A stretch of DNA of 64,000 nucleotides from an uncultured Roseivirgaceae bacterium (GTDB taxonomy: Bacteria; Bacteroidota; Bacteroidia; Cytophagales; Cyclobacteriaceae): contig CAYGOF010000011.1 of NCBI GenBank assembly GCA_964351395.1, forward strand, positions 829-64,828, given 5' to 3'. Below the pieces are notes generated by a model, which saw only the letters and a list, made by a program, of their open reading frames with translations, was not told the DNA's origin and ran no database searches. This document shows, in pieces, positions 1-64,000 of the stretch. Position 1 is the first letter of the stretch. The number at the start of each line of letters is the position of its first letter. A program made the position numbers and the translations under genes.

Positions 1-73
1 TCGCACGCACCCGTTTCTGCTGATATTTATCGGGACTCAAACGAGGGCGATGGGGGGTGTGATTCTGACCCCT

Positions 74-1873
74 TCATTTTGCTAGTAGGTGACTTGGGGT
101 TGAGTCTCTAACAAATATTACTGCGTCAAAATTTTCAGTTAAAGTTGTTTTGACAAATTGATACCTACTATTAATACCAGCCCCTATATATCTAAGTTTA
201 TGATACTCAAACAGCCATTCGTTTTCCGAAACTCTGTTAACACCTTCCAGGTTTAAGAAGAAGTTTGGGTATTTACTCTGAAAAAAGAATGACTCATAGC
301 TGTCCGCTATAGGGGGCTCTAACGGGTAGCTACCCAAACCACCAGCATGTGTAAGATCTAATCCGGTAAAAGACCCTTGTCCTAGGGAGAAGCCAATTGA
401 GTAAATTGAAAACTCAGAATTCAAGTATCTTCCCATACCTGCTCCGTAGTGTTCGGCCGTACTGATATGTGCGTTGTGTGCCCAGATGATGATTTTTATG
501 TTTTTATTCTCTTTTGCAAACTGAGATATGTTTTCTGCCATGTGCTTATCACGGGTTTGCAAATTCTCACCACTTATTTTTGCTCTAAAATACGCTGCAC
601 TTTGTTTTAGAGAGAGAAGCTTTTTTTTTATTTGCACATATTTATCACGATTTGAAGTTGCCGTAAGCAGGGCTTTCTTCTTTTCCAGATAGACATATAA
701 ACTGTCAATTTGATTATCGAATGCAATAACATCTTCCAGCTTTCCGCCAGGGAACCGAAAAAACGTCTCCCTTAATTCAAGCGCCTTATTGTAAAGACTT
801 GTGTCGATTCCCAAGGAAAATTCAAGGATTGGATCTAGTGCCTTATCAGATGATGGGATATCGAAGCCAACTATTTTTACTTTCTCATCTCTGTTCATAT
901 TAAAGACCCTCAACCATTTCAACAAAGTCAAGAACTCCTCTGTTTTATACGGCCAGTAGCCAATCTGTGACAGAATAGCTCTTGGATCGCCATTACCATT
1001 GGCTATATAATTATTTAAAATTTCAGCATCTGTCATATCCATCTCTAAGGCAAGGATGTGGTAGTTCATGTTTGACACTAAAAACCTTACCATTTGGTCT
1101 TTTAGTTGATAAATTTCACTACTACCATGAGTTTCCTCACCTAGAGCAACGAATCTTGAATTCTTCAAATCTTTTTTTAAAAAGGCTGGCTCAAAGGCAT
1201 CCAAATTATCAATTGAAACTACACTCATATTCAGCCAGTTCAACTGCTGTGACGTTGCGGATGAAGTCAAGGGAGCATCTGAATCTAGAAGCTTCTCATC
1301 ATCGATATATATTTCGAATGCATCGACCCATATTGAGTTAACAGAAGATGTCCTTACCCCAAACGCCATATATTCTGTGGACGGTTCAATTTTTTCTTCT
1401 ACTACAATTGCATTCCAGTCCGACCTAATCTTAGCCATTTGGCTTGGAGTGCCTTTTTTTCTTTGCACTTCATCGCCGTCCTTTGACAGCTGCCTTATGA
1501 ATGGTGATACTTCGGCATGAGGATCTTTTGATCTTACATGCATCAGAATTCTAATACTGCTCTTGTTTTTGAAACTGATTTTTTCAATGTCATTTAACAA
1601 AGTTGCGGAACATGGCTTAAGCGGAGAGATTGGGTGTACTGCAAAACTCAATTTTCCGCTAAAAGAGACGAGTGAATCTGACTCGAATAAACATTCGTCT
1701 TCTTCAACAATATACCATTCGATTGGTAGAGAGTTCTCATTGCCAGTGACTTCAAAATCATAATTTTGAAAACCCTGAGCAGCGAAACGCTGAAAGCAAG
1801 CGGATTGGAAAACACCGACAATCAGAAAAACTACTCTTATGGGCATTTTTCTAAGAATTTCACGTGTTCTCAT
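74..1873 (-). CDS. Secreted erythromycin-esterase-family protein with an extra N-terminal jelly-roll-like domain
   Basis: 599-aa ORF with a hydrophobic N-terminal signal-like segment. The C-terminal ~400 aa carry erythromycin-esterase-family signatures (ALGEETHGSSE, IIWAHNAHIS). The ~190-aa N-terminal extension is not typical for the family. Motif recall only. Confidence 0.75.
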   Translation of the reverse strand: MRTREILRKMPIRVVFLIVGVFQSACFQRFAAQGFQNYDFEVTGNENSLPIEWYIVEEDECLFESDSLVSFSGKLSFAVHPISPLKPCSATLLNDIEKISFKNKSSIRILMHVRSKDPHAEVSPFIRQLSKDGDEVQRKKGTPSQMAKIRSDWNAIVVEEKIEPSTEYMAFGVRTSSVNSIWVDAFEIYIDDEKLLDSDAPLTSSATSQQLNWLNMSVVSIDNLDAFEPAFLKKDLKNSRFVALGEETHGSSEIYQLKDQMVRFLVSNMNYHILALEMDMTDAEILNNYIANGNGDPRAILSQIGYWPYKTEEFLTLLKWLRVFNMNRDEKVKIVGFDIPSSDKALDPILEFSLGIDTSLYNKALELRETFFRFPGGKLEDVIAFDNQIDSLYVYLEKKKALLTATSNRDKYVQIKKKLLSLKQSAAYFRAKISGENLQTRDKHMAENISQFAKENKNIKIIIWAHNAHISTAEHYGAGMGRYLNSEFSIYSIGFSLGQGSFTGLDLTHAGGLGSYPLEPPIADSYESFFFQSKYPNFFLNLEGVNRVSENEWLFEYHKLRYIGAGINSRYQFVKTTLTENFDAVIFVRDSTPSHLLAK

Positions 1874-1984
1874 AGTTAAAAATACGCTATTTTCAGCAAA
1901 AATCGTTTATCTCATGGAGAAATTAAACCTGAGGAAGAGGCAGATATGCAGCTGATTTCAATGAAAATAGTATCTGGAAAGTAG

Positions 1985-2295
1985 GGTTGGGAGGGGCTAT
2001 TTACATTGTCCCGTTTCTCAAGACAAATGGAGTGGTTTCGCCGGCCTTTTTTAGGTTGCGCAACACCCACCCCCTCGGTTGCGCAACCTCGCCTACCCAG
2101 GTTGGGCAACCTACACTACCTGTATTGCGCAACCTTGACCCCCAGGGTTGGGCAACCCCACCACCGTACATTGCGCAACCTTGGCGACACTTATGCGCAA
2201 TGATGGCGCCGCCCTTGGGCAACCGGCACGCCGAAGTTGCGCAGGACCAGTAGCTGGCATTGGGCGAGAGGGGTAGTGGAGCTTGGGCAAGTGCA
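1985..2295. repeat. 23-bp-periodic array of the palindrome GGTTGCGCAACC (about 13 units, GC-rich, non-coding)
   Basis: TTG(C/G)GCAAC cores start at 2056, 2079, 2102, 2125, 2148, 2171, 2193, 2215, 2237, 2260 and 2283. Degenerate in-phase copies run back to 1987. The period is not a multiple of 3, and spacers are C-rich on the + strand. Confidence 0.9.
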
Positions 2296-2730
2296 TTGAG
2301 TCGCTCACGAAAACTATTGGGACTCGAGTGCCGGCGGTATATCAATTCAGGCTTACAACAATGAAATTCGATAGTTTATAAACTCCGATTCCAAATACAA
2401 ATCCAATCAACATCCAATAGCGTCTTTTGTTTTTTGTCAACTTGAACAACCTGCTTTCTAAGTAGATATAAAGTATAATTTGCGCCTGTTTTGCATGTCA
2501 ATTATTGTCAAAAAAAAGGAGCAGTTGGATTGAAAGAAAATGGAATCAGGAAAGAAGAGTATGGATACTTTTTAACACATTTGCTGTGGTCGATATAAAG
2601 AGGAGGTGGGCAGCTACAACTGTATTTTTTTGTATCATAAAAATACTGTTTTTCACTTCTTTTTCAAGTACCAGCATTCGCTTCTACGCCTTCCCGTCAG
2701 GTCCATTTTAATGGCTCTACCATGCCATTA

Positions 2731-4008
2731 TCACCTGGCGTCCGTTTTTTCCAGCCAATCAGTAATGGCAGGCAAGTAACCCTGTGGTAATAGTTGAAAA
2801 TAAGGAAACTCCTGATCTACATAGGTCATAGAATGAGTGGTGTTGTCAAGCGTCAAGACCTCATACATTTTTGGTGGTGATTTTTTTAATGCCTGCTTAA
2901 TTACTTTGTAACTATCTGCCGGAATTACCTGGTCCGATAAGCCCTGAATAACCAAAACCGGCTGAGTGACTTGCTCGAAATAGGGCAGGCCGCTAAAATT
3001 CAACTTCATATCTTTTTGAACATCCTGTTCGGGAAACCAAATCTCATTGAACCAATCCTTGCCTTGGTTTTTGTTTTTTATCTCAAGCAATGTTTCGTAC
3101 GGGATATTGCCAGCCAGGTAATCATAGCCGGCTTTCTGCACTTTCAGGGCTTGGTCAATATTCGCTTTCCCAATCTTGTCGGAGTGACTGTTTTTCCAAC
3201 TGTTCAAATCACTTTCCAGTAGGGTGCCACTCGGACAGCTCACCGAAATTCCAAAACCTAATTCAGGCATTTTGGCTAAAATGTAAGGTATTTTTGTTCC
3301 TCCCTGACTGCTGCCTTTTATACCAATATCATCAAGCGATAGTGAGGAAACCTGAGAGAAGAATTGCAAAGCGTTCATGTCATCGGAGCAGAGTTCCTCT
3401 ATGCTTGCCGACTGCCAATTGCCCTGAGATTTTCCGGTCCCACGTTTATCATAATTGAAAACCGTGTAACCCAATTGGGCAAAATGGGCGGCTTCTGCGT
3501 TAGTACCACTTCGGTCATTGCCCTGAGAGGAGGTCACGAAAAACAAACCCTTATTGATGGGGTTCTTTGGTTTCCATAAGCTGCCTGAAAGCTTAAGATC
3601 ATTCGAAGTGAAAGTGAATTCCTGTCTTTCAATGCGTTCGGCTTCTGATGAAGTTTCTTGATTCAGATAAGTTTCAAATGTGTTCAATAATTGCTCTGTT
3701 TCATTTGAATACACGTTGAGCACCCCCTCATAATTCTCAGCGATTCGTGAGAATTGATATTCATACGTATAATAGTCGCTAATGACATAAAAGCTGAGGG
3801 TGTCTTTGTCGATCGTGGTGTTTTGACAAGGTATTTCAAACGCATTCATCGCTGTGCTGGAAAAGAAGGCTTGTGTTTGGTTACTTGTTTCCACCAGTTT
3901 GATCTGATAGCTCATGTTTGATTTCCCATAGACAAGACTTCCCTGAAAAGATTGGGCATGCAGGGTAAAGGAAAGACACGTTAGTCCAAAAAGTACAAGA
4001 TATTTCAT
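2731..4008 (-). CDS. Secreted alpha/beta-hydrolase (dienelactone hydrolase / S9 peptidase-like)
   Basis: 425-aa ORF with an N-terminal signal peptide (MKYLVLFGLTCLSFTLHA). Nucleophile elbow GSSQG (IGIKGSSQGG), plus a C-terminal His-containing segment (TTHSM) typical of alpha/beta hydrolases. Confidence 0.7.
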   Translation of the reverse strand: MKYLVLFGLTCLSFTLHAQSFQGSLVYGKSNMSYQIKLVETSNQTQAFFSSTAMNAFEIPCQNTTIDKDTLSFYVISDYYTYEYQFSRIAENYEGVLNVYSNETEQLLNTFETYLNQETSSEAERIERQEFTFTSNDLKLSGSLWKPKNPINKGLFFVTSSQGNDRSGTNAEAAHFAQLGYTVFNYDKRGTGKSQGNWQSASIEELCSDDMNALQFFSQVSSLSLDDIGIKGSSQGGTKIPYILAKMPELGFGISVSCPSGTLLESDLNSWKNSHSDKIGKANIDQALKVQKAGYDYLAGNIPYETLLEIKNKNQGKDWFNEIWFPEQDVQKDMKLNFSGLPYFEQVTQPVLVIQGLSDQVIPADSYKVIKQALKKSPPKMYEVLTLDNTTHSMTYVDQEFPYFQLLPQGYLPAITDWLEKTDAR

Positions 4009-4247
4009 TGTTGTAGTATGTATGTCTAAGGCCTATCAAACGCATCAAGTCACCAATTGGTTGTTTTGAAAGGATTTCATTCAGAGGAGCCTGGCTCCAC
4101 CTGCCATGGCTAAGCAGGTCCAGCTTGCTCCAATGGTAATAATAAAGGCAAAAAAGGAGGGCAGGCTGCTATTTACGCTTTAAATGATGGTCGATGCAAA
4201 TCAGTAGGGGAACAGTGGGGGGCGATGCTGTGGGAATTCACTCGCCG

Positions 4248-4910
4248 TTATATCAATTTTTGGGCATGGGCATAGTTGACAAGCCCTACTACAGAAGAAC
4301 AACCGGTCTTGCGAAGAATGTTTTTTCTATGTGTTTCTACCGTTTTTTCACTGATAAAAAGCACTTCCGCAATTTGTTTGGTGGAAAAATCTCTGGCGAT
4401 CAATTTGATGATTTCCATTTCTCTGGGCGAAAGGTAACTCTTCTCGGAAGGGGAATTAATTTGCTGCACCAGTATTTCGGAAATCTCATCGCTAAAAAAC
4501 TTTTTTCCGGCAGTCACTTTGTCCAGCGCCTGAAGCAAGGAGGAGTGGGTGTCATTTTTCAACACAAAGCTGTCGATATTTTCTTTGAGGAGTTCTTTCA
4601 CTACGGAAGGGTCGTCATGCATGCTCAGCACAATCACCCTGATGTCAGGATGAACAGCTCGTGCTATTTTGATAATTTCCAGCCCCGAGTAATCCGGAAG
4701 TTCATAGTCGGTGATCAGTATGTCAAAATCCTGGGATTTAAGTAATTCAATGGCTTCTTTTCCCTTGCTTGCTAAACCAGCGACATCATATAGTGCAAGT
4801 CCGCTGAGAAGCCGTTGCGTTCCCTCAAGCAATATCTTGTGATCGTCTACTAACAGTATTCGGTATTTCTCCACACTCAGTTGGCCTACAGTACGATTAA
4901 ATAAACGCAT
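4248..4910 (-). CDS. Response regulator, NarL/FixJ (LuxR-type HTH) family
   Basis: Receiver domain (ILLVDDHKILLEG ... DILITDYELPD) plus a C-terminal LuxR HTH (LSPREMEIIKLIARDFSTKQIAEVLFISEKTVETHRKNILRKTG). Lies directly downstream of the cognate kinase. Confidence 0.9.
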   Translation of the reverse strand: MRLFNRTVGQLSVEKYRILLVDDHKILLEGTQRLLSGLALYDVAGLASKGKEAIELLKSQDFDILITDYELPDYSGLEIIKIARAVHPDIRVIVLSMHDDPSVVKELLKENIDSFVLKNDTHSSLLQALDKVTAGKKFFSDEISEILVQQINSPSEKSYLSPREMEIIKLIARDFSTKQIAEVLFISEKTVETHRKNILRKTGCSSVVGLVNYAHAQKLI

Positions 4911-4965
4911 CTTATCATTTCCAACAAAGAAACGCAGGTAATATAGATGATTTCAATACCAATGA

Positions 4966-6837
4966 TCAGGTATTAGCTATAGGATTTACAGCTTGAAAGG
5001 CAGCTTTGGTAGCTATGCTAAGTGTTAAGGTTGTGTTTTTTCTTCCCACTTGGGTATCAATGTCCATTGACCCTGCGATGAGGTGCAAACGTGTATTGAT
5101 ATTTCTCCAACCATTGCCCTTGCTGTGTTCAAATGACTGCAAATCGAAGCCTTCGCCGTTATCTTCCACCGTAATGATCACTTCATCGTCATGGGCTGTC
5201 ATTTGTATCCATAACTCAGTCGCCCCCGCATACTTGAGTACATTGGAGACCCACTCTTGCAAAATCCGATAAAGCGATATTTCCACCACCTCGTTAAATC
5301 GCTCTTCTATGCCAAAGGCCTGAATTTTTACTGTTACCTGGTTTGATTTATTGATCCGTGCAGTTAATTCCTGAAGCGCTGAAAGTAAGCCTTCCCGGCT
5401 GAGCACCGGAGGCATTAGGTTGAAGGCCACATTCCTTATCTCATGTTGAATATCATTCAGTAATGCAGTGGAATTATCAACGATTTCATTTCGTACCACG
5501 ACGTCGTGGCTAGCCTCCTTCAATCCCTGAATATTCATGGTGAGCGCACTCACCAGTTGCCCCATGCTGTCGTGCAGGTCTGAGGCAAATCGCTTACGTT
5601 CCTTTTCTTCACTGCTAATAACGGCCTGAATCTGCGCTTCCCGAAGTCTTAGTTTTTGCTCGTTCAACACTTCCTGCTGGCGGATGTGAGTGCGCTGACG
5701 CCATAAATAGAAAACCAACAGAAGTAGCGATACTACCACTACCAAAGCCAAAATAATGACATTGTTGCGCTCGTTGGTAGCCTTCTGAAGCCTGTATTCC
5801 TGATCCAAAAAAGCAATTTTTTGATCTTTCTTTTCGGTTTCATACCTGGTTTGCAACTCTTCGATAGCGTTCGTTTTATTGATATTGAAAAGGCTATCGT
5901 TGAATTCCCTGTATTTCAATTCGTTGAAGTAGGCAGCCTCAAAATTGTCAACCTGGGCATAGCATCTTTGTAGCCAATCATGGTTTTGACGCATCAACCA
6001 TAGGTAGCCTACCGATTTAGCCACTTCATTGGAGGTCAGAAAATGCTCAATGGCTTGAGCGTATTTCTGAAGGGTAAAGAGGTTTCTCCCAATTAATTGC
6101 TCGTTTTCAGCTACCCCCTGGCTGTCGCCTAATTGTGTTCTTATGGCGGTAGACTGTTGAATGTATTGGTCTGAGGCCTCTACGTTGCCCTTTGCAAACT
6201 GATAATTGGCAAAGTCTAATAATACATAGCCCAAGCCCACTGAATCGTTCAATTGCATGCGAATGTCCATCACTTTTCGAAAATAGACCTGGGCAGAATC
6301 TAATTCCCCTTTTTTAAAGAGGATAGTGCCACGCATTCCATAATTGGTGCCTAATTGTTCAAGATTGTTAGCAGCTTGTGCGGCAGCCTCGGCTTTGTCA
6401 AGTGCCGCATAGGCACGTTCCATGTTGTTTTGATGCCGGTACACCACAGAAATTTCATTGAATAACCTGGCAATGCCACTTTGGTTGTTGAGCCTCTCGA
6501 AAATATCAGCAGCAGTTAGGTAGGATTTTAAGGCAGCTTCATAGTTGCCTCGTAAGCTGTTGGCAATACCATTGTAAAGCAAAGCATAGGCTTCTCTATC
6601 CGGCCACTTATTTTTTATGCTCAGTTGGCGCGCAGTGACCGTCAGTTTGATCGCCACGTCAAAATTAGCACTGTAGATAGCGTAGAAATTGGTGAGAACA
6701 CTATCCACCTTATGTTCCTCCAGGATGATGGCGATTTGTTCGGCTGTCTGCCCGGCAACGTAACCATTTCCTCCAAAACTGTGGTTAGTGAAAAAGGAAA
6801 TGAAAATCAAAAGAGCAGCAGGGGCTTTCAGACACAT
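4966..6837 (-). CDS. Sensor histidine kinase with N-terminal TPR repeats (HisKA_3 / NarX-type core)
   Basis: 623 aa. Signal/TM segment, TPR-like repeats, one TM (VIILALVVVVSLLLLVFYLW), a coiled coil, H-box ERKRFASDLHDSMGQ, and an HATPase_c-like C-terminus (VEDNGEGF). Confidence 0.85.
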   Translation of the reverse strand: MCLKAPAALLIFISFFTNHSFGGNGYVAGQTAEQIAIILEEHKVDSVLTNFYAIYSANFDVAIKLTVTARQLSIKNKWPDREAYALLYNGIANSLRGNYEAALKSYLTAADIFERLNNQSGIARLFNEISVVYRHQNNMERAYAALDKAEAAAQAANNLEQLGTNYGMRGTILFKKGELDSAQVYFRKVMDIRMQLNDSVGLGYVLLDFANYQFAKGNVEASDQYIQQSTAIRTQLGDSQGVAENEQLIGRNLFTLQKYAQAIEHFLTSNEVAKSVGYLWLMRQNHDWLQRCYAQVDNFEAAYFNELKYREFNDSLFNINKTNAIEELQTRYETEKKDQKIAFLDQEYRLQKATNERNNVIILALVVVVSLLLLVFYLWRQRTHIRQQEVLNEQKLRLREAQIQAVISSEEKERKRFASDLHDSMGQLVSALTMNIQGLKEASHDVVVRNEIVDNSTALLNDIQHEIRNVAFNLMPPVLSREGLLSALQELTARINKSNQVTVKIQAFGIEERFNEVVEISLYRILQEWVSNVLKYAGATELWIQMTAHDDEVIITVEDNGEGFDLQSFEHSKGNGWRNINTRLHLIAGSMDIDTQVGRKNTTLTLSIATKAAFQAVNPIANT

Positions 6838-6852
6838 AGTTTAAATCATCAA

Positions 6853-6868
6853 TACCTACTACTAGGTA
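6853..6868. promoter_or_regulatory. Candidate NarL-type 7-2-7 operator TACCTAC-TA-CTAGGTA
   Basis: Inverted heptamers resembling the NarL heptamer TACYYMT in a 7-2-7 arrangement. They sit in the 103-bp divergent region between the NarL-type TCS operon and the 6941 gene. A third TACCGAA heptamer lies at 6877-6883. Confidence 0.35.
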
Positions 6869-6940
6869 GGCCAAAATACCGAATGAACCCTATTGAAACA
6901 AGGATTTGTGAATGGGTTATTTGTTTAAAAAATCAGAAGT

Positions 6941-7942
6941 ATGAAAAAAATTTTGTTGATCGCCGTATTGTTTTCCTACTCCATTGCCAACGCTCAGATT
7001 GTGACTGAGAAAAATATTAGAGATGGCAGCTATGGTGCGAAAAAACTTAGCAAAGCGCCAAAAAAGATCTATTTGAATCAATTTTTTATTAATTATCAAG
7101 TACTAGCCTCTGGCTCAGAAACCAGTACTGGAGGAAAGACGAGTGCAGAAATGGCTGTCGGGCTAGTTGGTATTGAACTTGAAGACATGCAGGAAATCAC
7201 CAATAATGCATATGCCATGGTTGTTAAAAAGCTAAAGGATGCTGGTGTTGAAATAGTAGGCGCAGATGAAGCCGGAAAAACAGCGTTTTATAGTGATTGG
7301 ACTAGAATGCCTGGAGGAACGCCTTCTCACGCACAGCTGTTAGGTTATGTTTCTACAGCACCTGCTGGTTATGATTTTTATGTAAAAAAAGTCACCAATA
7401 AGGGCAAGGCCAAGGGTACATTCTTAGATACTACGCCCAAGCTCTCCGATGAATTGGGGGACATACCTGTGTTTGAGACAAACGTCAGTTTTCAGTTTGT
7501 AACGATTGAAGGGAGTAGTTCAATGGTCACAGAAGCTTCAAGAATGAAAGGTGTGGTCAACTACCAGATACCCGAAACGGCCATAGCAAAGTCATCTGAA
7601 GGAATATTTGGTGGTAAGATTGAAACGGCTCAGGTGATGACCCGTGTGGTCTGGAAGGGTGGAGCTAAAGGAATGGGAGCGGGCACTATAATGGCTTTTA
7701 GTCCTAAAGGGGAGATAGAAATACCGGGAGTAGTTGAGCAAAAGAAGTTTAAAGAATATGTGACGCCAGGGGTGAGTTACAATACTTCTTATTCCGGCAT
7801 TGTTTACACAAACAAAAAGGAGCTAGAAGTCTCTCATCAGGTAAAGGCTGATCGTGAGGCATTCAAATCAAAGACCCAACAGGCGCTTAACGAATATTTG
7901 GCCTATGTGGTCGATCAATTCATTGCCAATCTAAACGGTTGA
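6941..7942 (+). CDS. Hypothetical secreted protein (no recognised domain)
   Basis: 333-aa ORF with a clear signal peptide (MKKILLIAVLFSYSIANAQ), followed by an intrinsic terminator. Divergent from the TPR-kinase/NarL operon. Confidence 0.6.
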   Translation: MKKILLIAVLFSYSIANAQIVTEKNIRDGSYGAKKLSKAPKKIYLNQFFINYQVLASGSETSTGGKTSAEMAVGLVGIELEDMQEITNNAYAMVVKKLKDAGVEIVGADEAGKTAFYSDWTRMPGGTPSHAQLLGYVSTAPAGYDFYVKKVTNKGKAKGTFLDTTPKLSDELGDIPVFETNVSFQFVTIEGSSSMVTEASRMKGVVNYQIPETAIAKSSEGIFGGKIETAQVMTRVVWKGGAKGMGAGTIMAFSPKGEIEIPGVVEQKKFKEYVTPGVSYNTSYSGIVYTNKKELEVSHQVKADREAFKSKTQQALNEYLAYVVDQFIANLNG

Positions 7943-7950
7943 AAATGTAT

Positions 7951-7990
7951 GGAGGAGAATACCTGCCTAACTTTCTCCTCCTTTCTCTTT
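7951..7990 (+). terminator. Rho-independent terminator
   Basis: GGAGGAGAA (7951-7959) pairs with TTCTCCTCC (7973-7981), followed by TTTCTCTTT. Located 9 nt after the stop of the 6941..7942 gene. Confidence 0.6.
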
Positions 7991-8079
7991 AAAATGGATG
8001 CCAAAATGGTTGGCGTTAATTTTCATGAACCTAATATGAAAATAGGTACGATATGATGACTTTAATTGAACGAAGAAGC

Positions 8080-8292
8080 TTATGCTCCTTCGTTTGCCAT
8101 TTTTTTCAACTTGTTTTTCATCGAACTGATAAGTAAAAATTCCATAAAAAATGCGCAAATAATGAAAAGGCTGACCGCTTTGAATGACTCACCTAACACC
8201 TGTTGGCAAGCAAAGAGTAAAATAGCCCAAATTATGCTGCTTACTATTTGAATAGTCGTTAACATTTGATGTGAGTTTTTTGTGTTTTCCAT
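8080..8292 (-). CDS. Possible small two-TM membrane protein
   Basis: 70-aa ORF with two hydrophobic segments (IVSSIIWAILLFACQQVLG, AVSLFIICAFFMEFLLISS) in an otherwise gene-free 640-bp gap. No other support. Confidence 0.3.
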   Translation of the reverse strand: MENTKNSHQMLTTIQIVSSIIWAILLFACQQVLGESFKAVSLFIICAFFMEFLLISSMKNKLKKMANEGA

Positions 8293-8585
8293 TTTTTTAA
8301 GTTTAAAACGTGATTTCTAAAGTTGCTTAATTAGTTAGTGACACGCCTTTTCGAAAACTTTCAAAAAATGGTCATTTTTTTTTGTAATTCTTCTGCTAGC
8401 CAGGATTGGGCATGAAATAGGAGGACCTTTTCGTGGTCGCCAGACTCACTGAACGAGATCGGTTAATGTAAAAAGCGACAAAGAGTAGCACTGACACACC
8501 AGGAATGAAAATAAGGCGCAATTGACTATTTCACAGGGATTTGTGATGTCGGGTGAACAAGATGTGAGCTTATTTTTGCTGTTAT

Positions 8586-9332
8586 CTATTTATTTTTCAG
8601 ATAAATATGTTTGATGTTTTTCTCGCCTGATTCTCTTGCTTCGATGATGAAGGCGTTGGTGCTTTTGATAAGGGGTGAAAGCTTTGAAAAACCATAATTT
8701 CTAGGGTCAAAATCTGTCTTTTTCTTAATGAGGTAACTTCCCAGCGACCCTAAGAAGGCCCAGCCATCGTCGTCGGAAATCTCGTCAACACTTTCTTTGA
8801 TCGTCCTGATCAACTCCTTATCGACATTGCTGACAGAGGAAGGTTGAGTCTTAGGTTTAGATTTTTGGTTAGACTTCTCTGGTGTCTCATTTTCCTGCTC
8901 TTTTCTCAATATTTCGATGTAGATGAATTTGTCGCAGGCCGTAATGAAGGGCCGGGGTGTCTTCTTCTCACCAATTCCGATAACAAACATGCCGGCTTCC
9001 CGCAAGCGTGTGGCGAGTCTTGTGAAGTCGCTGTCACTGGACACAATGCAAAACCCGTTTACTTTCTTGGAATACAGCAAATCCATGGCATCTATAATCA
9101 GGGCGCTATCACTTGAATTCTTGCCCTGGGTATAGCTGTATTGCTGGATAGGAGTGATGGCATTCTCCAACAATACGTTTTTCCATCCCGACACTGTGGG
9201 TTTTGTCCAATCGGCATAAATACGCTTGATCGTCGGATTCCCATATTTAGCCACTTCGTCGAGCATTTCTTTGATATGCGCATAGGGTACATTATCTGCG
9301 TCAATGAGTACTGCAAGTTTGTCGTCCTTCAT
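8586..9332 (-). CDS. NYN-domain (LabA-like) ribonuclease-fold protein with C-terminal OST-HTH/LOTUS domain
   Basis: N-terminus LAVLIDADNVPYAHIKEMLDEVAKYGNPTIKRIYADW and IVSSDSDFTRLATRLREAG match the NYN/LabA pattern. C-terminal DDGWAFLGSLGSYLIKKKTDFDPRNYGFSKLSPLI matches the OST-HTH pattern. Confidence 0.8.
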   Translation of the reverse strand: MKDDKLAVLIDADNVPYAHIKEMLDEVAKYGNPTIKRIYADWTKPTVSGWKNVLLENAITPIQQYSYTQGKNSSDSALIIDAMDLLYSKKVNGFCIVSSDSDFTRLATRLREAGMFVIGIGEKKTPRPFITACDKFIYIEILRKEQENETPEKSNQKSKPKTQPSSVSNVDKELIRTIKESVDEISDDDGWAFLGSLGSYLIKKKTDFDPRNYGFSKLSPLIKSTNAFIIEARESGEKNIKHIYLKNK

Positions 9333-9686
9333 ATTGAGTTGGTTGTTTAATAGACATCGAAAGTTTTTCCAGGTTGGAGCTACTTTTCACATCAGAATAA
9401 TGCCGTTTTGCGTTTCTGTGGTAACAGCGCCAGAATGGAAAGGTACCAAATTATCCAATCCGTTGCCTCTTCATTTTGGTATGTTTTAGCGCCTAATGCT
9501 TGAACTTGACGCCACAGCCTCACTCCATTTTTTCTGGCTTACGCATGAAGCGTAAAGGCGGATTACATAACTGAGTAAGATTGCCTCATGGCGTCGCTTT
9601 TAACGCGCAGGGACATTGATTACGTGTTGCTGAAAATGATAGCGGCAGTTCAGAAGCAAGTGATGGAGATTTCTTCAAAACCTAAT

Positions 9687-10694
9687 TTACCTCAAAAACT
9701 TTCCGATTACATCAGCGGGGAAGATCCCCACAGGTCCTTTGTAGATGCCTGCATTGATGCCAATATCGATCACTTCAACAGAAATGACATTGTCGCCCTC
9801 CCAGTTTATGAGTTCAGCCGGAATAGAATAGTCTCTGTATTGGGCATAGGACGCCGAGGCTCCAAGCGGCCGGCCGTCGTTGGTGGAACCAATGAGCCTC
9901 CCGTTCAGGTAAACTTTATCAAAATCATCTATTTTACCCAAGAGCAATGCAAGGGACTTGTTTTTTAACCTTGGATCGAACCTGAAATGTTTGCGGTAAT
10001 AGAAAGTGCTTTCCCAGTCTTTTTTTCCTTTGGTATGAAGAAAGCCTGGGACCATGATAACGCCCCATTTACTGTCATTAAAGTCTTTTTCCTTCCATGC
10101 TTTGTCGTAGCCTTCGGCAAATTTCCAAATGCCTTCCAGCATCATTCCCTGATCCATGGGTGACCAGGAGGCAAACAATCCTATGTCGCCGCTAACAATT
10201 CCGCCGCTGTGGATGGTGTCGAAGATTCGTACAGAAATGACATTCTCCCCCTCATTATTCAAATACTCTGAAGGGATATAGTACCAGCGCTTGGCGTTGT
10301 AGGCAGTATTGAAACGAGGAGGGAAGCTACCAATGAAGCCGATCAGGTGACCGTTGACAAACACCTGGTCTACATCATCGATATATCCAAGATTGAGGTA
10401 AATGTTCCCGAATCTTTCTATTTTTTCGCCATCAAACTTTTTTCTATACCACGCATACCCATCGTACCCGTGATATCCTTCCGACTCCCACTCTGAAGGC
10501 ACAAATATATTTTCCCAATTCGATTCGTTAATGTCTGGCTTAGCCCAGTCCATATTATCACCGATACGGAACTGCCACTGGCCGCGAAGATCTACTATTT
10601 TTTGCATGTTTCTTTCTTGCGAAAAAACAGAGGCTGAAAACAATAGAAAGCAAATAGTTGAAATGTATTTCGAGCTATTCATCAGGTGATTCAT
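9687..10694 (-). CDS. Secreted protein made of two tandem GH2-type sugar-binding (galactose-binding-like) domains, with no catalytic domain
   Basis: Signal peptide, then two repeats of the GH2 N-terminal jelly-roll signature (W..I.VP..WE..GY..YDGYAWYRKKF ... VFVNGHLIG, and W..IMVPGF ... FYYRKHF ... VYLNGRLIG). Confidence 0.65.
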   Translation of the reverse strand: MNHLMNSSKYISTICFLLFSASVFSQERNMQKIVDLRGQWQFRIGDNMDWAKPDINESNWENIFVPSEWESEGYHGYDGYAWYRKKFDGEKIERFGNIYLNLGYIDDVDQVFVNGHLIGFIGSFPPRFNTAYNAKRWYYIPSEYLNNEGENVISVRIFDTIHSGGIVSGDIGLFASWSPMDQGMMLEGIWKFAEGYDKAWKEKDFNDSKWGVIMVPGFLHTKGKKDWESTFYYRKHFRFDPRLKNKSLALLLGKIDDFDKVYLNGRLIGSTNDGRPLGASASYAQYRDYSIPAELINWEGDNVISVEVIDIGINAGIYKGPVGIFPADVIGKFLR

Positions 10695-10822
10695 TTACGG
10701 TTGAAGAACACTTGCTGTGTTCGATTTCCTCACCCAGGGATGGCAATATCCATGCGTTTTTCTTTTTTTCAAAGAAATAGCCCTGAGCATTCGACTGAAC
10801 GATTGTAAAATTTTGTCATGTT

Positions 10823-10849
10823 AAAAAATCCCGCACACTCATGCGGGAC
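10823..10849 (-). terminator. Rho-independent terminator
   Basis: On the - strand, GTCCCGCA-TGAGTG-TGCGGGAT is followed by TTTTTT. Located 40 nt downstream of the 10889..11458 gene. Confidence 0.7.
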
Positions 10850-10888
10850 TTTCTCCAAACAACTATTAAACTAAATTTTAGAAAAGAA

Positions 10889-11458
10889 TTACATCGATAC
10901 TCTTTTCGAACTGTTGTTCGATGATACTTCGAAGGTGAAGCCTTTGCTTCCAATACTTGATAAATCGTATACCTTGCTGAATCCCTTGGTAAAGATGACT
11001 CTTTCGGTGTGAATCAGTTCGCCTTCTTCGTCGAAGATGCCAATTTTCGCATCACCACCGTGACTGTCTTTGTAGACCAGCTGGTACCTGTTGGCGTCTA
11101 GTTGATTCACACCAATTTCCTCTATTTCCTGTACCCTGGCCAGCAGGGAGAAATCGCCATCTTTGTCAGATATGACAAGCTGATAATTACCAGGGCCAAG
11201 ATCACTCATGTCATAAGGCTTCTTAAAACCCGATTTGTTTTGAATTCTGTCTACCCTGAGGATATGCCCCATCTCGTCAAGGACTTTTACTCTGACGACA
11301 CCAGGAGTATCGTCGGCATAAATAAGACTGTACTTTCCGGCTGTCTGTGATGGGACCAAAGCTACTTTTGTTGCATTTTCACCATTGCCTTCGGCGAAGG
11401 ATACGGTACTCATAGCTGCCACAAGCATCGCACATAAAATGATAGTTCTCTTTTTCAT
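10889..11458 (-). CDS. Hypothetical secreted protein with two internal beta-sandwich-like repeats
   Basis: Signal peptide (MKKRTIILCAMLVAAMSTVSFA). Internal duplication: YSLIYADDTPGVVRVKVLDEMGHILRVDRI..KSGFKKPYDMSDLGPGNYQLVI versus YQLVYKDSHGGDAKIGIFDEEGELIHTERV..TKGFSKVYDLSSIGSKGFTFEV. Confidence 0.6.
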   Translation of the reverse strand: MKKRTIILCAMLVAAMSTVSFAEGNGENATKVALVPSQTAGKYSLIYADDTPGVVRVKVLDEMGHILRVDRIQNKSGFKKPYDMSDLGPGNYQLVISDKDGDFSLLARVQEIEEIGVNQLDANRYQLVYKDSHGGDAKIGIFDEEGELIHTERVIFTKGFSKVYDLSSIGSKGFTFEVSSNNSSKRVSM

Positions 11459-11527
11459 AGTGTTTTGAGTTTTATTGACCCGTTGTTGAATCAGTTAAAC
11501 ATATTAACGGGCAACCCGAGCAAGGTT

Positions 11528-11564
11528 TGTCATGAATCAGTCAAGCGCTGTCATGAAATGTCAC
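11528..11564. promoter_or_regulatory. Direct repeats TGTCATGAA x2 plus TGTCAC (candidate OmpR-family regulator site)
   Basis: TGTCATGAA occurs at 11528-11536 and 11549-11557 (21-bp step), and TGTCAC at 11559-11564 (10-bp step). They lie 70-106 bp upstream of the 10889..11458 start codon, just downstream of an OmpR-type TCS operon. Confidence 0.3.
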
Positions 11565-11690
11565 GGTTGTGTTGAGAGATGTAAAAAGGAAGGCAGAGGA
11601 GGACCGAAGTTGGAAGTTAGGAGACCGAAGGCGTCGGTACCACAGCACTGGATGGAGCCCTCGCAGGTTAGACGCCGCTTGCCCATTTAA

Positions 11691-11852
11691 TAGTAATCGG
11701 TGATTAGTAAGGTGTAATCAGACCCCAGGGTTGTTATAATATGGTTATTTTCACTCAAGTATGTCGTTTCAAAAAAAATCGAACCGTGCTTTTCATTAAC
11801 ACTTACCATCTACCGATTACCGTTTACTACTTACTGATCACTACCTACTCCG
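11691..11852. repeat. Two inverted arrays of heptanucleotide repeats flanking an 82-bp AT-rich core
   Basis: Seven contiguous heptads at 11804-11852: TACCATC TACCGAT TACCGTT TACTACT TACTGAT CACTACC TACTCCG. Four heptads of the complementary sense at 11692-11719: AGTAATC GGTGATT AGTAAGG TGTAATC. The right-hand array overlaps the stop codon of the response regulator. Confidence 0.7.
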
Positions 11853-12555
11853 CAATCAGCTTATAGCCAATACCATGCACGGTAAGAATGATCTTTGGAT
11901 CGTTGGGGTTGGTTTCTATTTTTTGGCGAATTTTAAGGATGAAATTATCCACCGTGCGGGTGGTTGGTTGGGCCTCGTATCCCCACACGTCTTCCAGAAG
12001 TTTGTAGCGACTGACAATGTCATTTTTATTGGTCAGAAGAAACTTAAGGATATCAAATTCTTTATGCGATAGCTTTACCTCCTGGCTTCCCTCATAAGCC
12101 ACATAATGCTTGAAGTCGAGAACCAACCTTCCAATGCTGGCCTTTTCCAGTGCTGGTTCTGAAGTACCGCTGGTCGAAGAGGAGCCGCTTCCTTCGGTTC
12201 GGCGGAGAATGGCTTTGATTCTGGCAATAAGCTCTCTCAGGCTGAAAGGCTTGGTCATGTAGTCATCGGCACCAAGTTCAAGTCCCAATACCTTGTCAAT
12301 TTCCTCTCCTTTAGCTGTTAGAAAAATAATAGGGGTTTTCACTCCCAATTTGCGTGCATGTCTGCATACATCGAAACCTGACATTTTCGGCATCATGGCA
12401 TCCAGCACAATGAGGTCGTAGGTCGCTTGCTGGATTTTTTGCAATCCTTTTTCTCCATCTTCTGCCAACTCCACCGCATACCCCTCGAATTCGAGATTGT
12501 CTTTGAGTCCCATTCGCATGTGCAATTCGTCTTCAACTATGAGAATATTAGCCAT
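11845..12555 (-). CDS. Response regulator, OmpR/PhoB family (winged-helix)
   Basis: Receiver (ILIVEDELHMRMGL ... LIVLDAMMPKMSG ... IIFLTAKG) plus a Trans_reg_C-like C-terminus (LSHKEFDILKFLL ... TRTVDNFILKIRQKIE ... TVHGIGYKL). Confidence 0.9.
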   Translation of the reverse strand: MANILIVEDELHMRMGLKDNLEFEGYAVELAEDGEKGLQKIQQATYDLIVLDAMMPKMSGFDVCRHARKLGVKTPIIFLTAKGEEIDKVLGLELGADDYMTKPFSLRELIARIKAILRRTEGSGSSSTSGTSEPALEKASIGRLVLDFKHYVAYEGSQEVKLSHKEFDILKFLLTNKNDIVSRYKLLEDVWGYEAQPTTRTVDNFILKIRQKIETNPNDPKIILTVHGIGYKLIAE

Positions 12556-12565
12556 GATAGTGTGT

Positions 12566-14119
12566 TTAGCTGATTAAAATGGGAAACATGAGTTTAAATG
12601 TACTGCCTTTACCGGGCTTGCTGTCGACCATAATTTCCCCTGAGTGGGCATCCATGATATGTTTAACAATAGAAAGACCTAGTCCGGTGCCCTGGGTATT
12701 GTAAATGTCGCCCTGAGTTACCCTATAAAATTTATCAAAAATTTGTTTGCGTTTCTTTTCCTCAATGCCAACTCCCTGATCGATGACAGCCACTACCGCC
12801 CAATTGTCTGCCTCTTCTGTTGAAATGGAGATGTTTTTAGTGTCTGGGCTGTATTTGATGGCGTTGTCAAGGAGGTTAATAATTGCTTCCATGATGGCTT
12901 CTTTATCGGCTCTGATTGGCCCCATTCCATCTGTAAAATGAACCTGATAGGTAAAGCCTTTATTCTCAAGATGGAAAGAATAAGTATGGAGCACATCTCT
13001 AACCACATCATTAAGGAATGTTTTCTCCAGGTGATAGGTCTTTTTGTTGGCTTCAATCTGAGAGAAGTTCAGGATTTTATTAACGATGTTGGTCAAGCGC
13101 CCAGTTTCCTTTAAGATGATTTCGTAGTATTCTTTCTTTTTTACCTCTGCCGTTATTCTTCCCAATAAAAGCGTTTCTGCAAACATACTAATGAGCGAGA
13201 GAGGGGTGCGAATTTCGTGCGATACATTGCTTACAAAGTCGGATTTAGTTTGAGCCAGGTGCATCTCTGCCCTTATACTCCGAAACACCATCACAAAACC
13301 TAAAATGAGCACTACTGAAACAATTCCAATCATCACCAAATTCGTATTGGTACGCTCTTTCATGATGTTTTCAAGCGAATTGCCTGGTACATAAATCTCC
13401 AACTCATAGTCAGGCAGTAACCAGATAGGTTTTGACTGTACCTTGTTGTTCATCAACGAATCGGTCGTATATATGAGTTGCCCTGTCACCCGGTTTGATG
13501 CAGCCAATACAAATTCTTCTCCAGCCACCTGTGCCATCTTGGGTGCCAACAACTGCTCAATCATGTCACTTGGACGGATGATGACCACACAAAGAGAGTA
13601 AGTGTCGGCACTATTTCCCAATACCATCAGCAGGGTGTTGAACCTTTCCTCCTGGTGGGTTAGCACCTTAAAAGGTTCAATTTTTCGAAAGCCTGAAGCT
13701 TTGTAATCTGTAAGCTTTTTCACCAGGGCCGATTCCTCTTTTAAATGAGTTTCGATTTGGGCCAATAGCTCATCACGTGGTAATTCTTCTTTTTCGAAAT
13801 AGGCTCTTCTTTGATTTTTTTCCAGGGGGAAGAAATAAATAGCCGAAACCCCTGGGTAGCCATCAAGAATTTCTTTCGGGAACTCATTGACGCCTTTTCT
13901 TGCCCAGGCATCATCAACTCTTGTGGTCATACTGTTCACCACATCGTCGGAATATTGGTTGATGGAAAAAAGAAAAGTCTCAATTTGCTTGCCATATATG
14001 TCTCGCATCATTTCAACACTCTGATTGAGACTACGCACCTCAAATACCATGAGCACGCTGATGGGCAGCACGATGACGAGCATCAGGATAAATGATATTT
14101 TGCTAAAAGAAGTCCGCAT
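12566..14119 (-). CDS. Sensor histidine kinase (HisKA + HATPase_c)
   Basis: 517 aa with two TM segments, H-box FVSNVSHEIRTPLSLI, N-box LLDNAIKYS, and G-boxes DQGVGI / GTGLGLSIV. Lies 10 bp upstream of the OmpR-type regulator. Confidence 0.85.
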   Translation of the reverse strand: MRTSFSKISFILMLVIVLPISVLMVFEVRSLNQSVEMMRDIYGKQIETFLFSINQYSDDVVNSMTTRVDDAWARKGVNEFPKEILDGYPGVSAIYFFPLEKNQRRAYFEKEELPRDELLAQIETHLKEESALVKKLTDYKASGFRKIEPFKVLTHQEERFNTLLMVLGNSADTYSLCVVIIRPSDMIEQLLAPKMAQVAGEEFVLAASNRVTGQLIYTTDSLMNNKVQSKPIWLLPDYELEIYVPGNSLENIMKERTNTNLVMIGIVSVVLILGFVMVFRSIRAEMHLAQTKSDFVSNVSHEIRTPLSLISMFAETLLLGRITAEVKKKEYYEIILKETGRLTNIVNKILNFSQIEANKKTYHLEKTFLNDVVRDVLHTYSFHLENKGFTYQVHFTDGMGPIRADKEAIMEAIINLLDNAIKYSPDTKNISISTEEADNWAVVAVIDQGVGIEEKKRKQIFDKFYRVTQGDIYNTQGTGLGLSIVKHIMDAHSGEIMVDSKPGKGSTFKLMFPILIS

Positions 14120-14297
14120 GAAGAGATGTCAATTTGGAAATACGCAAGTTTCGAACGAAAGTAGCACAATCATGACATTTTTTTACGATTGGCTGGCATT
14201 GCAACGTTGTTTGAAGCTTCTTGCAAAATGCAAAAACCACATATGCAATCGTAGCTGGTTTACTTAACTTGTACTCCAGTCAATTTAAAAGCCTATT

Positions 14298-15389
14298 ATG
14301 AAGCCATTTGCCATTGACCCAAATATCAAAAGCGCATCTACGCTGCCAGCGTCTTTTTACAAGGATAGTCAGGTTTTCGAAAGCCTCAAAGACCGTGTGT
14401 TTGCAAAAAGCTGGCAATGGATTGGACAGGAGTCTCAGGTTTTGCTTTCAGAAAGCACCCATCCATTTACGCTGATGGAGGGTTATTTGGATGAGCCATT
14501 GCTGCTCACTAAAGACGCTGCTGACGAGGTGCGTTGCTTGAGTAATGTGTGTACTCACCGAGGAGCCTTGCTGTGCATGAACCCCGGAAAAGCGAAGAAG
14601 CTGGTTTGCCAGTACCACGGCAGGCGGTTTGCGCTTGACGGTCAGTTTGAACATATGCCTGAATTTGGAGACGCAGAGAACTTCCCAAGAGACTGCGATA
14701 ATTTACCATCGCTTCCGCTTCGCAATTGGTTTGGTTTTCTCTTTACCTCATTAGACCCATCCTTTGATTTTCAGCAGGTTATTGACGTGATGCAGGAGCG
14801 TGTGGGCTTCCTTGATCCTGCCAAATTCAGGTTCGCCCCTGAATTTAGCCGCGACTACCTGGTCAATAGCCATTGGGCACTTTATTGTGACAACTATCTC
14901 GAAGGGTTTCATATTCCATTTGTACATAAAGACCTGAATGCCGTGCTTGACTATGGTAGTTACAAAACACTGATCTATGATCATTGCAACCTTCAGATCG
15001 GTTACGGTAAACCCGGCGGCGATGCCTTCGATTTGCCGAAGGGACATCCCGATGAGGGAAAGATTGTTTCGGCCTGGTATTACTGGGTGTTTCCCAATAT
15101 GATGTTTAATTTTTATCCCTGGGGGCTATCGGTAAATATTGTTAGGCCCTTGTCGATGGGAAGGACCAAGGTAAGTTTTCTGACTTATATCCTCGATGAA
15201 GAGCGGTACAAGCAGGGGGCTGATGTTATGACAGACAAAGTTGAAAGAGAGGATGAGTTTGTTGTGGAAGCCGTGCAAAAAGGGATAAGGTCAAGGTTTT
15301 ATCCAGGAGGAAGGTTTTCGCCAACGAGGGAAAAGGGGGTTCATCATTTCCACGGCCTGCTGGCGAAGTTTATCAACGCCGTAAAGTAG
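14298..15389 (+). CDS. Rieske [2Fe-2S] aromatic-ring-hydroxylating oxygenase alpha-subunit-like protein
   Basis: Rieske motif CLSNVCTHRG...CQYHGRRF, followed by a catalytic domain with His-rich segments (NYLEGFHIPFVH). Confidence 0.8.
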   Translation: MKPFAIDPNIKSASTLPASFYKDSQVFESLKDRVFAKSWQWIGQESQVLLSESTHPFTLMEGYLDEPLLLTKDAADEVRCLSNVCTHRGALLCMNPGKAKKLVCQYHGRRFALDGQFEHMPEFGDAENFPRDCDNLPSLPLRNWFGFLFTSLDPSFDFQQVIDVMQERVGFLDPAKFRFAPEFSRDYLVNSHWALYCDNYLEGFHIPFVHKDLNAVLDYGSYKTLIYDHCNLQIGYGKPGGDAFDLPKGHPDEGKIVSAWYYWVFPNMMFNFYPWGLSVNIVRPLSMGRTKVSFLTYILDEERYKQGADVMTDKVEREDEFVVEAVQKGIRSRFYPGGRFSPTREKGVHHFHGLLAKFINAVK

Positions 15390-15558
15390 CTCGGAAGTAG
15401 GCAAAGGCGTTTTGCCGTCAAGTTTTAAGCAACTCCCTCTGGTCCGTCACCCACCCCTGGTCTGTCCCCTGACCGACCATGACCAGTTCCTACGCACCGG
15501 ATGGTTTGTTATTCGATAAATCACCTATAAAACCATGTTAATTGATTGAAGGCTGTCG

Positions 15559-15621
15559 GGGGACTGCCCTCGGAGATTTGGGGACAGCCCTCAGAGCTTT
15601 GGGGACAGCCCTCGGTCGGGG
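15559..15621. repeat. 3 x 21-bp tandem repeat GGGGAC(A/T)GCCCTC(G/A)G...
   Basis: GGGGAC starts at 15559, 15580 and 15601, an exact 21-bp period. Lies in a GC-rich stretch between convergent genes. A partial fourth copy abuts the stop of the 15626 gene. Confidence 0.85.
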
Positions 15622-15625
15622 AGCC

Positions 15626-16909
15626 TTAGGCGTCGGGGTTTGTTCTGAGTGTAATATTTTTCACTTCTTCTATATTCTTACAGCCCGTCAGTCCCATATT
15701 AAGCTCAAAGTCTGCAGCGAAATTTCGAATCACCTCATAAACACCCTGCTCACCAGCAATCGCCAATCCATAGACATAAGGTCGCCCGATACAACAGGCT
15801 GATGCGCCGAGTGCCAGTGCTTTCATCATATCTGCGCCAGACCTGATGCCGGAATCTATGATCAGCGGGAAATCTGAACCTACTGCCTTTTTGATTTCCG
15901 GAAGCATTTCGATCGTGCTCACAGCGCCGTCTACTTGCCTGCCTCCATGATTAGAAAGGATAAGTCCATTCATGCCATGTTCCTTTGCCAGCTTTGCATC
16001 TTCAGGATGCAAAATGCCCTTTAAAAGAATAGGAAGCTTGGTTCTTTCTCTCAAAAAGGAAAGATTGTCCCATGTTAAGGAAGGACGGGAATAGATATTG
16101 ATGAATTGTCGTACGGCTGCCAATGGCTCACCCGATGTCATGTTTTTGAGAAAGCTACCGGGGTAATTGTTGATCAATTGAAAAAGAGATAAAAAGGTAG
16201 TGGGCCTTATTTTGCGCTCCGTCTGGATTTCTTCCGCTATAGCATTTTCCTTAAGCAATCGCATGAACACAGGGTCGCTGGTGTACTGGGCAATTCCCTT
16301 GGCTTTTAGAAAAGGAAGAAACGCCAGGTCAAGGTCGCGGGTTCTCCAGCCAAGCATCGTGGTGTCAAGTGTTACAACAATAGCACTGCAGCCACAATTC
16401 TCAGCTCGTTTCACTAAACTTTCCACCAGCTCGTTCGACTTACTCCAGTAGAGTTGAAACCATCTAGGACTATCACCCATGGCTTTGGCGACTGTTTCCA
16501 TGGGTAAGGACGCCTGATTGGAAAAAATAAACGGAACTCCTACTCTCGAGGCTGCTTTTCCTACAGCCAGGTCACTGTGCTTGTGCACCATTTCCAATAC
16601 GCCAATTGGCGAAAGCAAAAATGGAAGTGGTAGTTTGGAATCAAAAAGTGGCGTGGTCGTATCTCTGACTGAAACATCTCTAAGCATCCGTGGAATTAGT
16701 TTCCAGTGATTAAAACCAGCCTGATTGCTGCCCATGGTGGTTTCCCGACCAGCCCCGCCGGCTATATACCCCCAGGCTTCCTTTGTCATCATTTTTTTGG
16801 CTTTCTTTTGAAGCCTCTCAAAGTCCACAGGCACTTTGGGTCGGATTCCAGCCATTCCATCAATGTATATTTTACGTTGCCAGCTTAAAGCGTCTTCAGA
16901 TTGACTCAT
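15626..16909 (-). CDS. FMN-dependent alpha-hydroxy-acid oxidase/dehydrogenase (lactate 2-monooxygenase-like)
   Basis: 427 aa with FMN_dh family signatures: SPIGV, VVTLDT, ILSNHGGRQVDG, IIDSGIRSGADMMKALALGA. Confidence 0.85.
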   Translation of the reverse strand: MSQSEDALSWQRKIYIDGMAGIRPKVPVDFERLQKKAKKMMTKEAWGYIAGGAGRETTMGSNQAGFNHWKLIPRMLRDVSVRDTTTPLFDSKLPLPFLLSPIGVLEMVHKHSDLAVGKAASRVGVPFIFSNQASLPMETVAKAMGDSPRWFQLYWSKSNELVESLVKRAENCGCSAIVVTLDTTMLGWRTRDLDLAFLPFLKAKGIAQYTSDPVFMRLLKENAIAEEIQTERKIRPTTFLSLFQLINNYPGSFLKNMTSGEPLAAVRQFINIYSRPSLTWDNLSFLRERTKLPILLKGILHPEDAKLAKEHGMNGLILSNHGGRQVDGAVSTIEMLPEIKKAVGSDFPLIIDSGIRSGADMMKALALGASACCIGRPYVYGLAIAGEQGVYEVIRNFAADFELNMGLTGCKNIEEVKNITLRTNPDA

Positions 16910-16964
16910 GGTCGTAGGGTTAGTGCTTGTTCATCTATTTTATGAAATGTTTATGCAAGGATAC

Positions 16965-17846
16965 TCAGACTTCTATGCCTTCAGGAGTTAGTTTACCTTC
17001 CTGCCATTCGTTGTTGAGCATCACCATTGTGTTTTTGATTCCCGCATCGATCAATTGTTCTGCTGCTTCTTTAAAGAATCCAGTCATTTCCCGCACATGA
17101 TGGCTGTCGGAATTAATCATTACTGGAATGCCCATTTCATTCACATACTTTAACGCCCAGGCTGACGGATAGCAGGTGGCTGTTTTTTTCTTGTACAAGC
17201 CCCTGGTATTTATCTCCAGCGTGAGTTGTTGCTCTTTGATGAGCTCCAGGGTTTCGATCACTTCCTTCCTGTACCAACCATCGCTTTCATGAAAGAGTTG
17301 TTCATCGATATTTTGCATTTTTATTTTGTCGAGATGCCCCACGATGGTAGGAGGCGCTTCCTCAAGCATCTGGCGGGTCAAAGCATAGTACCTTTGAACG
17401 GCAGCTTTTCCATTTCCTCCAAAAATGGCCATTAGTCCTTCTTCAAATACTTTGCGTTCCCCGTCAATTTCCCAGGGTTTACCATCCTCAAAAGCATCTA
17501 CGAAGTGAACAGACCCAATGCTATAATCGAGGTCTGCCTGTTCTATCCAGTCGCTCTTTACCGATACTATTCCTGGAATAAAATCTACCTCAAGGCTAGT
17601 GTAGACATCGATAATTCCAAGGTACTTGCCTTTGCAATCCTGGATATCGCTGAGGTAAGCCGATAAAGCTTCCTGCTTCATGGTCCAGGCCCAGGGGAAT
17701 GGCGTTGGGGCATGGGAGGAAACTCCGTAAGAAATCATGCCAAGTTCGGCGGCATGGCTGATATACTCCTCTACGGTGCCTTTTCCGTCGCAATAATGTG
17801 TGTGACTATGGTAGTTTGTCCAGCCCTTCATTTTCACAATTTGCAA
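16965..17846 (-). CDS. Histidinol-phosphatase, PHP family (HisJ/HisK type)
   Basis: N-terminal YHSHTHYCDG metal-binding motif, internal SVHF and GHLD motifs, C-terminal NSDSHH. Length 293 aa is typical for the family. Confidence 0.8.
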   Translation of the reverse strand: MQIVKMKGWTNYHSHTHYCDGKGTVEEYISHAAELGMISYGVSSHAPTPFPWAWTMKQEALSAYLSDIQDCKGKYLGIIDVYTSLEVDFIPGIVSVKSDWIEQADLDYSIGSVHFVDAFEDGKPWEIDGERKVFEEGLMAIFGGNGKAAVQRYYALTRQMLEEAPPTIVGHLDKIKMQNIDEQLFHESDGWYRKEVIETLELIKEQQLTLEINTRGLYKKKTATCYPSAWALKYVNEMGIPVMINSDSHHVREMTGFFKEAAEQLIDAGIKNTMVMLNNEWQEGKLTPEGIEV

Positions 17847-18142
17847 AAAAGAAGTATAGTTTTTATAAAAAATTGATCATTGAATTGTTAACTACAAATC
17901 AAAAAAGCGGCACGAAGTATTTATTGATCACAATAACTACCAATAGCGAGAAGAAAAGTAGTAACTCAATGGCTAAGAGAATCTTGTTCCAGGTATTTCC
18001 TGTTTTCTTTTGCACAAAAAAGAGGCAGTTGTTTATTCAATATTAAATAAAATCTCTTGAATGTATTTTGGTCACTGTTGGGAAGTTTTCCACAGTTAAC
18101 GCTAAATTTTGTTGATAACCTCGTCAGACGTTTACTATCTTC

Positions 18143-18643
18143 ATGAAAAAAATTAGAGTTATGCAAAAACTACTTTTTCTGGCTTTGTGCTTGTGTTTTG
18201 TATCCGGCTGTCAGCAGCCAAAAGAGAATAGCGGTGAGTCTGCCTCCAGCGAGGAGATGAATTATGCCAGTTTTGGGGCAATCATTACCGACACTGAGGC
18301 GATGCCAGTAGCGAGCTTGAATACCATGGAAGGTGATTCAGTCTACACGAAACTGCGTGGTAAGATTGTAGACGTGTGTCAGGCAAAGGGGTGTTGGATG
18401 AAGCTGGATCTAGGAAATAATGAGACGGTGCGAGTAACATTCAAAGACTACGGTTTTTTTGTCCCCAAAGACTCTAAAGGCAAAGAGGTAGTTATTGAGG
18501 GAATTGCTGTGCGTCAAATCACGTCAGTCGATGAACTTCAGCATTATGCTAAAGATGCTGGGAAAACAGCTGATGAAATTGCAGCTATCACCGAGCCGGC
18601 TCAGGAATTGGCCTTTGAGGCAGTTGGTGTCTTATTGAAATAG
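18143..18643 (+). CDS. DUF4920-like lipoprotein
   Basis: Lipoprotein signal with lipobox (LCFVSGC). The core GKIVDVCQAKGCWMKL ... VRVTFKDYGFFVPKDSKGKEVVIEG matches my recollection of the DUF4920 family. Confidence 0.7.
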   Translation: MKKIRVMQKLLFLALCLCFVSGCQQPKENSGESASSEEMNYASFGAIITDTEAMPVASLNTMEGDSVYTKLRGKIVDVCQAKGCWMKLDLGNNETVRVTFKDYGFFVPKDSKGKEVVIEGIAVRQITSVDELQHYAKDAGKTADEIAAITEPAQELAFEAVGVLLK

Positions 18644-18678
18644 AAGTCTGCGGTAGGCCAAAAAATACCGCAGACTTC
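18643..18678. terminator. Strong hairpin between convergent genes (terminator-like, no clear U-tract)
   Basis: GAAGTCTGCGGTA (18643-18655) pairs perfectly with TACCGCAGACTTC (18666-18678), with a 10-nt loop. Confidence 0.5.
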
Positions 18679-18687
18679 CGGTTCTGC

Positions 18688-19470
18688 CTATATTTTGTTG
18701 TAAGAGGTGATAATGCCTTTGATTAACGCTGAGCTGAAACCTTGATGTTCCATTTCGTTTAATCCGGCAATGGTGCAGCCCTGTGGTGTTGTCACCTTGT
18801 CGATTTCAAATTCCGGGTGGCGTCCTCCTTCCAACAGTAGGCTCGCAGCACCTTTCACGGTTTGAGTAGCAATTAGTTGAGCCACTTTGGCGTTGAATCC
18901 AATCTCGATTCCACCCTGTGACGCGGCCCGTATAAAACGCAGCGCATAAGCGATTCCGCAAGCTCCCAGGATAGTGGAAGCGTTCATTAGTTCTTCCTGT
19001 ATATAAATGGCCGACCCTAATTGAGAGAAAAGATTCTCCACCGTTGCTGATGCCTCCTTGTTGCTCTCATCTCCTGCAAGACAAGTCATTGATTCACAAA
19101 TAGCAATGGCGGTGTTGGGCATTGCCCGGTAAACAAGGGCTTGTCCACCTAAAATAGCCTTCATATCCTGGATCAAAACACCAGTAACTACGGAGATCAC
19201 AATCGGATTTTTCTTTTCGACTGCAAATTTGATTTGCTGAAGCACTTCCTTTGTTTGCTTCGGTTTAATGGCTAAAATAAGAACGTCAGCCGTTTCAACG
19301 GCCATCACGTTATCAGCACTTGTTTTTACTCCCTTTTCAGCCAAATGATCCAGTAACTGAATATTGCGGCGGGTAACGGTAATATCTTCAGCTTTCGCAT
19401 AATTCTTTTTGATGATACCCTCAGCAATAGATACACCGAGGTTGCCACCACCTATGATTGAGATCTTCAT
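18688..19470 (-). CDS. proC: Pyrroline-5-carboxylate reductase
   Basis: 260 aa. N-terminal Rossmann motif MKISIIGGGNLG. The C-terminal P5CR dimerisation region carries the TTPQGCTIAGL motif. Confidence 0.85.
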   Translation of the reverse strand: MKISIIGGGNLGVSIAEGIIKKNYAKAEDITVTRRNIQLLDHLAEKGVKTSADNVMAVETADVLILAIKPKQTKEVLQQIKFAVEKKNPIVISVVTGVLIQDMKAILGGQALVYRAMPNTAIAICESMTCLAGDESNKEASATVENLFSQLGSAIYIQEELMNASTILGACGIAYALRFIRAASQGGIEIGFNAKVAQLIATQTVKGAASLLLEGGRHPEFEIDKVTTPQGCTIAGLNEMEHQGFSSALIKGIITSYNKI

Positions 19471-19650
19471 ATTCTGTTTGCTATTTGTAAGTTATTGTAA
19501 GCCAACGCAAAGGTTAGTGAAAATTTGCTCAAGATGGAAATATGCGAAGCATTTCACCCTGAATTCCCCTGGTGCTATTGAATAAGCGAACAAAAAGGGA
19601 AAGCAATGCAATTGGTTTGTGTACAGCGGTTCGATGTAGGCTCTACTAAC

Positions 19651-19688
19651 AAAAAAAGGAGGTTTCTATTATTGAAACCTCCTTTTTG
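19651..19688 (-). terminator. Rho-independent terminator (usable in both directions)
   Basis: AGGAGGTTTC (19657-19666) pairs with GAAACCTCCT (19674-19683), flanked by A7 upstream and T5 downstream. Located 19 nt past the stop of the acyl-CoA dehydrogenase gene. Confidence 0.75.
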
Positions 19689-19706
19689 CTCACTGCAATT
19701 AGGCTG

Positions 19707-20930
19707 TTATTTAAACGCCGGTATACCAGTAATATGATTACCTAAAATCAATAGATGTATATCGTGCGTGCCTTCGTAGGTCACTACTGACTCAAGGTTC
19801 ATCATATGGCGCATGATCGGAAATTCACCCGTGATTCCCATTCCACCGTGTATTTGCCTGGCTTCACGAGCAATATCCAGTGCTGTTGCCACACTGTTTC
19901 TTTTGGCCATGGAGATCTGAGGTGTTGTGGCTTTGCCTTCCGTCATCATCTTACCCAGTTTCCAGTTAAGCAGCTGAGCTTTGGTGATCTCGGTGAGCAT
20001 CTCTGCCAATTTTTTCTGTATGAGCTGAAAACTTCCAATTGGTTTGTCAAACTGAATCCGTTCCAAGGCATATCTTCTGGCAGAGTCATAGCAATCCATC
20101 GCTGCACCAATGGCGCCCCAGGCAATACCAAAACGAGCACTATCGAGGCATTTCATAGGAGCACCCAGACCACTTTTGCCTGGCAGTAGGTTTTCTTTTG
20201 GTACTTTGACATTATCAAAAACCAACTCACCTGTGCAGCTGGCCCTTAGTGACCACTTGCCATGTGTTTCTGGCGTAGAAAAGCCTTCCATTCCGCGCTC
20301 TACAATGAGTCCGTGAATACGACCCTCCTCATTTTTGGCCCATACAACAGCAATATCTGCTTTTGGAGCATTGGAGATCCACATTTTAGCGCCGTTGAGC
20401 ACATAGTGATCACCCATGTCTTTGAAATTGGTCGTCATACCCGATGGATTTGAACCATGGTCAGGTTCTGTCAAGCCAAAGCAGCCAAGCATTTCACCAC
20501 TGGCCAGCTTGGGTAGGTATTTTTTTCTTTGTTCTTCGCTTCCAAAACTGTAAATAGGGTACATCACAAGTGAGCCCTGCACCGACGCAGTTGAGCGCAT
20601 ACCTGAATCACCTCTTTCAATTTCTTGCATGATCAAGCCGTATGAAATATAGTCGAGACCACCTCCTCCATACTCCTCGGGGATGGTTGGTCCGAAAGCG
20701 CCGACTTCACCAAATTTCCGAACAATCTCATAGGGGAAATGATTGTTTTCAGCCCAATGTTCGATATAAGGAGTGATTTCTTTTTTAACGAAGTCCCTGA
20801 CTGAGCTTCTTATCAATTGATGCTCTTCTGTGAGCAGATCATCGATTTCATAAAAGTCGGGTGATTCAAATAAATCTTGTTTTTGATTTTTAATAGGCTG
20901 TGTGCCGGGGTTTAATGTTGCTACGGACAT
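19707..20930 (-). CDS. gcdH: Acyl-CoA dehydrogenase, glutaryl-CoA dehydrogenase-like
   Basis: 407 aa. Acyl-CoA dehydrogenase signatures (GCFGLTEPDHGSNPSGMTT, WISNAP, QIHGGMGIT, EGTHDIH). The pattern and length fit the glutaryl-CoA dehydrogenase subfamily. Confidence 0.8.
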   Translation of the reverse strand: MSVATLNPGTQPIKNQKQDLFESPDFYEIDDLLTEEHQLIRSSVRDFVKKEITPYIEHWAENNHFPYEIVRKFGEVGAFGPTIPEEYGGGGLDYISYGLIMQEIERGDSGMRSTASVQGSLVMYPIYSFGSEEQRKKYLPKLASGEMLGCFGLTEPDHGSNPSGMTTNFKDMGDHYVLNGAKMWISNAPKADIAVVWAKNEEGRIHGLIVERGMEGFSTPETHGKWSLRASCTGELVFDNVKVPKENLLPGKSGLGAPMKCLDSARFGIAWGAIGAAMDCYDSARRYALERIQFDKPIGSFQLIQKKLAEMLTEITKAQLLNWKLGKMMTEGKATTPQISMAKRNSVATALDIAREARQIHGGMGITGEFPIMRHMMNLESVVTYEGTHDIHLLILGNHITGIPAFK

Positions 20931-20997
20931 GCTAATTTTTGGTTAAATCGCTGTAAACGTTCAAATTTACAACTAAATCAATTAATTCCTTTGTTTG

Positions 20998-21960
20998 ATG
21001 GCCAATTCGGAAAAAGATCAAAAGATCGTGTCTCAGATAAGAAAGCTGGAGGAGAAATACGAGGCGATGGGGCAGGACTTATCGTCCTATCTGGATGGCT
21101 TATTGCATTCAGATTACCTTACGTATTGGGATTATATTCACCTCGATACATTGCTTAGTCTTCAAACACCCCGTACTGGTTTTCCAGACGAGAAAATATT
21201 TATTCTTTATCACCAGATCACAGAGTTGTATTTTCAGTTGATTCGAAATGAAATGACGCAGTTGTCGTTCGACGATGCTGATGATCTTGTTCTTTTCAAG
21301 ACTCGAATCAAACGTATTATCAGGTATTGGAAGCACTTGGTCGATTCTTTTGAAGTGATGATTGACGGGATGGATCCTGCGCAATTTCTCAAATTCCGAA
21401 TGGCGCTGCTTCCGGCCAGTGGGTTTCAATCGGCACAATATAGACTGATTGAGATTGGATCAACATCTCTGCCCAATTTATTGGAAGGGGAATATCGGGG
21501 AAAGATGCCAGCCGATGCGGCAGTAGAAACACTGATGGAAAATCTTTATTGGAAACGTGGTGCCACAGAATTAGCCACAAAGAAAAAGACCCTGACCTTA
21601 CGGCAGTTTGAAGAAAAGTATCTTTCTGAGTTTACAGCGTTTGCAAAAAAGGTGTCTGGTAGAACTGTTTGGGAGGTATACCAGGGTAAATATGAAAAAC
21701 ATCAAGACCATGAGCTTATTGAATTAATGAGAGGGCTAGACCACGAAGCCAATGTGAAATGGCCATTGTCTCATTTTAAATCTGCCACACGCTACTTGCA
21801 AAGAGAACCAGAAGTAATAGCAGCTACTGGAGGCACCAACTGGCAGAAATACCTTCCTCCACGTTTTCAAATGGTTACTTTTTTTCCGGGATTATGGACT
21901 GCCGATGAGATGGCAACCTGGGGCAGATCTGCAGATATAAGTACACAGCCAAGCCATTAG
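20998..21960 (+). CDS. kynA: Tryptophan 2,3-dioxygenase
   Basis: TDO-family motifs: YWDYIHLDTLLSLQ, LYHQITELYF, LPASGFQSAQYRLIE. The ATG at 20998 follows the in-frame TTG used by the ORF track. Confidence 0.8.
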   Translation: MANSEKDQKIVSQIRKLEEKYEAMGQDLSSYLDGLLHSDYLTYWDYIHLDTLLSLQTPRTGFPDEKIFILYHQITELYFQLIRNEMTQLSFDDADDLVLFKTRIKRIIRYWKHLVDSFEVMIDGMDPAQFLKFRMALLPASGFQSAQYRLIEIGSTSLPNLLEGEYRGKMPADAAVETLMENLYWKRGATELATKKKTLTLRQFEEKYLSEFTAFAKKVSGRTVWEVYQGKYEKHQDHELIELMRGLDHEANVKWPLSHFKSATRYLQREPEVIAATGGTNWQKYLPPRFQMVTFFPGLWTADEMATWGRSADISTQPSH

Positions 21961-21963
21961 ACC

Positions 21964-23826
21964 ATGTTGAGTTCGTTCCTGAAATATATTTTTCTTTTCA
22001 CCTGCATCCTGCTTGGTATGGTTAATCCCTTGCAGGCACAGGATGAGAAATACATATATTATGATCAGGAGAAGAAGTTTTTGAAGGAAAAATATCATGT
22101 GTCGTATGCTAATCCTACCGAATTACAGGGGGCTTATGAGGCTTTTTATCTTTCAGGCAACAAACAAATGGAAGGGAACTACAGCCGGGGCAAACCCTCT
22201 GGCCTTTGGGTGTACTACTTCGAAAATGGCGGATTGAAGATGAGGGGATATCTTGAAAACGGTATTCCTTTTGGTAATTGGGAATATTTCTACGAAAGTG
22301 GAAGAAAAAGCATGCAGGGTAGCCTGTTTGGGGAAGTGAGAGGTGGAAGATGGACCTTCTACTTTGAAAATGGTGATATCAAAAGCGAGGGCATTTTTAA
22401 AGATGGTGTCCGGCAGGGCATATGGAACTATTTTTATGAAGGTGGCGCATTGAAGGCGCAAGCATTTTATGAAAATGGAAATGGTATTTATAAAGAATTT
22501 TACTCGTCAGGCCAGCTGAAGGCTGAAGGCCTTAATCAGGGTGGAAAGAGTGAGGGTAATTGGACTTTTTACTTTGAGGATGGCAGCAAACAGGCAGAAG
22601 GTCTTTTTGCAGGTGGTGAGCGTGTTGGGGACTGGAAGTATTTTCATGCCAATGGTCAGGTTTCTGCAGAAGGTGCATTCGAAGAAGGTAGCAAAGAGGG
22701 CAATTGGCGTTATTACCATGAAGATGGTAGCATAAGCGCAGAGGGGAAACTGGTTGAGGGCAAAAAGGACGGTTCCTGGAAGCTGTTTGAACGAGATGGC
22801 CAAACGAAGGGTAGTGTGGTGTACGATGATGGTTTAGGTGTCTATACAGAGTATTTTGAAAGCGGTAAAATAAAAGTGAAAGGCCAGCTTAAAGAAGATG
22901 TGAAGGTCGGCCAATGGTATTATTACTTTGAAAGTGGCGTGCTTGAAGGGGAGTGTTTTTTCATTGATGGGACGGGCCTCTACAAAGGCTACTATGAAGA
23001 TGGCACGTTGAAAATGGAAGGACAGGTGCGGGATGGAGATCGGGTAGGGGAATGGAAGCTATATCATGAAGATGGGGTCTTGGCAGGTCTTTACCGACCA
23101 ATTTATGAAGATGATAAACCTGTCTTTAGATTGACCGAAACGGGAGAATCAGACCCTGAGAGAGCGCCTTATAACAAGCCAGAGTATAAATTTAAAAACA
23201 GAAATTCGCGATACTTTACGCCACGTGTCGGGGAGTTTAGAGGGTGGATCGTGGCCACCAATCCCCTAGCACCTTTGCTGGGCACATTGCCGGTATCGCT
23301 TGAATATTACTCGCAAGAACGGCTCGGGTACGAGGTGCAGTTCATCTTTCAGAAACAGCCATTTTTCAGAAGTTTCTCTTCGGTGCGCGATAACCAGATT
23401 TTTTTACAAGGGAGTAAGATCAAACTTCGGCAGAAGTTTTACGATACAGATAATTTATTTGGCATGTTCTACTTCGGTCAGGAGGTAGCGTTTTCTTCGA
23501 TTGACCATAAGTCCCATGTCATTGATTCAACTGGCGTGGCGAATCAGCGAATCACCATTGGCCTGCAGGAACAAAAAATAGAGTATGGATTGTTCATTGG
23601 GAACCGGTGGCTGCCTAACCCGGGCAATGGAGGCTTTACAGTAGATGCCTACCTTGGTGCTGGCATTGGCTATAGGTTGGTGAGGAAAGATTTTCCTGAG
23701 ACGCCGGAACGAAACCGGGTCTTTTCTGGTATTAACCAGAGCAATATTTCTTTTCCCATAGTGGTGGGAGTAAATATTGGTTTCTTATTTGGACCCAAAA
23801 ATGGACCAGGCTATTTCCCTTACTAA
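21964..23826 (+). CDS. MORN-variant (YwqK-like) repeat protein with a C-terminal beta-barrel-like domain
   Basis: Signal peptide, then about 14 repeats of G.W.(Y/F)Y(F/H)E(N/D)G..K.EG. The C-terminal ~200 aa show alternating hydrophobic beta-strand patterns (GFTVDAYLGAGIGYRLV, ISFPIVVGVNIGFLFG). Confidence 0.75.
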   Translation: MLSSFLKYIFLFTCILLGMVNPLQAQDEKYIYYDQEKKFLKEKYHVSYANPTELQGAYEAFYLSGNKQMEGNYSRGKPSGLWVYYFENGGLKMRGYLENGIPFGNWEYFYESGRKSMQGSLFGEVRGGRWTFYFENGDIKSEGIFKDGVRQGIWNYFYEGGALKAQAFYENGNGIYKEFYSSGQLKAEGLNQGGKSEGNWTFYFEDGSKQAEGLFAGGERVGDWKYFHANGQVSAEGAFEEGSKEGNWRYYHEDGSISAEGKLVEGKKDGSWKLFERDGQTKGSVVYDDGLGVYTEYFESGKIKVKGQLKEDVKVGQWYYYFESGVLEGECFFIDGTGLYKGYYEDGTLKMEGQVRDGDRVGEWKLYHEDGVLAGLYRPIYEDDKPVFRLTETGESDPERAPYNKPEYKFKNRNSRYFTPRVGEFRGWIVATNPLAPLLGTLPVSLEYYSQERLGYEVQFIFQKQPFFRSFSSVRDNQIFLQGSKIKLRQKFYDTDNLFGMFYFGQEVAFSSIDHKSHVIDSTGVANQRITIGLQEQKIEYGLFIGNRWLPNPGNGGFTVDAYLGAGIGYRLVRKDFPETPERNRVFSGINQSNISFPIVVGVNIGFLFGPKNGPGYFPY

Positions 23827-24195
23827 ATGAGCAAGAAAACTGTAATAGTAGGAGCTACTACTAATGAGACGAGGTATGCACACATCGCCGCTGGCAGGCT
23901 AACCGAGGCAGGGCATGAAATAGTGCCAATAGGCATAAAAAAAGGAAGTGTTTTGGGTAAGGAAATACTTGATATAGCAATGAAGCCCGCAATCCCGGAT
24001 GTCGATACCGTGACAATGTATGTTGGACCTCATCACCAGAAAGATATGTATTCCTATATCCGTGGGCTGCAACCGAAAAGAGTAGTGTTCAACCCCGGTA
24101 CTGAAAACCCGGAATTGGAAGAGCTTCTTTCAAATGATGGTGTGGAGGTGGTTGAAGGTTGCACTTTGGTGATGCTTGCGACCCAGCAATACTAA
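23827..24195 (+). CDS. CoA-binding domain protein (YccU-like)
   Basis: 122 aa. VIVGATTNETRYAHIAAGRL ... VPIGIKKG ... fits the CoA_binding_2 pattern. The start codon directly abuts the upstream stop (TAAATG). Confidence 0.75.
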   Translation: MSKKTVIVGATTNETRYAHIAAGRLTEAGHEIVPIGIKKGSVLGKEILDIAMKPAIPDVDTVTMYVGPHHQKDMYSYIRGLQPKRVVFNPGTENPELEELLSNDGVEVVEGCTLVMLATQQY

Positions 24196-25604
24196 GGCTC
24201 ATTTGTAAAGGCCTTATAGTCTGTTAATATATTATGGGAAGTCATGTATTCTTTTAGATATTCAACGGTTTCGGCTTCCTCTCTCCCAAAATTCTTAATC
24301 AACTCGTTGTTGAAAAAAAACACATTCAGGTTGCTTAGCGAGGTGATTTCTTTTGGAAAAGACCTAATGTCGTTGTTGGATACCTTCAGTTCCCTAAGCT
24401 TCTTTAAGCGTAGCGCAAAGCCTGGAAATTCACTTAGATAATTGTTGTTGACATGTAGCACTTCAAGTTGCGTCAGGCGACCAAAGCTCTCAGGTAAATA
24501 GCTCAACCGATTGTGGTGTAAATAAAGGTATTTCAGGTGTGTTAGCTCAGCTATTTCCTCGGGCACAGAAAAGAGCTTATTGTAGGACGTAAAAAGGATT
24601 TCCAGCTCACTCAAGTTTTTGATGGCAGGATCAATGATTTCCAGCTCATTGTGGTAAATATCAATGACTTTTAGGTGGCGAAGCTCATAAAAGCTTTCAG
24701 GAAGTTTCTTAATTCTGTTATTGTACATAGAAAATGCCTCCAACTCGGTAAAACCATCGATCCAATTCGGGATTTCACTGATGGCGTTGTTGTTGAATTG
24801 AAGGTTGCGCAATTGCCCGAGCGCCAAAAGGTTGGGAGTGAGGTAATTGACGTCGTTGTAGTCAAGGTTGAGCAGTTGAAGCCTTTTAAAAGACTTCAAA
24901 TTTTGTCCGTCGGTTTGGATGCAGTTGTTCTCCAGTTTCATGGCCTTGAGCGTTCTGATTTTTCCAACCCGTACCGGTAGAGCATTCAGGTCGTTATTCA
25001 TCATCACTAATTCCTCAAGTCGCCTCAGTCGACTGATTTGGCGGGGGACTACCTTAAGATCGTTTCTATTGAGATACACTTTTTCAATCCGCCAATTCCA
25101 GCCTATTTTCAATCCGAGGCTGTCTATTCGATTATTAGAAAGGTCGATGATGCTGAGCTGTTTTAAGCCCCTAAGCTTCCCAGGCAATTTGTCAATATTA
25201 TTATTTCCCAAATCGAGAGATTCTAATGATTTGAACTGATACACAAAGGCCGGAATCTTATCGAGCTTGTTTCCGACAAGAGAGATCCTTTTCAGCGAAT
25301 CAAATGGAAGGCCGTCCAAGTCAGCTTCACGAAAGTAGGTGCCATTTAATTGGAGACTTTTAATATGAGAATAGCCTACTAAAGCCATCTTAATGCTGTC
25401 TGATGGGCAGTAGGCGAGGTTGAGGTGTTCAACGGTGTCTTTGCGTTGATTGTCAATGGCATTGCGGAGGTTAAAATGCCCCATTTCTACAGCAAACTTG
25501 CTTCGTGCAACTGATTCTTTTTTGGACAAAGAAGATCTTTGCGCCAACAAAAAACCAGGTAAAATAGCCAATAGAAACGCAATGGGTATGCATTTACTTT
25601 TCAT
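24192..25604 (-). CDS. Secreted leucine-rich repeat (LRR) protein
   Basis: Signal peptide followed by about 16 repeats of the 23-residue LRR unit (L..L..L.L..N.L..LP..I..L). Confidence 0.85.
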   Translation of the reverse strand: MKSKCIPIAFLLAILPGFLLAQRSSLSKKESVARSKFAVEMGHFNLRNAIDNQRKDTVEHLNLAYCPSDSIKMALVGYSHIKSLQLNGTYFREADLDGLPFDSLKRISLVGNKLDKIPAFVYQFKSLESLDLGNNNIDKLPGKLRGLKQLSIIDLSNNRIDSLGLKIGWNWRIEKVYLNRNDLKVVPRQISRLRRLEELVMMNNDLNALPVRVGKIRTLKAMKLENNCIQTDGQNLKSFKRLQLLNLDYNDVNYLTPNLLALGQLRNLQFNNNAISEIPNWIDGFTELEAFSMYNNRIKKLPESFYELRHLKVIDIYHNELEIIDPAIKNLSELEILFTSYNKLFSVPEEIAELTHLKYLYLHHNRLSYLPESFGRLTQLEVLHVNNNYLSEFPGFALRLKKLRELKVSNNDIRSFPKEITSLSNLNVFFFNNELIKNFGREEAETVEYLKEYMTSHNILTDYKAFTNEP

Positions 25605-25671
25605 GCCATAAAACTAAAGATTTAGTTGATTATTTCCTACTCTTAAACATGTATAAGAGTGATAATTATAC

Positions 25672-25679
25672 TATTTTTG
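25672..25679 (+). promoter_or_regulatory. Bacteroidota-type -7 promoter box (TATTTTTG, consensus TAnnTTTG) upstream of gyrB
   Basis: Exact match to TAnnTTTG, 20 nt upstream of the gyrB ATG in an AT-rich intergenic region. Confidence 0.3.
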
Positions 25680-25695
25680 CCTAGCTTAAAAATGA

Positions 25696-27660
<1,965 letters not shown>

Positions 27661-27686
27661 ATAATCGAATCTGAAAAGCTATTTTA

Positions 27687-27713
27687 GGGTTCGACATTGT
27701 TGAACCCTTTTTT
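27687..27713 (+). terminator. Rho-independent terminator of gyrB
   Basis: GGGTTC ... GAACCC hairpin (27687-27707) followed by TTTTTT. Confidence 0.75.
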
Positions 27714-27733
27714 GTTGATAAATATTGAACCAT

Positions 27734-29857
27734 ATGAGCGACCTGATCCTAAAAGACCGCTACTCTACACAAATTGATAATAGTGAGCTAATTAGCCGCG
27801 ACCTGAGCTGGCTAAAGTTCAACCATAGGGTGCTCGATCAGGCAAAAAAGGAGGGTCGTCCCTTGTTGGATAGGCTAAAATTTCTGGCTATCACAGCATC
27901 CAATGCGGATGAGTTTTTTATGATCAGAATGGGCTCGCTTTATAACTACCTTGATTATGGTAAGGAAAGGGTCGATTTATCTGGGCTGAAGGCTGTTCCA
28001 TTTAAGCGCAGGTTACTCAGTGAATTCAAGATTTTCACTAAAGAGCAAACAGACCATTACGTTGAAAATCTATTGCCTGAACTTCCCGGTAATGGTATCA
28101 GGATCACTCAGGTAGAAAATCTTCAAAAGAAGGAACAGGAAAGGGTGAAAAATTACTTTCAAAAAGTAGTGCACCCCATGTTGACCCCGATGGTCTACGA
28201 TTCTTTTCACACTTTCCCAATACTCGTCAACAACGTCCTCATTTTTGGTGTGGTCACCAAAAGCAGAGAAGAACATGAGGAAAAAAGGAAGATGTCTTTT
28301 ATTCAGATTCCTGCCAACCTGCCCAGGTTCTATGAAATTGAAAGAAATGACAATTTCTATTTTGTGCCCATTGAGGACATCGTGAGGACTTATATTGATT
28401 CTTTTTTTAAGAATGTAGAGATTATTTCAGAGACCCTGTTTAGGGTAACCAGAAATGGTGATTTTACATTGGAAGAATCAGAGGACCTTGAGGCCAACTT
28501 CATCGATGAATTAAAGAGCAAGCTAAGGACAAGAAAAACCGGCCGTGTCGTTCGGATTGAAGTGGAAGACAAGTACGACAAGTGGTTGATGAAGCAACTC
28601 AAAGTTCGATGGGAACTGGATGAAGAGAATATCATTACGGTCCAAAAGCCCGGACTTATAGATTACACAGGACTTTGGCAGATCGTGAAGCATCCTGAGC
28701 TGACTCACCTTTGTACGCCTATTCCGGCACCGGTTCAACCGGTTAGCATTAGTCATGACGCTGACGACAATATCTTCAAGATATTGAAGCGAAAGGATAT
28801 CATGCTTCATCACCCGTACAATTCGTTTGAGCCGTTGATGAACTTGCTGGACAAAGCTGCATCTGATCCTTATGTGCTATCTATTAAGTTAACGATATAT
28901 CGCCTTGCAAAAAATAGTCGGATCATCGAAGCACTTTTGAATGCCGCTGAAAATGGTAAACACGTATCGGTATTGTTTGAAGTAAAGGCTCGTTTTGATG
29001 AAGAAAACAACATGCGGGAAGCAAAGCGTCTCCAAAAGGCAGGCTGCTTTGTCATTTATGGGGTGGGCCTTTTAAAGACCCATACCAAGCTGATGCTTAT
29101 CGTTCGAAAGGACGGGGAGAAGGTTACCCGCTACGTGCATCTCGCCAGTGGTAATTACAACGAAGCTACAGCCAGACTTTATACCGACATAGGTATTCTC
29201 AGTACAAATGAAGTGTATGCCAGCGATGTATCGGAGTTCTTTAATGCCATTACCGGGCATTCCTATCCGGAGAAATATGAAAACCTGATTACTGCACCGC
29301 GGGAAATGAGAAAGTCGCTGATCGACCTTGTGCTCAACGAGGCCAACAACGCTAAAGCTGGTCTGCCAAGTGGCATTGTGATCAAGATCAATTCGCTTCA
29401 GGACATAGACGTGATCAAGGCTTTGTATCAGGCATCGCAGGCAGGTGTGAAAATAAATTTAACGGTAAGGGGCATTTGTTGTCTCAGACCTGGTCGACCT
29501 GGCTTGAGCGAAAACATTACAGTAAGCTCAATCGTGGGTGAATACCTCGAGCATTCGCGGATTTTCTATTTCCATAACAATGGAGATCCCAAAGTCTATG
29601 CTGGTAGCGCCGACATTATGGTACGAAGTTTCGATAGAAGGCTAGAGTCGCTGTTCCTGATCAATGATCCCTTCTTAAAAAAACAAGCGATCAATATTCT
29701 CAAGTTTAATCAGAAAGACAATTACAATAAGTATGTAATGCAGGAGGATGGTAGTTATGTGGCTGTGACACCGGCAGAAAATGAGCCTATCTTTAATATT
29801 CATAAGGAATTCTACAGAGTGACACGGGACATCATAGAAACTGCCTCGCTTTTTTAA
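27734..29857 (+). CDS. ppk: Polyphosphate kinase 1
   Basis: PPK1 signatures: LSWLKFNHRVLDQA, FLAITASNADEFFMIR, two PLD-like HxK regions (LKTHTKLMLIV, EHSRIFYF). ATG at 27734; the ORF track starts at an upstream TTG (27725). Confidence 0.95.
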   Translation: MSDLILKDRYSTQIDNSELISRDLSWLKFNHRVLDQAKKEGRPLLDRLKFLAITASNADEFFMIRMGSLYNYLDYGKERVDLSGLKAVPFKRRLLSEFKIFTKEQTDHYVENLLPELPGNGIRITQVENLQKKEQERVKNYFQKVVHPMLTPMVYDSFHTFPILVNNVLIFGVVTKSREEHEEKRKMSFIQIPANLPRFYEIERNDNFYFVPIEDIVRTYIDSFFKNVEIISETLFRVTRNGDFTLEESEDLEANFIDELKSKLRTRKTGRVVRIEVEDKYDKWLMKQLKVRWELDEENIITVQKPGLIDYTGLWQIVKHPELTHLCTPIPAPVQPVSISHDADDNIFKILKRKDIMLHHPYNSFEPLMNLLDKAASDPYVLSIKLTIYRLAKNSRIIEALLNAAENGKHVSVLFEVKARFDEENNMREAKRLQKAGCFVIYGVGLLKTHTKLMLIVRKDGEKVTRYVHLASGNYNEATARLYTDIGILSTNEVYASDVSEFFNAITGHSYPEKYENLITAPREMRKSLIDLVLNEANNAKAGLPSGIVIKINSLQDIDVIKALYQASQAGVKINLTVRGICCLRPGRPGLSENITVSSIVGEYLEHSRIFYFHNNGDPKVYAGSADIMVRSFDRRLESLFLINDPFLKKQAINILKFNQKDNYNKYVMQEDGSYVAVTPAENEPIFNIHKEFYRVTRDIIETASLF

Positions 29858-29903
29858 TAGAAAAATTCTATTCATATATCAGGAAAGCTGCTTAACCAGC
29901 TTG

Positions 29904-30389
29904 CTATTGGGCATTGTCTTGAATGATGGTGCTGAGTAGTTCGTTGTATTTCGCTACTCTGGCAAGTAGCCTTTCTTTCGACTTGTCGTTGTCTAATTCT
30001 ATTTTTTCGCCACCATCGAACTTAAGGTAGGCCCTGAAGCTTCTTGCTTTAAAATCAAATTTTGCTCCACTTCTCGTTACCATCCTTTCGGATTCATGTA
30101 TTTCGTTGATAAAAACTTTTTCAATGTTCGTGTAAGGTGTCCATGTGCCGTTTTCTATCCAGAGTAGTTGGGTGTATTCTTTATAGCATTTTTGAGAAGG
30201 GTCGAGTATCAAGCCATAGCGCGATGTAAGCATAAGAGTTCCTAGCAAAGTGGCTATTACAAGAACCAGTAAGCCAATAGCATCGATATGTTGTGTAAAG
30301 AAAATTGCGCCAACAAGGAAGCTAACTACGCCGAAAAATCGAAACTGCTTCGGTAGCACATAATTGTGTTTAATGCGAATGAGCTGCAT
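29904..30389 (-). CDS. Hypothetical membrane protein (two TM segments plus a soluble C-terminal domain)
   Basis: 161-aa ORF with hydrophobic segments FFGVVSFLVGAIFF and GLLVLVIATLLGTLML. No recognised domain. Confidence 0.55.
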   Translation of the reverse strand: MQLIRIKHNYVLPKQFRFFGVVSFLVGAIFFTQHIDAIGLLVLVIATLLGTLMLTSRYGLILDPSQKCYKEYTQLLWIENGTWTPYTNIEKVFINEIHESERMVTRSGAKFDFKARSFRAYLKFDGGEKIELDNDKSKERLLARVAKYNELLSTIIQDNAQ

Positions 30390-30428
30390 GCTTTATGTTT
30401 CATTTGAATATAGTTACCTGAGACCAAC

Positions 30429-30457
30429 AAAAAAAGCCACTCGGTTAAGAGTGGCTT
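30429..30457 (-). terminator. Rho-independent terminator
   Basis: On the - strand, AGCCACTC-TTAACC-GAGTGGCT is followed by TTTTTTT. Located 25 nt after the MFS transporter stop. Confidence 0.75.
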
Positions 30458-30481
30458 TGTGTCTTCAGAAAGTGAAGGATT

Positions 30482-31711
30482 TTAGTGAGCAGCCTCTGCT
30501 ACTGCCGTTGTTGAATTCTTTTGCCAAAAGAAGAAGATTGTGAAGGCAACAATAAGAATGCCTGGGAAGAATAACATCGTAGTCAATGTTTCCTGTCCGG
30601 CAGCCAATTCCAGTGCCTCTCCTGTAAGTCCTGTTGCTAGTGCTTCTGCTCTGGCGTCATCAATCCAACTCCCAATTACAGGCTGCCAGATTGAGGTAGA
30701 AAACATACCAACGCCACCAACGACGGACATACCCAGCGCACCGCTAAGTGGAGCTCTTTGCGCCACTGAACCAACCATTACTGGCCAGAAGTAACAAACA
30801 CCAACAGCAAATATAACAGCAGCCACATAAGCCATTGGGCCGGTTACTGTACTAAACAAGTAAATACCGATGAAAGTGAAAATTGCCCCTCCCAGTAGCA
30901 CGCCAGTTTGCCCAAGCGCTTTAACAACAGGGCCAGCAAAGAATCGTCCTACAGCCATTACACCTGTCGTAAGCGCCAGCAGCAACATGCCGCTAACACC
31001 GCTGCTATTCAATACGATATTTACCCACTGTTGAGGTCCAAATTCGGAAATGGCAGTGAACGCCATGAATACAAAAAGGAAAATGTATACTGGCGAAAGC
31101 ATCGCTTTGAAGTTTTCTCCCAGGGAAGCCTGTCCTTCCACTTTTGGCTTAGGAAAAGTTTGACCCCAAAAAAGGTACGCATATATCAATGTAGGAATAA
31201 TAAGCACCCATATTTGGGACTGCCATGACATTCCAGCATCAGTCATGAACTTTGAAATCAAGCTACCAATCACAATGCCACCAGGGAACCACATATGGAA
31301 CCTGTTGAGCATTTTGTTCATCGTGGTGCCAGAATAGGAGTCTGCAATCATTGGATTACAAGCTGCTTCAGTACACCCATTACCGAACCCGATAAACAAG
31401 GTAGAAATAATCAGCGTCCAGTAGCCACCCGCATAAATTGTCAGAAGTATGCCAATCGCATGTGACAATAAAGCAACCTGCATAATTACTTTAGGACCGA
31501 CAGAATAGTAGACAAGGCCACCAATAATCATAGAAATTGGAAAGCCCAGGAACCACATGGAATTAATGAAGCCAAGTTGTTCTGCAGTAAGGTTAAATTC
31601 TTGACCTAGTTGGGGTAAAATACCCGCCCGAATCGAAAAGGTAAAGGCAGTGGTAATAAGCGCAAAGCAACTGCCATAGAATAGCCTGTTCTTATTATCT
31701 GTTTCAGACAT
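30482..31711 (-). CDS. MFS transporter (fucose/glucose-galactose permease-like)
   Basis: 409 aa with about 12 predicted TM segments. The N-terminal pattern FALITTAFTFSIRAGILPQLGQEFNLT..QLGFINSMWFLGF resembles FucP/GluP-type MFS proteins. Confidence 0.75.
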   Translation of the reverse strand: MSETDNKNRLFYGSCFALITTAFTFSIRAGILPQLGQEFNLTAEQLGFINSMWFLGFPISMIIGGLVYYSVGPKVIMQVALLSHAIGILLTIYAGGYWTLIISTLFIGFGNGCTEAACNPMIADSYSGTTMNKMLNRFHMWFPGGIVIGSLISKFMTDAGMSWQSQIWVLIIPTLIYAYLFWGQTFPKPKVEGQASLGENFKAMLSPVYIFLFVFMAFTAISEFGPQQWVNIVLNSSGVSGMLLLALTTGVMAVGRFFAGPVVKALGQTGVLLGGAIFTFIGIYLFSTVTGPMAYVAAVIFAVGVCYFWPVMVGSVAQRAPLSGALGMSVVGGVGMFSTSIWQPVIGSWIDDARAEALATGLTGEALELAAGQETLTTMLFFPGILIVAFTIFFFWQKNSTTAVAEAAH

Positions 31712-31832
31712 ACGAAGTGTAGTTTAAGTGGTTTATTGAATAGGTTGAAATTATCATTATTTAAATTTTTTTAATATCCCTTTCCTGTAAAAATAGTTTT
31801 TACTAAATTTATTGTCATAAAAGCTAAATATT

Positions 31833-32168
31833 ATGGAATTTAGAGCTTCAGTAGACAACAATGTTAGCATGAGTGGCGTGTCAGCGTTTGACGCCAGTGA
31901 ATACGATGACCAATATAAGATAAAGATCACTTCTAAAAAGCTTCATTCGGGCAGATGTCAGGTTAAATTTTACGCATGTATAGCTAATCGTAAGCAACTG
32001 TATGGCTATGTGCTGGTTAATGCGGAAGAGACTTTGAAAAAAGTGATTGAGAGAATACGCATGAGATTGGATAGAATGAATACGAAAGATTCATTTCACC
32101 ACATTAATCTATATAGCATCGGAAAAAAGGATGCTGACGATCTCAACTTTATTATTTTTGATGCTTGA
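31833..32168 (+). CDS. Hypothetical small protein (orphan), upstream of the XRE/S24 repressor
   Basis: 111-aa ATG-initiated ORF after an AT-rich promoter-like region. It ends 13 nt before the repressor start. No recognisable motif, so coding status is unproven. Confidence 0.4.
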   Translation: MEFRASVDNNVSMSGVSAFDASEYDDQYKIKITSKKLHSGRCQVKFYACIANRKQLYGYVLVNAEETLKKVIERIRMRLDRMNTKDSFHHINLYSIGKKDADDLNFIIFDA

Positions 32169-32181
32169 TAACACATGTGAA

Positions 32182-32970
32182 ATGGTTAAGATAAACGAGA
32201 ACATACGTTTTTTGCGCAAGCAAAAAGGACTAACTCAGGAACAGTTTGCTGAGAAGATCGGAATAAAGCGATCAGTTGTAGGAGCATATGAGGAGGGAAG
32301 GGCGTCGCCACCATTGGAAACCCTGCTTAAAATGGCTGATCTTTTCCAAATTACTGCTGATGACTTCATTAGCAAAGATATCAGCAAAGGAGAAGTAACA
32401 ACCCCTGTTTCAGGTGCTGGGTCAACTCCTCAATTCAAGGTCTTGTCCATTACGGTCGACAAAGAAGACAACGAGAATATTGAGCTTGTGCCACAAAAGG
32501 CATCGGCAGGGTATTTGAATGGTTATGCCGATCCTGAATATATTGAAGAGCTACCACGCTTTCAGTTGCCTGTGTTACCAAAGAATGCGACTTACCGCGC
32601 ATTTGAAATTAGTGGTGATTCTATGTTGCCTTTGGAAAGCGGTACCATTATCATTGGTCAGTATGTAGAAAGCACCAATGACATTAAGAATGGTAAAACC
32701 TATATCCTGGTAACGGGTAAAGAGGGTGTTGTCTACAAAAGGGTTTTTAACTACCTCAAAGACAACGGGAAACTCTACCTGGTATCCGACAATAAGGCTT
32801 ATTCACCTTATGAAATTGAAGGAGGAGAAGTTTTGGAAATTTGGGAAGCCAAAGCATTCATTAGCTTTAAATTTCCTGATGATGGTAAATCCTCAGAATT
32901 AAGTCTTGAGAAACTGACGCAAATTGTGCTTGAGCTACAACAGGAGGTAGTTAAGCTGAAGGACCGTTGA
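32182..32970 (+). CDS. XRE-family HTH + S24 peptidase (LexA/CI-like self-cleaving repressor)
   Basis: N-terminal HTH_3 (IRFLRKQKGLTQEQFAEKIGIKRSVVGAYEEGRASPPLETLLKMADLF). C-terminal S24 domain with catalytic Ser (FEISGDSMLP) and Lys (GVVYKRV). Start taken at MVKINEN; the ORF track extends 51 nt further upstream. Confidence 0.85.
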   Translation: MVKINENIRFLRKQKGLTQEQFAEKIGIKRSVVGAYEEGRASPPLETLLKMADLFQITADDFISKDISKGEVTTPVSGAGSTPQFKVLSITVDKEDNENIELVPQKASAGYLNGYADPEYIEELPRFQLPVLPKNATYRAFEISGDSMLPLESGTIIIGQYVESTNDIKNGKTYILVTGKEGVVYKRVFNYLKDNGKLYLVSDNKAYSPYEIEGGEVLEIWEAKAFISFKFPDDGKSSELSLEKLTQIVLELQQEVVKLKDR

Positions 32971-33694
32971 TCAGATCTTCGAAGGAGGCTTCAAGTTTGT
33001 CAAGCCACTCTTTTTTCTTACTGATATGTAAGTTGGTTTTGGATAAGTTGAACCATTGGCCACCCCCTATGTTGAGGAAGGTGTCCCCTTTAGAATCATA
33101 GTTCGTTACGACGTCTTCAGGATAGTATTCAGCGATGTAAATTTGCTTGAGTACCTTTCCCAATTTGTACCATGGGATGTCTTTTTTGATAGCAGCAAGT
33201 CCGAGACGGTTTTCGATAAAAGCTTCTCTTTTTTCAAATGAAGCTTTTAATGAAAGTTTTCGTTCTCCCTTCACAAAATCCATTTCCAGCGGTTGCTCAA
33301 TTTTTGCTGTCTCAATACAGGCTTGTTCCAATTCTTGTAGCCAGTATTCCCAGGCGTCGAAATTGGCAGGGTACCTGGCAGCTTCACCCTCCAGGTTTAC
33401 CTTTACGCTGCAACGGTTCAATTTATTGACTTTGGCACTCCAATTACTCTTTTCAATCAAGTCATCTAACGACTGACGCCAAACCAGGGGAAGTTTCCCT
33501 TGCCAATTGATATCGTCTTCACCGCTAAAACCTTCATTAAGGATTTCCTCTTCCTCCAACTGGTCCCGGTCCGTATATATGAGGTGAAATCCAATCTCCA
33601 GTTCTTCCATACCTTTTAATTCGGCATGTATCGTGAAAGAGTAGGGGGCTGGTATGTTCTGTGTGCTATAATCAACTGATATGTTCGTGCTCAT
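32951..33694 (-). CDS. Hypothetical acidic protein, co-directional with and 24 bp downstream of menE
   Basis: 247-aa ORF with no recognised domain. Its 3' end overlaps the convergent repressor gene by 20 bp. Confidence 0.6.
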   Translation of the reverse strand: MSTNISVDYSTQNIPAPYSFTIHAELKGMEELEIGFHLIYTDRDQLEEEEILNEGFSGEDDINWQGKLPLVWRQSLDDLIEKSNWSAKVNKLNRCSVKVNLEGEAARYPANFDAWEYWLQELEQACIETAKIEQPLEMDFVKGERKLSLKASFEKREAFIENRLGLAAIKKDIPWYKLGKVLKQIYIAEYYPEDVVTNYDSKGDTFLNIGGGQWFNLSKTNLHISKKKEWLDKLEASFEDLINGPSA

Positions 33695-33718
33695 TTATTC
33701 GGAGTTCAAGAGGTAAAT

Positions 33719-34795
33719 TTAAGACAAAATGGAGTGAACTGTTTTTATTTTATCAAGTTTACCGGAAGCGGTGCTACGAAACTGTCTGGAAAAGAGTATT
33801 TGCTTTGGAGCATGGTAGTTCGGTAGAGCTTCTTTGATTTGTTGAAGTAGTTTTGTCGAAACCAAAGCATCTTCTCCTTCAATGAATAAGACTAGTTTTT
33901 GCCCTAGTTTATGATCGGATAGGCCGTAGCAAAAATAGCGATGATTGGGATAAAACGTATTCACATGAGTGGCAATTAGCCGATCAATTTCTGAAGGGAA
34001 AATTTTTATGCCTCCTGAGTTGACGACTTCATCATACCTTCCTTGCCAATGAAATGATTGCTTACTTGTAAGTGTTACAATGTCATTTGTTATAATATCC
34101 ATGCCCCCAGTAATGGCGCCATTAATGATCAGGCAGTCTCTATTATCTGTTTTGATTTGGATGCCTGGTAGAACGGTAAAGTCATTTTGTGGAGGATGTG
34201 AATTGAGTCGCTTAAGAGCAATATGTGAAATTGTCTCTGTCATGCCATAGGTATGGTAGACAGGGTTTGCTAACTGTGCAATCGCCTGCATATATTTTGA
34301 TTCGATAGGGGCTCCACCAATTAGGATAGCACTTGCTTTATCGAGACGTGCTGGGTCTTGGTCTAGGATTGAATAAAGTTGCAAGGGTACCAATGAGATC
34401 AGTCCCAGGGTGTCGAATCGACTTAGCGCATTAACTAGATTGCTTGTTGGTGTTACTATTTGTAGTGGAAGATCATGCGTTAAGGCACGTACTATTTGCA
34501 TCTTACCACCAATAAACCGGGCGTCAATACATACCGTTACTGGTGTACCTTCAGTTATGTGCAAATAATTAATAGTAGCTGTGGCGCTAGCTATCATTTT
34601 AGTTCGTTCGATTTCAATTGATTTTGGTGTTCCGGTAGAGCCGGACGTATTGAGGATGAAATAGTTTTTTTCACTAAACCATTCTTCGAGGAACGATGCA
34701 ATTTCCTGTTCGTAGGGTGTCAGATCTTTTAAACCAGCTATTGAAACAATAGCTGCTTCTTTTTGATTTATACGTATGATATGGTGATAGCTCAA
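33719..34795 (-). CDS. menE: AMP-dependent ligase, short O-succinylbenzoate-CoA ligase type
   Basis: Adenylate-forming motifs NTSGSTGTPKSI, HTYGMTE, GGIKIFPSEID. The 358-aa length matches the short Bacteroidota MenE form, and other men genes lie nearby. Confidence 0.7.
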   Translation of the reverse strand: MSYHHIIRINQKEAAIVSIAGLKDLTPYEQEIASFLEEWFSEKNYFILNTSGSTGTPKSIEIERTKMIASATATINYLHITEGTPVTVCIDARFIGGKMQIVRALTHDLPLQIVTPTSNLVNALSRFDTLGLISLVPLQLYSILDQDPARLDKASAILIGGAPIESKYMQAIAQLANPVYHTYGMTETISHIALKRLNSHPPQNDFTVLPGIQIKTDNRDCLIINGAITGGMDIITNDIVTLTSKQSFHWQGRYDEVVNSGGIKIFPSEIDRLIATHVNTFYPNHRYFCYGLSDHKLGQKLVLFIEGEDALVSTKLLQQIKEALPNYHAPKQILFSRQFRSTASGKLDKIKTVHSILS

Positions 34796-34908
34796 TCTAT
34801 TGAATTCATTTATTGTTATTGATCAATTGAACGCAAATAATAGTTTTCTTGGGCTGAATTTATATTTTTGATTTTTCATCAAATATAAGGTGATAACAAC
34901 ACTACAAC

Positions 34909-35460
34909 TTGGCAGAGTCTGACTTTTTACTGGTTGAGCGTTTACGCAATAAGGAAGAGGGGGCGTTTGAGATTGTCTTTAATTCATTCTATTCAATTCT
35001 TTGTAGCTACGCTAACAAATACCTTAACGACCCAGAATCGGCCGAAGAAATCGTGCAGGACGTATTTGTTAAGTTTTGGGAAAAATGCGAAGCCTTAGCA
35101 CCGGACTCTTCGGTTAAATCATATCTTTTTAGATCAGTTCACAATACTTGCCTTAATCACTTGAAACACCTAAAGGTGAGAGATGCCTATAAACAGTATG
35201 TGGTTAACTATTTAGAGAAGGAATCGACATATGCTTATGGGGTGCATGAAGAACCTGACCTTGAGAAGAAGATTGAAGAAGCGATAAGCTCGTTGCCTCC
35301 ACAATGCCAACGAATTTTTCGTATGAGCCGCTTCGATGGGCTTAAATATCAGGAGATTGCCGACCATATTGGCATATCCGTTAAGACTGTAGAAGTGCAA
35401 ATGGGAAAGGCACTTAGACTTTTGAGGGAAAAGCTTAAGGATTATTTAAAAGACAATTGA
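34909..35460 (+). CDS. ECF (sigma-70 family) RNA polymerase sigma factor
   Basis: Region 2 (AEEIVQDVFVKFWEK ... YLFRSVHNTCLNHLK) and region 4 (FRMSRFDGLKYQEIADHIGISVKTVEVQMGKALRLLR). TTG start as given by the ORF track. Confidence 0.9.
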   Translation: MAESDFLLVERLRNKEEGAFEIVFNSFYSILCSYANKYLNDPESAEEIVQDVFVKFWEKCEALAPDSSVKSYLFRSVHNTCLNHLKHLKVRDAYKQYVVNYLEKESTYAYGVHEEPDLEKKIEEAISSLPPQCQRIFRMSRFDGLKYQEIADHIGISVKTVEVQMGKALRLLREKLKDYLKDN

Positions 35461-35551
35461 CACTCATTCTTTGAATTAGGATGACAATTTTCGGAACTTA
35501 GGAAAGTTAAGTTGCGGAAATTGAACCCATAAGAATGAATTATCTTCCTAT

Positions 35552-36991
35552 ATGAAATCGATCAGATTTCATTTTTTGCTGTCTCTACTAACATTAGGCT
35601 GTTGCATGACAGTTGCCGGACAGAGCCAAAAACCTCTTTTGGACAAGGTTGTAGACGTGCAAGTTTGGGAGCTTGGTCTTGACTCAGCAATCATGAAGAT
35701 ATCCGAGGTGTCCGGTGTTTTTTTCTCCTACAATGCCGACCTGGTACCTAAAAAGCAAAAATTTACCCTTGCGGAAAATAGTAAGTCTGTAAAATACATT
35801 ATCAGTAAACTTCTTACCGGAACCGGACTTGGCTACAAATTAATCGGCGACCAGGTAATTATCTTTAAAACTGAGCAGCCGACAGAAATGGTCCGATTTA
35901 AGGAGCATGTGATGCTGTTTGGCACAGTAACCGATGAAGCTACTGGAGAGCCTGTTGAGGGTGTAAATGTTTTTGTTGCAAAGTCAATGTTGGGTGATGC
36001 CACTGATCAAAATGGCTTTTTCAGTATTGACCGTTTGCCTTTGGGTACTTACGAAGTTACTTTTTCACATGTAGCCTATAAGCTTGGAGTGAAGAAGATC
36101 GATGTAGACGACACAACTGATATTGCGTTGCGAGTTGCATTGGTATCGAAATTGGATGAATTGGAAAGTGTCGAGATCATTTCAACTAAAGATAAAAGCT
36201 GGGAAAGGCATCTTCGGGCTTTTCAGACAGCTTTTTTAGGAGCAACTCCAAATGCTTCCCGATGTGTCATCACCAACGATCATGTGCTTGATTTCCAGTA
36301 CTATAGCAATGATGATTTACTTGTAGGCTATGCAAGTAAACCGCTGATCATAGAAAACTGGTCCTTGGGTTATCGAATATACTACGTGCTTGAGCTGTTT
36401 GAACAACGTGGTGGCACCACCCGATATGTGGGTAAATCTAGGTTTGAAGAGCTGGAACCGTCTGATGAAGGAGAAATGAAACGTTGGCAGAAGAATCGCT
36501 TGAAGGCTTATCGAGGATCGCTTGAACACTTCATACGTTCTTTTACTGAGAACAGGCTTCGCAAGGAGGGATTTTTGGTGTACAAAGTATATGACTTGCC
36601 AATATCCGGTGCAGTGCCTTACTACGAAGTCAATAGGAGCAGTATACTTAAAAACGGATCTCATCCCTACGAAAATAGGCTTTCGTTCAAAGACTATCTT
36701 CAGGTGATTTACCTCAGAGAAACGGAGCCGATGGCATACCTTGAAGAGAAACAAAGACTTTTAAATAATAACGCTGCTTCGCCTGTTGGACTCAATTACA
36801 GAATGGCCGATGAGTCAAGAGGCAATAGGCAAGTGTCTTATTTGCAATTGAACATTCCAACAGTATCAGTGGATAAACGAGGATTTATTTATGATCCGCT
36901 AGCAGTAACCACCCTGGGATATTGGTCATGGGAAAGATTGGCAGAAAGCCTTCCGATTGAATATGAACCAGAAAGCAGACCTCGTAAATAA
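35552..36991 (+). CDS. STN-domain + carboxypeptidase-regulatory-like (CarbopepD_reg) domain protein with no recognisable TonB-dependent plug or barrel
   Basis: Signal peptide. STN-like segment (LDSAIMKISEVSGVFFSYNADLV...SVKYIISKLLTGTGLGYKLIGDQVIIF). CarbopepD_reg (FGTVTDEATGEPVEGVNVFV...GFFSIDRLPLGTYEVTFSHVAY). Then a ~270-aa domain of unknown function. Total 479 aa, too short for a 22-strand barrel. Confidence 0.7.
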   Translation: MKSIRFHFLLSLLTLGCCMTVAGQSQKPLLDKVVDVQVWELGLDSAIMKISEVSGVFFSYNADLVPKKQKFTLAENSKSVKYIISKLLTGTGLGYKLIGDQVIIFKTEQPTEMVRFKEHVMLFGTVTDEATGEPVEGVNVFVAKSMLGDATDQNGFFSIDRLPLGTYEVTFSHVAYKLGVKKIDVDDTTDIALRVALVSKLDELESVEIISTKDKSWERHLRAFQTAFLGATPNASRCVITNDHVLDFQYYSNDDLLVGYASKPLIIENWSLGYRIYYVLELFEQRGGTTRYVGKSRFEELEPSDEGEMKRWQKNRLKAYRGSLEHFIRSFTENRLRKEGFLVYKVYDLPISGAVPYYEVNRSSILKNGSHPYENRLSFKDYLQVIYLRETEPMAYLEEKQRLLNNNAASPVGLNYRMADESRGNRQVSYLQLNIPTVSVDKRGFIYDPLAVTTLGYWSWERLAESLPIEYEPESRPRK

Positions 36992-37086
36992 GTTTTCTAT
37001 GTATCTTTGTATGTTTATTGTATAATTGAATAAGGGTCATTATTACAGGTATTGTTAATAGAATAGATATTTCTAATAGGTAGAAA

Positions 37087-38091
37087 ATGATAGAGTTAGT
37101 GGCTAAATACCTTTCAGGTAATGCCAGTTTAGAGGAGCAGGAGCAAGTTGAAGAGTGGAGAAACCAAAATCAGCAGGAGTTTCTTTCATACTCGGAAGCA
37201 TGGGCAACTGCTCATGTAAACGCCTTTGATAAGGAAAGTGCCAGAGCAGCTGTGATGGGCCGTATTTCGACCCAAAATAGATTCGAACAGAAAACTAAAG
37301 GTTCAGCTGGCTTCACTTGGAGATTGGCAGGAATTGCTGCCGCTGTTTCACTTTTGTTGGGTATAGCTTACTTCCTTTTTGTAGGTGGTAGTAACTCCAC
37401 AGCATCCGATCTTATTGTTGATGGATGGGAAGTTGTCGAAACTGATAAGGGAGAGACCAAGGAAGTAAATCTTGCTGATGGGTCTACTGTTTCAATGAGT
37501 GAATTATCAAGGTTGAGTTATCCGCTACAATTCGGGGATGAGCGAAGAATTGTTTTTAACGGCAAAGGTTTTTTTGACGTTGTGCCGGACAAAGAGCATC
37601 CATTCAGGGTAGAAACGATCGAAGCCCTTGTGACTGTTGTTGGCACCTCATTCCAGATAAAAACAGAAAGCATTGCCAAATTTTCGGAAGTGATTGTAGA
37701 AACAGGTATTGTAACCCTTGCCAGAAAGCCTCAGCCCAATGTTGCTGAAAAATCCATAGAAGTAGACCTACGGCCCGGTGAAGCCGGTGTTGTTCGAAGG
37801 GAGGCAAAAGGAGTTTCGAAGTCGAAGAACATGAACCAAAACTACCTAGCCTGGAAAACCAACAAAATGGTATTTAATAGTACTGCAATGAGCGATGTGA
37901 TTACGACGCTCAATGAGGTGTACAATGTGGATATCAAGTTGACGAATAAGGAAATTGCTGATTGTCGTCTGACAGCTACTTTTGATAGAAAGCCTATCAA
38001 TGAAGTGATCGAAGTGATTAAGCAGACATTCTCTTTTGAAGTGGAGAATTCGAGAAACGAGTATGAAATAAGTGGCAAGGCTTGTAGGTAG
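37087..38091 (+). CDS. FecR-family anti-sigma factor / transmembrane sensor
   Basis: N-terminal anti-sigma segment, one TM (LAGIAAAVSLLLGIAYFLFVG), FecR domain (GKGFFDVVPDKEHPFRVET...VTVVGTSFQI), and a DUF4974-like C-terminus (MVFNSTAMSDVITTLNEVYNVDI). Confidence 0.85.
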   Translation: MIELVAKYLSGNASLEEQEQVEEWRNQNQQEFLSYSEAWATAHVNAFDKESARAAVMGRISTQNRFEQKTKGSAGFTWRLAGIAAAVSLLLGIAYFLFVGGSNSTASDLIVDGWEVVETDKGETKEVNLADGSTVSMSELSRLSYPLQFGDERRIVFNGKGFFDVVPDKEHPFRVETIEALVTVVGTSFQIKTESIAKFSEVIVETGIVTLARKPQPNVAEKSIEVDLRPGEAGVVRREAKGVSKSKNMNQNYLAWKTNKMVFNSTAMSDVITTLNEVYNVDIKLTNKEIADCRLTATFDRKPINEVIEVIKQTFSFEVENSRNEYEISGKACR

Positions 38092-38114
38092 AAAATTATT
38101 GCCTTGTTAGGAAA

Positions 38115-38142
38115 TAAAAAAAGGGTGCTGAAGCACCCTTTT
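38115..38142. terminator. Bidirectional rho-independent terminator
   Basis: A7-GGGTGC-TGAA-GCACCC-TTTT, between the convergent FecR and menB genes. Confidence 0.75.
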
Positions 38143-38146
38143 CTGT

Positions 38147-38971
38147 TTATGGAAACTTTGGGAATTTTTTAAAGTCTGGTGCTCTTTTTTCAAGAAAGGC
38201 ATTCTTTCCTTCCTGGGCTTCTTCAGTGAAATAATAAAGTAAAGTGGCGTTGCCTGCCAACTCCTGGATACCGGCTTGTCCATCCAATTCTGCGTTAAGG
38301 CCCATCTTAATCATCCTTAAGGCCATTGGGCTTCGCTGCATCATTATTCGGCACCATTCAATCGTGGTTTCTTCAAGCTTTTCAATTGGAACTACCTTAT
38401 TTACCATACCCATTTCTTCAGCTTCTTTTGCACTGTACTGTTGGCAAAGGAACCATATTTCACGTGCTTTCTTTTGTCCCACGTGGCGGGCCAGGTAGCT
38501 TGACCCAAAGCCAGCATCAAAGCTGCCCACTTTTGGGCCAGTTTGTCCGAAAATTGCATTTTCAGAGGCAATGGTCAGGTCACATACCACATGAAGTACA
38601 TGGCCGCCTCCAATAGCAAATCCATTGACCATGGCAACCACAGGCTTAGGTAGTGACCTTATTTTTTTCTGAAGGTCCAATACATTCAAGCGTGGCACGC
38701 CGTCTTTTCCTACATAACCACCTATGCCTTTAACATTCTGGTCACCACCGCTACAAAAAGCCTTATCACCTTCACCAGTAAGCACTACTACATACACATC
38801 AGGACTCTCTCTACAAAAATCCATTGCTTCCGACATTTCATTGACGGTTTGTGGCCTGAAGGCATTTCGTACTTGTGGTCGGTTAATCGTTATTTTCGCA
38901 ATACCTTCAAAGAATTCGAATCGGATATCTTCGTAATCTTTTATGGACTGCCATTCAAATGTTGATTTCAT
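38147..38971 (-). CDS. menB: 1,4-dihydroxy-2-naphthoyl-CoA synthase
   Basis: 274 aa of the crotonase fold with MenB-type sequence ([67 protein letters not shown]). Confidence 0.95.
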
Positions 38972-38972
38972 A

Positions 38973-40655
38973 TCAGGTGTTTATATGAGTTTTAAAATAT
39001 TGAAAGAATAACTCGTTATTCTCTTTGTTTGTTTCTACTTCAAGAATTGCTCGATGTTTCTCCCCCATAAATGAAATTAGCTGACTATTGAAGTCAGATC
39101 CATTGCTTTTGAAATACCTGAAGTCGAATTCTTCGGCCATTCTCGAGGCGGTTCGTGGTTGATGTGTTTCGAATAGCTCTTCAAGTTCGGGTTGCTGCGA
39201 AGGTCCAGCAATAAGTCTGAAAATACCTCCTCCATGATTGTTAAGTAACAATATTTTGAAGTTGGAAGGCAGGTAATTGTGCCAAAATGCATTGATGTCG
39301 TAGAAGAATGATATGTCTCCCGTGATTAAATAGTTGGGGACAGCACTTGTGAGAGTAATGCCTACTGCTGTGCTGGAACTGCCATCAATGCCACTTGTGC
39401 CTCTGTTGGCATGAACCGCGATACTGCCTTGGTCCGGACTAAGTCCTACAAAATTGGCGTACCGAACAGGCATGCTGTTAGCCAGGTGTAATCTCGCTTC
39501 GCCCGAAATCCCTTTGATAAATCTATAAACTGCTTCAAATTCATTGAAGGGCTGCTTCTCGAAAATAGCATTGAAATTAGTCTTGATCCGGTCGTCAAAC
39601 TTTCTCCATGCATCAAGAAAGGCAGACTCTTTTGGAAGAAGTTCTTTTTCAAGCAGGGCAGTAAAGAAACGCTTTGGATCGGCTCTGATTATTTTTCTCA
39701 GCGATTGAGTAGGATCTGCCACATATGTTTTGGGTGCAATATGCCAATGGTTAGCGGGCTGATGCTTTCTTAAGTATAATTTTAGGTTTTTACTCACAAC
39801 TGACTGCCCAATCGTGATGAGCAGATCTGGTTTTAGTTCATCGCCTGCTATGGTCAGGAAAGCATCGGAATGCCTTATTGTGCCAGCAAAACCATGAGCA
39901 TTCGAAATGATATCACCAATCACAGGGATATTGAGTTTCAACGAAACGATAGAAAGTGCGTCGATGAGCTCTTTATTTACCTTTTGCTGGCCTATAACAA
40001 TGGCTACTTTTGGGGTTTGATTAAGTTCAGTTGCTAGCGCTAGTAGAGATTGACTGTCAATGTCACTATTGTGTCCTAGCTCATCAATCAATTTAATGTT
40101 TTTGCTGAAAATGAATTTCTCAGATTTTTCCGGATAAAAAGGTTCACGGAGCGGAATGTTGATATGGACTGGTCCGCCATTGTTGGCTTTCGTGTAATTA
40201 ATGGCTTCGCTGGTCATGCGATGAGCCGCCCAGAGAGCATCTTGATGCCCAAACGAGTCAGGGAAGGTGAATGACTTGTTGATGTGTGGTTCGAATATTT
40301 CTCTTTGCTGAATTGTTTGACCGTCCCATTGTTCCAGCCATTCAGGTGGCCGATCAGCTGTTAGTATCAATAGAGGAATGTTTCGATAGTAGGCCTCTGT
40401 AATAGCAGGGGCGTAATTGAGCACCGCTGTACCCGATGTGCAAATAAGTATTGTTGGTGTTTCTGAACGTTCGGCCATCCCAAGTGCAATAAATGCGGCC
40501 GACCTTTCGTCAGGAATCGTATAGATGTTGAAATCACCGTGTCTGTTGAAGGCCAATGTGAGCGGGGCACAACGAGAGCCTGGCGACATCACTACATTAC
40601 GAAGTCCTTTGAGATAACAGATGCTGGCAATATCATTGATTGCGTTTATGACCAT
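38973..40655 (-). CDS. menD: SEPHCHC synthase (2-succinyl-5-enolpyruvyl-6-hydroxy-3-cyclohexene-1-carboxylate synthase)
   Basis: 560-aa ThDP-dependent enzyme ([45 protein letters not shown]). Tightly packed between menF and menB. Confidence 0.9.
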
Positions 40656-41954
40656 TTAAAATAGGCGCTTGAGGGTTTGAAACTTCAGTTCTGTTTCATC
40701 TAACTCCTTGTCTGCAACAGAGTCTTCAGTAACTCCAGCACCTGCAAAAAGTCTCGCTCTATCTGCGAGTAGCTTCATCGAACGTAAATTGACGTAAAGT
40801 TGAGTATTGCCTTCCATGTTGATTGGCCCAAGGTACCCCGAAAAAAACTCCCGATCATAGCCTTCATTTTCTTTTAGAAATTGGAGAGAAGGTTCAAGAG
40901 GCATCCCGCATACAGCGGAGGTTGGATGAAGTAGATCGAGCATCACACTCCCTAGTTGAGGGAAGTTAACAGCCTCCATATCGACTGAAAATTCAGTTTT
41001 CAAGTGAGCCATGTTCCCAGCCTTGATAGATTTTGGCCCCTTTTCTTCGTACTCGCGCAACCTGATCTTTTTGAAGCAATTGATAATATACCTTGTTACC
41101 AGTGCTTGCTCTTCGATCTCTTTTTGTGTCCATGCAACCTGCGAGAGGTCACCTGAGTCCGGAATCTTTTGGGTACCTGCGAGCGCAACAGTTTTAAACC
41201 ACCTTCGGTCAATAATGCTCAATAGAAGCTCTGGTGTGGCACCCATCCAGGCGCCAACTCCTGGTATGCCAAACACATAGACGAACGCATTTGGATAAGC
41301 TTTATGTAGCTTTTCGAATGCCGAAATGAAGTTCCAGCCTTCTGGATAGACAATTTCAGTGAACCTTGATGGTACTACCTTGCTAAAGGTGCCAGATTTA
41401 ATGTTTTCTATTGCTTTATGAACGATCCCGGTAAAGTTGGTACGAATGTCGGTATCTGCTAAGGTTGTTTCCGGAAAATAGGCGGAGAGATTTGTCGGTT
41501 CTATTTTCAAGCTTGCTGCCTTTGTAAAGTCTTCGACTTGTTCATTGCCTACACCAGGTGCGCTGCTAATTTGGAAGTAGTTGTCTTCATTGGACTGACA
41601 GAAAACAAGGTCTGCTTTGATTTTGATATTTTTGTTTCTCCCCTCATTTAGAAAAGGGCTCACAATAAAGCCAGGTATAGCGTCCTCCAGGTCAGTTTTG
41701 TCGTGCGATGGGGAATCACCCAAATCAACAACACCTTGTAGTTGCGTTTGCCCTTGTTTTTTCCAAAAAGCAAACGACTTTTTGCCATTAATAGCAGCCG
41801 AAATAATCTCCTCAACCTGAAGCTCTCTGATCGCTGTTGCCGTACTACTGCTCTCCTTCAAAAAAGTATTTGTTTGTGAATGGTTTCGAAATTTAGCACC
41901 GAATGAATTACCCGCAAAACAGCATGTGTAATTTAAAAGTTTAAAACGGGGCAT
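40656..41954 (-). CDS. menF: Isochorismate synthase
   Basis: Chorismate-binding C-terminal domain (LHPTSAVCGMP, REFFSGYLGP, RSMKL, AGAGVTEDS). The first ~30 codons look non-native, so an in-frame TTG at 41861 is an alternative start. Confidence 0.8.
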   Translation of the reverse strand: MPRFKLLNYTCCFAGNSFGAKFRNHSQTNTFLKESSSTATAIRELQVEEIISAAINGKKSFAFWKKQGQTQLQGVVDLGDSPSHDKTDLEDAIPGFIVSPFLNEGRNKNIKIKADLVFCQSNEDNYFQISSAPGVGNEQVEDFTKAASLKIEPTNLSAYFPETTLADTDIRTNFTGIVHKAIENIKSGTFSKVVPSRFTEIVYPEGWNFISAFEKLHKAYPNAFVYVFGIPGVGAWMGATPELLLSIIDRRWFKTVALAGTQKIPDSGDLSQVAWTQKEIEEQALVTRYIINCFKKIRLREYEEKGPKSIKAGNMAHLKTEFSVDMEAVNFPQLGSVMLDLLHPTSAVCGMPLEPSLQFLKENEGYDREFFSGYLGPINMEGNTQLYVNLRSMKLLADRARLFAGAGVTEDSVADKELDETELKFQTLKRLF

Positions 41955-42001
41955 ATTTGTTGTTTACTTGTAGTTTTGTGACTCATCTGACTACAGGCGG
42001 C

Positions 42002-42625
42002 GTGAAGCAATTATACATCGTTAGGCATGGGGAAACCCAGTTTAACCGAGAGAAGAAAGTGCAGGGCAGGGGAGTTGATGCCCCCTTAAATAAAACCGGT
42101 TTACAGCAAGCAAAGGCATTTTTTGAGCGCTATCACCAGGAGAATTTTGATAAAGTTTATGTGTCGTCTTTGGTTCGCACTTTTCAATCTGTTGAGGGCT
42201 TTATTCAATCAGGAATACCTCATGAGAAACTTGAGGGCCTTGATGAAATTAGCTGGGGCAATAAGGAAGGATTGCCATTTGAGCCTGAAATGCACAGTCA
42301 TTACACATCAACCCTTGCAAGTTGGCAAGCTGGCGAACTAGACAATCGAATAGAAGGTGGCGAGTCGCCGAACGAAGTAATGGAGCGGCAAAGAAAAGCA
42401 ATGGATTACATTTTGGGCAAGGAGAATGAGTCGAAGGTGTTAATTTGTATGCATGGCCGTGCTATTCGAATTCTCGTTTGCTGGATGCTTGGTTACCCAC
42501 TTCACCTAATGGAAAACTTTGGGCATTCAAACCTGGGGCTCTATACTTTTAATTATTCTGACGGTAGGATGGCCATGACAGCAGCCAATGAGGTGAGCCA
42601 CCTGGAAGGGGTTGAGTTACTTTAG
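42002..42625 (+). CDS. Histidine phosphatase family protein (phosphoglycerate-mutase-like)
   Basis: LYIVRHGETQFN catalytic motif directly after a GTG at 42002, plus a later CMHGRAIR motif. The ORF track starts at an upstream TTG (41957), which would leave no intergenic space to menF. Confidence 0.8.
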   Translation: MKQLYIVRHGETQFNREKKVQGRGVDAPLNKTGLQQAKAFFERYHQENFDKVYVSSLVRTFQSVEGFIQSGIPHEKLEGLDEISWGNKEGLPFEPEMHSHYTSTLASWQAGELDNRIEGGESPNEVMERQRKAMDYILGKENESKVLICMHGRAIRILVCWMLGYPLHLMENFGHSNLGLYTFNYSDGRMAMTAANEVSHLEGVELL

Positions 42626-44176
42626 ACCCATCTGTCTCAATTCAAGATCAGCTTTGGAATCGATACTTGATTTATAAGGATGATTGTCAAATTCTTTGGC
42701 CTTTTTGAAATAAACTACAGCTTCTGAATTCATCCCTTTGCCTTTATAAATTATGCCTAGCTGAAGAGCGGCATTGGCTCCTATGTACCATGGTTGCTGA
42801 TCCGCTATAGACAGCGCTCTTTCATAGTCTGTATTGGCTTCATTGAAGTTCTTCTCGAGATGGGAGAGTCTTGCTTTCCGGTAGTAATATTCAGATGACC
42901 ACCTGGCTGTTAATTTTTCAGGGTCATTTATTGATTGCAACGCTTCTTGGGCGCTGTCCCAGTAGCCGCCGTCAGTCAATAGTCGTGCTTTTAACAAACC
43001 TGCCGGGTACGTTGAAAGTTCGCTAAGTAGCACCTCAGCATTTTTATCTGGCTCAGTGACAGCCTGCTCATGGTTACTTGCTTTTTCCTTCCATAACTCG
43101 GCCTTAGATGTATTTCCTTCCAACTGGTAGCATACAGCGATCTTGGTAAAAGCATCTTTTTTGAAACCTTTGCCTTTATAGGTGTCTATGAAGCGTTGAT
43201 AATTATTTTTTGCCAGGCCAAAGCTACCCCGCTGAAGGTATACATCTCCCATCAAATAGTAGATGTTCGGAAGACGATCCATTTCTTCTCTCTTCAATTT
43301 TTCAAGGATACTGATGGCTGAGTCGCCTTGATGAGCTTTGTTCATTGACGTGGCCAGCATGAATTTTGCCAAAAGACTTTCCGGATGCTTTTTAAGAACT
43401 TTCGTAAAGCAATCAATAGCATCGTGTGGAGATTGCAGCGGGTATGCATACAGGTATCCTAGTATGATCAGTGCTTCATCATGCATAGGTCCTTCGCTTT
43501 CTGATAATTTGGTGAGCTCCGTAATGCCGGTTTCTGCATCACCCTTGAACCCGGCAAGGTTAATGGCCCATTTGTATTTATCGGGTGTAAGGCCAATGAG
43601 AATATTGACTATCCCTTTGGGTTTAAGAAAAGGTAAAATCTGACCGTCAAGCTTTGCAAAATCAGTCATTTGTTTTTGTGCTTGCCAAAGTGCGTACAGG
43701 CCTGAAAGGTAGTCGCCAAACCTGATTTTGAAAAGCGCCTCCTGCAGTTTAAGGTCTGCCAGGTAGAAAGCTTTTTCAGCATCTCCATTAGGTAGCCGTT
43801 CGATCCATTCAGTTCGTTGTTCACGGGCTTCAAGGTACTTTTGGTAGACAGTGTAGTCTTCGCTGTAAACCATCCGCATGAAGTCGCCTAAATTAAGAAG
43901 ATAAGCCTTTACTGGTGAGTCAGGAAGCTTGTTTAAAACACTTTCAGCTTCGTTTAACTTGTATTGCAGGATGAGTTCGTGGGCCTGACTGATGGGACGT
44001 GACCAGTTTAGTCCATCAGCTTGGGAAAAACAGGAGAGTGGAATCGAAACAAACAAAAACAGGTGAGCCAAAAGACTCACCTGCTTGTATACTATAGACG
44101 GCAACCAAAAGGAATTACTTCCTTGTTCTCTTTGTGGTTTTGCCTTTTGTGTCTTCTTCTTCAATTTCATCATCAA
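42617..44176 (-). CDS. TPR-repeat protein (start uncertain)
   Basis: 519-aa ORF with multiple TPR-like helical repeats (for example AVVYFKKAKEFDNHPY). The 5' end overlaps the upstream gene by 62 nt and contains a terminator-like hairpin. Confidence 0.7.
   Translation of the reverse strand: MMMKLKKKTQKAKPQREQGSNSFWLPSIVYKQVSLLAHLFLFVSIPLSCFSQADGLNWSRPISQAHELILQYKLNEAESVLNKLPDSPVKAYLLNLGDFMRMVYSEDYTVYQKYLEAREQRTEWIERLPNGDAEKAFYLADLKLQEALFKIRFGDYLSGLYALWQAQKQMTDFAKLDGQILPFLKPKGIVNILIGLTPDKYKWAINLAGFKGDAETGITELTKLSESEGPMHDEALIILGYLYAYPLQSPHDAIDCFTKVLKKHPESLLAKFMLATSMNKAHQGDSAISILEKLKREEMDRLPNIYYLMGDVYLQRGSFGLAKNNYQRFIDTYKGKGFKKDAFTKIAVCYQLEGNTSKAELWKEKASNHEQAVTEPDKNAEVLLSELSTYPAGLLKARLLTDGGYWDSAQEALQSINDPEKLTARWSSEYYYRKARLSHLEKNFNEANTDYERALSIADQQPWYIGANAALQLGIIYKGKGMNSEAVVYFKKAKEFDNHPYKSSIDSKADLELRQMGLK
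44047..44083 (-). terminator. Rho-independent terminator-like hairpin downstream of the zinc-ribbon gene
   Basis: On the - strand, CAGGTGAG-TCTTTTGG-CTCACCTG (perfect 8-bp stem) is followed by TTTTTGTTTGTTT. Located 32 nt after the stop at 44115. Lies inside the annotated 5' end of the TPR ORF. Confidence 0.6.
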
Positions 44177-44888
44177 CGCCTGCTAATATACGTCCACAGT
44201 GCTCACAAACGATGAGTTTTTTCTTCTCTCTGATGTCAGCTTGTCTCTGCGGAGGCACAATATTAAAGCATCCACCGCAAGCACCTCTTTTAACAGGTAC
44301 AACAGCAAGTCCATTAACAGCATTGGCTCTTGTCTTGTCGTAGCCTTTCAACAAGCGATCTTCAATTTTTGCTGCAGCTGTTTCACGCTTTTTGTTGAGT
44401 GCTTTTTCTTCGTCTTCGCTTTCTTTTACGATGACTTCAAGCTCTTTCTTTTTGCTTTCAAGGTCCTTGCTACGCTCGGAAAGAACGTCTTTGGTTCCTT
44501 GGATTTCTACTTTCTTGCTCTCAATTCTTGCATAAGCTTCTTTAATTCTCTTTTCAAGAATTTGTATTTCAAGCTGTTGCAATTCGATCTCCTTAGTAAT
44601 CGCGTCGTACTCCCGATTGTTACGGACGTTCATTTGCTGCTCACCATATTTCTTGATAAGCTTCTCTGCGTCCTTAATTGCTGTCTTGTTATCAGAAATC
44701 GAGGTCTCAAGCTCTTCCAGGTCCTGGTTGAACTTTTGAACTCTTGTTTCATATCCGGCAATTTCGTCCTCAAGGTCCATCACTTCTTCAGGAAGTGCAC
44801 CCCTGATTTTCTTTATTTCGTCGAGGTTTGAATCAATTTCTTGGAGCTTGCTGAGCGATTCTAATTTTTGTACTACGGTGCTTTCCAT
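44115..44888 (-). CDS. Coiled-coil zinc-ribbon protein (COG1579-type, usual partner of Nif3)
   Basis: Long coiled coil followed by a C4 zinc ribbon (CGGCFNIVPPQ ... CEHCGRIL). Immediately downstream of a Nif3-like gene, which is the conserved pairing. Confidence 0.8.
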   Translation of the reverse strand: MESTVVQKLESLSKLQEIDSNLDEIKKIRGALPEEVMDLEDEIAGYETRVQKFNQDLEELETSISDNKTAIKDAEKLIKKYGEQQMNVRNNREYDAITKEIELQQLEIQILEKRIKEAYARIESKKVEIQGTKDVLSERSKDLESKKKELEVIVKESEDEEKALNKKRETAAAKIEDRLLKGYDKTRANAVNGLAVVPVKRGACGGCFNIVPPQRQADIREKKKLIVCEHCGRILAGVDDEIEEEDTKGKTTKRTRK

Positions 44889-44894
44889 TCAGTT

Positions 44895-46004
44895 CTATAA
44901 GTAATATCTGACGGGGTTTGTGTTTGCCTTAGACAAACGGAGTGCAATATTAGTGAATTTTTGATTTAATTTCCTATGAAGCAGCTTTTTTGTAGAAACC
45001 TCACTTTCATAATGCCCAATATCGGCAATAAGTAGCTGCCCTTCAGCATCAAAAAATTCATGATACTTGAAGTCGGAGGTAACGAAAGCGTCAGCTCCTT
45101 GCCATTTGGCACTTTCCAATAGAAAACTTCCAGAACCGCCGCAGATGGCTACTTTGCTTATTTTTTTCTTAACTGGCGTATACTTTATCACCTGAAGGTC
45201 AAATGCTTTTTTAAGGTGTTCAAGGAATTGACTTTCGCTCATCGGTGCTGGCAGATGGCCTATCATTCCGGAGCCAACTTCCTGGTTGTGGTTATTGAGA
45301 CTCGTCAAATAGTAGGCGACTTCTTCATACGGATGGGCTTTCTTTAATGTTGAAACAATAACCTGGCTTAAGTACGAAGGGAAAATAAGTTCCAAACGAT
45401 CTTCCTGCACCCTTTCCATTTTATTAGGTTCACCTATATGTGGAGTGGATTTATTGTTTGGCTGGAAGCTGCCCGTGCCTGTAACGCTAAAACTACAATT
45501 TTGGTAATTGCCTAGTTGACCAGCACCAGCAGCATGAAGTGAAGCCAACACTTTTTCAGTATCCTCCATGGGGCAGAAAGTGACAATCTTAGAGAGAAGT
45601 TCTGACTTTGGCTGCAAAATCTTTATTTGATTAAGTCCCATGATTTGGGCTATTTCAGCATTCACACCTTCCAGCACGTTGTCCAGGTTGGTATGAATGG
45701 CATAAATGGCAATATCGTTTTTTATCGCTTTGATGACTGTTCGCTCAACATAATTGGCGCCAGTTAGTTTTTTCATTCCCTTGAACACGATAGGGTGATG
45801 GGCTACAATCAGGTTGCAGTCGTTGTTTAACGCTTCGTCGACGATCTCCTCTGTAGCATCTAAAGTAATAAGGACCCCTTTTACTATTTCGTTGGCGTTC
45901 CCAACGATTAATCCTGAGTTGTCATAACTCTCCTGATAGGCCTTTGGTGCCAAAGACTCCAGGTAAAAGATAATGTCACTGATTTTGACTTGCTCTGTGT
46001 TCAT
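44895..46004 (-). CDS. Nif3-like dinuclear metal centre protein (GTP cyclohydrolase 1 type 2 homologue)
   Basis: 369 aa. N-terminal YQESYDNSGL, LIVAHHPIVFKG and AIYAIHTNLD motifs. The C-terminal half carries GGSG and ADIGHYESE. Confidence 0.9.
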   Translation of the reverse strand: MNTEQVKISDIIFYLESLAPKAYQESYDNSGLIVGNANEIVKGVLITLDATEEIVDEALNNDCNLIVAHHPIVFKGMKKLTGANYVERTVIKAIKNDIAIYAIHTNLDNVLEGVNAEIAQIMGLNQIKILQPKSELLSKIVTFCPMEDTEKVLASLHAAGAGQLGNYQNCSFSVTGTGSFQPNNKSTPHIGEPNKMERVQEDRLELIFPSYLSQVIVSTLKKAHPYEEVAYYLTSLNNHNQEVGSGMIGHLPAPMSESQFLEHLKKAFDLQVIKYTPVKKKISKVAICGGSGSFLLESAKWQGADAFVTSDFKYHEFFDAEGQLLIADIGHYESEVSTKKLLHRKLNQKFTNIALRLSKANTNPVRYYL

Positions 46005-46020
46005 TTCATACCGCTTACCG

Positions 46021-46036
46021 CAAGTATACTATCTTT
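46021..46036 (+). repeat. Left copy of a perfect 16-bp direct repeat CAAGTATACTATCTTT
   Basis: Identical 16-mer at 48362-48377. It contains the 8-bp palindrome AGTATACT. Located 17 nt upstream of the Nif3 start codon. Confidence 0.9.
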
Positions 46037-46118
46037 CAATCCACTATACAATTTGGCCATTGTTTTTGGTGACAGCGAAGTCACTTCTTCGCAATGTTCT
46101 TTAGCGCTGATATTGACA

Positions 46119-46156
46119 TAGAACGGCCTGTGCTAAATTCTGCACAGGCCGTTCTA
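46119..46156 (-). terminator. Perfect 15-bp-stem hairpin downstream of the amine oxidase gene (no U-tract)
   Basis: TAGAACGGCCTGTGC (46119-46133) pairs with GCACAGGCCGTTCTA (46142-46156). Located 24 nt past the stop at 46180. Confidence 0.5.
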
Positions 46157-46179
46157 AATCAGTATTGTTTAAGGTCTAC

Positions 46180-48183
46180 TTATTCAGAGCCTTTGTTAGC
46201 CGGTGCAATGTATTCAGGCATTCCCATGACTGGATTTGATGCCATGAAGCCAAAGGGCATGAGTGTCATTGAGACGGTGTGCTGGTTCATAATGGGCCAT
46301 TCTTCAGGGCGCACAATATGGGTGACTCCTGCAACGTACCAAACCACCAAATCCTGGTCTACCAAACTTCTGTTTTGCTTTGTCCAAGCCGGAAGCCCCT
46401 CTGCTTTTTGATTGCTAGCAGGGTAGTCGCCTGCAGGATACAACTCTTCTGCCTTGTAGGGTGTGGTCCAAAAGTGATGATATAAACACTCTGCTCTATT
46501 AAACAGCGAAGACCCTTTTTCCGCCAGCGGAGTGATGCCACCACTCGGCATAAGCATGTAAGATGACTGATTGCCAAGTTTGTTTTTTACATGATGGTTC
46601 ATAATCATCCAGCTTCTGTTGGTCGAGGCATTGGCATTTCTTTGCGCCTCGCTTTCTGTTTTAAACATGTCCATTGTCGCTATCAGAGAGTTGCCGTAGG
46701 GATTTTCAGGCCCCTTCGGAACTGACACGTTGTTCATTTCTGCTACCGAGTTTTTTTGGCCATCCACGTCCATATCTAGTCGATAGACAAAGAAATGCTG
46801 ATGATTATTGGCTTCTACATGGGGTTCTACGATGGTGCCAAAATAGCTGCCATTATATGACTCGTCGGCTGCGCCAGGTTCATTTTTTTCTCTTATAACA
46901 CCCCTGATATGGGCAATGCCATTTAACTCGGTCTCAATTTTTATGACACCATCTTCCTTAAATATCCACTTGAACCCATAGTCGTAGTTGCCAGCAGTGA
47001 TATAGTACTTGATGGCCAGGTTGGTAGCTCTTCTAGAGTATTTTTGATGCCGCCAAAGAACACCACCATATTCTTCGAAAACGGCCACAGCGTTTTCAGA
47101 GAAAATAGGGCTGCCGTAGTCGTTGTGTAGAGTAGCCGGTAAATAGGTGGCGTTTTCTGGAGCATCGGCACCAATGGTTAGTGGCCGGGCTTCTTTCTGA
47201 AAAAGCCGAAATTCACCTGCATCGAAATAGTTATTGGAAGCGTTTAAAAGATCCGGAGACCCGTAGTTCACAATCATTTCTGCCAAACCGCCTCTGTACA
47301 TAATATAACGCCATTTTTTTTGCGCATTGTCAAAATACTGGACATCGTAAATCACTAATCCTTCTCTGTTGTGAATAGCGAATCTAAACTTCCAAAAGGG
47401 AGAGATGATTTGATTGCCTTCTATGCGATAATTGGTGCCTTCAGGTTGGGTGATAAGAACTGGTTTAGGTGCATCGAGCGTAGGCTTAATTGAATCACCG
47501 TTGAAATAATTGACAGCCACTGGATCTGACCAGCCTTTACCCTCGTCAATGACCTTTAATACTTTTTTCTCGGTAAGGTCAACATAGGCGTAAATGCCTG
47601 AAATGGGTAGCCTTGTGAATTTCTTGTTCTTATAAGCAGGAGAAACAATCGTTTCGCGGTGACCAAGTGGCGCAAGGCCCAGATCAGCAGCGAAATTTCC
47701 GAAACTGGCTTTAACAGAATCGGGATGGATGCCCCTCTTTTCCAGTGCTGCAATCCATTCTTTGTTGGTAGCGACAATATCCGAAGCGATTGAATCTCCT
47801 TTGAAACTGCCAATTGGTTGCTTGCCTTTTACTTCTTCAAATGATAAAAGACTTCCAGCTTTGAGGTCTATGATCGCCTTGGATAGCCTGCCTGCCGGGT
47901 AGTCGTAAACCAGGGCATAAGCTTCTCGTCTGAATGGCTTTCCTGCCACATAGGCTAAAACTTCCGTTTTTGGGGGCTCATTTAGGTTGATGAGACTAAA
48001 AAGACTACTACTATCATTTCTTACTTTGTTTTCTTTCAATAAAACCTGTTTTACGAGCTTGATCTCATTGGAATCGAGTGGGTCCAGTGGGTGCATGTAT
48101 TTGGAAATGGTTTCCTGAGCACTTGCGTCAGTGAAGGCTGCCCCTAAGCAAAAAAGGAGTAGTGCGATTAGATACTTTTTCAT
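46180..48183 (-). CDS. tynA: Copper-containing primary amine oxidase (TPQ cofactor)
   Basis: 667 aa with a signal peptide. TPQ precursor motif NYDY (ITAGNYDYGF). Copper ligand HxH (NNHQHFF). Conserved C-terminal HIVRPEEWP-type segment. Confidence 0.9.
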   Translation of the reverse strand: MKKYLIALLLFCLGAAFTDASAQETISKYMHPLDPLDSNEIKLVKQVLLKENKVRNDSSSLFSLINLNEPPKTEVLAYVAGKPFRREAYALVYDYPAGRLSKAIIDLKAGSLLSFEEVKGKQPIGSFKGDSIASDIVATNKEWIAALEKRGIHPDSVKASFGNFAADLGLAPLGHRETIVSPAYKNKKFTRLPISGIYAYVDLTEKKVLKVIDEGKGWSDPVAVNYFNGDSIKPTLDAPKPVLITQPEGTNYRIEGNQIISPFWKFRFAIHNREGLVIYDVQYFDNAQKKWRYIMYRGGLAEMIVNYGSPDLLNASNNYFDAGEFRLFQKEARPLTIGADAPENATYLPATLHNDYGSPIFSENAVAVFEEYGGVLWRHQKYSRRATNLAIKYYITAGNYDYGFKWIFKEDGVIKIETELNGIAHIRGVIREKNEPGAADESYNGSYFGTIVEPHVEANNHQHFFVYRLDMDVDGQKNSVAEMNNVSVPKGPENPYGNSLIATMDMFKTESEAQRNANASTNRSWMIMNHHVKNKLGNQSSYMLMPSGGITPLAEKGSSLFNRAECLYHHFWTTPYKAEELYPAGDYPASNQKAEGLPAWTKQNRSLVDQDLVVWYVAGVTHIVRPEEWPIMNQHTVSMTLMPFGFMASNPVMGMPEYIAPANKGSE

Positions 48184-48361
48184 GGAAGGTTGGTTTTGAT
48201 TGTTTTTGAACGACTTAGAATTTGGCTTTATATTATCTTTTCACTTAAGGTAGAAAGAAATTTTCATCGGAAGTTTAAGAAAAAAATAGTGAAAGGTGTT
48301 TTGAGTTGATAAAAATAGCATCTACCGTATTTCTTTTGGCGGTCTTTGGTTACACCCAACA

Positions 48362-48377
48362 CAAGTATACTATCTTT
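48362..48377 (+). repeat. Right copy of the perfect 16-bp direct repeat CAAGTATACTATCTTT
   Basis: Identical to 46021-46036. It ends 22 nt upstream of the lpxK ATG and includes a -7-box-like TATCTTTA. Confidence 0.9.
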
Positions 48378-48399
48378 AGGCGCACAATACTATTGAGAG

Positions 48400-49461
48400 A
48401 TGCGACTACTTAGGGTACTAATTGCAGCACCTTTTTCGTTTTTATGGCTTTGCATAACAAATATGCGAAACGCATTGTACGATGCAGGATTGCTGAGAAG
48501 TACCGAATTTGCCATTCCAGTGATTTGCGTCGGAAATTTGACCGTAGGAGGGACTGGAAAAACTCCCACGATTAACTATTTGATTGATCATTTGCTCTCC
48601 AAGGGTGTAAATGTGGGCATAGTAAGCAGAGGTTATGGCCGTACAAGCAAAGGGTTTTTTATCATAGACGATGCATCAAATGCCGCACTGGTGGGTGATG
48701 AGCCTTTGTTGTTCTTTAAGCGATGGGGTATAAAAGCTGTGATCGCCGTGGGAGAGCAAAGAGTGCATGCAATAAGGTCGATGAGGGAAATGTATCCCCA
48801 ATTGGATGTCATTTTGATGGATGATGGATTCCAGCACAGGGCTGTACAGCCTTCTGCCTCTATTTTGCTCACCTCTTACCAAAACCCTTTTTATAGAGAC
48901 TTTATTTTGCCATCAGGCACTTTGAGAGAGGGGCGGCGTTGGGCCCGTAGAGCGTCGATGGTGGTGGTTACAAAATCACCATTGAACATTCAACCAGATG
49001 AAAAACTTGAGATCGAGAAAAGGCTTGGCCGATATACCAGGAAAGGAGTTCCTATTTTTTTTAGCTCGATAGCCTACGGAGAACCAGTCGCTTTTGGCGA
49101 GAACAGAGAGTGGAAGCAGAAAGTATTTCTGGTTACAGGCATTGCCAATCCAGCTCCATTGGTTGATTATTTAGTGCAAAAAGGCATAGAAATTTTAAAC
49201 CATTGGGTGAAGGCAGATCATTTTATTTACAGCGAACTTGAAATGCAATTGATTGTTGAGGAGTATAAAAAGCTTGATGACTGCGTTGTATTAACTACGG
49301 AAAAGGATTTTGTAAAAATGGGTAGCGAGGAGTTTGCACCTTACTTAGCAAAAGCTCCTTTTTTTTATATCCCTGTAGAGTTTTCCTTTTCAAAAGAAAA
49401 GCAAAACTTTGAGGCAGCATTTGATCAGTTGATAGTAAAACACCAAGGAGCAAAAGGTTGA
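48400..49461 (+). CDS. lpxK: Tetraacyldisaccharide 4'-kinase
   Basis: P-loop VGNLTVGGTGKTP, SRGYGR, DDGFQH motifs; 353 aa. Confidence 0.9.
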   Translation: MRLLRVLIAAPFSFLWLCITNMRNALYDAGLLRSTEFAIPVICVGNLTVGGTGKTPTINYLIDHLLSKGVNVGIVSRGYGRTSKGFFIIDDASNAALVGDEPLLFFKRWGIKAVIAVGEQRVHAIRSMREMYPQLDVILMDDGFQHRAVQPSASILLTSYQNPFYRDFILPSGTLREGRRWARRASMVVVTKSPLNIQPDEKLEIEKRLGRYTRKGVPIFFSSIAYGEPVAFGENREWKQKVFLVTGIANPAPLVDYLVQKGIEILNHWVKADHFIYSELEMQLIVEEYKKLDDCVVLTTEKDFVKMGSEEFAPYLAKAPFFYIPVEFSFSKEKQNFEAAFDQLIVKHQGAKG

Positions 49462-51305
49462 AGAATATTTTAAAGGTTGTGGGAATAGGTTGTTTGTCGC
49501 TTGTGCTTAGCTCAGGGAGAGTGCAGTCGCAGGTGTTGGATGATTCCACAAAAAATGTGTATTCGACTAAAACTACTTTCTGGTTTACTGAAAATGATAT
49601 CAAGACGTTGTCGGACTCCCTGCATGTATTAGATACGCTGCTTACTGGTTTAGAGAATTTCGACGCTGTAGACCTGTCAAACCACACAATAGTAGATCTG
49701 GGCAATTTGGGGACTGCCACGCATCCTCTATATTACCAATTTCCTTCACTGATAGGGGCTAGTTTGGGCATCCGCACCTACAATCCCTATTTCATACCAT
49801 CAGACCGTATTAAGTACTTTGATACCAAGTCTCCATGGATTAAAATTAAAGCTGTAGTCGGCGGCTTGGGAAGAAGTGTTGTCGACGTAGGCTATTCCCG
49901 AAACATCAACCCGAGGTGGAATATTGGAATTGATTTTAAGTTGCTTACCGCCGACAAACAGATTGGCGCGACATCCAACCGGGGTGATAGAAATGTGACA
50001 TCCAACGGTCTCGACCTATACACAAACTATCGTTCCAAAGATGATAAGTACCAGTTGCTGTTCAATGTCAATAGGTTCAGACACAACGTGAATGAAACGG
50101 GGGGCATTGATGTTGGCGAAGAGGCTACAACCGCTGAGCTGTTTCAATACAGAGATTCACCAATCAATTTGTCTGGCGTAAAAGCATACGACTACAAATT
50201 GAATTTTCATTTATTTCAAAAGTATAAGATCAGCGATGAGTTGCAGGTCTATTATATGCTTGATAAAGGCAGGCACGACAATAGCTTTGAAGATCCGAAC
50301 CCCGACGCCAACGCCAGTTATTATCCCAATATTTTCATCACGAACGACAGTACAGCCGAACTTATTCAACTGAGGGATCTTACGAATGAAGCAGGGCTTC
50401 TTGGCAAAATGGGAGGAGTAAGCTACAACCTGTATTTAAAAAGGCGTTATGTGACTTACAATGATCGTTTCTCATCGCCTTTTGGTGCTGAAGTTGAGAA
50501 CTATGCAGGTGTAAAAATAAATGCCCGGCTATTCGATATTTGGGATACCGATGCGAAAGTAGAGTTGCTGCAAGGTGGTCTATTTGATATTGAGGGTGAA
50601 ACTTCATTGCCGTTTTTAAGCTTATGGCTAAGAAGTATGCGCTATAAACCCGGCTATCAGCAGCAATATTATTTTGGAAATCATTACAGCTGGACCAATG
50701 ATTTTGAGCCCCAGAGAGCCGATCGCTTAGGTGGTGAACTGAATGTAGTGTTGGGTCCGCTTACAATTAAACCTGGACTGAATCTTACCAGAGTAGCCAA
50801 TAACGTTTACTTTGGTAAAGACTCTCAGCCACGTCAATCGGGTGCTGGTCAGTTATTAATCAATCCATCTACCTCCCTGGAATTGGCTATTGGAGACGTG
50901 TTTCATGTCAATCCACAGGTAATTTACACCGCTGTAACTGGTAATGAAGCAGATATTTGGCGAATTCCGGAGTGGTTGATTAATGCTAGAATTTATTATG
51001 ATGGTGTTTGGTTTAACGACTACCTGCCAATTCAAATTGGTGTTGACGTAAATTGGAAATCCAGCTATTATGGAAATGCCTACAATGCAGTCATTCAGCA
51101 GTTTTATTTGCAGGATGCATTCTCCATCGATGCTTATGCCGTGGCAGACTTGTTCCTTAATTTCAAGGTAGGCAATGCACGTTATTTCGTTAAAATGACA
51201 CATATTAACCAGCCAGGGGTAGCCCAAGGTTACTTCATGACGCCATATTACCCAGGGCAACGCCGAGTATTTGATCTTGGCGTCACATGGTATTTCTTTG
51301 ACTAA
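49458..51305 (+). CDS. Outer-membrane beta-barrel protein (putative porin family)
   Basis: Signal peptide (MKNILKVVGIGCLSLVLSSGRVQSQ), alternating beta-strand pattern throughout, aromatic-rich C-terminus (LGVTWYFFD). TTG start overlaps the lpxK stop (TTGA). Confidence 0.6.
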   Translation: MKNILKVVGIGCLSLVLSSGRVQSQVLDDSTKNVYSTKTTFWFTENDIKTLSDSLHVLDTLLTGLENFDAVDLSNHTIVDLGNLGTATHPLYYQFPSLIGASLGIRTYNPYFIPSDRIKYFDTKSPWIKIKAVVGGLGRSVVDVGYSRNINPRWNIGIDFKLLTADKQIGATSNRGDRNVTSNGLDLYTNYRSKDDKYQLLFNVNRFRHNVNETGGIDVGEEATTAELFQYRDSPINLSGVKAYDYKLNFHLFQKYKISDELQVYYMLDKGRHDNSFEDPNPDANASYYPNIFITNDSTAELIQLRDLTNEAGLLGKMGGVSYNLYLKRRYVTYNDRFSSPFGAEVENYAGVKINARLFDIWDTDAKVELLQGGLFDIEGETSLPFLSLWLRSMRYKPGYQQQYYFGNHYSWTNDFEPQRADRLGGELNVVLGPLTIKPGLNLTRVANNVYFGKDSQPRQSGAGQLLINPSTSLELAIGDVFHVNPQVIYTAVTGNEADIWRIPEWLINARIYYDGVWFNDYLPIQIGVDVNWKSSYYGNAYNAVIQQFYLQDAFSIDAYAVADLFLNFKVGNARYFVKMTHINQPGVAQGYFMTPYYPGQRRVFDLGVTWYFFD

Positions 51306-51316
51306 CGCCAAGCCAT

Positions 51317-51919
51317 ATGAACCAAAAGAATAAAACGACTCTCGGTTTGGAATTACCCACTGACCCTCGATGGACAGATATTGCCAACATGCAAATTGAG
51401 GATATTCTTGTGGATCATGCCTATTGTGAACAAAAAGCTGCTTCTTCCTGCATTTCATTGATCATGCTCTACCCAGAACATGACAAACTGGTTGAGGTAT
51501 TGACTCCAGTGGTAGCTGAGGAATGGGCGCATTTTGAAAGGGTGATTCAACAGCTTAAGAAAAGGGGGTTTGGCCTCGGCAGACAACGGAAGGATGAATA
51601 TGTTGTTAAGCTGAATGAGGTAGTTAGAAAGGGCGGCTCCAGGAACCATCAGTTAGTAGAAAGGTTGCTGCTCAATGCCCTGATAGAAGCAAGAAGTTGC
51701 GAGCGTTTTAAGCTGCTGAACAAACACATCGAAGATGACGAGTTGAGGAAGTTCTACTATGAACTCATGATTTCGGAAGCCGGGCATTACCATAATTTTA
51801 TTGAATTGGCCGAGGAGTATATGCCCAGGGAATATATTAGAACGAGGTGGAGTGAGTTCCTGGAAGCCGAAGCGGAAATCATGAAGTCACTGGAAGTAAG
51901 AGGAGACAGGATGCATTGA
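51317..51919 (+). CDS. miaE: tRNA-(ms2io6A)-hydroxylase
   Basis: Di-iron ferritin-like protein: DHAYCEQKAA, EEWAHFE, LIEARSCERF (identical to the Salmonella MiaE motif as I recall it), SEAGHY. Confidence 0.85.
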   Translation: MNQKNKTTLGLELPTDPRWTDIANMQIEDILVDHAYCEQKAASSCISLIMLYPEHDKLVEVLTPVVAEEWAHFERVIQQLKKRGFGLGRQRKDEYVVKLNEVVRKGGSRNHQLVERLLLNALIEARSCERFKLLNKHIEDDELRKFYYELMISEAGHYHNFIELAEEYMPREYIRTRWSEFLEAEAEIMKSLEVRGDRMH

Positions 51920-51956
51920 TAGATTTGGAAAGAAAACGAGTGCTTTTAAATAAAAA

Positions 51957-51984
51957 TGGGCTTGAGAGTTAGCTCCCAAGCCCA
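51957..51984. terminator. Bidirectional terminator hairpin
   Basis: TGGGCTTGAGAG-TTAG-CTCCCAAGCCCA (one mismatch), flanked by A-rich sequence upstream and T-rich sequence downstream. Lies between convergent miaE and the Moco oxidoreductase. Confidence 0.55.
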
Positions 51985-52005
51985 TTCAATTTTTATTCAA
52001 TCAAC

Positions 52006-54150
52006 CTAACCTAACTTGATTTGCTGTTGCATAAAAGGCTGCTTGTAAAAGCGTTGCCCGGTTGCTTTGTACATGGCATTAGCCAATGCTCCTCCGGCAG
52101 GTGGCAACGAAGGTTCGCCTAGGCCAGTTGGATCATTAGTGTTTTTCACAAAATGGCAATCAATTACCGGGGGTGCTTCACCCATCCTTATGAGTCGGTA
52201 ATTATTAAAATTACTTGCCTGTGGTTCACCATTCACAAAGGTCAAATTACCATACATGGCATGCCCTATTCCATCAATAATACCACCTTCAATTTGATTT
52301 TTGGCAGCCACTGGATTAATAACAATACCACAATCGACTGCGCACGTCACTTTTCTTGTACTTGGTTGCCCTTTTATATTGGCTATTTCAGCCACCATGG
52401 CCACATAAGAATTATGAGAATAGTAGGCGCTGAAACCCTTGCTTACTCCTTCTTCTGTTGTTGTCCAGTTTGCCTTCTCAGCCGCCATTTTGATAACGCC
52501 GATCATTTTTTCAGGCTCATAGTCGAGGGTTCCCACAGGATTTGATTTAGCCTTTTCCAGCAAGTCGAGCCTAAGCTGTACCGGGTCGATGCCCATTTCC
52601 TCTGCTACCTCATCAATGAAACTCTGCTCAGCATAAGCCAGGAAATTCGTTATCGGTGCTCTCCAGGCACCAGTAGTAATATTACTGTTCTGTCCATAGG
52701 ATTCGACCTTATAATTAGGGATTGAGCCAGCAGGGAACCAGTTTTCACGTGTCCAACCGTTGCCGTTGATGCCAGTGCCAATTAGGTGGTAGGCAACCAG
52801 CTCACCATTTTTGATACCAGCCTTAAATTTGTATTTCGACGCGGGTCGATAAATACCAGCTGTCATATCGTCTTCTCTTGAATACACGAGTTTAATCGGA
52901 GCGTTGGCTAACTTGGAAATCTCTGCTACTTCCAGCACAAAATCACCATAAAGTCTTCTGCCGAAACCACCACCCATTCGTGTCATATCAATGAAGATTT
53001 CAGTCTCGGGTCTTCCTAAAAGCTCCGACACCTGGCGCCTTGTTCTTTCAGGTGTTTGGATAGGTCCTATTAGGTCAACCTTAGCTGCAGTCACGTGCCC
53101 GTAAAAATTCATGGGCTCCATCGGATTGTGAGGAAGGAATGGTCCTTCAAAAACCTTTTCTACAATTTTGTCCGCCGATTTAAAGGCTGCGTCTACATCT
53201 CCGTCATTTCTTCTGGCTTCGCCGTTTTTTGTATTCAGCAGCGCAACCATTTGCTTGTCATGATCTTCAGTGCTTTCAGCGGGCGTGTCCTGTTCCCATA
53301 CGGCTTTCAAGGCTTTTTTTCCTTTCATGGCAGCCCAGGTGGTATTGCCAAGCACAGCAACCTTATTGCCAAATTGGATAACCTCAGATACCCCGTTTAC
53401 TTTTCTGGTTTCAGTATCGTCGAACGATATAAGTTTGGCACCAAAAGTAGGAGGACGTAGCACAACGGCTATTTTCATTCCCTCTTTTTTCAGGTCCATG
53501 CCGAAAAGCGGCTTTCCTGTAATAATAGGTTCTATGTCTACGTTTTTGGTGTCGGTTCCGATGATTTTAAACGATGAAGGGTCTTTTAGCTCTACCTCTT
53601 CCGGTACAGCCATCGTTGCTGCTGATGAAGCGATTTGGCCGTAGGTAATCGTCTCACCTTTGGCGTTTTTGATGACACCTTCTGAAACTGTCAGGGTAGA
53701 GGCATCTACCTGCCATTGACTTGCTGCAGCATCAACCAACATTTTTCGGGCAGTTGCGCCAGCCATTCTTAAGCCCTTCCATGAGCTTCGCAGTGATTGA
53801 CTGCCACCTGCCACTTGTCGAACAAATTTCTCTGTATCAAGCGGCGCTTGTTCTACTACAACATCTTTCCATGCCACATCTAATTCTTCAGCTACTATCA
53901 TTGGCATTGAAGTCTTGATGTTTTGCCCTACTTCAGGATTCGGAGACATGATAGTCACGAGACCGTTTTCACCTATTTTGAGATAGGCATTCACATTGAA
54001 CCATTCTTTCGGAGCACCTTTCAATGCAGCAGTTTCTGATGTAGGACTACAAGACACCAGCCAGTTAAAACCGATAATTAGGCCACCGCTGCTTGCTGCC
54101 GATACCTTGAGGAAGGATCTCCTATTATAAGATGTTTTGATCAAAGTCAT
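52006..54150 (-). CDS. Molybdopterin-dependent oxidoreductase large subunit (IorB / aldehyde oxidase-xanthine dehydrogenase family), Tat-exported
   Basis: 714 aa with a twin-arginine signal (NRRSFLKVSAASSGG). Aldehyde-oxidase/xanthine-dehydrogenase-type segments (GGGFGRR, GLGEPSLPPAGGA). Confidence 0.9.
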   Translation of the reverse strand: MTLIKTSYNRRSFLKVSAASSGGLIIGFNWLVSCSPTSETAALKGAPKEWFNVNAYLKIGENGLVTIMSPNPEVGQNIKTSMPMIVAEELDVAWKDVVVEQAPLDTEKFVRQVAGGSQSLRSSWKGLRMAGATARKMLVDAAASQWQVDASTLTVSEGVIKNAKGETITYGQIASSAATMAVPEEVELKDPSSFKIIGTDTKNVDIEPIITGKPLFGMDLKKEGMKIAVVLRPPTFGAKLISFDDTETRKVNGVSEVIQFGNKVAVLGNTTWAAMKGKKALKAVWEQDTPAESTEDHDKQMVALLNTKNGEARRNDGDVDAAFKSADKIVEKVFEGPFLPHNPMEPMNFYGHVTAAKVDLIGPIQTPERTRRQVSELLGRPETEIFIDMTRMGGGFGRRLYGDFVLEVAEISKLANAPIKLVYSREDDMTAGIYRPASKYKFKAGIKNGELVAYHLIGTGINGNGWTRENWFPAGSIPNYKVESYGQNSNITTGAWRAPITNFLAYAEQSFIDEVAEEMGIDPVQLRLDLLEKAKSNPVGTLDYEPEKMIGVIKMAAEKANWTTTEEGVSKGFSAYYSHNSYVAMVAEIANIKGQPSTRKVTCAVDCGIVINPVAAKNQIEGGIIDGIGHAMYGNLTFVNGEPQASNFNNYRLIRMGEAPPVIDCHFVKNTNDPTGLGEPSLPPAGGALANAMYKATGQRFYKQPFMQQQIKLG

Positions 54151-54170
54151 GTTGTCAAATTTTGGATAAG

Positions 54171-54629
54171 TTAAACAGCTGCTGAGGCAGTTTTGATCGC
54201 TGCTTTGATTCGATTATAAGTGGCACAACGGCAGATATTGCCATTCATTGCACTTTCAATTTCCTCGTCGGATGGCGTTGGGTTTTTAGCCAGGAGTGCA
54301 GCTGCATTCATGATTTGGCCTGCCTGACAGTAACCACATTGAGGAACATCATGTTCTCTCCAGGCATTTTGAAGAGGATGAGAAGCGTCCTCTGAAAGAC
54401 CTTCAATCGTTACAACTGATTTATCTCCCAATGTTGAAATGGGCATCGAACATGACCTTACTGCGTTTCCATCTACGTGGACAGTACAGGCGCCGCACAT
54501 GGCAATGCCACATCCGAATTTAGTGCCTACAAGATCCAGGTTATCACGCAACACCCAAAGTAGGGGAGTATCCGCATCAACATCTACCTGGTGGGTTTTA
54601 CCGTTAACATTTAGAGAAAATTGCGCCAT
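54171..54629 (-). CDS. [2Fe-2S]-binding small subunit of the Moco oxidoreductase (IorA-like)
   Basis: 152 aa with two 2Fe-2S cluster motifs ([12 protein letters not shown] and QCGYCQAGQ ... NICRCATY). Confidence 0.9.
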
Positions 54630-54732
54630 AGTGTATGGGTTGTTTTATTGAGTACTGTCAAAGTACCAATAAATGCTCAAAAATCATAGACGATTTAGAT
54701 GAGCAAAACAATAAATCAAACGCCGGTAAATT

Positions 54733-56688
54733 CTACTGCCAAGGTTTTGGTTCAAGGATCGCAAAACCATAAGGAGGCAAAACGAAATACTCATTGTCGG
54801 CACCTACTTGTTGTTCTGCTTTTGCCCAATTGTCGAATAGAATTTGAGGTGAGTGACCAAACTCTTTGAAGGCGTACCAGGTAAGAAAGGCATCCTCTGC
54901 GTGATAATTAAATACACAATAGAGTTGCTTCTCTGCTGTGAACCTCAAAAACCCTGCTACATGAGAATTGTGCTCTTTCATCCATTTGATGTTAGAGCTG
55001 TCTTTCAAAACGGACAATTCTTTTCTAATGCGAATCAGCTTTTTTGTTTGCTCAAATATTTCAGTCGCAGCATTTGCTGCCTCTGTCGAAGGGTACGTTG
55101 AGTCCCTTGCAATAAGTGGCCTGTGCATCCATCTGTTGTCGTAGCTTTTGGCTGGGTCATTCAGGTAGGAGTAGTCGTTGATCGTACCACATTCGTCGCC
55201 ATAATAGAGCATTGGGAGTCCTCCCGAAAACATAGCATGCGCCTGCATCAATACTATTCTTCGTATGGCAAGGTCGATTTGATATTGATTTTTTAGCTCA
55301 AGTGCTTTTTCAAGCCCGCAAAGTGAGGCTAAAGTGCCACTTATTCGGGCATCATTTGTTTTTGGGTTGACTGCAAACAAGGCGCCGCTTGCCATTGAAC
55401 CATACGTGTTGCCAATGAAGAACTCTTTCAAAAATGATCTGTGCTGGTAGGGATTCAGCCCAGCTTCAGCAATAGTTTTGTCGTCGTAACCTAGTCCAAT
55501 ATCATCATGACAACGGGTGTAGGTGATCCACGAGGTGCCCCTAGGTTTGTGCAACAAATCTGCCTGAGCCTTAATCATGACCGAGGTATTTCCAGAGGCT
55601 ATAGCATCCCACTGCACAGCCATTTGTGTGGCGTTGTATGCGAAGTCGCATTCCTTCGCTAGGTACATTCCTTCACCAAAGTATTTCATGATCTCACCTG
55701 GAGAGACAATCGCTTCTCCTAGGAGGGCCATGCCTGGAGTGGAAACTTGTACGCATTGCTTAATGAGTCTGAGCAGGGTATGTGCTTTAGGCCGATTTTG
55801 GCAGTTGGTGCCTATTTCTTTCCAAATAAAAGCAGGTGCATCAATCCTTAGTATATCAACTCCCAGGTTCGCATAAAAGAAGATATTCTCCATCATTGCA
55901 ACGAGGACTGCAGGGTTTGTGAAGTTAAGGTCCCACTGATAGTTGTGAAAAACTGTCATAACCCACTTACCCATTTGCTCGTCAAACATAAAATTACCCG
56001 GAGAGCTTTCCGGAAATACTTCAGGCATTCCCTTTTCAAATTCATCAGGAATGGATCGGTCATCAAATGTGTAGTAGTAGTCCTGATAGCCCTTATCGCC
56101 TTCTTTTGCTTTTTGTGCCCATTCGTGTTTGTGGGACGTGTGGTTGAGTACAATATCGAGCATCAGGTATTTCCCTGAACTCAGCAGGCTGTTTTGTAAT
56201 GCTTTCAGGTCGTTCAATGTTCCAAACCTTGGGTCTACCTTCCTGAAGTCAGACACGGCATACCCTCCGTCGCTTTCACCTGCTGGACTTTCAAAAACGG
56301 GCATAACATGGATCAGGTTAACGCCTAGGTCGTCCAAATAAGGCAATTTATCAGAGAGCTTCTCCAGGTTGCCTGCAAACCTGTCGACATAAAGACTCAT
56401 GCCGACCAGTTCGTTGCTTAAAAACCATTCACCCCGAGCTTCTTTTTCCCTGTCTCTCTTTTGCAAAACGCTTGACCGTTCTTGATAGGCTTTGAATAGA
56501 CCGGCAATGAGTGCTTCGAAAAAGTCATCTCTTTTTTGGTGGTAGGGGTAAACCTCATAATACAGACTATGAATACTATTAATACCGGCTAGAAGCCTTA
56601 CATAAAATATGTTGTCGCTACCGGCAATGTCAAGCTGGTGTAATTGAACATACTTGTCAATTAGCCTATGCAGAAAGGGGTTGTACAC
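54733..56688 (-). CDS. GH13 alpha-amylase-family enzyme, amylosucrase/sucrose hydrolase-like
   Basis: 651 aa. GH13 conserved regions DIVLNHTS, GVDILRIDAPAF, LLGEAIV, YTRCHDDIG. The length, N-terminal helical domain and sucrose-type transporter neighbour fit amylosucrase. Confidence 0.8.
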   Translation of the reverse strand: MYNPFLHRLIDKYVQLHQLDIAGSDNIFYVRLLAGINSIHSLYYEVYPYHQKRDDFFEALIAGLFKAYQERSSVLQKRDREKEARGEWFLSNELVGMSLYVDRFAGNLEKLSDKLPYLDDLGVNLIHVMPVFESPAGESDGGYAVSDFRKVDPRFGTLNDLKALQNSLLSSGKYLMLDIVLNHTSHKHEWAQKAKEGDKGYQDYYYTFDDRSIPDEFEKGMPEVFPESSPGNFMFDEQMGKWVMTVFHNYQWDLNFTNPAVLVAMMENIFFYANLGVDILRIDAPAFIWKEIGTNCQNRPKAHTLLRLIKQCVQVSTPGMALLGEAIVSPGEIMKYFGEGMYLAKECDFAYNATQMAVQWDAIASGNTSVMIKAQADLLHKPRGTSWITYTRCHDDIGLGYDDKTIAEAGLNPYQHRSFLKEFFIGNTYGSMASGALFAVNPKTNDARISGTLASLCGLEKALELKNQYQIDLAIRRIVLMQAHAMFSGGLPMLYYGDECGTINDYSYLNDPAKSYDNRWMHRPLIARDSTYPSTEAANAATEIFEQTKKLIRIRKELSVLKDSSNIKWMKEHNSHVAGFLRFTAEKQLYCVFNYHAEDAFLTWYAFKEFGHSPQILFDNWAKAEQQVGADNEYFVLPPYGFAILEPKPWQ

Positions 56689-56721
56689 TCTCTTTAATTT
56701 GCTTTGAAAGATAGAAATTGA

Positions 56722-58059
56722 TTAATGCGCACCACCTGCCATTATAGGTGTGGCACCGCCTTCTGGTTTTTTTACCTTGATAAATGCAACAGAAATTGCC
56801 GCTAAAATCAACAGCGTACCAGCTAGCCTTAGTGCATTCACCGGGTTATTGCCTAACCAGGACTCATAATACATAGGAATGGTGAATGTTTCCAACAGCA
56901 TGGGGATAACAATAAACATATTGAAAATGCCCATATACACCCCGGTTCTTTCTGGTGGGATACTTCCAGCCAGCATCACATAGGGGTTGCCCATCATACT
57001 GGCCCAGGAAAGGCCCATCCCAATAATAGGAATGAATACCATACCAGGACTGTTAAGTTCAGGAATGACCAATAGTCCTGCGCCGGCAAGAAACATACAG
57101 ATACCATGAATGGACTTTGGGCCATATTTTTGTGCAAGCATGGCTAGTCCGAAGGCAGCGAAAAAAGCTATAAAATTGTAGAAAGCGCCAATTTGACCAG
57201 TTAACAAGTCTGCTTGTCTAAAGCCAGGGTCAAAAACGTCGGTAGTCCCAAAAAGTGATTTCGACAATGCTTTGGCAATGTACTGCCAGTAAATAAACAT
57301 CGCGTACCAGCTAAAAAGCATCATCGGAAACATCTGTTTCATCGTCAAAGGCATTTCTTTAAAAGCCTTTGCTATTTCAGCGATCGTAGCTCCAACTCCC
57401 TTGGGTTGGGCCCTGATATGTTCTTTTTCCTCTTCAGTAAGGGGTATTTCTTTGGTCGTTTTAAGTGTCCATAATATAGATCCAATGGATACTACTGAAC
57501 CGATAATAAAGGCAATAAAGGTGGTGACAGGAATACCGCTTTCATTCTTAGCTAATGCACTAACGCCAAAAAAGATAAGCAGGGTAGGGGTTAGGTAGGA
57601 CAATGTTTGGCCTAATCCTGTAAAGGCACTTTGAGTGAGGAAGCCTAGCGAGTGCTGAGATTTGTCAAGTTTATCGCTAACAAAAGCCCGGTAGGGTTCC
57701 TGAGTAATGTTATTTGCCGCGTCGAGAATCCATAAGATACTTGCTGCCATCCACACTGAGCTGCTGTAGGGCATGATGAGTAAACTAAGGCTGCAAAATA
57801 TGGCTCCAATAAGGAAATATGGTGTTCTTCGGCCCCATTTGGTGATGGTTTTGTCACTGATTGCACCGATAATGGGTTGAACGATAAGTCCGGTCATTGG
57901 CCCAGCCAGCCAAAGCAGTGGTAACTCACTTTCTTCAGCACCCAGGTAAGAATAAATCGGGCTCATATTAGCTTGTTGAAGGCCAAAGCTGTACTGTAGC
58001 CCAAAAAAGCCAAAATTCATATTAATGATCTGCCAGAATTTAAGTGATGGCTTTTTCAT
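56722..58059 (-). CDS. MFS/GPH sugar:proton symporter, SLC45 (sucrose transporter)-like
   Basis: 445 aa with 12 TM segments. The N-terminal signature GLQYSFGLQQANMSPIY ... GPMTGLIVQPIIGAISDKT..KWGRRTPY is typical of SLC45/SUT-like carriers. Confidence 0.8.
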   Translation of the reverse strand: MKKPSLKFWQIINMNFGFFGLQYSFGLQQANMSPIYSYLGAEESELPLLWLAGPMTGLIVQPIIGAISDKTITKWGRRTPYFLIGAIFCSLSLLIMPYSSSVWMAASILWILDAANNITQEPYRAFVSDKLDKSQHSLGFLTQSAFTGLGQTLSYLTPTLLIFFGVSALAKNESGIPVTTFIAFIIGSVVSIGSILWTLKTTKEIPLTEEEKEHIRAQPKGVGATIAEIAKAFKEMPLTMKQMFPMMLFSWYAMFIYWQYIAKALSKSLFGTTDVFDPGFRQADLLTGQIGAFYNFIAFFAAFGLAMLAQKYGPKSIHGICMFLAGAGLLVIPELNSPGMVFIPIIGMGLSWASMMGNPYVMLAGSIPPERTGVYMGIFNMFIVIPMLLETFTIPMYYESWLGNNPVNALRLAGTLLILAAISVAFIKVKKPEGGATPIMAGGAH

Positions 58060-58189
58060 AATTGAAATCTAAGTAGGGATGTGTTTTTTCTGTCAGCAAA
58101 TAAATGCTAAAATTATTTAAAGCAATAAATGGCCGAAAAAAATCGAGACAACCAGCTGAAGGAAAAGATGTTGAATAGGGCATTTAACC

Positions 58190-58942
58190 CTATATAACCA
58201 TAACAATGGCCGCCACAATGGTCATGGCGATGATGAACCAGCGGTAGAGTTTTTCCGGGATTTTTTTGATGATGGCCACTCCTAGATAAGCACCCAAACC
58301 AATCGCCGGTAACATAGTGAGATCAAAAAGAAATGAATTCATGCTAATCGTATGCCAGCTAAAAATATGAAAGGGGAGTTTGAACCAGTTAAGAACTAGG
58401 AAAAACCAAGCTGTGGTGCCTATAAATGAGTTTTTTGGAAGGCGCATGGAAAGCAAATAAAGTGCCATCACTGAACCGGCCAGGTTGCCTACCATTGAGG
58501 TGAAACCTCCTGCCACACCCATGAGCGCCACGAACCAAAAGTAATTTGGCACTTTGTCTTTCTTATTGTTTTCCAACCATAGCATTAGGCCCACTGAAAC
58601 GAAAATGATAATGGCCATGATGAGCTTGAATGCCTCGTCATCTATGTAATTTCCTACAAGTGTGCCAAGTAGTGTGCCGCCAGCAGCCCAGGGAAACAGT
58701 TTCCAGAGGTGATCCCATGCGGCATGCCTATGGTAGTAGACTACCCCGAAAATATCGGCCAGGCAAAGGATTGGCAGAAGAAATCCAGTAGACTGCTTGC
58801 CTCCAAACACGGTGGCCAAAAGTGGCACGGCAATCATTCCAGCCCCATGTATGCCCGTTTTGCCCATGCCAATAAGCATCGATACCAAAAGAATCATAAA
58901 AAGGTCGTACTGGGAAAGCTCAAAAGAAAAAAGCGCTATCAA
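58190..58942 (-). CDS. Sulfite exporter TauE/SafE family membrane protein
   Basis: 250 aa with about 8 TM segments and duplicated GxGGG-like segments (GMGKTGIHGAG, GVAGGFTSMVGNLAG). Confidence 0.8.
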   Translation of the reverse strand: MIALFSFELSQYDLFMILLVSMLIGMGKTGIHGAGMIAVPLLATVFGGKQSTGFLLPILCLADIFGVVYYHRHAAWDHLWKLFPWAAGGTLLGTLVGNYIDDEAFKLIMAIIIFVSVGLMLWLENNKKDKVPNYFWFVALMGVAGGFTSMVGNLAGSVMALYLLSMRLPKNSFIGTTAWFFLVLNWFKLPFHIFSWHTISMNSFLFDLTMLPAIGLGAYLGVAIIKKIPEKLYRWFIIAMTIVAAIVMVI

Positions 58943-59048
58943 GAGAGGGTTGGGTTTGGCTGCGGTTGGTTTCTGCCTTCAAAAATGACAGGGAAACCAG
59001 TCAAAGCCAAATTATCTGCACCGAAACTTTCTCCTATACCGGGTGAAT

Positions 59049-60308
59049 TCAGGTCTTCTGTTTCTTCTTTTTAGCAGCTGGAAAAAGAATATTGTTCAAA
59101 ATCAGGCGATACCCTGGCGAATTAGGATGAAGGTTGAGGTCAGTCGGCGGATCTCCAACAAGGTGCTGATAGTCTTCTGGATCATGCCCTCCATAGAAGG
59201 TATAAAATCCTTTTCCAAAAATGCCATGTAGGTACTTTGCCTCTCCAATGCTTTTATTTTCTCCCATCACCACCACATCTGGTTTAACGGTGCTACTTCG
59301 AAATGAAGTTGTTTGTCCCATGAATCCTTTGATGATCCGCTCATGATTTTGGGTGAGCATGGTGGGTATAGGGTCCCATTTAGCGCTGAATTCAAACAAG
59401 TTGAAATAGTCATTTCTCTCTATAACCCCCCGTTCATTTGGTTGCATGTCGATACTGGAGTATTCGTACTCAAGAGGACGCCGCTCGAGTAGGAAATCAC
59501 CAAAGGCAAAAGTTTTGCCAAAATCTAGCTTTTGCTGTGCCCTTGGATCGGCAGGGTCTCCATCATACATGCTTTCGCAGATATCGATACCTTCTGCAGA
59601 TAATGCAATATCATAAGAGTCTGTAGCCGAGCACATGGCAAACAAAAAACCCCCACTGCCTACAAAATCCCTTATTTTTTTTACGACTCCCAGTTTCATC
59701 TGGGAAACCTTGGTGTAGCCGTGTTTTTGAGCCATTTCCTCGTAATCGCGCTGTTGCTCAATATACCAGGGATAGTTTCCATAGGCTCTGTAGAACTTTC
59801 CATACTGGCCTGTGAAGTCCTCATGATGCAAATGGAGCCAGTCATATTTGGGTAACTCGTCGTAAAGGATTTCATCATCGAAAATGATATCGTAAGGAAT
59901 TTCAGCGTAGGAGAGAACCATCGTTACCGCATCGTCCCAGGGTAGCTTACTTTTTGGGGAGTAAACAGCTATTTTTGGATACTTCTCCAGCCGCATAGCA
60001 TCCATGTTTGAAGAAGGGCTGGCAATCAGCTCAAGAATTTGGCCCGCTTCAGCATCAGAAATAACCTCATAACTCACTCCTCTAATAATCAGCTCATTTT
60101 CAAATGCTTGATAGTATTTGAACATAAAGCTACCCCCTCGGTAGTTCAGTAACCAATCGATTTCGATGTCTTTGGTCAACACCCAGTAGGCAACTCCGTA
60201 CGACTTGAGGTGGTTGGTCTGACTATTGTCCATCGGAATCAGGATGGAAGAGGAATAGCTTCTGCCCCATACTAACAAAATAGACAGGAACAATAATGTG
60301 CGTTTCAT
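59049..60308 (-). CDS. Conserved hypothetical secreted protein with a possible class-I glutamine-amidotransferase-like fold
   Basis: Signal peptide. Internal segment GSGGFLFAMCSATDS resembles a GATase1/DJ-1 nucleophile elbow. Otherwise unrecognised. Confidence 0.55.
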   Translation of the reverse strand: MKRTLLFLSILLVWGRSYSSSILIPMDNSQTNHLKSYGVAYWVLTKDIEIDWLLNYRGGSFMFKYYQAFENELIIRGVSYEVISDAEAGQILELIASPSSNMDAMRLEKYPKIAVYSPKSKLPWDDAVTMVLSYAEIPYDIIFDDEILYDELPKYDWLHLHHEDFTGQYGKFYRAYGNYPWYIEQQRDYEEMAQKHGYTKVSQMKLGVVKKIRDFVGSGGFLFAMCSATDSYDIALSAEGIDICESMYDGDPADPRAQQKLDFGKTFAFGDFLLERRPLEYEYSSIDMQPNERGVIERNDYFNLFEFSAKWDPIPTMLTQNHERIIKGFMGQTTSFRSSTVKPDVVVMGENKSIGEAKYLHGIFGKGFYTFYGGHDPEDYQHLVGDPPTDLNLHPNSPGYRLILNNILFPAAKKKKQKT

Positions 60309-60494
60309 CTATTGATATTTATACTGCTGATTATACGTATTGATCAATAAGTTTTAACAACCGGTAGTTGATCACGGTATTTGAGTTTTGCTAAGTTATT
60401 TACAATGATCAGCAACTTAAAGTTTCTTTCAATACAAATACACAAGAAACCGTGTTTGCATCCAATCAACGAATTTTGTCTCTAGTTGGTTTTT

Positions 60495-61319
60495 TTAAAA
60501 ATTGTTTTCAGCAAGCTGATCAGCCCTTGCTTTCAGTCTTTGTACAGCCCTGTTTCCCGGGTCAATTGCTAACGCTTTTCGAATGTATTTATTGGCATTT
60601 TCCAAATCCCCTTTTTTTAGATAAATATCTCCAAGAACCGCATAGGGCTTTGGTACTTTTTGGTTTTTAAAACATTTTTTTAGTTTAAATGCAAGCTCAA
60701 GCGCGCTATCATAATTGCCCAGGTCTGCCTCTAAGGTAGATTCGTAACCAATTAGAAACGGCGCGGGGTTCGTGCAAGAAGCATTGTAGCGTTTGAGGGT
60801 GTCAAGCGTTTTTTCTGGACCATAGAGATAGTTCATTACCTCAAAGTATTCCGAAATAAAGTAGATTTCGTCTGGGTATTTCTGGCCAATGATGCCAAAG
60901 TTTTTTATACCGGTTTGCAAGGCGATGCCAAGTTTTTGTGCGGTTTTTGCAGTATCCATTTCTTCTCTGGCATTAACAAACTCTATCAACTTGATGGATA
61001 CGTCGGCAACCAGTTGCTCATCTTCAGAAATCAAATGCTTCTTTTCATTGATTTGCTCGAGTAAACGGTATCTTTCATTGATGTCGGGTGAAATCCTTCC
61101 CACCAAACTTTGCCCGAGCACGAAATTGGGATCAAACGATACGGCCTTACGATATGACCTTTCCGCCTTGGTATAGTCGCCATAGTCCATGATTTGTTTC
61201 CAGCCTAGATAATAGTAATATCTGGCTGAATCCGACTCAGTACTTATAGGCAGTAACTGTGCTTTCGACTGAAGAAAAAATAGACTAAGTGTAATTAAAA
61301 GAACAAAACGCTTACTCAT
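60495..61319 (-). CDS. TPR-repeat secreted protein
   Basis: Signal peptide (MSKRFVLLITLSLFFLQSKAQ). TPR-like repeats (YAVLGDIYLKKGDLENANKYIRKALAIDPGN). Confidence 0.7.
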   Translation of the reverse strand: MSKRFVLLITLSLFFLQSKAQLLPISTESDSARYYYYLGWKQIMDYGDYTKAERSYRKAVSFDPNFVLGQSLVGRISPDINERYRLLEQINEKKHLISEDEQLVADVSIKLIEFVNAREEMDTAKTAQKLGIALQTGIKNFGIIGQKYPDEIYFISEYFEVMNYLYGPEKTLDTLKRYNASCTNPAPFLIGYESTLEADLGNYDSALELAFKLKKCFKNQKVPKPYAVLGDIYLKKGDLENANKYIRKALAIDPGNRAVQRLKARADQLAENNF

Positions 61320-61564
61320 AGAATGATTGTCGATACCTTATGCTCCTGTAAAAATAGGTAAGAGATTATCTCAAGGCAACATAGCCTCGGATGAAAGGCA
61401 ATACCAATGTTTTTCTAAATGATGTAAAAAGTAGTTGGAGGGAAGTTGACCTTAAATTAATTGGAAGAATAGGCATGATGAAGCTGTTTTTTTTGAGAAA
61501 TTTGAATGGATTTCAATGTTGTGTCGAAGCGATTCACAAATTGACTTATAGTTAAGATTTTTAT

Positions 61565-62803
61565 ATGATCATCATTGAGAATATTCGGGAAGGTTTCAAG
61601 GCGGTGCAAACAAACACCCTGAGGTCTGTGCTTACAGCGATGATTATCGCCATTGGTATTACATCGTTAGTAGGCATATTGACGGCAATTGAAGGAATCC
61701 AATCTTCAATCAATAGTAGCTTGTCAAATTTGGGTGCCAACACTTTTGATGTTAGAACAAAGCGATACGATAACCGCCGATCAGAGGGGGTCGAGCAAAA
61801 ACGATATCCACCTGTAAATTATAGAGAAGCAAGAAGATTCCTCGATCTATACAATTCCTATGGCACTCCTTCATTGGCGACCTGGGTAACAGGTATCGCA
61901 GAACTTAGCAGGGGATCGAAAGTCACAAATCCCAATATGAGGATTGTTGGTGGCGACGGAAATATTTTGGTGGTAGAGGGAGGAGAGTTATCACAGGGCC
62001 GTAATTTCTCGCAAATAGAAGCCCAGAATGGTGCCAATGTGGTGATTATCGGCAATGAGGTGTACACCAATCTGTTCGAGAAAAATGAAAATCCCATCAA
62101 TCAGTTTATCAAAGCCTACGGCATACGTTTCAGAGTAATTGGCGTATTGGAAAAACAAGGTAATATAGGTGGAGACAGCGGTCTGGATCGGTATTTTCTT
62201 GTTCCGCTCGAAACTGCGAGAAGGGTTGACCCCAGGAGGAGCCTTCAGTATACCATTAAGATCGCTATCGATGATCCCACCCAAATGGAGTATGCTATGG
62301 GCCAGGCAACAGGGTTGATGCGTTCTATCAGAAAAGACCCATTAGGAGAGCCTGATTCTTTTGATGTAGCAAGGAACCAATCGCTGGCAGAAAGCCTGGA
62401 AGAAATTACCGGTTACCTTAGGATTGGTGGTTTTGGTATTGGATTTATTACGCTACTCGGTGCGTCAATTGGCTTAATGAATATCATGCTGGTGTCAGTA
62501 ACAGAAAGAACCAGAGAAATTGGGGTGAGAAAAGCACTAGGTGCGTCGCCCACAAAAATCAGGCAGCAGTTTTTGATAGAAGCCATTGTTATCACTCAAA
62601 TGGGGGGAGTAGGAGGGGTTATTATGGGTATTGGTGTGGGTAACCTGATTGCCAAACTCCTCGAGGCCGATGGTTTTGTTATTCCCTGGTTTTGGATGAT
62701 GATTGGCCTTTTAATAGGCATGGTGGTTGGTATTCTTAGCGGGTATTTGCCAGCCTACAAAGCGTCAAAATTAGATCCTATAGAGTCTCTGCGATTTGAA
62801 TAA
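61565..62803 (+). CDS. ABC transporter permease, MacB/FtsX family
   Basis: N-terminal TM, MacB periplasmic core-like domain, and a C-terminal FtsX domain (ERTREIGVRKALGASPTKIRQQFLIEA ... YLPAYKASKLDPIESLR). Confidence 0.9.
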   Translation: MIIIENIREGFKAVQTNTLRSVLTAMIIAIGITSLVGILTAIEGIQSSINSSLSNLGANTFDVRTKRYDNRRSEGVEQKRYPPVNYREARRFLDLYNSYGTPSLATWVTGIAELSRGSKVTNPNMRIVGGDGNILVVEGGELSQGRNFSQIEAQNGANVVIIGNEVYTNLFEKNENPINQFIKAYGIRFRVIGVLEKQGNIGGDSGLDRYFLVPLETARRVDPRRSLQYTIKIAIDDPTQMEYAMGQATGLMRSIRKDPLGEPDSFDVARNQSLAESLEEITGYLRIGGFGIGFITLLGASIGLMNIMLVSVTERTREIGVRKALGASPTKIRQQFLIEAIVITQMGGVGGVIMGIGVGNLIAKLLEADGFVIPWFWMMIGLLIGMVVGILSGYLPAYKASKLDPIESLRFE

Positions 62804-62879
62804 TTGCGAGCTAGTGGTAACAATTTCGTAAATTGTGCTTTATTCGAAAAAGAATTCACTTTTCGTGCAAGTACAATGT

Positions 62880-63674
62880 ATGCGATCGATTAACTGGAAG
62901 TGCTTGTGTTTTTTTTTAGGCGTTTATTCCTTTTCCTTTCTTGCAAAAGGACAAGAACTTGCTTTCACAGGTGTGTACCAGGGGAAAGTGCTCTATATTC
63001 AAAATCCTCTTGCTGACGGCGTCGACGATTTCTGCGTCAAAGAGGTCCACTTGAATGGCAGGGTTCTGAACCTTAATCTTAAGTTATCTGCCCTTGAAAT
63101 TGACTTCAAAGGCCTTGACCTATACACGCCAGTGGCGATTAGGATCTTGCATGACACTATTTGTACCCCAAAAATTGTCAATCCCCAGGCTATTTTTTGG
63201 CACAGCTCTTTTCGTTTTAATTTTATTCAGATCGTTGAAGAGGAATTGAAATGGGAAACAAGGGGAGAAAGAGCCAGCGCGAATTATGTCATTGAAAAAC
63301 TAAATGGGGAAGACGATTGGTTTGAATTAGACGAAATGCCTTCCCAGGGCAAATTTGCGTCAAGCGAATATTCTTATTCTCCGGAGTTTACCGAGGGAAG
63401 TAACAAGTTTAGGGTAAAGTACCTTGCCAGCTCTTCCAGCTATCTATACTCAGATGAAGTGGAACTGGTCTTTTACAAAACACCCATTACATTCAGTCCA
63501 AAGGTAGTTTCCGACAAAATTACCCTCTCGCAAACTGCACCCTTCGAAATACTGAACGAACGGGAGGAAGTAATTCTAACGGGAAATGCCAAGGAAATAC
63601 CCCTGCGGCTATTAAAGCCTGGCACCTATTACATTATCCTGGATGGCTACAAAGAGTCGTTCGTTAAGAAGTAA
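62880..63674 (+). CDS. Hypothetical secreted protein with a beta-sandwich-like C-terminal tail
   Basis: Start taken at MRSINWKCLCFFLGVYSFSFLA, a signal peptide; the ORF track starts at an upstream GTG (62835). The C-terminal segment (EVILTGNAKEIPLRLLKPGTYYIILDG) loosely resembles sorting/Ig-like tails. Confidence 0.55.
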   Translation: MRSINWKCLCFFLGVYSFSFLAKGQELAFTGVYQGKVLYIQNPLADGVDDFCVKEVHLNGRVLNLNLKLSALEIDFKGLDLYTPVAIRILHDTICTPKIVNPQAIFWHSSFRFNFIQIVEEELKWETRGERASANYVIEKLNGEDDWFELDEMPSQGKFASSEYSYSPEFTEGSNKFRVKYLASSSSYLYSDEVELVFYKTPITFSPKVVSDKITLSQTAPFEILNEREEVILTGNAKEIPLRLLKPGTYYIILDGYKESFVKK

Positions 63675-63679
63675 TTAAC

Positions 63680-64000
63680 CTAAATAAGTTGAATTCCGAA
63701 GAAGCGGTCGAGTACCGTTAATACGAAGATCAGTCCTAGTGCGATTGGGCAAAAGTAACTAACCATTAGGTTGATAAATTTCTCTACAAACGACCCATGA
63801 TAATTTGGGTATCCCTGCGCAATTTCCTCATTCAAGTTGTGTTTTTTCCAAACATAGGCTCCAAAAAATGAAATCAGGCAACCGCCGAGTGGGAGTAGAC
63901 TATCGTTTGCTACATCGCCAACAAAAGTCATAAAGTCAGTGGGATTGTCATTGCCCATATAGGTAATGAAAGAGGAGAAGAAGCCAGAGTACCCATTTGC
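63680..64000 (-). CDS. Sodium-dependent transporter (SNF/neurotransmitter:sodium symporter family), C-terminal fragment; gene continues beyond the window
   Basis: The frame stays open to the window edge (…ANGYSGFFSSFITYMGNDNP…). Hydrophobic C-terminal TM segments (LLPLGGCLISFFGAYVW, YFCPIALGLIFVLTVL) are typical of SNF-family tails. Confidence 0.7.
   Translation of the reverse strand, partial: ANGYSGFFSSFITYMGNDNPTDFMTFVGDVANDSLLPLGGCLISFFGAYVWKKHNLNEEIAQGYPNYHGSFVEKFINLMVSYFCPIALGLIFVLTVLDRFFGIQLI

Follow-up and report, generated by a model that had tools for sequence, protein, structure and literature searches.

Between an esterase gene and a hydrolase gene in the window (the whole 64-kb stretch of DNA analysed here) lies an island of evenly spaced palindromes. 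What kind of element is this array, and what might it do? A preliminary description took it for ~13 phased copies of a 12-bp palindrome, proposed a local device at the esterase promoter, and did not recognise it as a described element. The answer given here comes from the array itself, from its homologues in other genomes and from the genes beside those homologues.

The array and its limits

The array has ~11 units in total, six clean and five degenerate, rather than ~13 (Table 1). Its palindromes are 12 bp long and every unit is in direct orientation. Exact TTGSGCAAC cores begin at 2056, 2079, 2102, 2125, 2148 and 2171, in the 23-bp steps expected from the preliminary description, and again at 2215. 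The pattern gave 10 strand-matches compared to 1.4 expected (no shuffle reached 10), and its sole further site in the window is at 24804. A clean unit consists of a 12-bp core, (GG/TA/CA)TTG(C/G)GCAAC(C/A), and an 11-bp C-rich spacer. The perfect palindrome described for the best units, GGTTGCGCAACC, is found in one unit (2077-2088). CG and GG core centres take turns in the clean part, giving the 46-bp higher-order unit that had been suggested, and a tandem-repeat finder (TRF), run as proposed, reported both periods: 23 bp at 2077-2157 and 46 bp at 2079-2183 (81% matches). A strict periodic scan of the 64 kb found the clean part and no second such array.

The array runs on at 2193, 2215, 2237, 2260 and 2283, as had been claimed, with one or two mismatches in every unit except 2215. 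These four mismatched units are real; paralogous copies in other genomes (L043, L010, L050, L003 and L030) carry position-for-position equivalents. The degenerate part closes with a terminus common to the family, ...GTAGTGGAG(C/G)TTGGGC. In the other direction, the proposed in-phase copies back to 1987 could not be confirmed: the 12-mers at 2008 and 2031 are unlike the motif, and that at 1985 (GGTTGGGAGGGG) fits it in the first seven bases only. Other copies are homologous from 2023 onward, and the repeat itself begins at 2054.

The island is GC-rich (0.56-0.60, compared to 0.43 window-wide). The C-rich spacers noted earlier on the + strand are confined to the first six (C 51%, G 12%); the last four are G-rich (45%). 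The core centre may be C or G, but on one strand only, and this makes the array polar. The palindromes were thought to lie on roughly one face of the DNA. However, 23 bp corresponds to 2.19 helical turns (at 10.5 bp/turn), so successive sites would turn by ~70 degrees, off one face. The array is not a protein-coding repeat. Its period is 22-23 bp, the overlapping ORFs across it have no Pfam match, and no reading frame is conserved since paralogues differ by 22- versus 23-bp units. These ORFs are artefacts, as first suggested, and for annotation, overlapping ORFs over such GC-rich islands are spurious.

Table 1. Features of the array and its neighbouring genes in the window.
Feature	Position	Strand	Basis
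Erythromycin-esterase family protein gene	74..1873	-	Pfam PF05139, E = 8e-52
Whole dispersed element	2023..2288		266 bp by homology; 84% identity to L043 (Imperialibacter sp. F4-SAH-14)
Conserved non-repeat flank, clean end	2023..2053		GGTTTCGCCGGCCTTTTTTAGG; BLAST homology to L043 begins at 2023
Clean array part	2054..2181		Six well-kept 23-bp units; exact matches, TRF periods 23 and 46
Degenerate array part	2191..2295		Five in-phase units, ATGCGCAAT, TTGGGCAAC, TTGCGCAGG, TTGGGCGAG, TTGGGCAAG; 22-23-bp steps
Alpha/beta-hydrolase or S9/S15 peptidase gene	2731..4008	-	ORF and Pfam

The genes around the array encode the esterase, the hydrolase and a two-component system, and the window contains gyrB. 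The window GyrB is 98% identical to that of an Imperialibacter MAG, by which the organism is Imperialibacter-like. A gap of 181 bp separates the esterase start codon from the array's clean end, and 435 bp separate the hydrolase stop codon from its degenerate end. The closest matches of the esterase were an identical copy in L001 (same genome) and then a homologue of 44% identity in a different context; an orthologous locus for the array was not recovered by searches with the esterase, nor by exact look-ups of the hydrolase, P0029 and the response regulator.

Rfam gave no match to the window region (best E = 3.4), nor to two HU-HIG upstream regions at permissive E-values. No relatives of the array were found by blastn among 72,556 plasmids and 50,697 phages, and a scan of viral contigs returned nothing but 21-bp repeats in coding sequence, simple minisatellites and a single site in a prophage. 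A phage or plasmid origin was rejected on these searches. Literature on HU-HIG, PF18291, TIGR01201, repeats and Imperialibacter held no account of such arrays, and motif strings matched primers and unrelated sequences only. The searches thus agree with the preliminary view that this is not a described element.

Homologous arrays and HU-HIG genes

The array is not a local minisatellite: a scan of genome contigs showed homologues of it, spacers and all, at unrelated loci of Imperialibacter. The window array is 73% identical to L010 over 186 bp (69% over 242 bp) and 71% identical to L050 over 189 bp. L010 and L050 each have their array ~0.7 kb upstream of an HU-HIG gene; HU-HIG (PF18291/TIGR01201) is a divergent clade of the HU/IHF proteins. 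The 2023-2053 flank, which reads CCTAAAAAAGGCCGGCGAAACC on the - strand, is the counterpart of CCCGAAAAAGAGCGACG past the gene-proximal end of these linked arrays, and the esterase is transcribed in the same direction, relative to the array, as the HU-HIG gene relative to linked arrays. As homologous copies adjoin unrelated genes, a purely local role at the esterase promoter is unsupported.

HU-HIG is the only gene common to the HU-HIG array loci; no rep, cas or consistent transposase gene was found. Only two loci, L069 and L078, have Y1_Tnp genes, and a RAYT/IS200 link was rejected on that ground. The linked genes match PF18291 (E = 1e-21 to 1e-28) and TIGR01201, and the HU-HIG profile covers the whole of the HU/IHF fold as seen in solved DNA-bending proteins. 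Few DNA-binding families of Bacteroidota are as expanded as HU-HIG, whose target and conserved genomic partner are unreported (PMC5499826); that study reports no conserved HU-HIG neighbourhood and does not mention adjacent periodic arrays.

The association was found from both sides. An HU-HIG gene lies within ~1 kb at 8 of ~20 Bacteroidota TTGCGCAA-array loci. In the reverse test, loci were retrieved by protein similarity alone from the Imperialibacter clade and metagenomic relatives, and 17 of the 18 that could be assessed had an adjacent array of 22-24-bp period (4-12 units). By a strict criterion there were 13 arrays in 48.7 kb near HU-HIG genes, none in the remaining 149 kb of the HU-HIG loci, and none in shuffles. 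An array rule for all HU-HIG genes is unsupported, as seven distant loci (gut Bacteroidales, Treponema) have no clear array within 2 kb.

The cores are paralog-specific and mostly dyad-symmetric. Those seen were TTGSGCAA, AAGCGCTT, TTAAGSGCTTA, GAAGCTTC, GGAAGCTTCC, ATAGCTAT, CTGCGCAG, CGATGCGCATCG and AACTAC-AC-GTAGTT; the three AAGCGCTT loci represent a single protein clade. The L010 HU-HIG protein is 73% identical to P0003, which has GAAGCTTC arrays, and 69% identical to P0012, which has AAGCGCTT arrays, but only 37% identical to the L013 protein, though the core is common to L010 and L013. Specificity would therefore have to sit in a few residues.

In L037 and L008 the array is placed past the terminator hairpin of the HU-HIG gene, which argues for a role at the level of DNA and not of a UTR. 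HU-HIG loci adjoin variable defence islands and cas9, and the paralogs are diversifying. A conserved box, TTTTGGCAY-N5-TTG(A/G), lies upstream of HU-HIG leaders; a sigma-54-like reading of it was not adopted, because the -12 GC is absent.

We defined a class of 'HU-HIG-associated periodic palindrome arrays' operationally. Members have at least four head-to-tail units of 21-24-bp period, with a conserved dyad-symmetric core and spacers that differ between units; further criteria are homology to an HU-HIG-linked array, an HU-HIG gene within ~1.5 kb, and binding of the cognate HU-HIG. The window array has six exact and five degenerate units in 22-23-bp steps, a TTGSGCAA(C) core with non-identical spacers, and homology to L010 and L050, but no HU-HIG gene within ~1.5 kb. 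Indeed, tblastn with five HU-HIG proteins found no such gene in the 64-kb window (best E = 0.65). This makes the window copy a solo (orphan) array, as are L003, L030 and L043. Arrays of 22-24-bp periodic palindromes beside HU-HIG genes are apparently an undescribed class.

Solo copies keep 5-7 intact cores of 9-11 units, as many as linked copies. Three MAGs have several TTGCGCAA arrays, and in each exactly one is HU-HIG-linked and the others are solo (L010 with L003, L030 and L043; L008 with L019; L028 with L046 and L052). The orientation of the arrays relative to flanking genes differs from copy to copy. TTGCGCAA arrays are also plentiful in MAGs of Verrucomicrobiota and Kiritimatiellia; no HU-HIG gene was observed in their vicinity there, and a search for a conserved neighbour gene at these array loci found none.

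Arrays and cores are under purifying selection. In five strains the linked AAGCGCTT array has 3.2% variable columns and is as conserved as the coding sequence (2.8%), while its flanks (21.8% and 21.2%) vary ~sevenfold more. Between the window array and L043, both orphans, the 8-bp cores differ at 3/86 positions and the rest at 32/149 (Fisher p = 1e-4), so that core conservation is ~sixfold above that of the spacers. In the gene-linked array the spacers are conserved too, which a simple core-only site model leaves unexplained.

A possible HU-HIG platform and its alternatives

What could such a solo array do? Its cores behave as conserved sequence motifs. The preliminary description offered iteron-like, cooperative protein sites or serial RNA hairpins; of these, protein binding is the better supported reading, and hairpins were set aside given the lack of covariation, modest z-scores and flank complementarity at expectation. 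The reading that we tentatively favour is that the array, as a solo copy of the HU-HIG-linked family, may well be a multi-site platform on which a TTGSGCAA-specific HU-HIG paralog, with its gene elsewhere, would dock. HU-HIG as the binder, cooperative binding and any regulatory effect are what we infer from the genomic patterns. Each 22-23-bp unit would present one dyad-symmetric TTGSGCAA core to a homodimer of a paralog of matching specificity, like P0001 of L010, encoded elsewhere in the source genome. Loading of some 11 head-to-tail phased sites could then be cooperative, starting at the clean end, where affinity would be high, and moving into the degenerate units. This would give a bent or solenoidal nucleoprotein block of ~250 bp, resembling the complexes of Rep with iterons or of centromere-binding proteins with parC/sopC. 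The block would sit 180-420 bp ahead of the esterase start codon and could insulate or modulate the esterase promoter, an effect that is the weakest link of the proposal.

Several observations stand against the HU-HIG model. The window has no HU-HIG gene; adjacency of gene and array could arise by co-inheritance of a module and not by recognition; specificity would need to depend on a few residues, and gene-linked spacers are conserved as well; seven distant loci have no clear array, and the TTGCGCAA arrays of Verrucomicrobiota and Kiritimatiellia have no HU-HIG gene nearby. Moreover, Burroughs, Kaur, Zhang and Aravind (2017) argue against sequence-specific binding by HU-HIG proteins and consider them unlikely transcription factors of that kind (PMC5499826).

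Could the array simply be a selfish or passively dispersed repeat of REP/BIME or MITE type, with no host function here and adjacent to HU-HIG genes because both share recombination-prone, island-rich regions? Its sharp homology limits would fit, since BLAST and alignments found the flanks of the window element and L043 to be unrelated at both ends, and the distal array end is precisely where homology between L010 and L050 starts. Also consistent are the 100-300-bp elements around TTGCGCAA arrays at at least 10 loci and contig ends in PVC and Bacteroidales MAGs, the variable defence islands flanked by HU-HIG loci, and a Y1 (IS200/RAYT-type) gene 174 bp from the L078 array. We nevertheless consider this rather unlikely. 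The preliminary description had linked a REP/BIME-like element to hundreds of loci; the array is indeed dispersed, but its copy number appears low in the DNA covered: the 64-kb window has one copy, a further 149 kb of Imperialibacter-type DNA has none, and a stringent pattern gave four matches in one Imperialibacter MAG. Terminal inverted repeats and target duplications were not found on inspection, there is no Y1 transposase gene in the window or at any array locus besides L069 and L078, and the hallmarks of REP (20-40-nt palindromes, GTAG head) are absent. Furthermore, cores are better conserved than the rest between diverged solo copies and a linked array is under strong purifying selection, neither of which a junk element would show. 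This core conservation also bears on the unlikely case that the window array is a relic of an array and HU-HIG module, whose gene and leader were deleted, leaving the array neutral and slowly decaying. HU-HIG genes are rampantly gained and lost (PMC5499826), and in the window the array turns its clean end toward the next gene, with the orientation found in linked modules. Rearrangements of this sort do happen: in L076 a deletion joins a truncated array straight to the HU-HIG ORF at codon 5. However, neither the window array nor other solo copies have beside them any remnant of an HU-HIG coding sequence or of its conserved leader and promoter. The intact cores of solo copies match those of linked ones in number, and a neutral relic sits poorly with cores so much better conserved than spacers.

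A different regulator, for example an HTH or RHH dimer on TTGCGCAA that is unlinked and controls the esterase, with HU-HIG genes merely frequent targets, appears improbable to us. Contiguous 8-bp palindromes are typical for dimeric regulators of small size, some phyla have TTGCGCAA arrays with no HU-HIG gene seen nearby, and in L012 such an array is found directly upstream of a Phd/RelE-type toxin-antitoxin pair. Yet each HU-HIG paralog has its own core, which would call for a separate unlinked regulator for each, and HU-HIG is the sole paralog-specific protein encoded beside arrays. Very doubtful, finally, is action as RNA or single-stranded DNA, be it through hairpins in series, through an sRNA whose repeated GSGC loops would act as a protein sponge, or through a C-rich tract that loads Rho (rut-like). 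A 12-nt palindrome yields a 4-bp stem at best, and the predicted MFE structure pairs separate repeats with each other and does not form serial hairpins. No compensatory variation was seen around the cores, flank complementarity equalled expectation in every family, and the RNAalifold covariation term was unfavourable (+4.28, positive values being unfavourable). Copies are inconsistently oriented relative to flanking genes, and some linked arrays sit past terminators. The cores are self-complementary, the first six spacers are C-rich and G-poor on the + strand, and the one-strand choice of C/G at the core centre gives polarity, all of which would suit RNA; spacers, however, are AT-rich in the GC-rich Kiritimatiellia and GC-rich in the window, so C-richness is no general feature. 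The + strand folded somewhat better than shuffles, with unremarkable z-scores overall (-2.36 for the + strand, and -1.3), and E. coli HU is reported to bind RNAs derived from REP325.

Beyond this locus, HU-HIG proteins and arrays might together form unrecognised, fast-diversifying protein/DNA 'address' pairs in Bacteroidota, each paralog with its own palindromic core, offered 4-12 times at a 22-24-bp period, and with one linked array and further scattered solo arrays such as that of the window, on which solenoid-like blocks would mark, insulate or protect loci. We regard this wider reading as possible, if somewhat doubtful. Target loci in this 'address' reading are often at the borders of defence islands, next to CRISPR-Cas. 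If it is true, the HU-HIG expansion gains sequence-specific targets and a testable function, and it might bear on how defence islands and CRISPR loci are organised. The linkage at 17 of 18 loci, with the related solo arrays, turns the question of the HU-HIG target into a direct experiment.

Comparison with known systems

REP/BIME elements are, like the array, dispersed intergenic palindromic repeats, often downstream of genes. They differ in being 20-40-nt hairpins of alternating orientation, as opposed to head-to-tail 8-12-bp cores in apparently low copy; the array has no 20-40-nt palindromes with a GTAG/CTAC head and no cognate Y1 gene. The REP325 naRNAs, which E. coli HU reportedly binds in work by Macvanin/Qian and Adhya, are a precedent for an HU-family protein tied to a repeat cluster. 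CRISPR shares with the array a palindromic repeat with variable spacers, polarity and a T/A-rich flank at the clean end. Its repeats are 23-50 bp and its spacers 26-72 bp, compared to ~12 bp and ~11 bp in the array, and no cas genes are among the neighbours of the window array. Unlike those of CRISPR, the array spacers are shared and positionally conserved between paralogous copies in different genomes. The Rfam and covariation results above likewise do not place the array among structured ncRNAs.

The iterons of RK2, pPS10 and R6K have 17-22-bp units with ~22-bp spacing, and ori-lambda has four palindromic sites for O protein. Like HU-HIG-type arrays, iterons are 4-12 direct repeats of ~22-23-bp period, often beside the gene of their binder, and lambda-type sites are each dyad-symmetric, as array cores are. 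The window array has direct repeats of ~22 bp but no adjacent rep or origin features: it is chromosomal (gyrB being in the window) and lacks a rep gene, DnaA boxes and an AT-rich unwinding element. In iterons the whole unit is conserved, in the array only a 9-12-bp core, and solo copies of the array are dispersed.

Partition centromeres (parC/ParR of R1, sopC/SopB of F, tubC/TubR) differ in that no ParA, ParM or TubZ NTPase gene was found beside any array, there are several solo arrays per genome, and the partner would be a protein of the HU/IHF fold. Like the arrays, they are phased and lie beside the gene of a small DNA-binding protein, and sopC of F consists of 12 repeats of 43 bp that each contain a 16-bp palindrome. 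Their repeats are system-specific, as array cores are, and known centromeres assemble a solenoid-like nucleoprotein complex. If the favoured HU-HIG reading is confirmed, the arrays would be a chromosomal analogue of iteron and centromere nucleoprotein complexes, built on the HU/IHF fold.

Layout of the array in the window

The 23-bp-period repeat in a GC-rich island that had been described from the sequence alone is real. Over both strands of the 64-kb window, TTGSGCAAC matched 10 times where 1.4 matches were expected, a count that none of the shuffles attained; the sole site in the 64 kb outside the array lies at 24804. TRF returned a 23-bp period at 2077-2157 and confirmed the proposed 46-bp higher-order unit at 2079-2183 (81% matches). 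The GC content of the array was 0.56-0.60, compared to 0.43 for the window. The preliminary description had counted about 13 units, back to 1987. There are about 11 instead, because 2008 and 2031 are unlike the motif and 1985 matches it only partly. The C-richness that it gave for all spacers applies to the first six (51% C, 12% G) but not to the last four, which are G-rich. The overlapping ORFs across the array, which it had taken for artefacts, indeed have no Pfam match.

Between the array and the hydrolase gene, an AT-rich stretch holds a near-consensus sigma-70-type promoter-like site (TTGACA-18-TATACT, 11/12 matches; the Bacteroidota consensus differs) that faces the array and the esterase gene. 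A 21-bp tandem repeat of unrelated sequence, GGGGACAGCCCTCGGAGATTT (2.7 copies, 88% matches), lies in the short spacer of the convergent Rieske oxygenase and FMN-dependent dehydrogenase genes.

Coordinates of arrays and associated features (L numbers are loci retrieved from other genomes)
Feature	Position	Remarks
Exact TTGSGCAAC cores	window, starts 2056, 2079, 2102, 2125, 2148, 2171, 2215	
Clean units (n=6)	window 2054-2181	in register
Degenerate units (n=5)	window 2191-2295	in register
Promoter-like site	window 2472-2501	- strand
21-bp tandem repeat	window 15559-15615	
AAGCGCTT(AT) x8	L066-68, L081, L083	e.g. L067:9017-9190
TTAAGSGCTTA x6	L078/79 (L078:3410-3530)	CG/GG centres alternate, as in window
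GGTTAAGCSCTTAAC	L082:2480-2600	
TGAAGCTTCAAC/CAAGCTTG x10	L069-71 (L069:9260-9495)	
GTTCCGCCTTGAAC	L073/74 (L073:7300-7600)	
GTGTTGSSCAACAT x8	L077:250-430	
ATAGCTATGTTT x6	L084:386-507	
AACTACACGTAGTT x5	L089:79-173	
AAATGTGCGCA	L087	
GGAAGCTTCC x5	L091	just downstream of HU-HIG gene
AAAACGT-N5-ACGTTTT	L092	just downstream of HU-HIG gene
CGATGCGCATCG	L090	just downstream of HU-HIG gene
CCTGCGCAGG	L086	just downstream of HU-HIG gene
TGAAACTnTAGTTTCA palindromes	L099:4092-4160	Bacteroides finegoldii
Linked vs solo arrays, per MAG	L010 vs L003/L030/L043; L008 vs L019; L028 vs L046/L052	
Array-to-gene features	L010:2100-2170 (region upstream); L067:9480-9620; L069:9790-9830; L078:3830-3870; L084:1560-1600	
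Module flanked by defence genes	L066, L067, L068	genes 1-8300, 11000-16000
Paralog upstream of cas9-cas1-cas2	L069/L070:10912-17611	
Truncated TTGSGCAA array	L076:3950-4030	
Y1 transposase genes	L078:2880-3245; L069:1824-2267	
Composite elements, Kiritimatiellia LOHA37	L002, L006, L026, L029, L039, L041, L042, L053, L057, L059	
Composite elements, Verrucomicrobiota CM_BacUBA	L016-L022, L027, L033, L040, L048, L055, L058	
Composite elements, Bacteroidales Phil12	L028, L046, L052	
Prophage TTGCGCAAC cores	L014:1690-1811 = L064:1215-1335	Methylocucumis oryzae

Arrays beside HU-HIG genes

Of about 20 Bacteroidota loci with an array, 8 (L007, L008, L010, L013, L028, L032, L037 and L050) had a small HU-like gene no more than about 1 kb away; no such gene was found in the 64-kb window. 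They fall in PF18291 (HU-HIG) and TIGR01201, and a profile of the array-linked proteins aligned across the entire HU/IHF fold of solved structures. Each of three MAGs with several TTGCGCAA arrays had exactly one linked to an HU-HIG gene, the others being solo, and in PVC phyla no TTGCGCAA array had an HU-HIG neighbour.

In a reverse test, HU-HIG loci were gathered on protein similarity alone and then searched for periodic repeats. With L080 and L085 excluded as too short, 17 of 18 assessable loci (all but L088) carried an array of 4-12 units with a 22-24-bp period and a core unlike that of the window; the TTGNGCAA array was found at none. The cores were distinct for each HU-HIG paralog and for the most part palindromic (AAGCGCTT, GAAGCTTC, GTTCCGCCTTGAAC, ATAGCTAT, AACTACACGTAGTT, GGAAGCTTCC and others). 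At protein level, the three AAGCGCTT-type loci formed one clade, and a second comprised the proteins whose arrays lie downstream. Most upstream arrays had clean units proximal to the gene and degenerate units distal, with L077 apparently reversed. Under a strict criterion, by which one hexamer had to recur four or more times in steps of 21-24 bp, 13 arrays lay at -1500 to +500 of HU-HIG genes (48.7 kb in total). Neither the remaining 149 kb of these loci nor the shuffles yielded any, and the array under study was the only match in the 64-kb window. The cores are practically limited to arrays, and HU-HIG is the one gene that these loci have in common. Seven distant HU-HIG loci (gut Bacteroidales, Treponema; PLSDB) had no clear array within 2 kb, and among them only L099 had GAAACTnTAGTTTC x3-4, 1.7 kb downstream. 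Here the palindrome TGAAACTnTAGTTTCA, present 3-4 times with a 22-bp period, ends a cluster of HU-HIG, hypothetical and N-acetylmuramoyl-L-alanine amidase genes; arrays of gut Bacteroides may be placed past the amidase gene instead of adjoining the HU-HIG gene.

Conserved between array and HU-HIG start codon are a AAAATAATAGAA box and a TTTTTGGCAYCAATATTG box (sigma-54-like, with the -12 GC missing) and, in several paralogs, a 300-450-nt leader (CAAGGAGTAAGAATCACTTCCGCTGAGGCCTCAAACGA...), none with an Rfam match. One HU-HIG and array module is flanked by defence genes that vary by Imperialibacter strain (type I RM, MmeI-like and McrBC systems, a MotA/ZorA-like protein), and a different paralog directly precedes cas9-cas1-cas2. 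The borders of variable defence islands thus seem to be marked by HU-HIG modules. At L076 a truncated array is joined directly to codon 5 of the HU-HIG ORF (encoding P0002); the remaining array, promoter and leader are deleted, with the breakpoint within a repeat unit. Two HU-HIG loci contain IS200/RAYT-type Y1 transposase genes, in one case at a distance of 174 bp from the array; none was seen at other array loci or in the window.

Dispersal and constraint

Scanning 185,579 species-representative genomes (596 Gb) for three phased cores gave 58 loci, some of them plain perfect minisatellites, as expected by chance in 596 Gb. Homologues of the window element, spacers included, were found at five Imperialibacter MAG loci: L043 was 84% identical to window 2023-2288 over 266 bp, and L003, L010, L030 and L050 were 69-77% identical. 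Conservation position by position extended even to the 'degenerate' 3' units and to the terminus ...TAGTGGAGGTTGGGC, and homology ended sharply at the element boundaries. As the genes around the copies differ at each locus, the earlier idea of a purely local device is not supported, and sequence comparison shows the window array to be a dispersed element rather than a local MINISATELLITE. The window GyrB shares 98% identity with the GyrB of an Imperialibacter MAG, which places the source among the Cytophagales as an Imperialibacter-like member.

In other phyla, elements of 100-300 bp with 3-5 TTGCGCAA cores and a 22-23-bp period occurred at no fewer than 10 loci per MAG (LOHA37, CM_BacUBA), and similar TTGCGCAA-core elements at three Phil12 loci. 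Copies inside one genome had nothing in common outside the element, and no conserved neighbour gene was found at them. In these composites a central TTGCGCAA block has other phased direct-repeat sets on its flanks (in Phil12, four 21-bp CAGCCCAATACTTTTCCAAGT repeats, inverted between the two sides). Many lie at contig ends, and their spacers are AT-rich within 68% GC genomes. In a prophage, four TTGCGCAAC cores, overlapping a small ORF resembling an HTH protein, lie directly upstream of a putative small-terminase-subunit gene; these cores may form a terminase-binding array of the pac or cos type, with no relation to HU-HIG.

Among five Imperialibacter strains, 6 of 185 columns of the AAGCGCTT array were variable (3.2%), compared to 21.8% and 21.2% in its flanks and 2.8% in the HU-HIG coding sequence (7.7% at third codon positions). 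Between L010 and L050, homology began exactly at the distal array end, with the array about 91% and the leader and gene about 99.5% identical. In a comparison of the solo copies in the window and L043, 3 of 86 positions differed within the 8-bp cores and 32 of 149 in the rest of the array (Fisher p = 1e-4). Therefore, even solo arrays retain their cores. The element is real, non-random and evolutionarily constrained.

Candidate role and known systems

What might the arrays do? Binding of the cognate HU-HIG dimer would most simply account for three facts at once: the dyad-symmetric cores are paralog-specific, the 22-24-bp period is constant, and adjacency to the sole paralog-specific protein is obligatory. 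Each unit would be a putative site for one dimer and the array a cooperative loading platform for that paralog. A 23-bp period is 2.19 turns, which would rotate successive dimers by about 70 degrees and, given the DNA-bending HU/IHF fold, predicts a solenoid and not a flat stack. The window array is a solo representative of an apparently undescribed class, the periodic palindrome arrays associated with HU-HIG genes. We infer its function from sequence: it would be a putative target, in trans, for a TTGSGCAA-type paralog whose gene would lie elsewhere. With respect to an erythromycin-esterase-family gene, the array sits 181-422 bp upstream and is oriented as linked arrays are to their HU-HIG gene; it may possibly affect the promoter of the esterase gene, a candidate target. 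The enigmatic HU-HIG family thereby gains a concrete, testable candidate DNA partner.

Burroughs et al. (PMC5499826) considered HU-HIG proteins unlikely to be sequence-specific, and adjacency of gene and array could be co-inheritance. Cores differ between HU-HIG proteins that are 69-73% identical, and one core is common to proteins 37% identical. In the linked array the spacers, too, are conserved. Among the alternatives, it is improbable that the arrays serve another regulator. Somewhat less doubtful is a relic of a lost HU-HIG module. A selfish dispersed element is the least unlikely of the alternatives, though still unlikely.

The lowest probability falls to a role as RNA or single-stranded DNA. 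RNAalifold on six copies gave a positive (unfavourable) covariation term, and the folding advantage of the array over shuffles was slight (z = -2.36 for the + strand and -1.29 for the - strand), with predicted pairs joining different repeats. Complementarity flanking the cores was not above column-composition expectation in any family, and the array had no Rfam match. Solo copies were inconsistently oriented to neighbour genes, and at L037 and L008 the array lies past the HU-HIG gene's terminator hairpin. Together these observations favour a role as duplex DNA.

The preliminary description did not recognise the array as a described element, and we found no account of HU-HIG-associated arrays in Rfam or the searchable literature. 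REP/BIME elements were ruled out, since the palindromes measure 12 bp, all units run in direct orientation and no RAYT gene accompanies them consistently; CRISPR, a known RNA and a coding repeat were each ruled out as well. In its working, the array would most resemble iterons and partition centromeres, in which phased repeats adjoin the gene of their binding protein. It nevertheless does not qualify as either, as it has no rep or par NTPase gene, its context is chromosomal and it had no plasmid or phage match.
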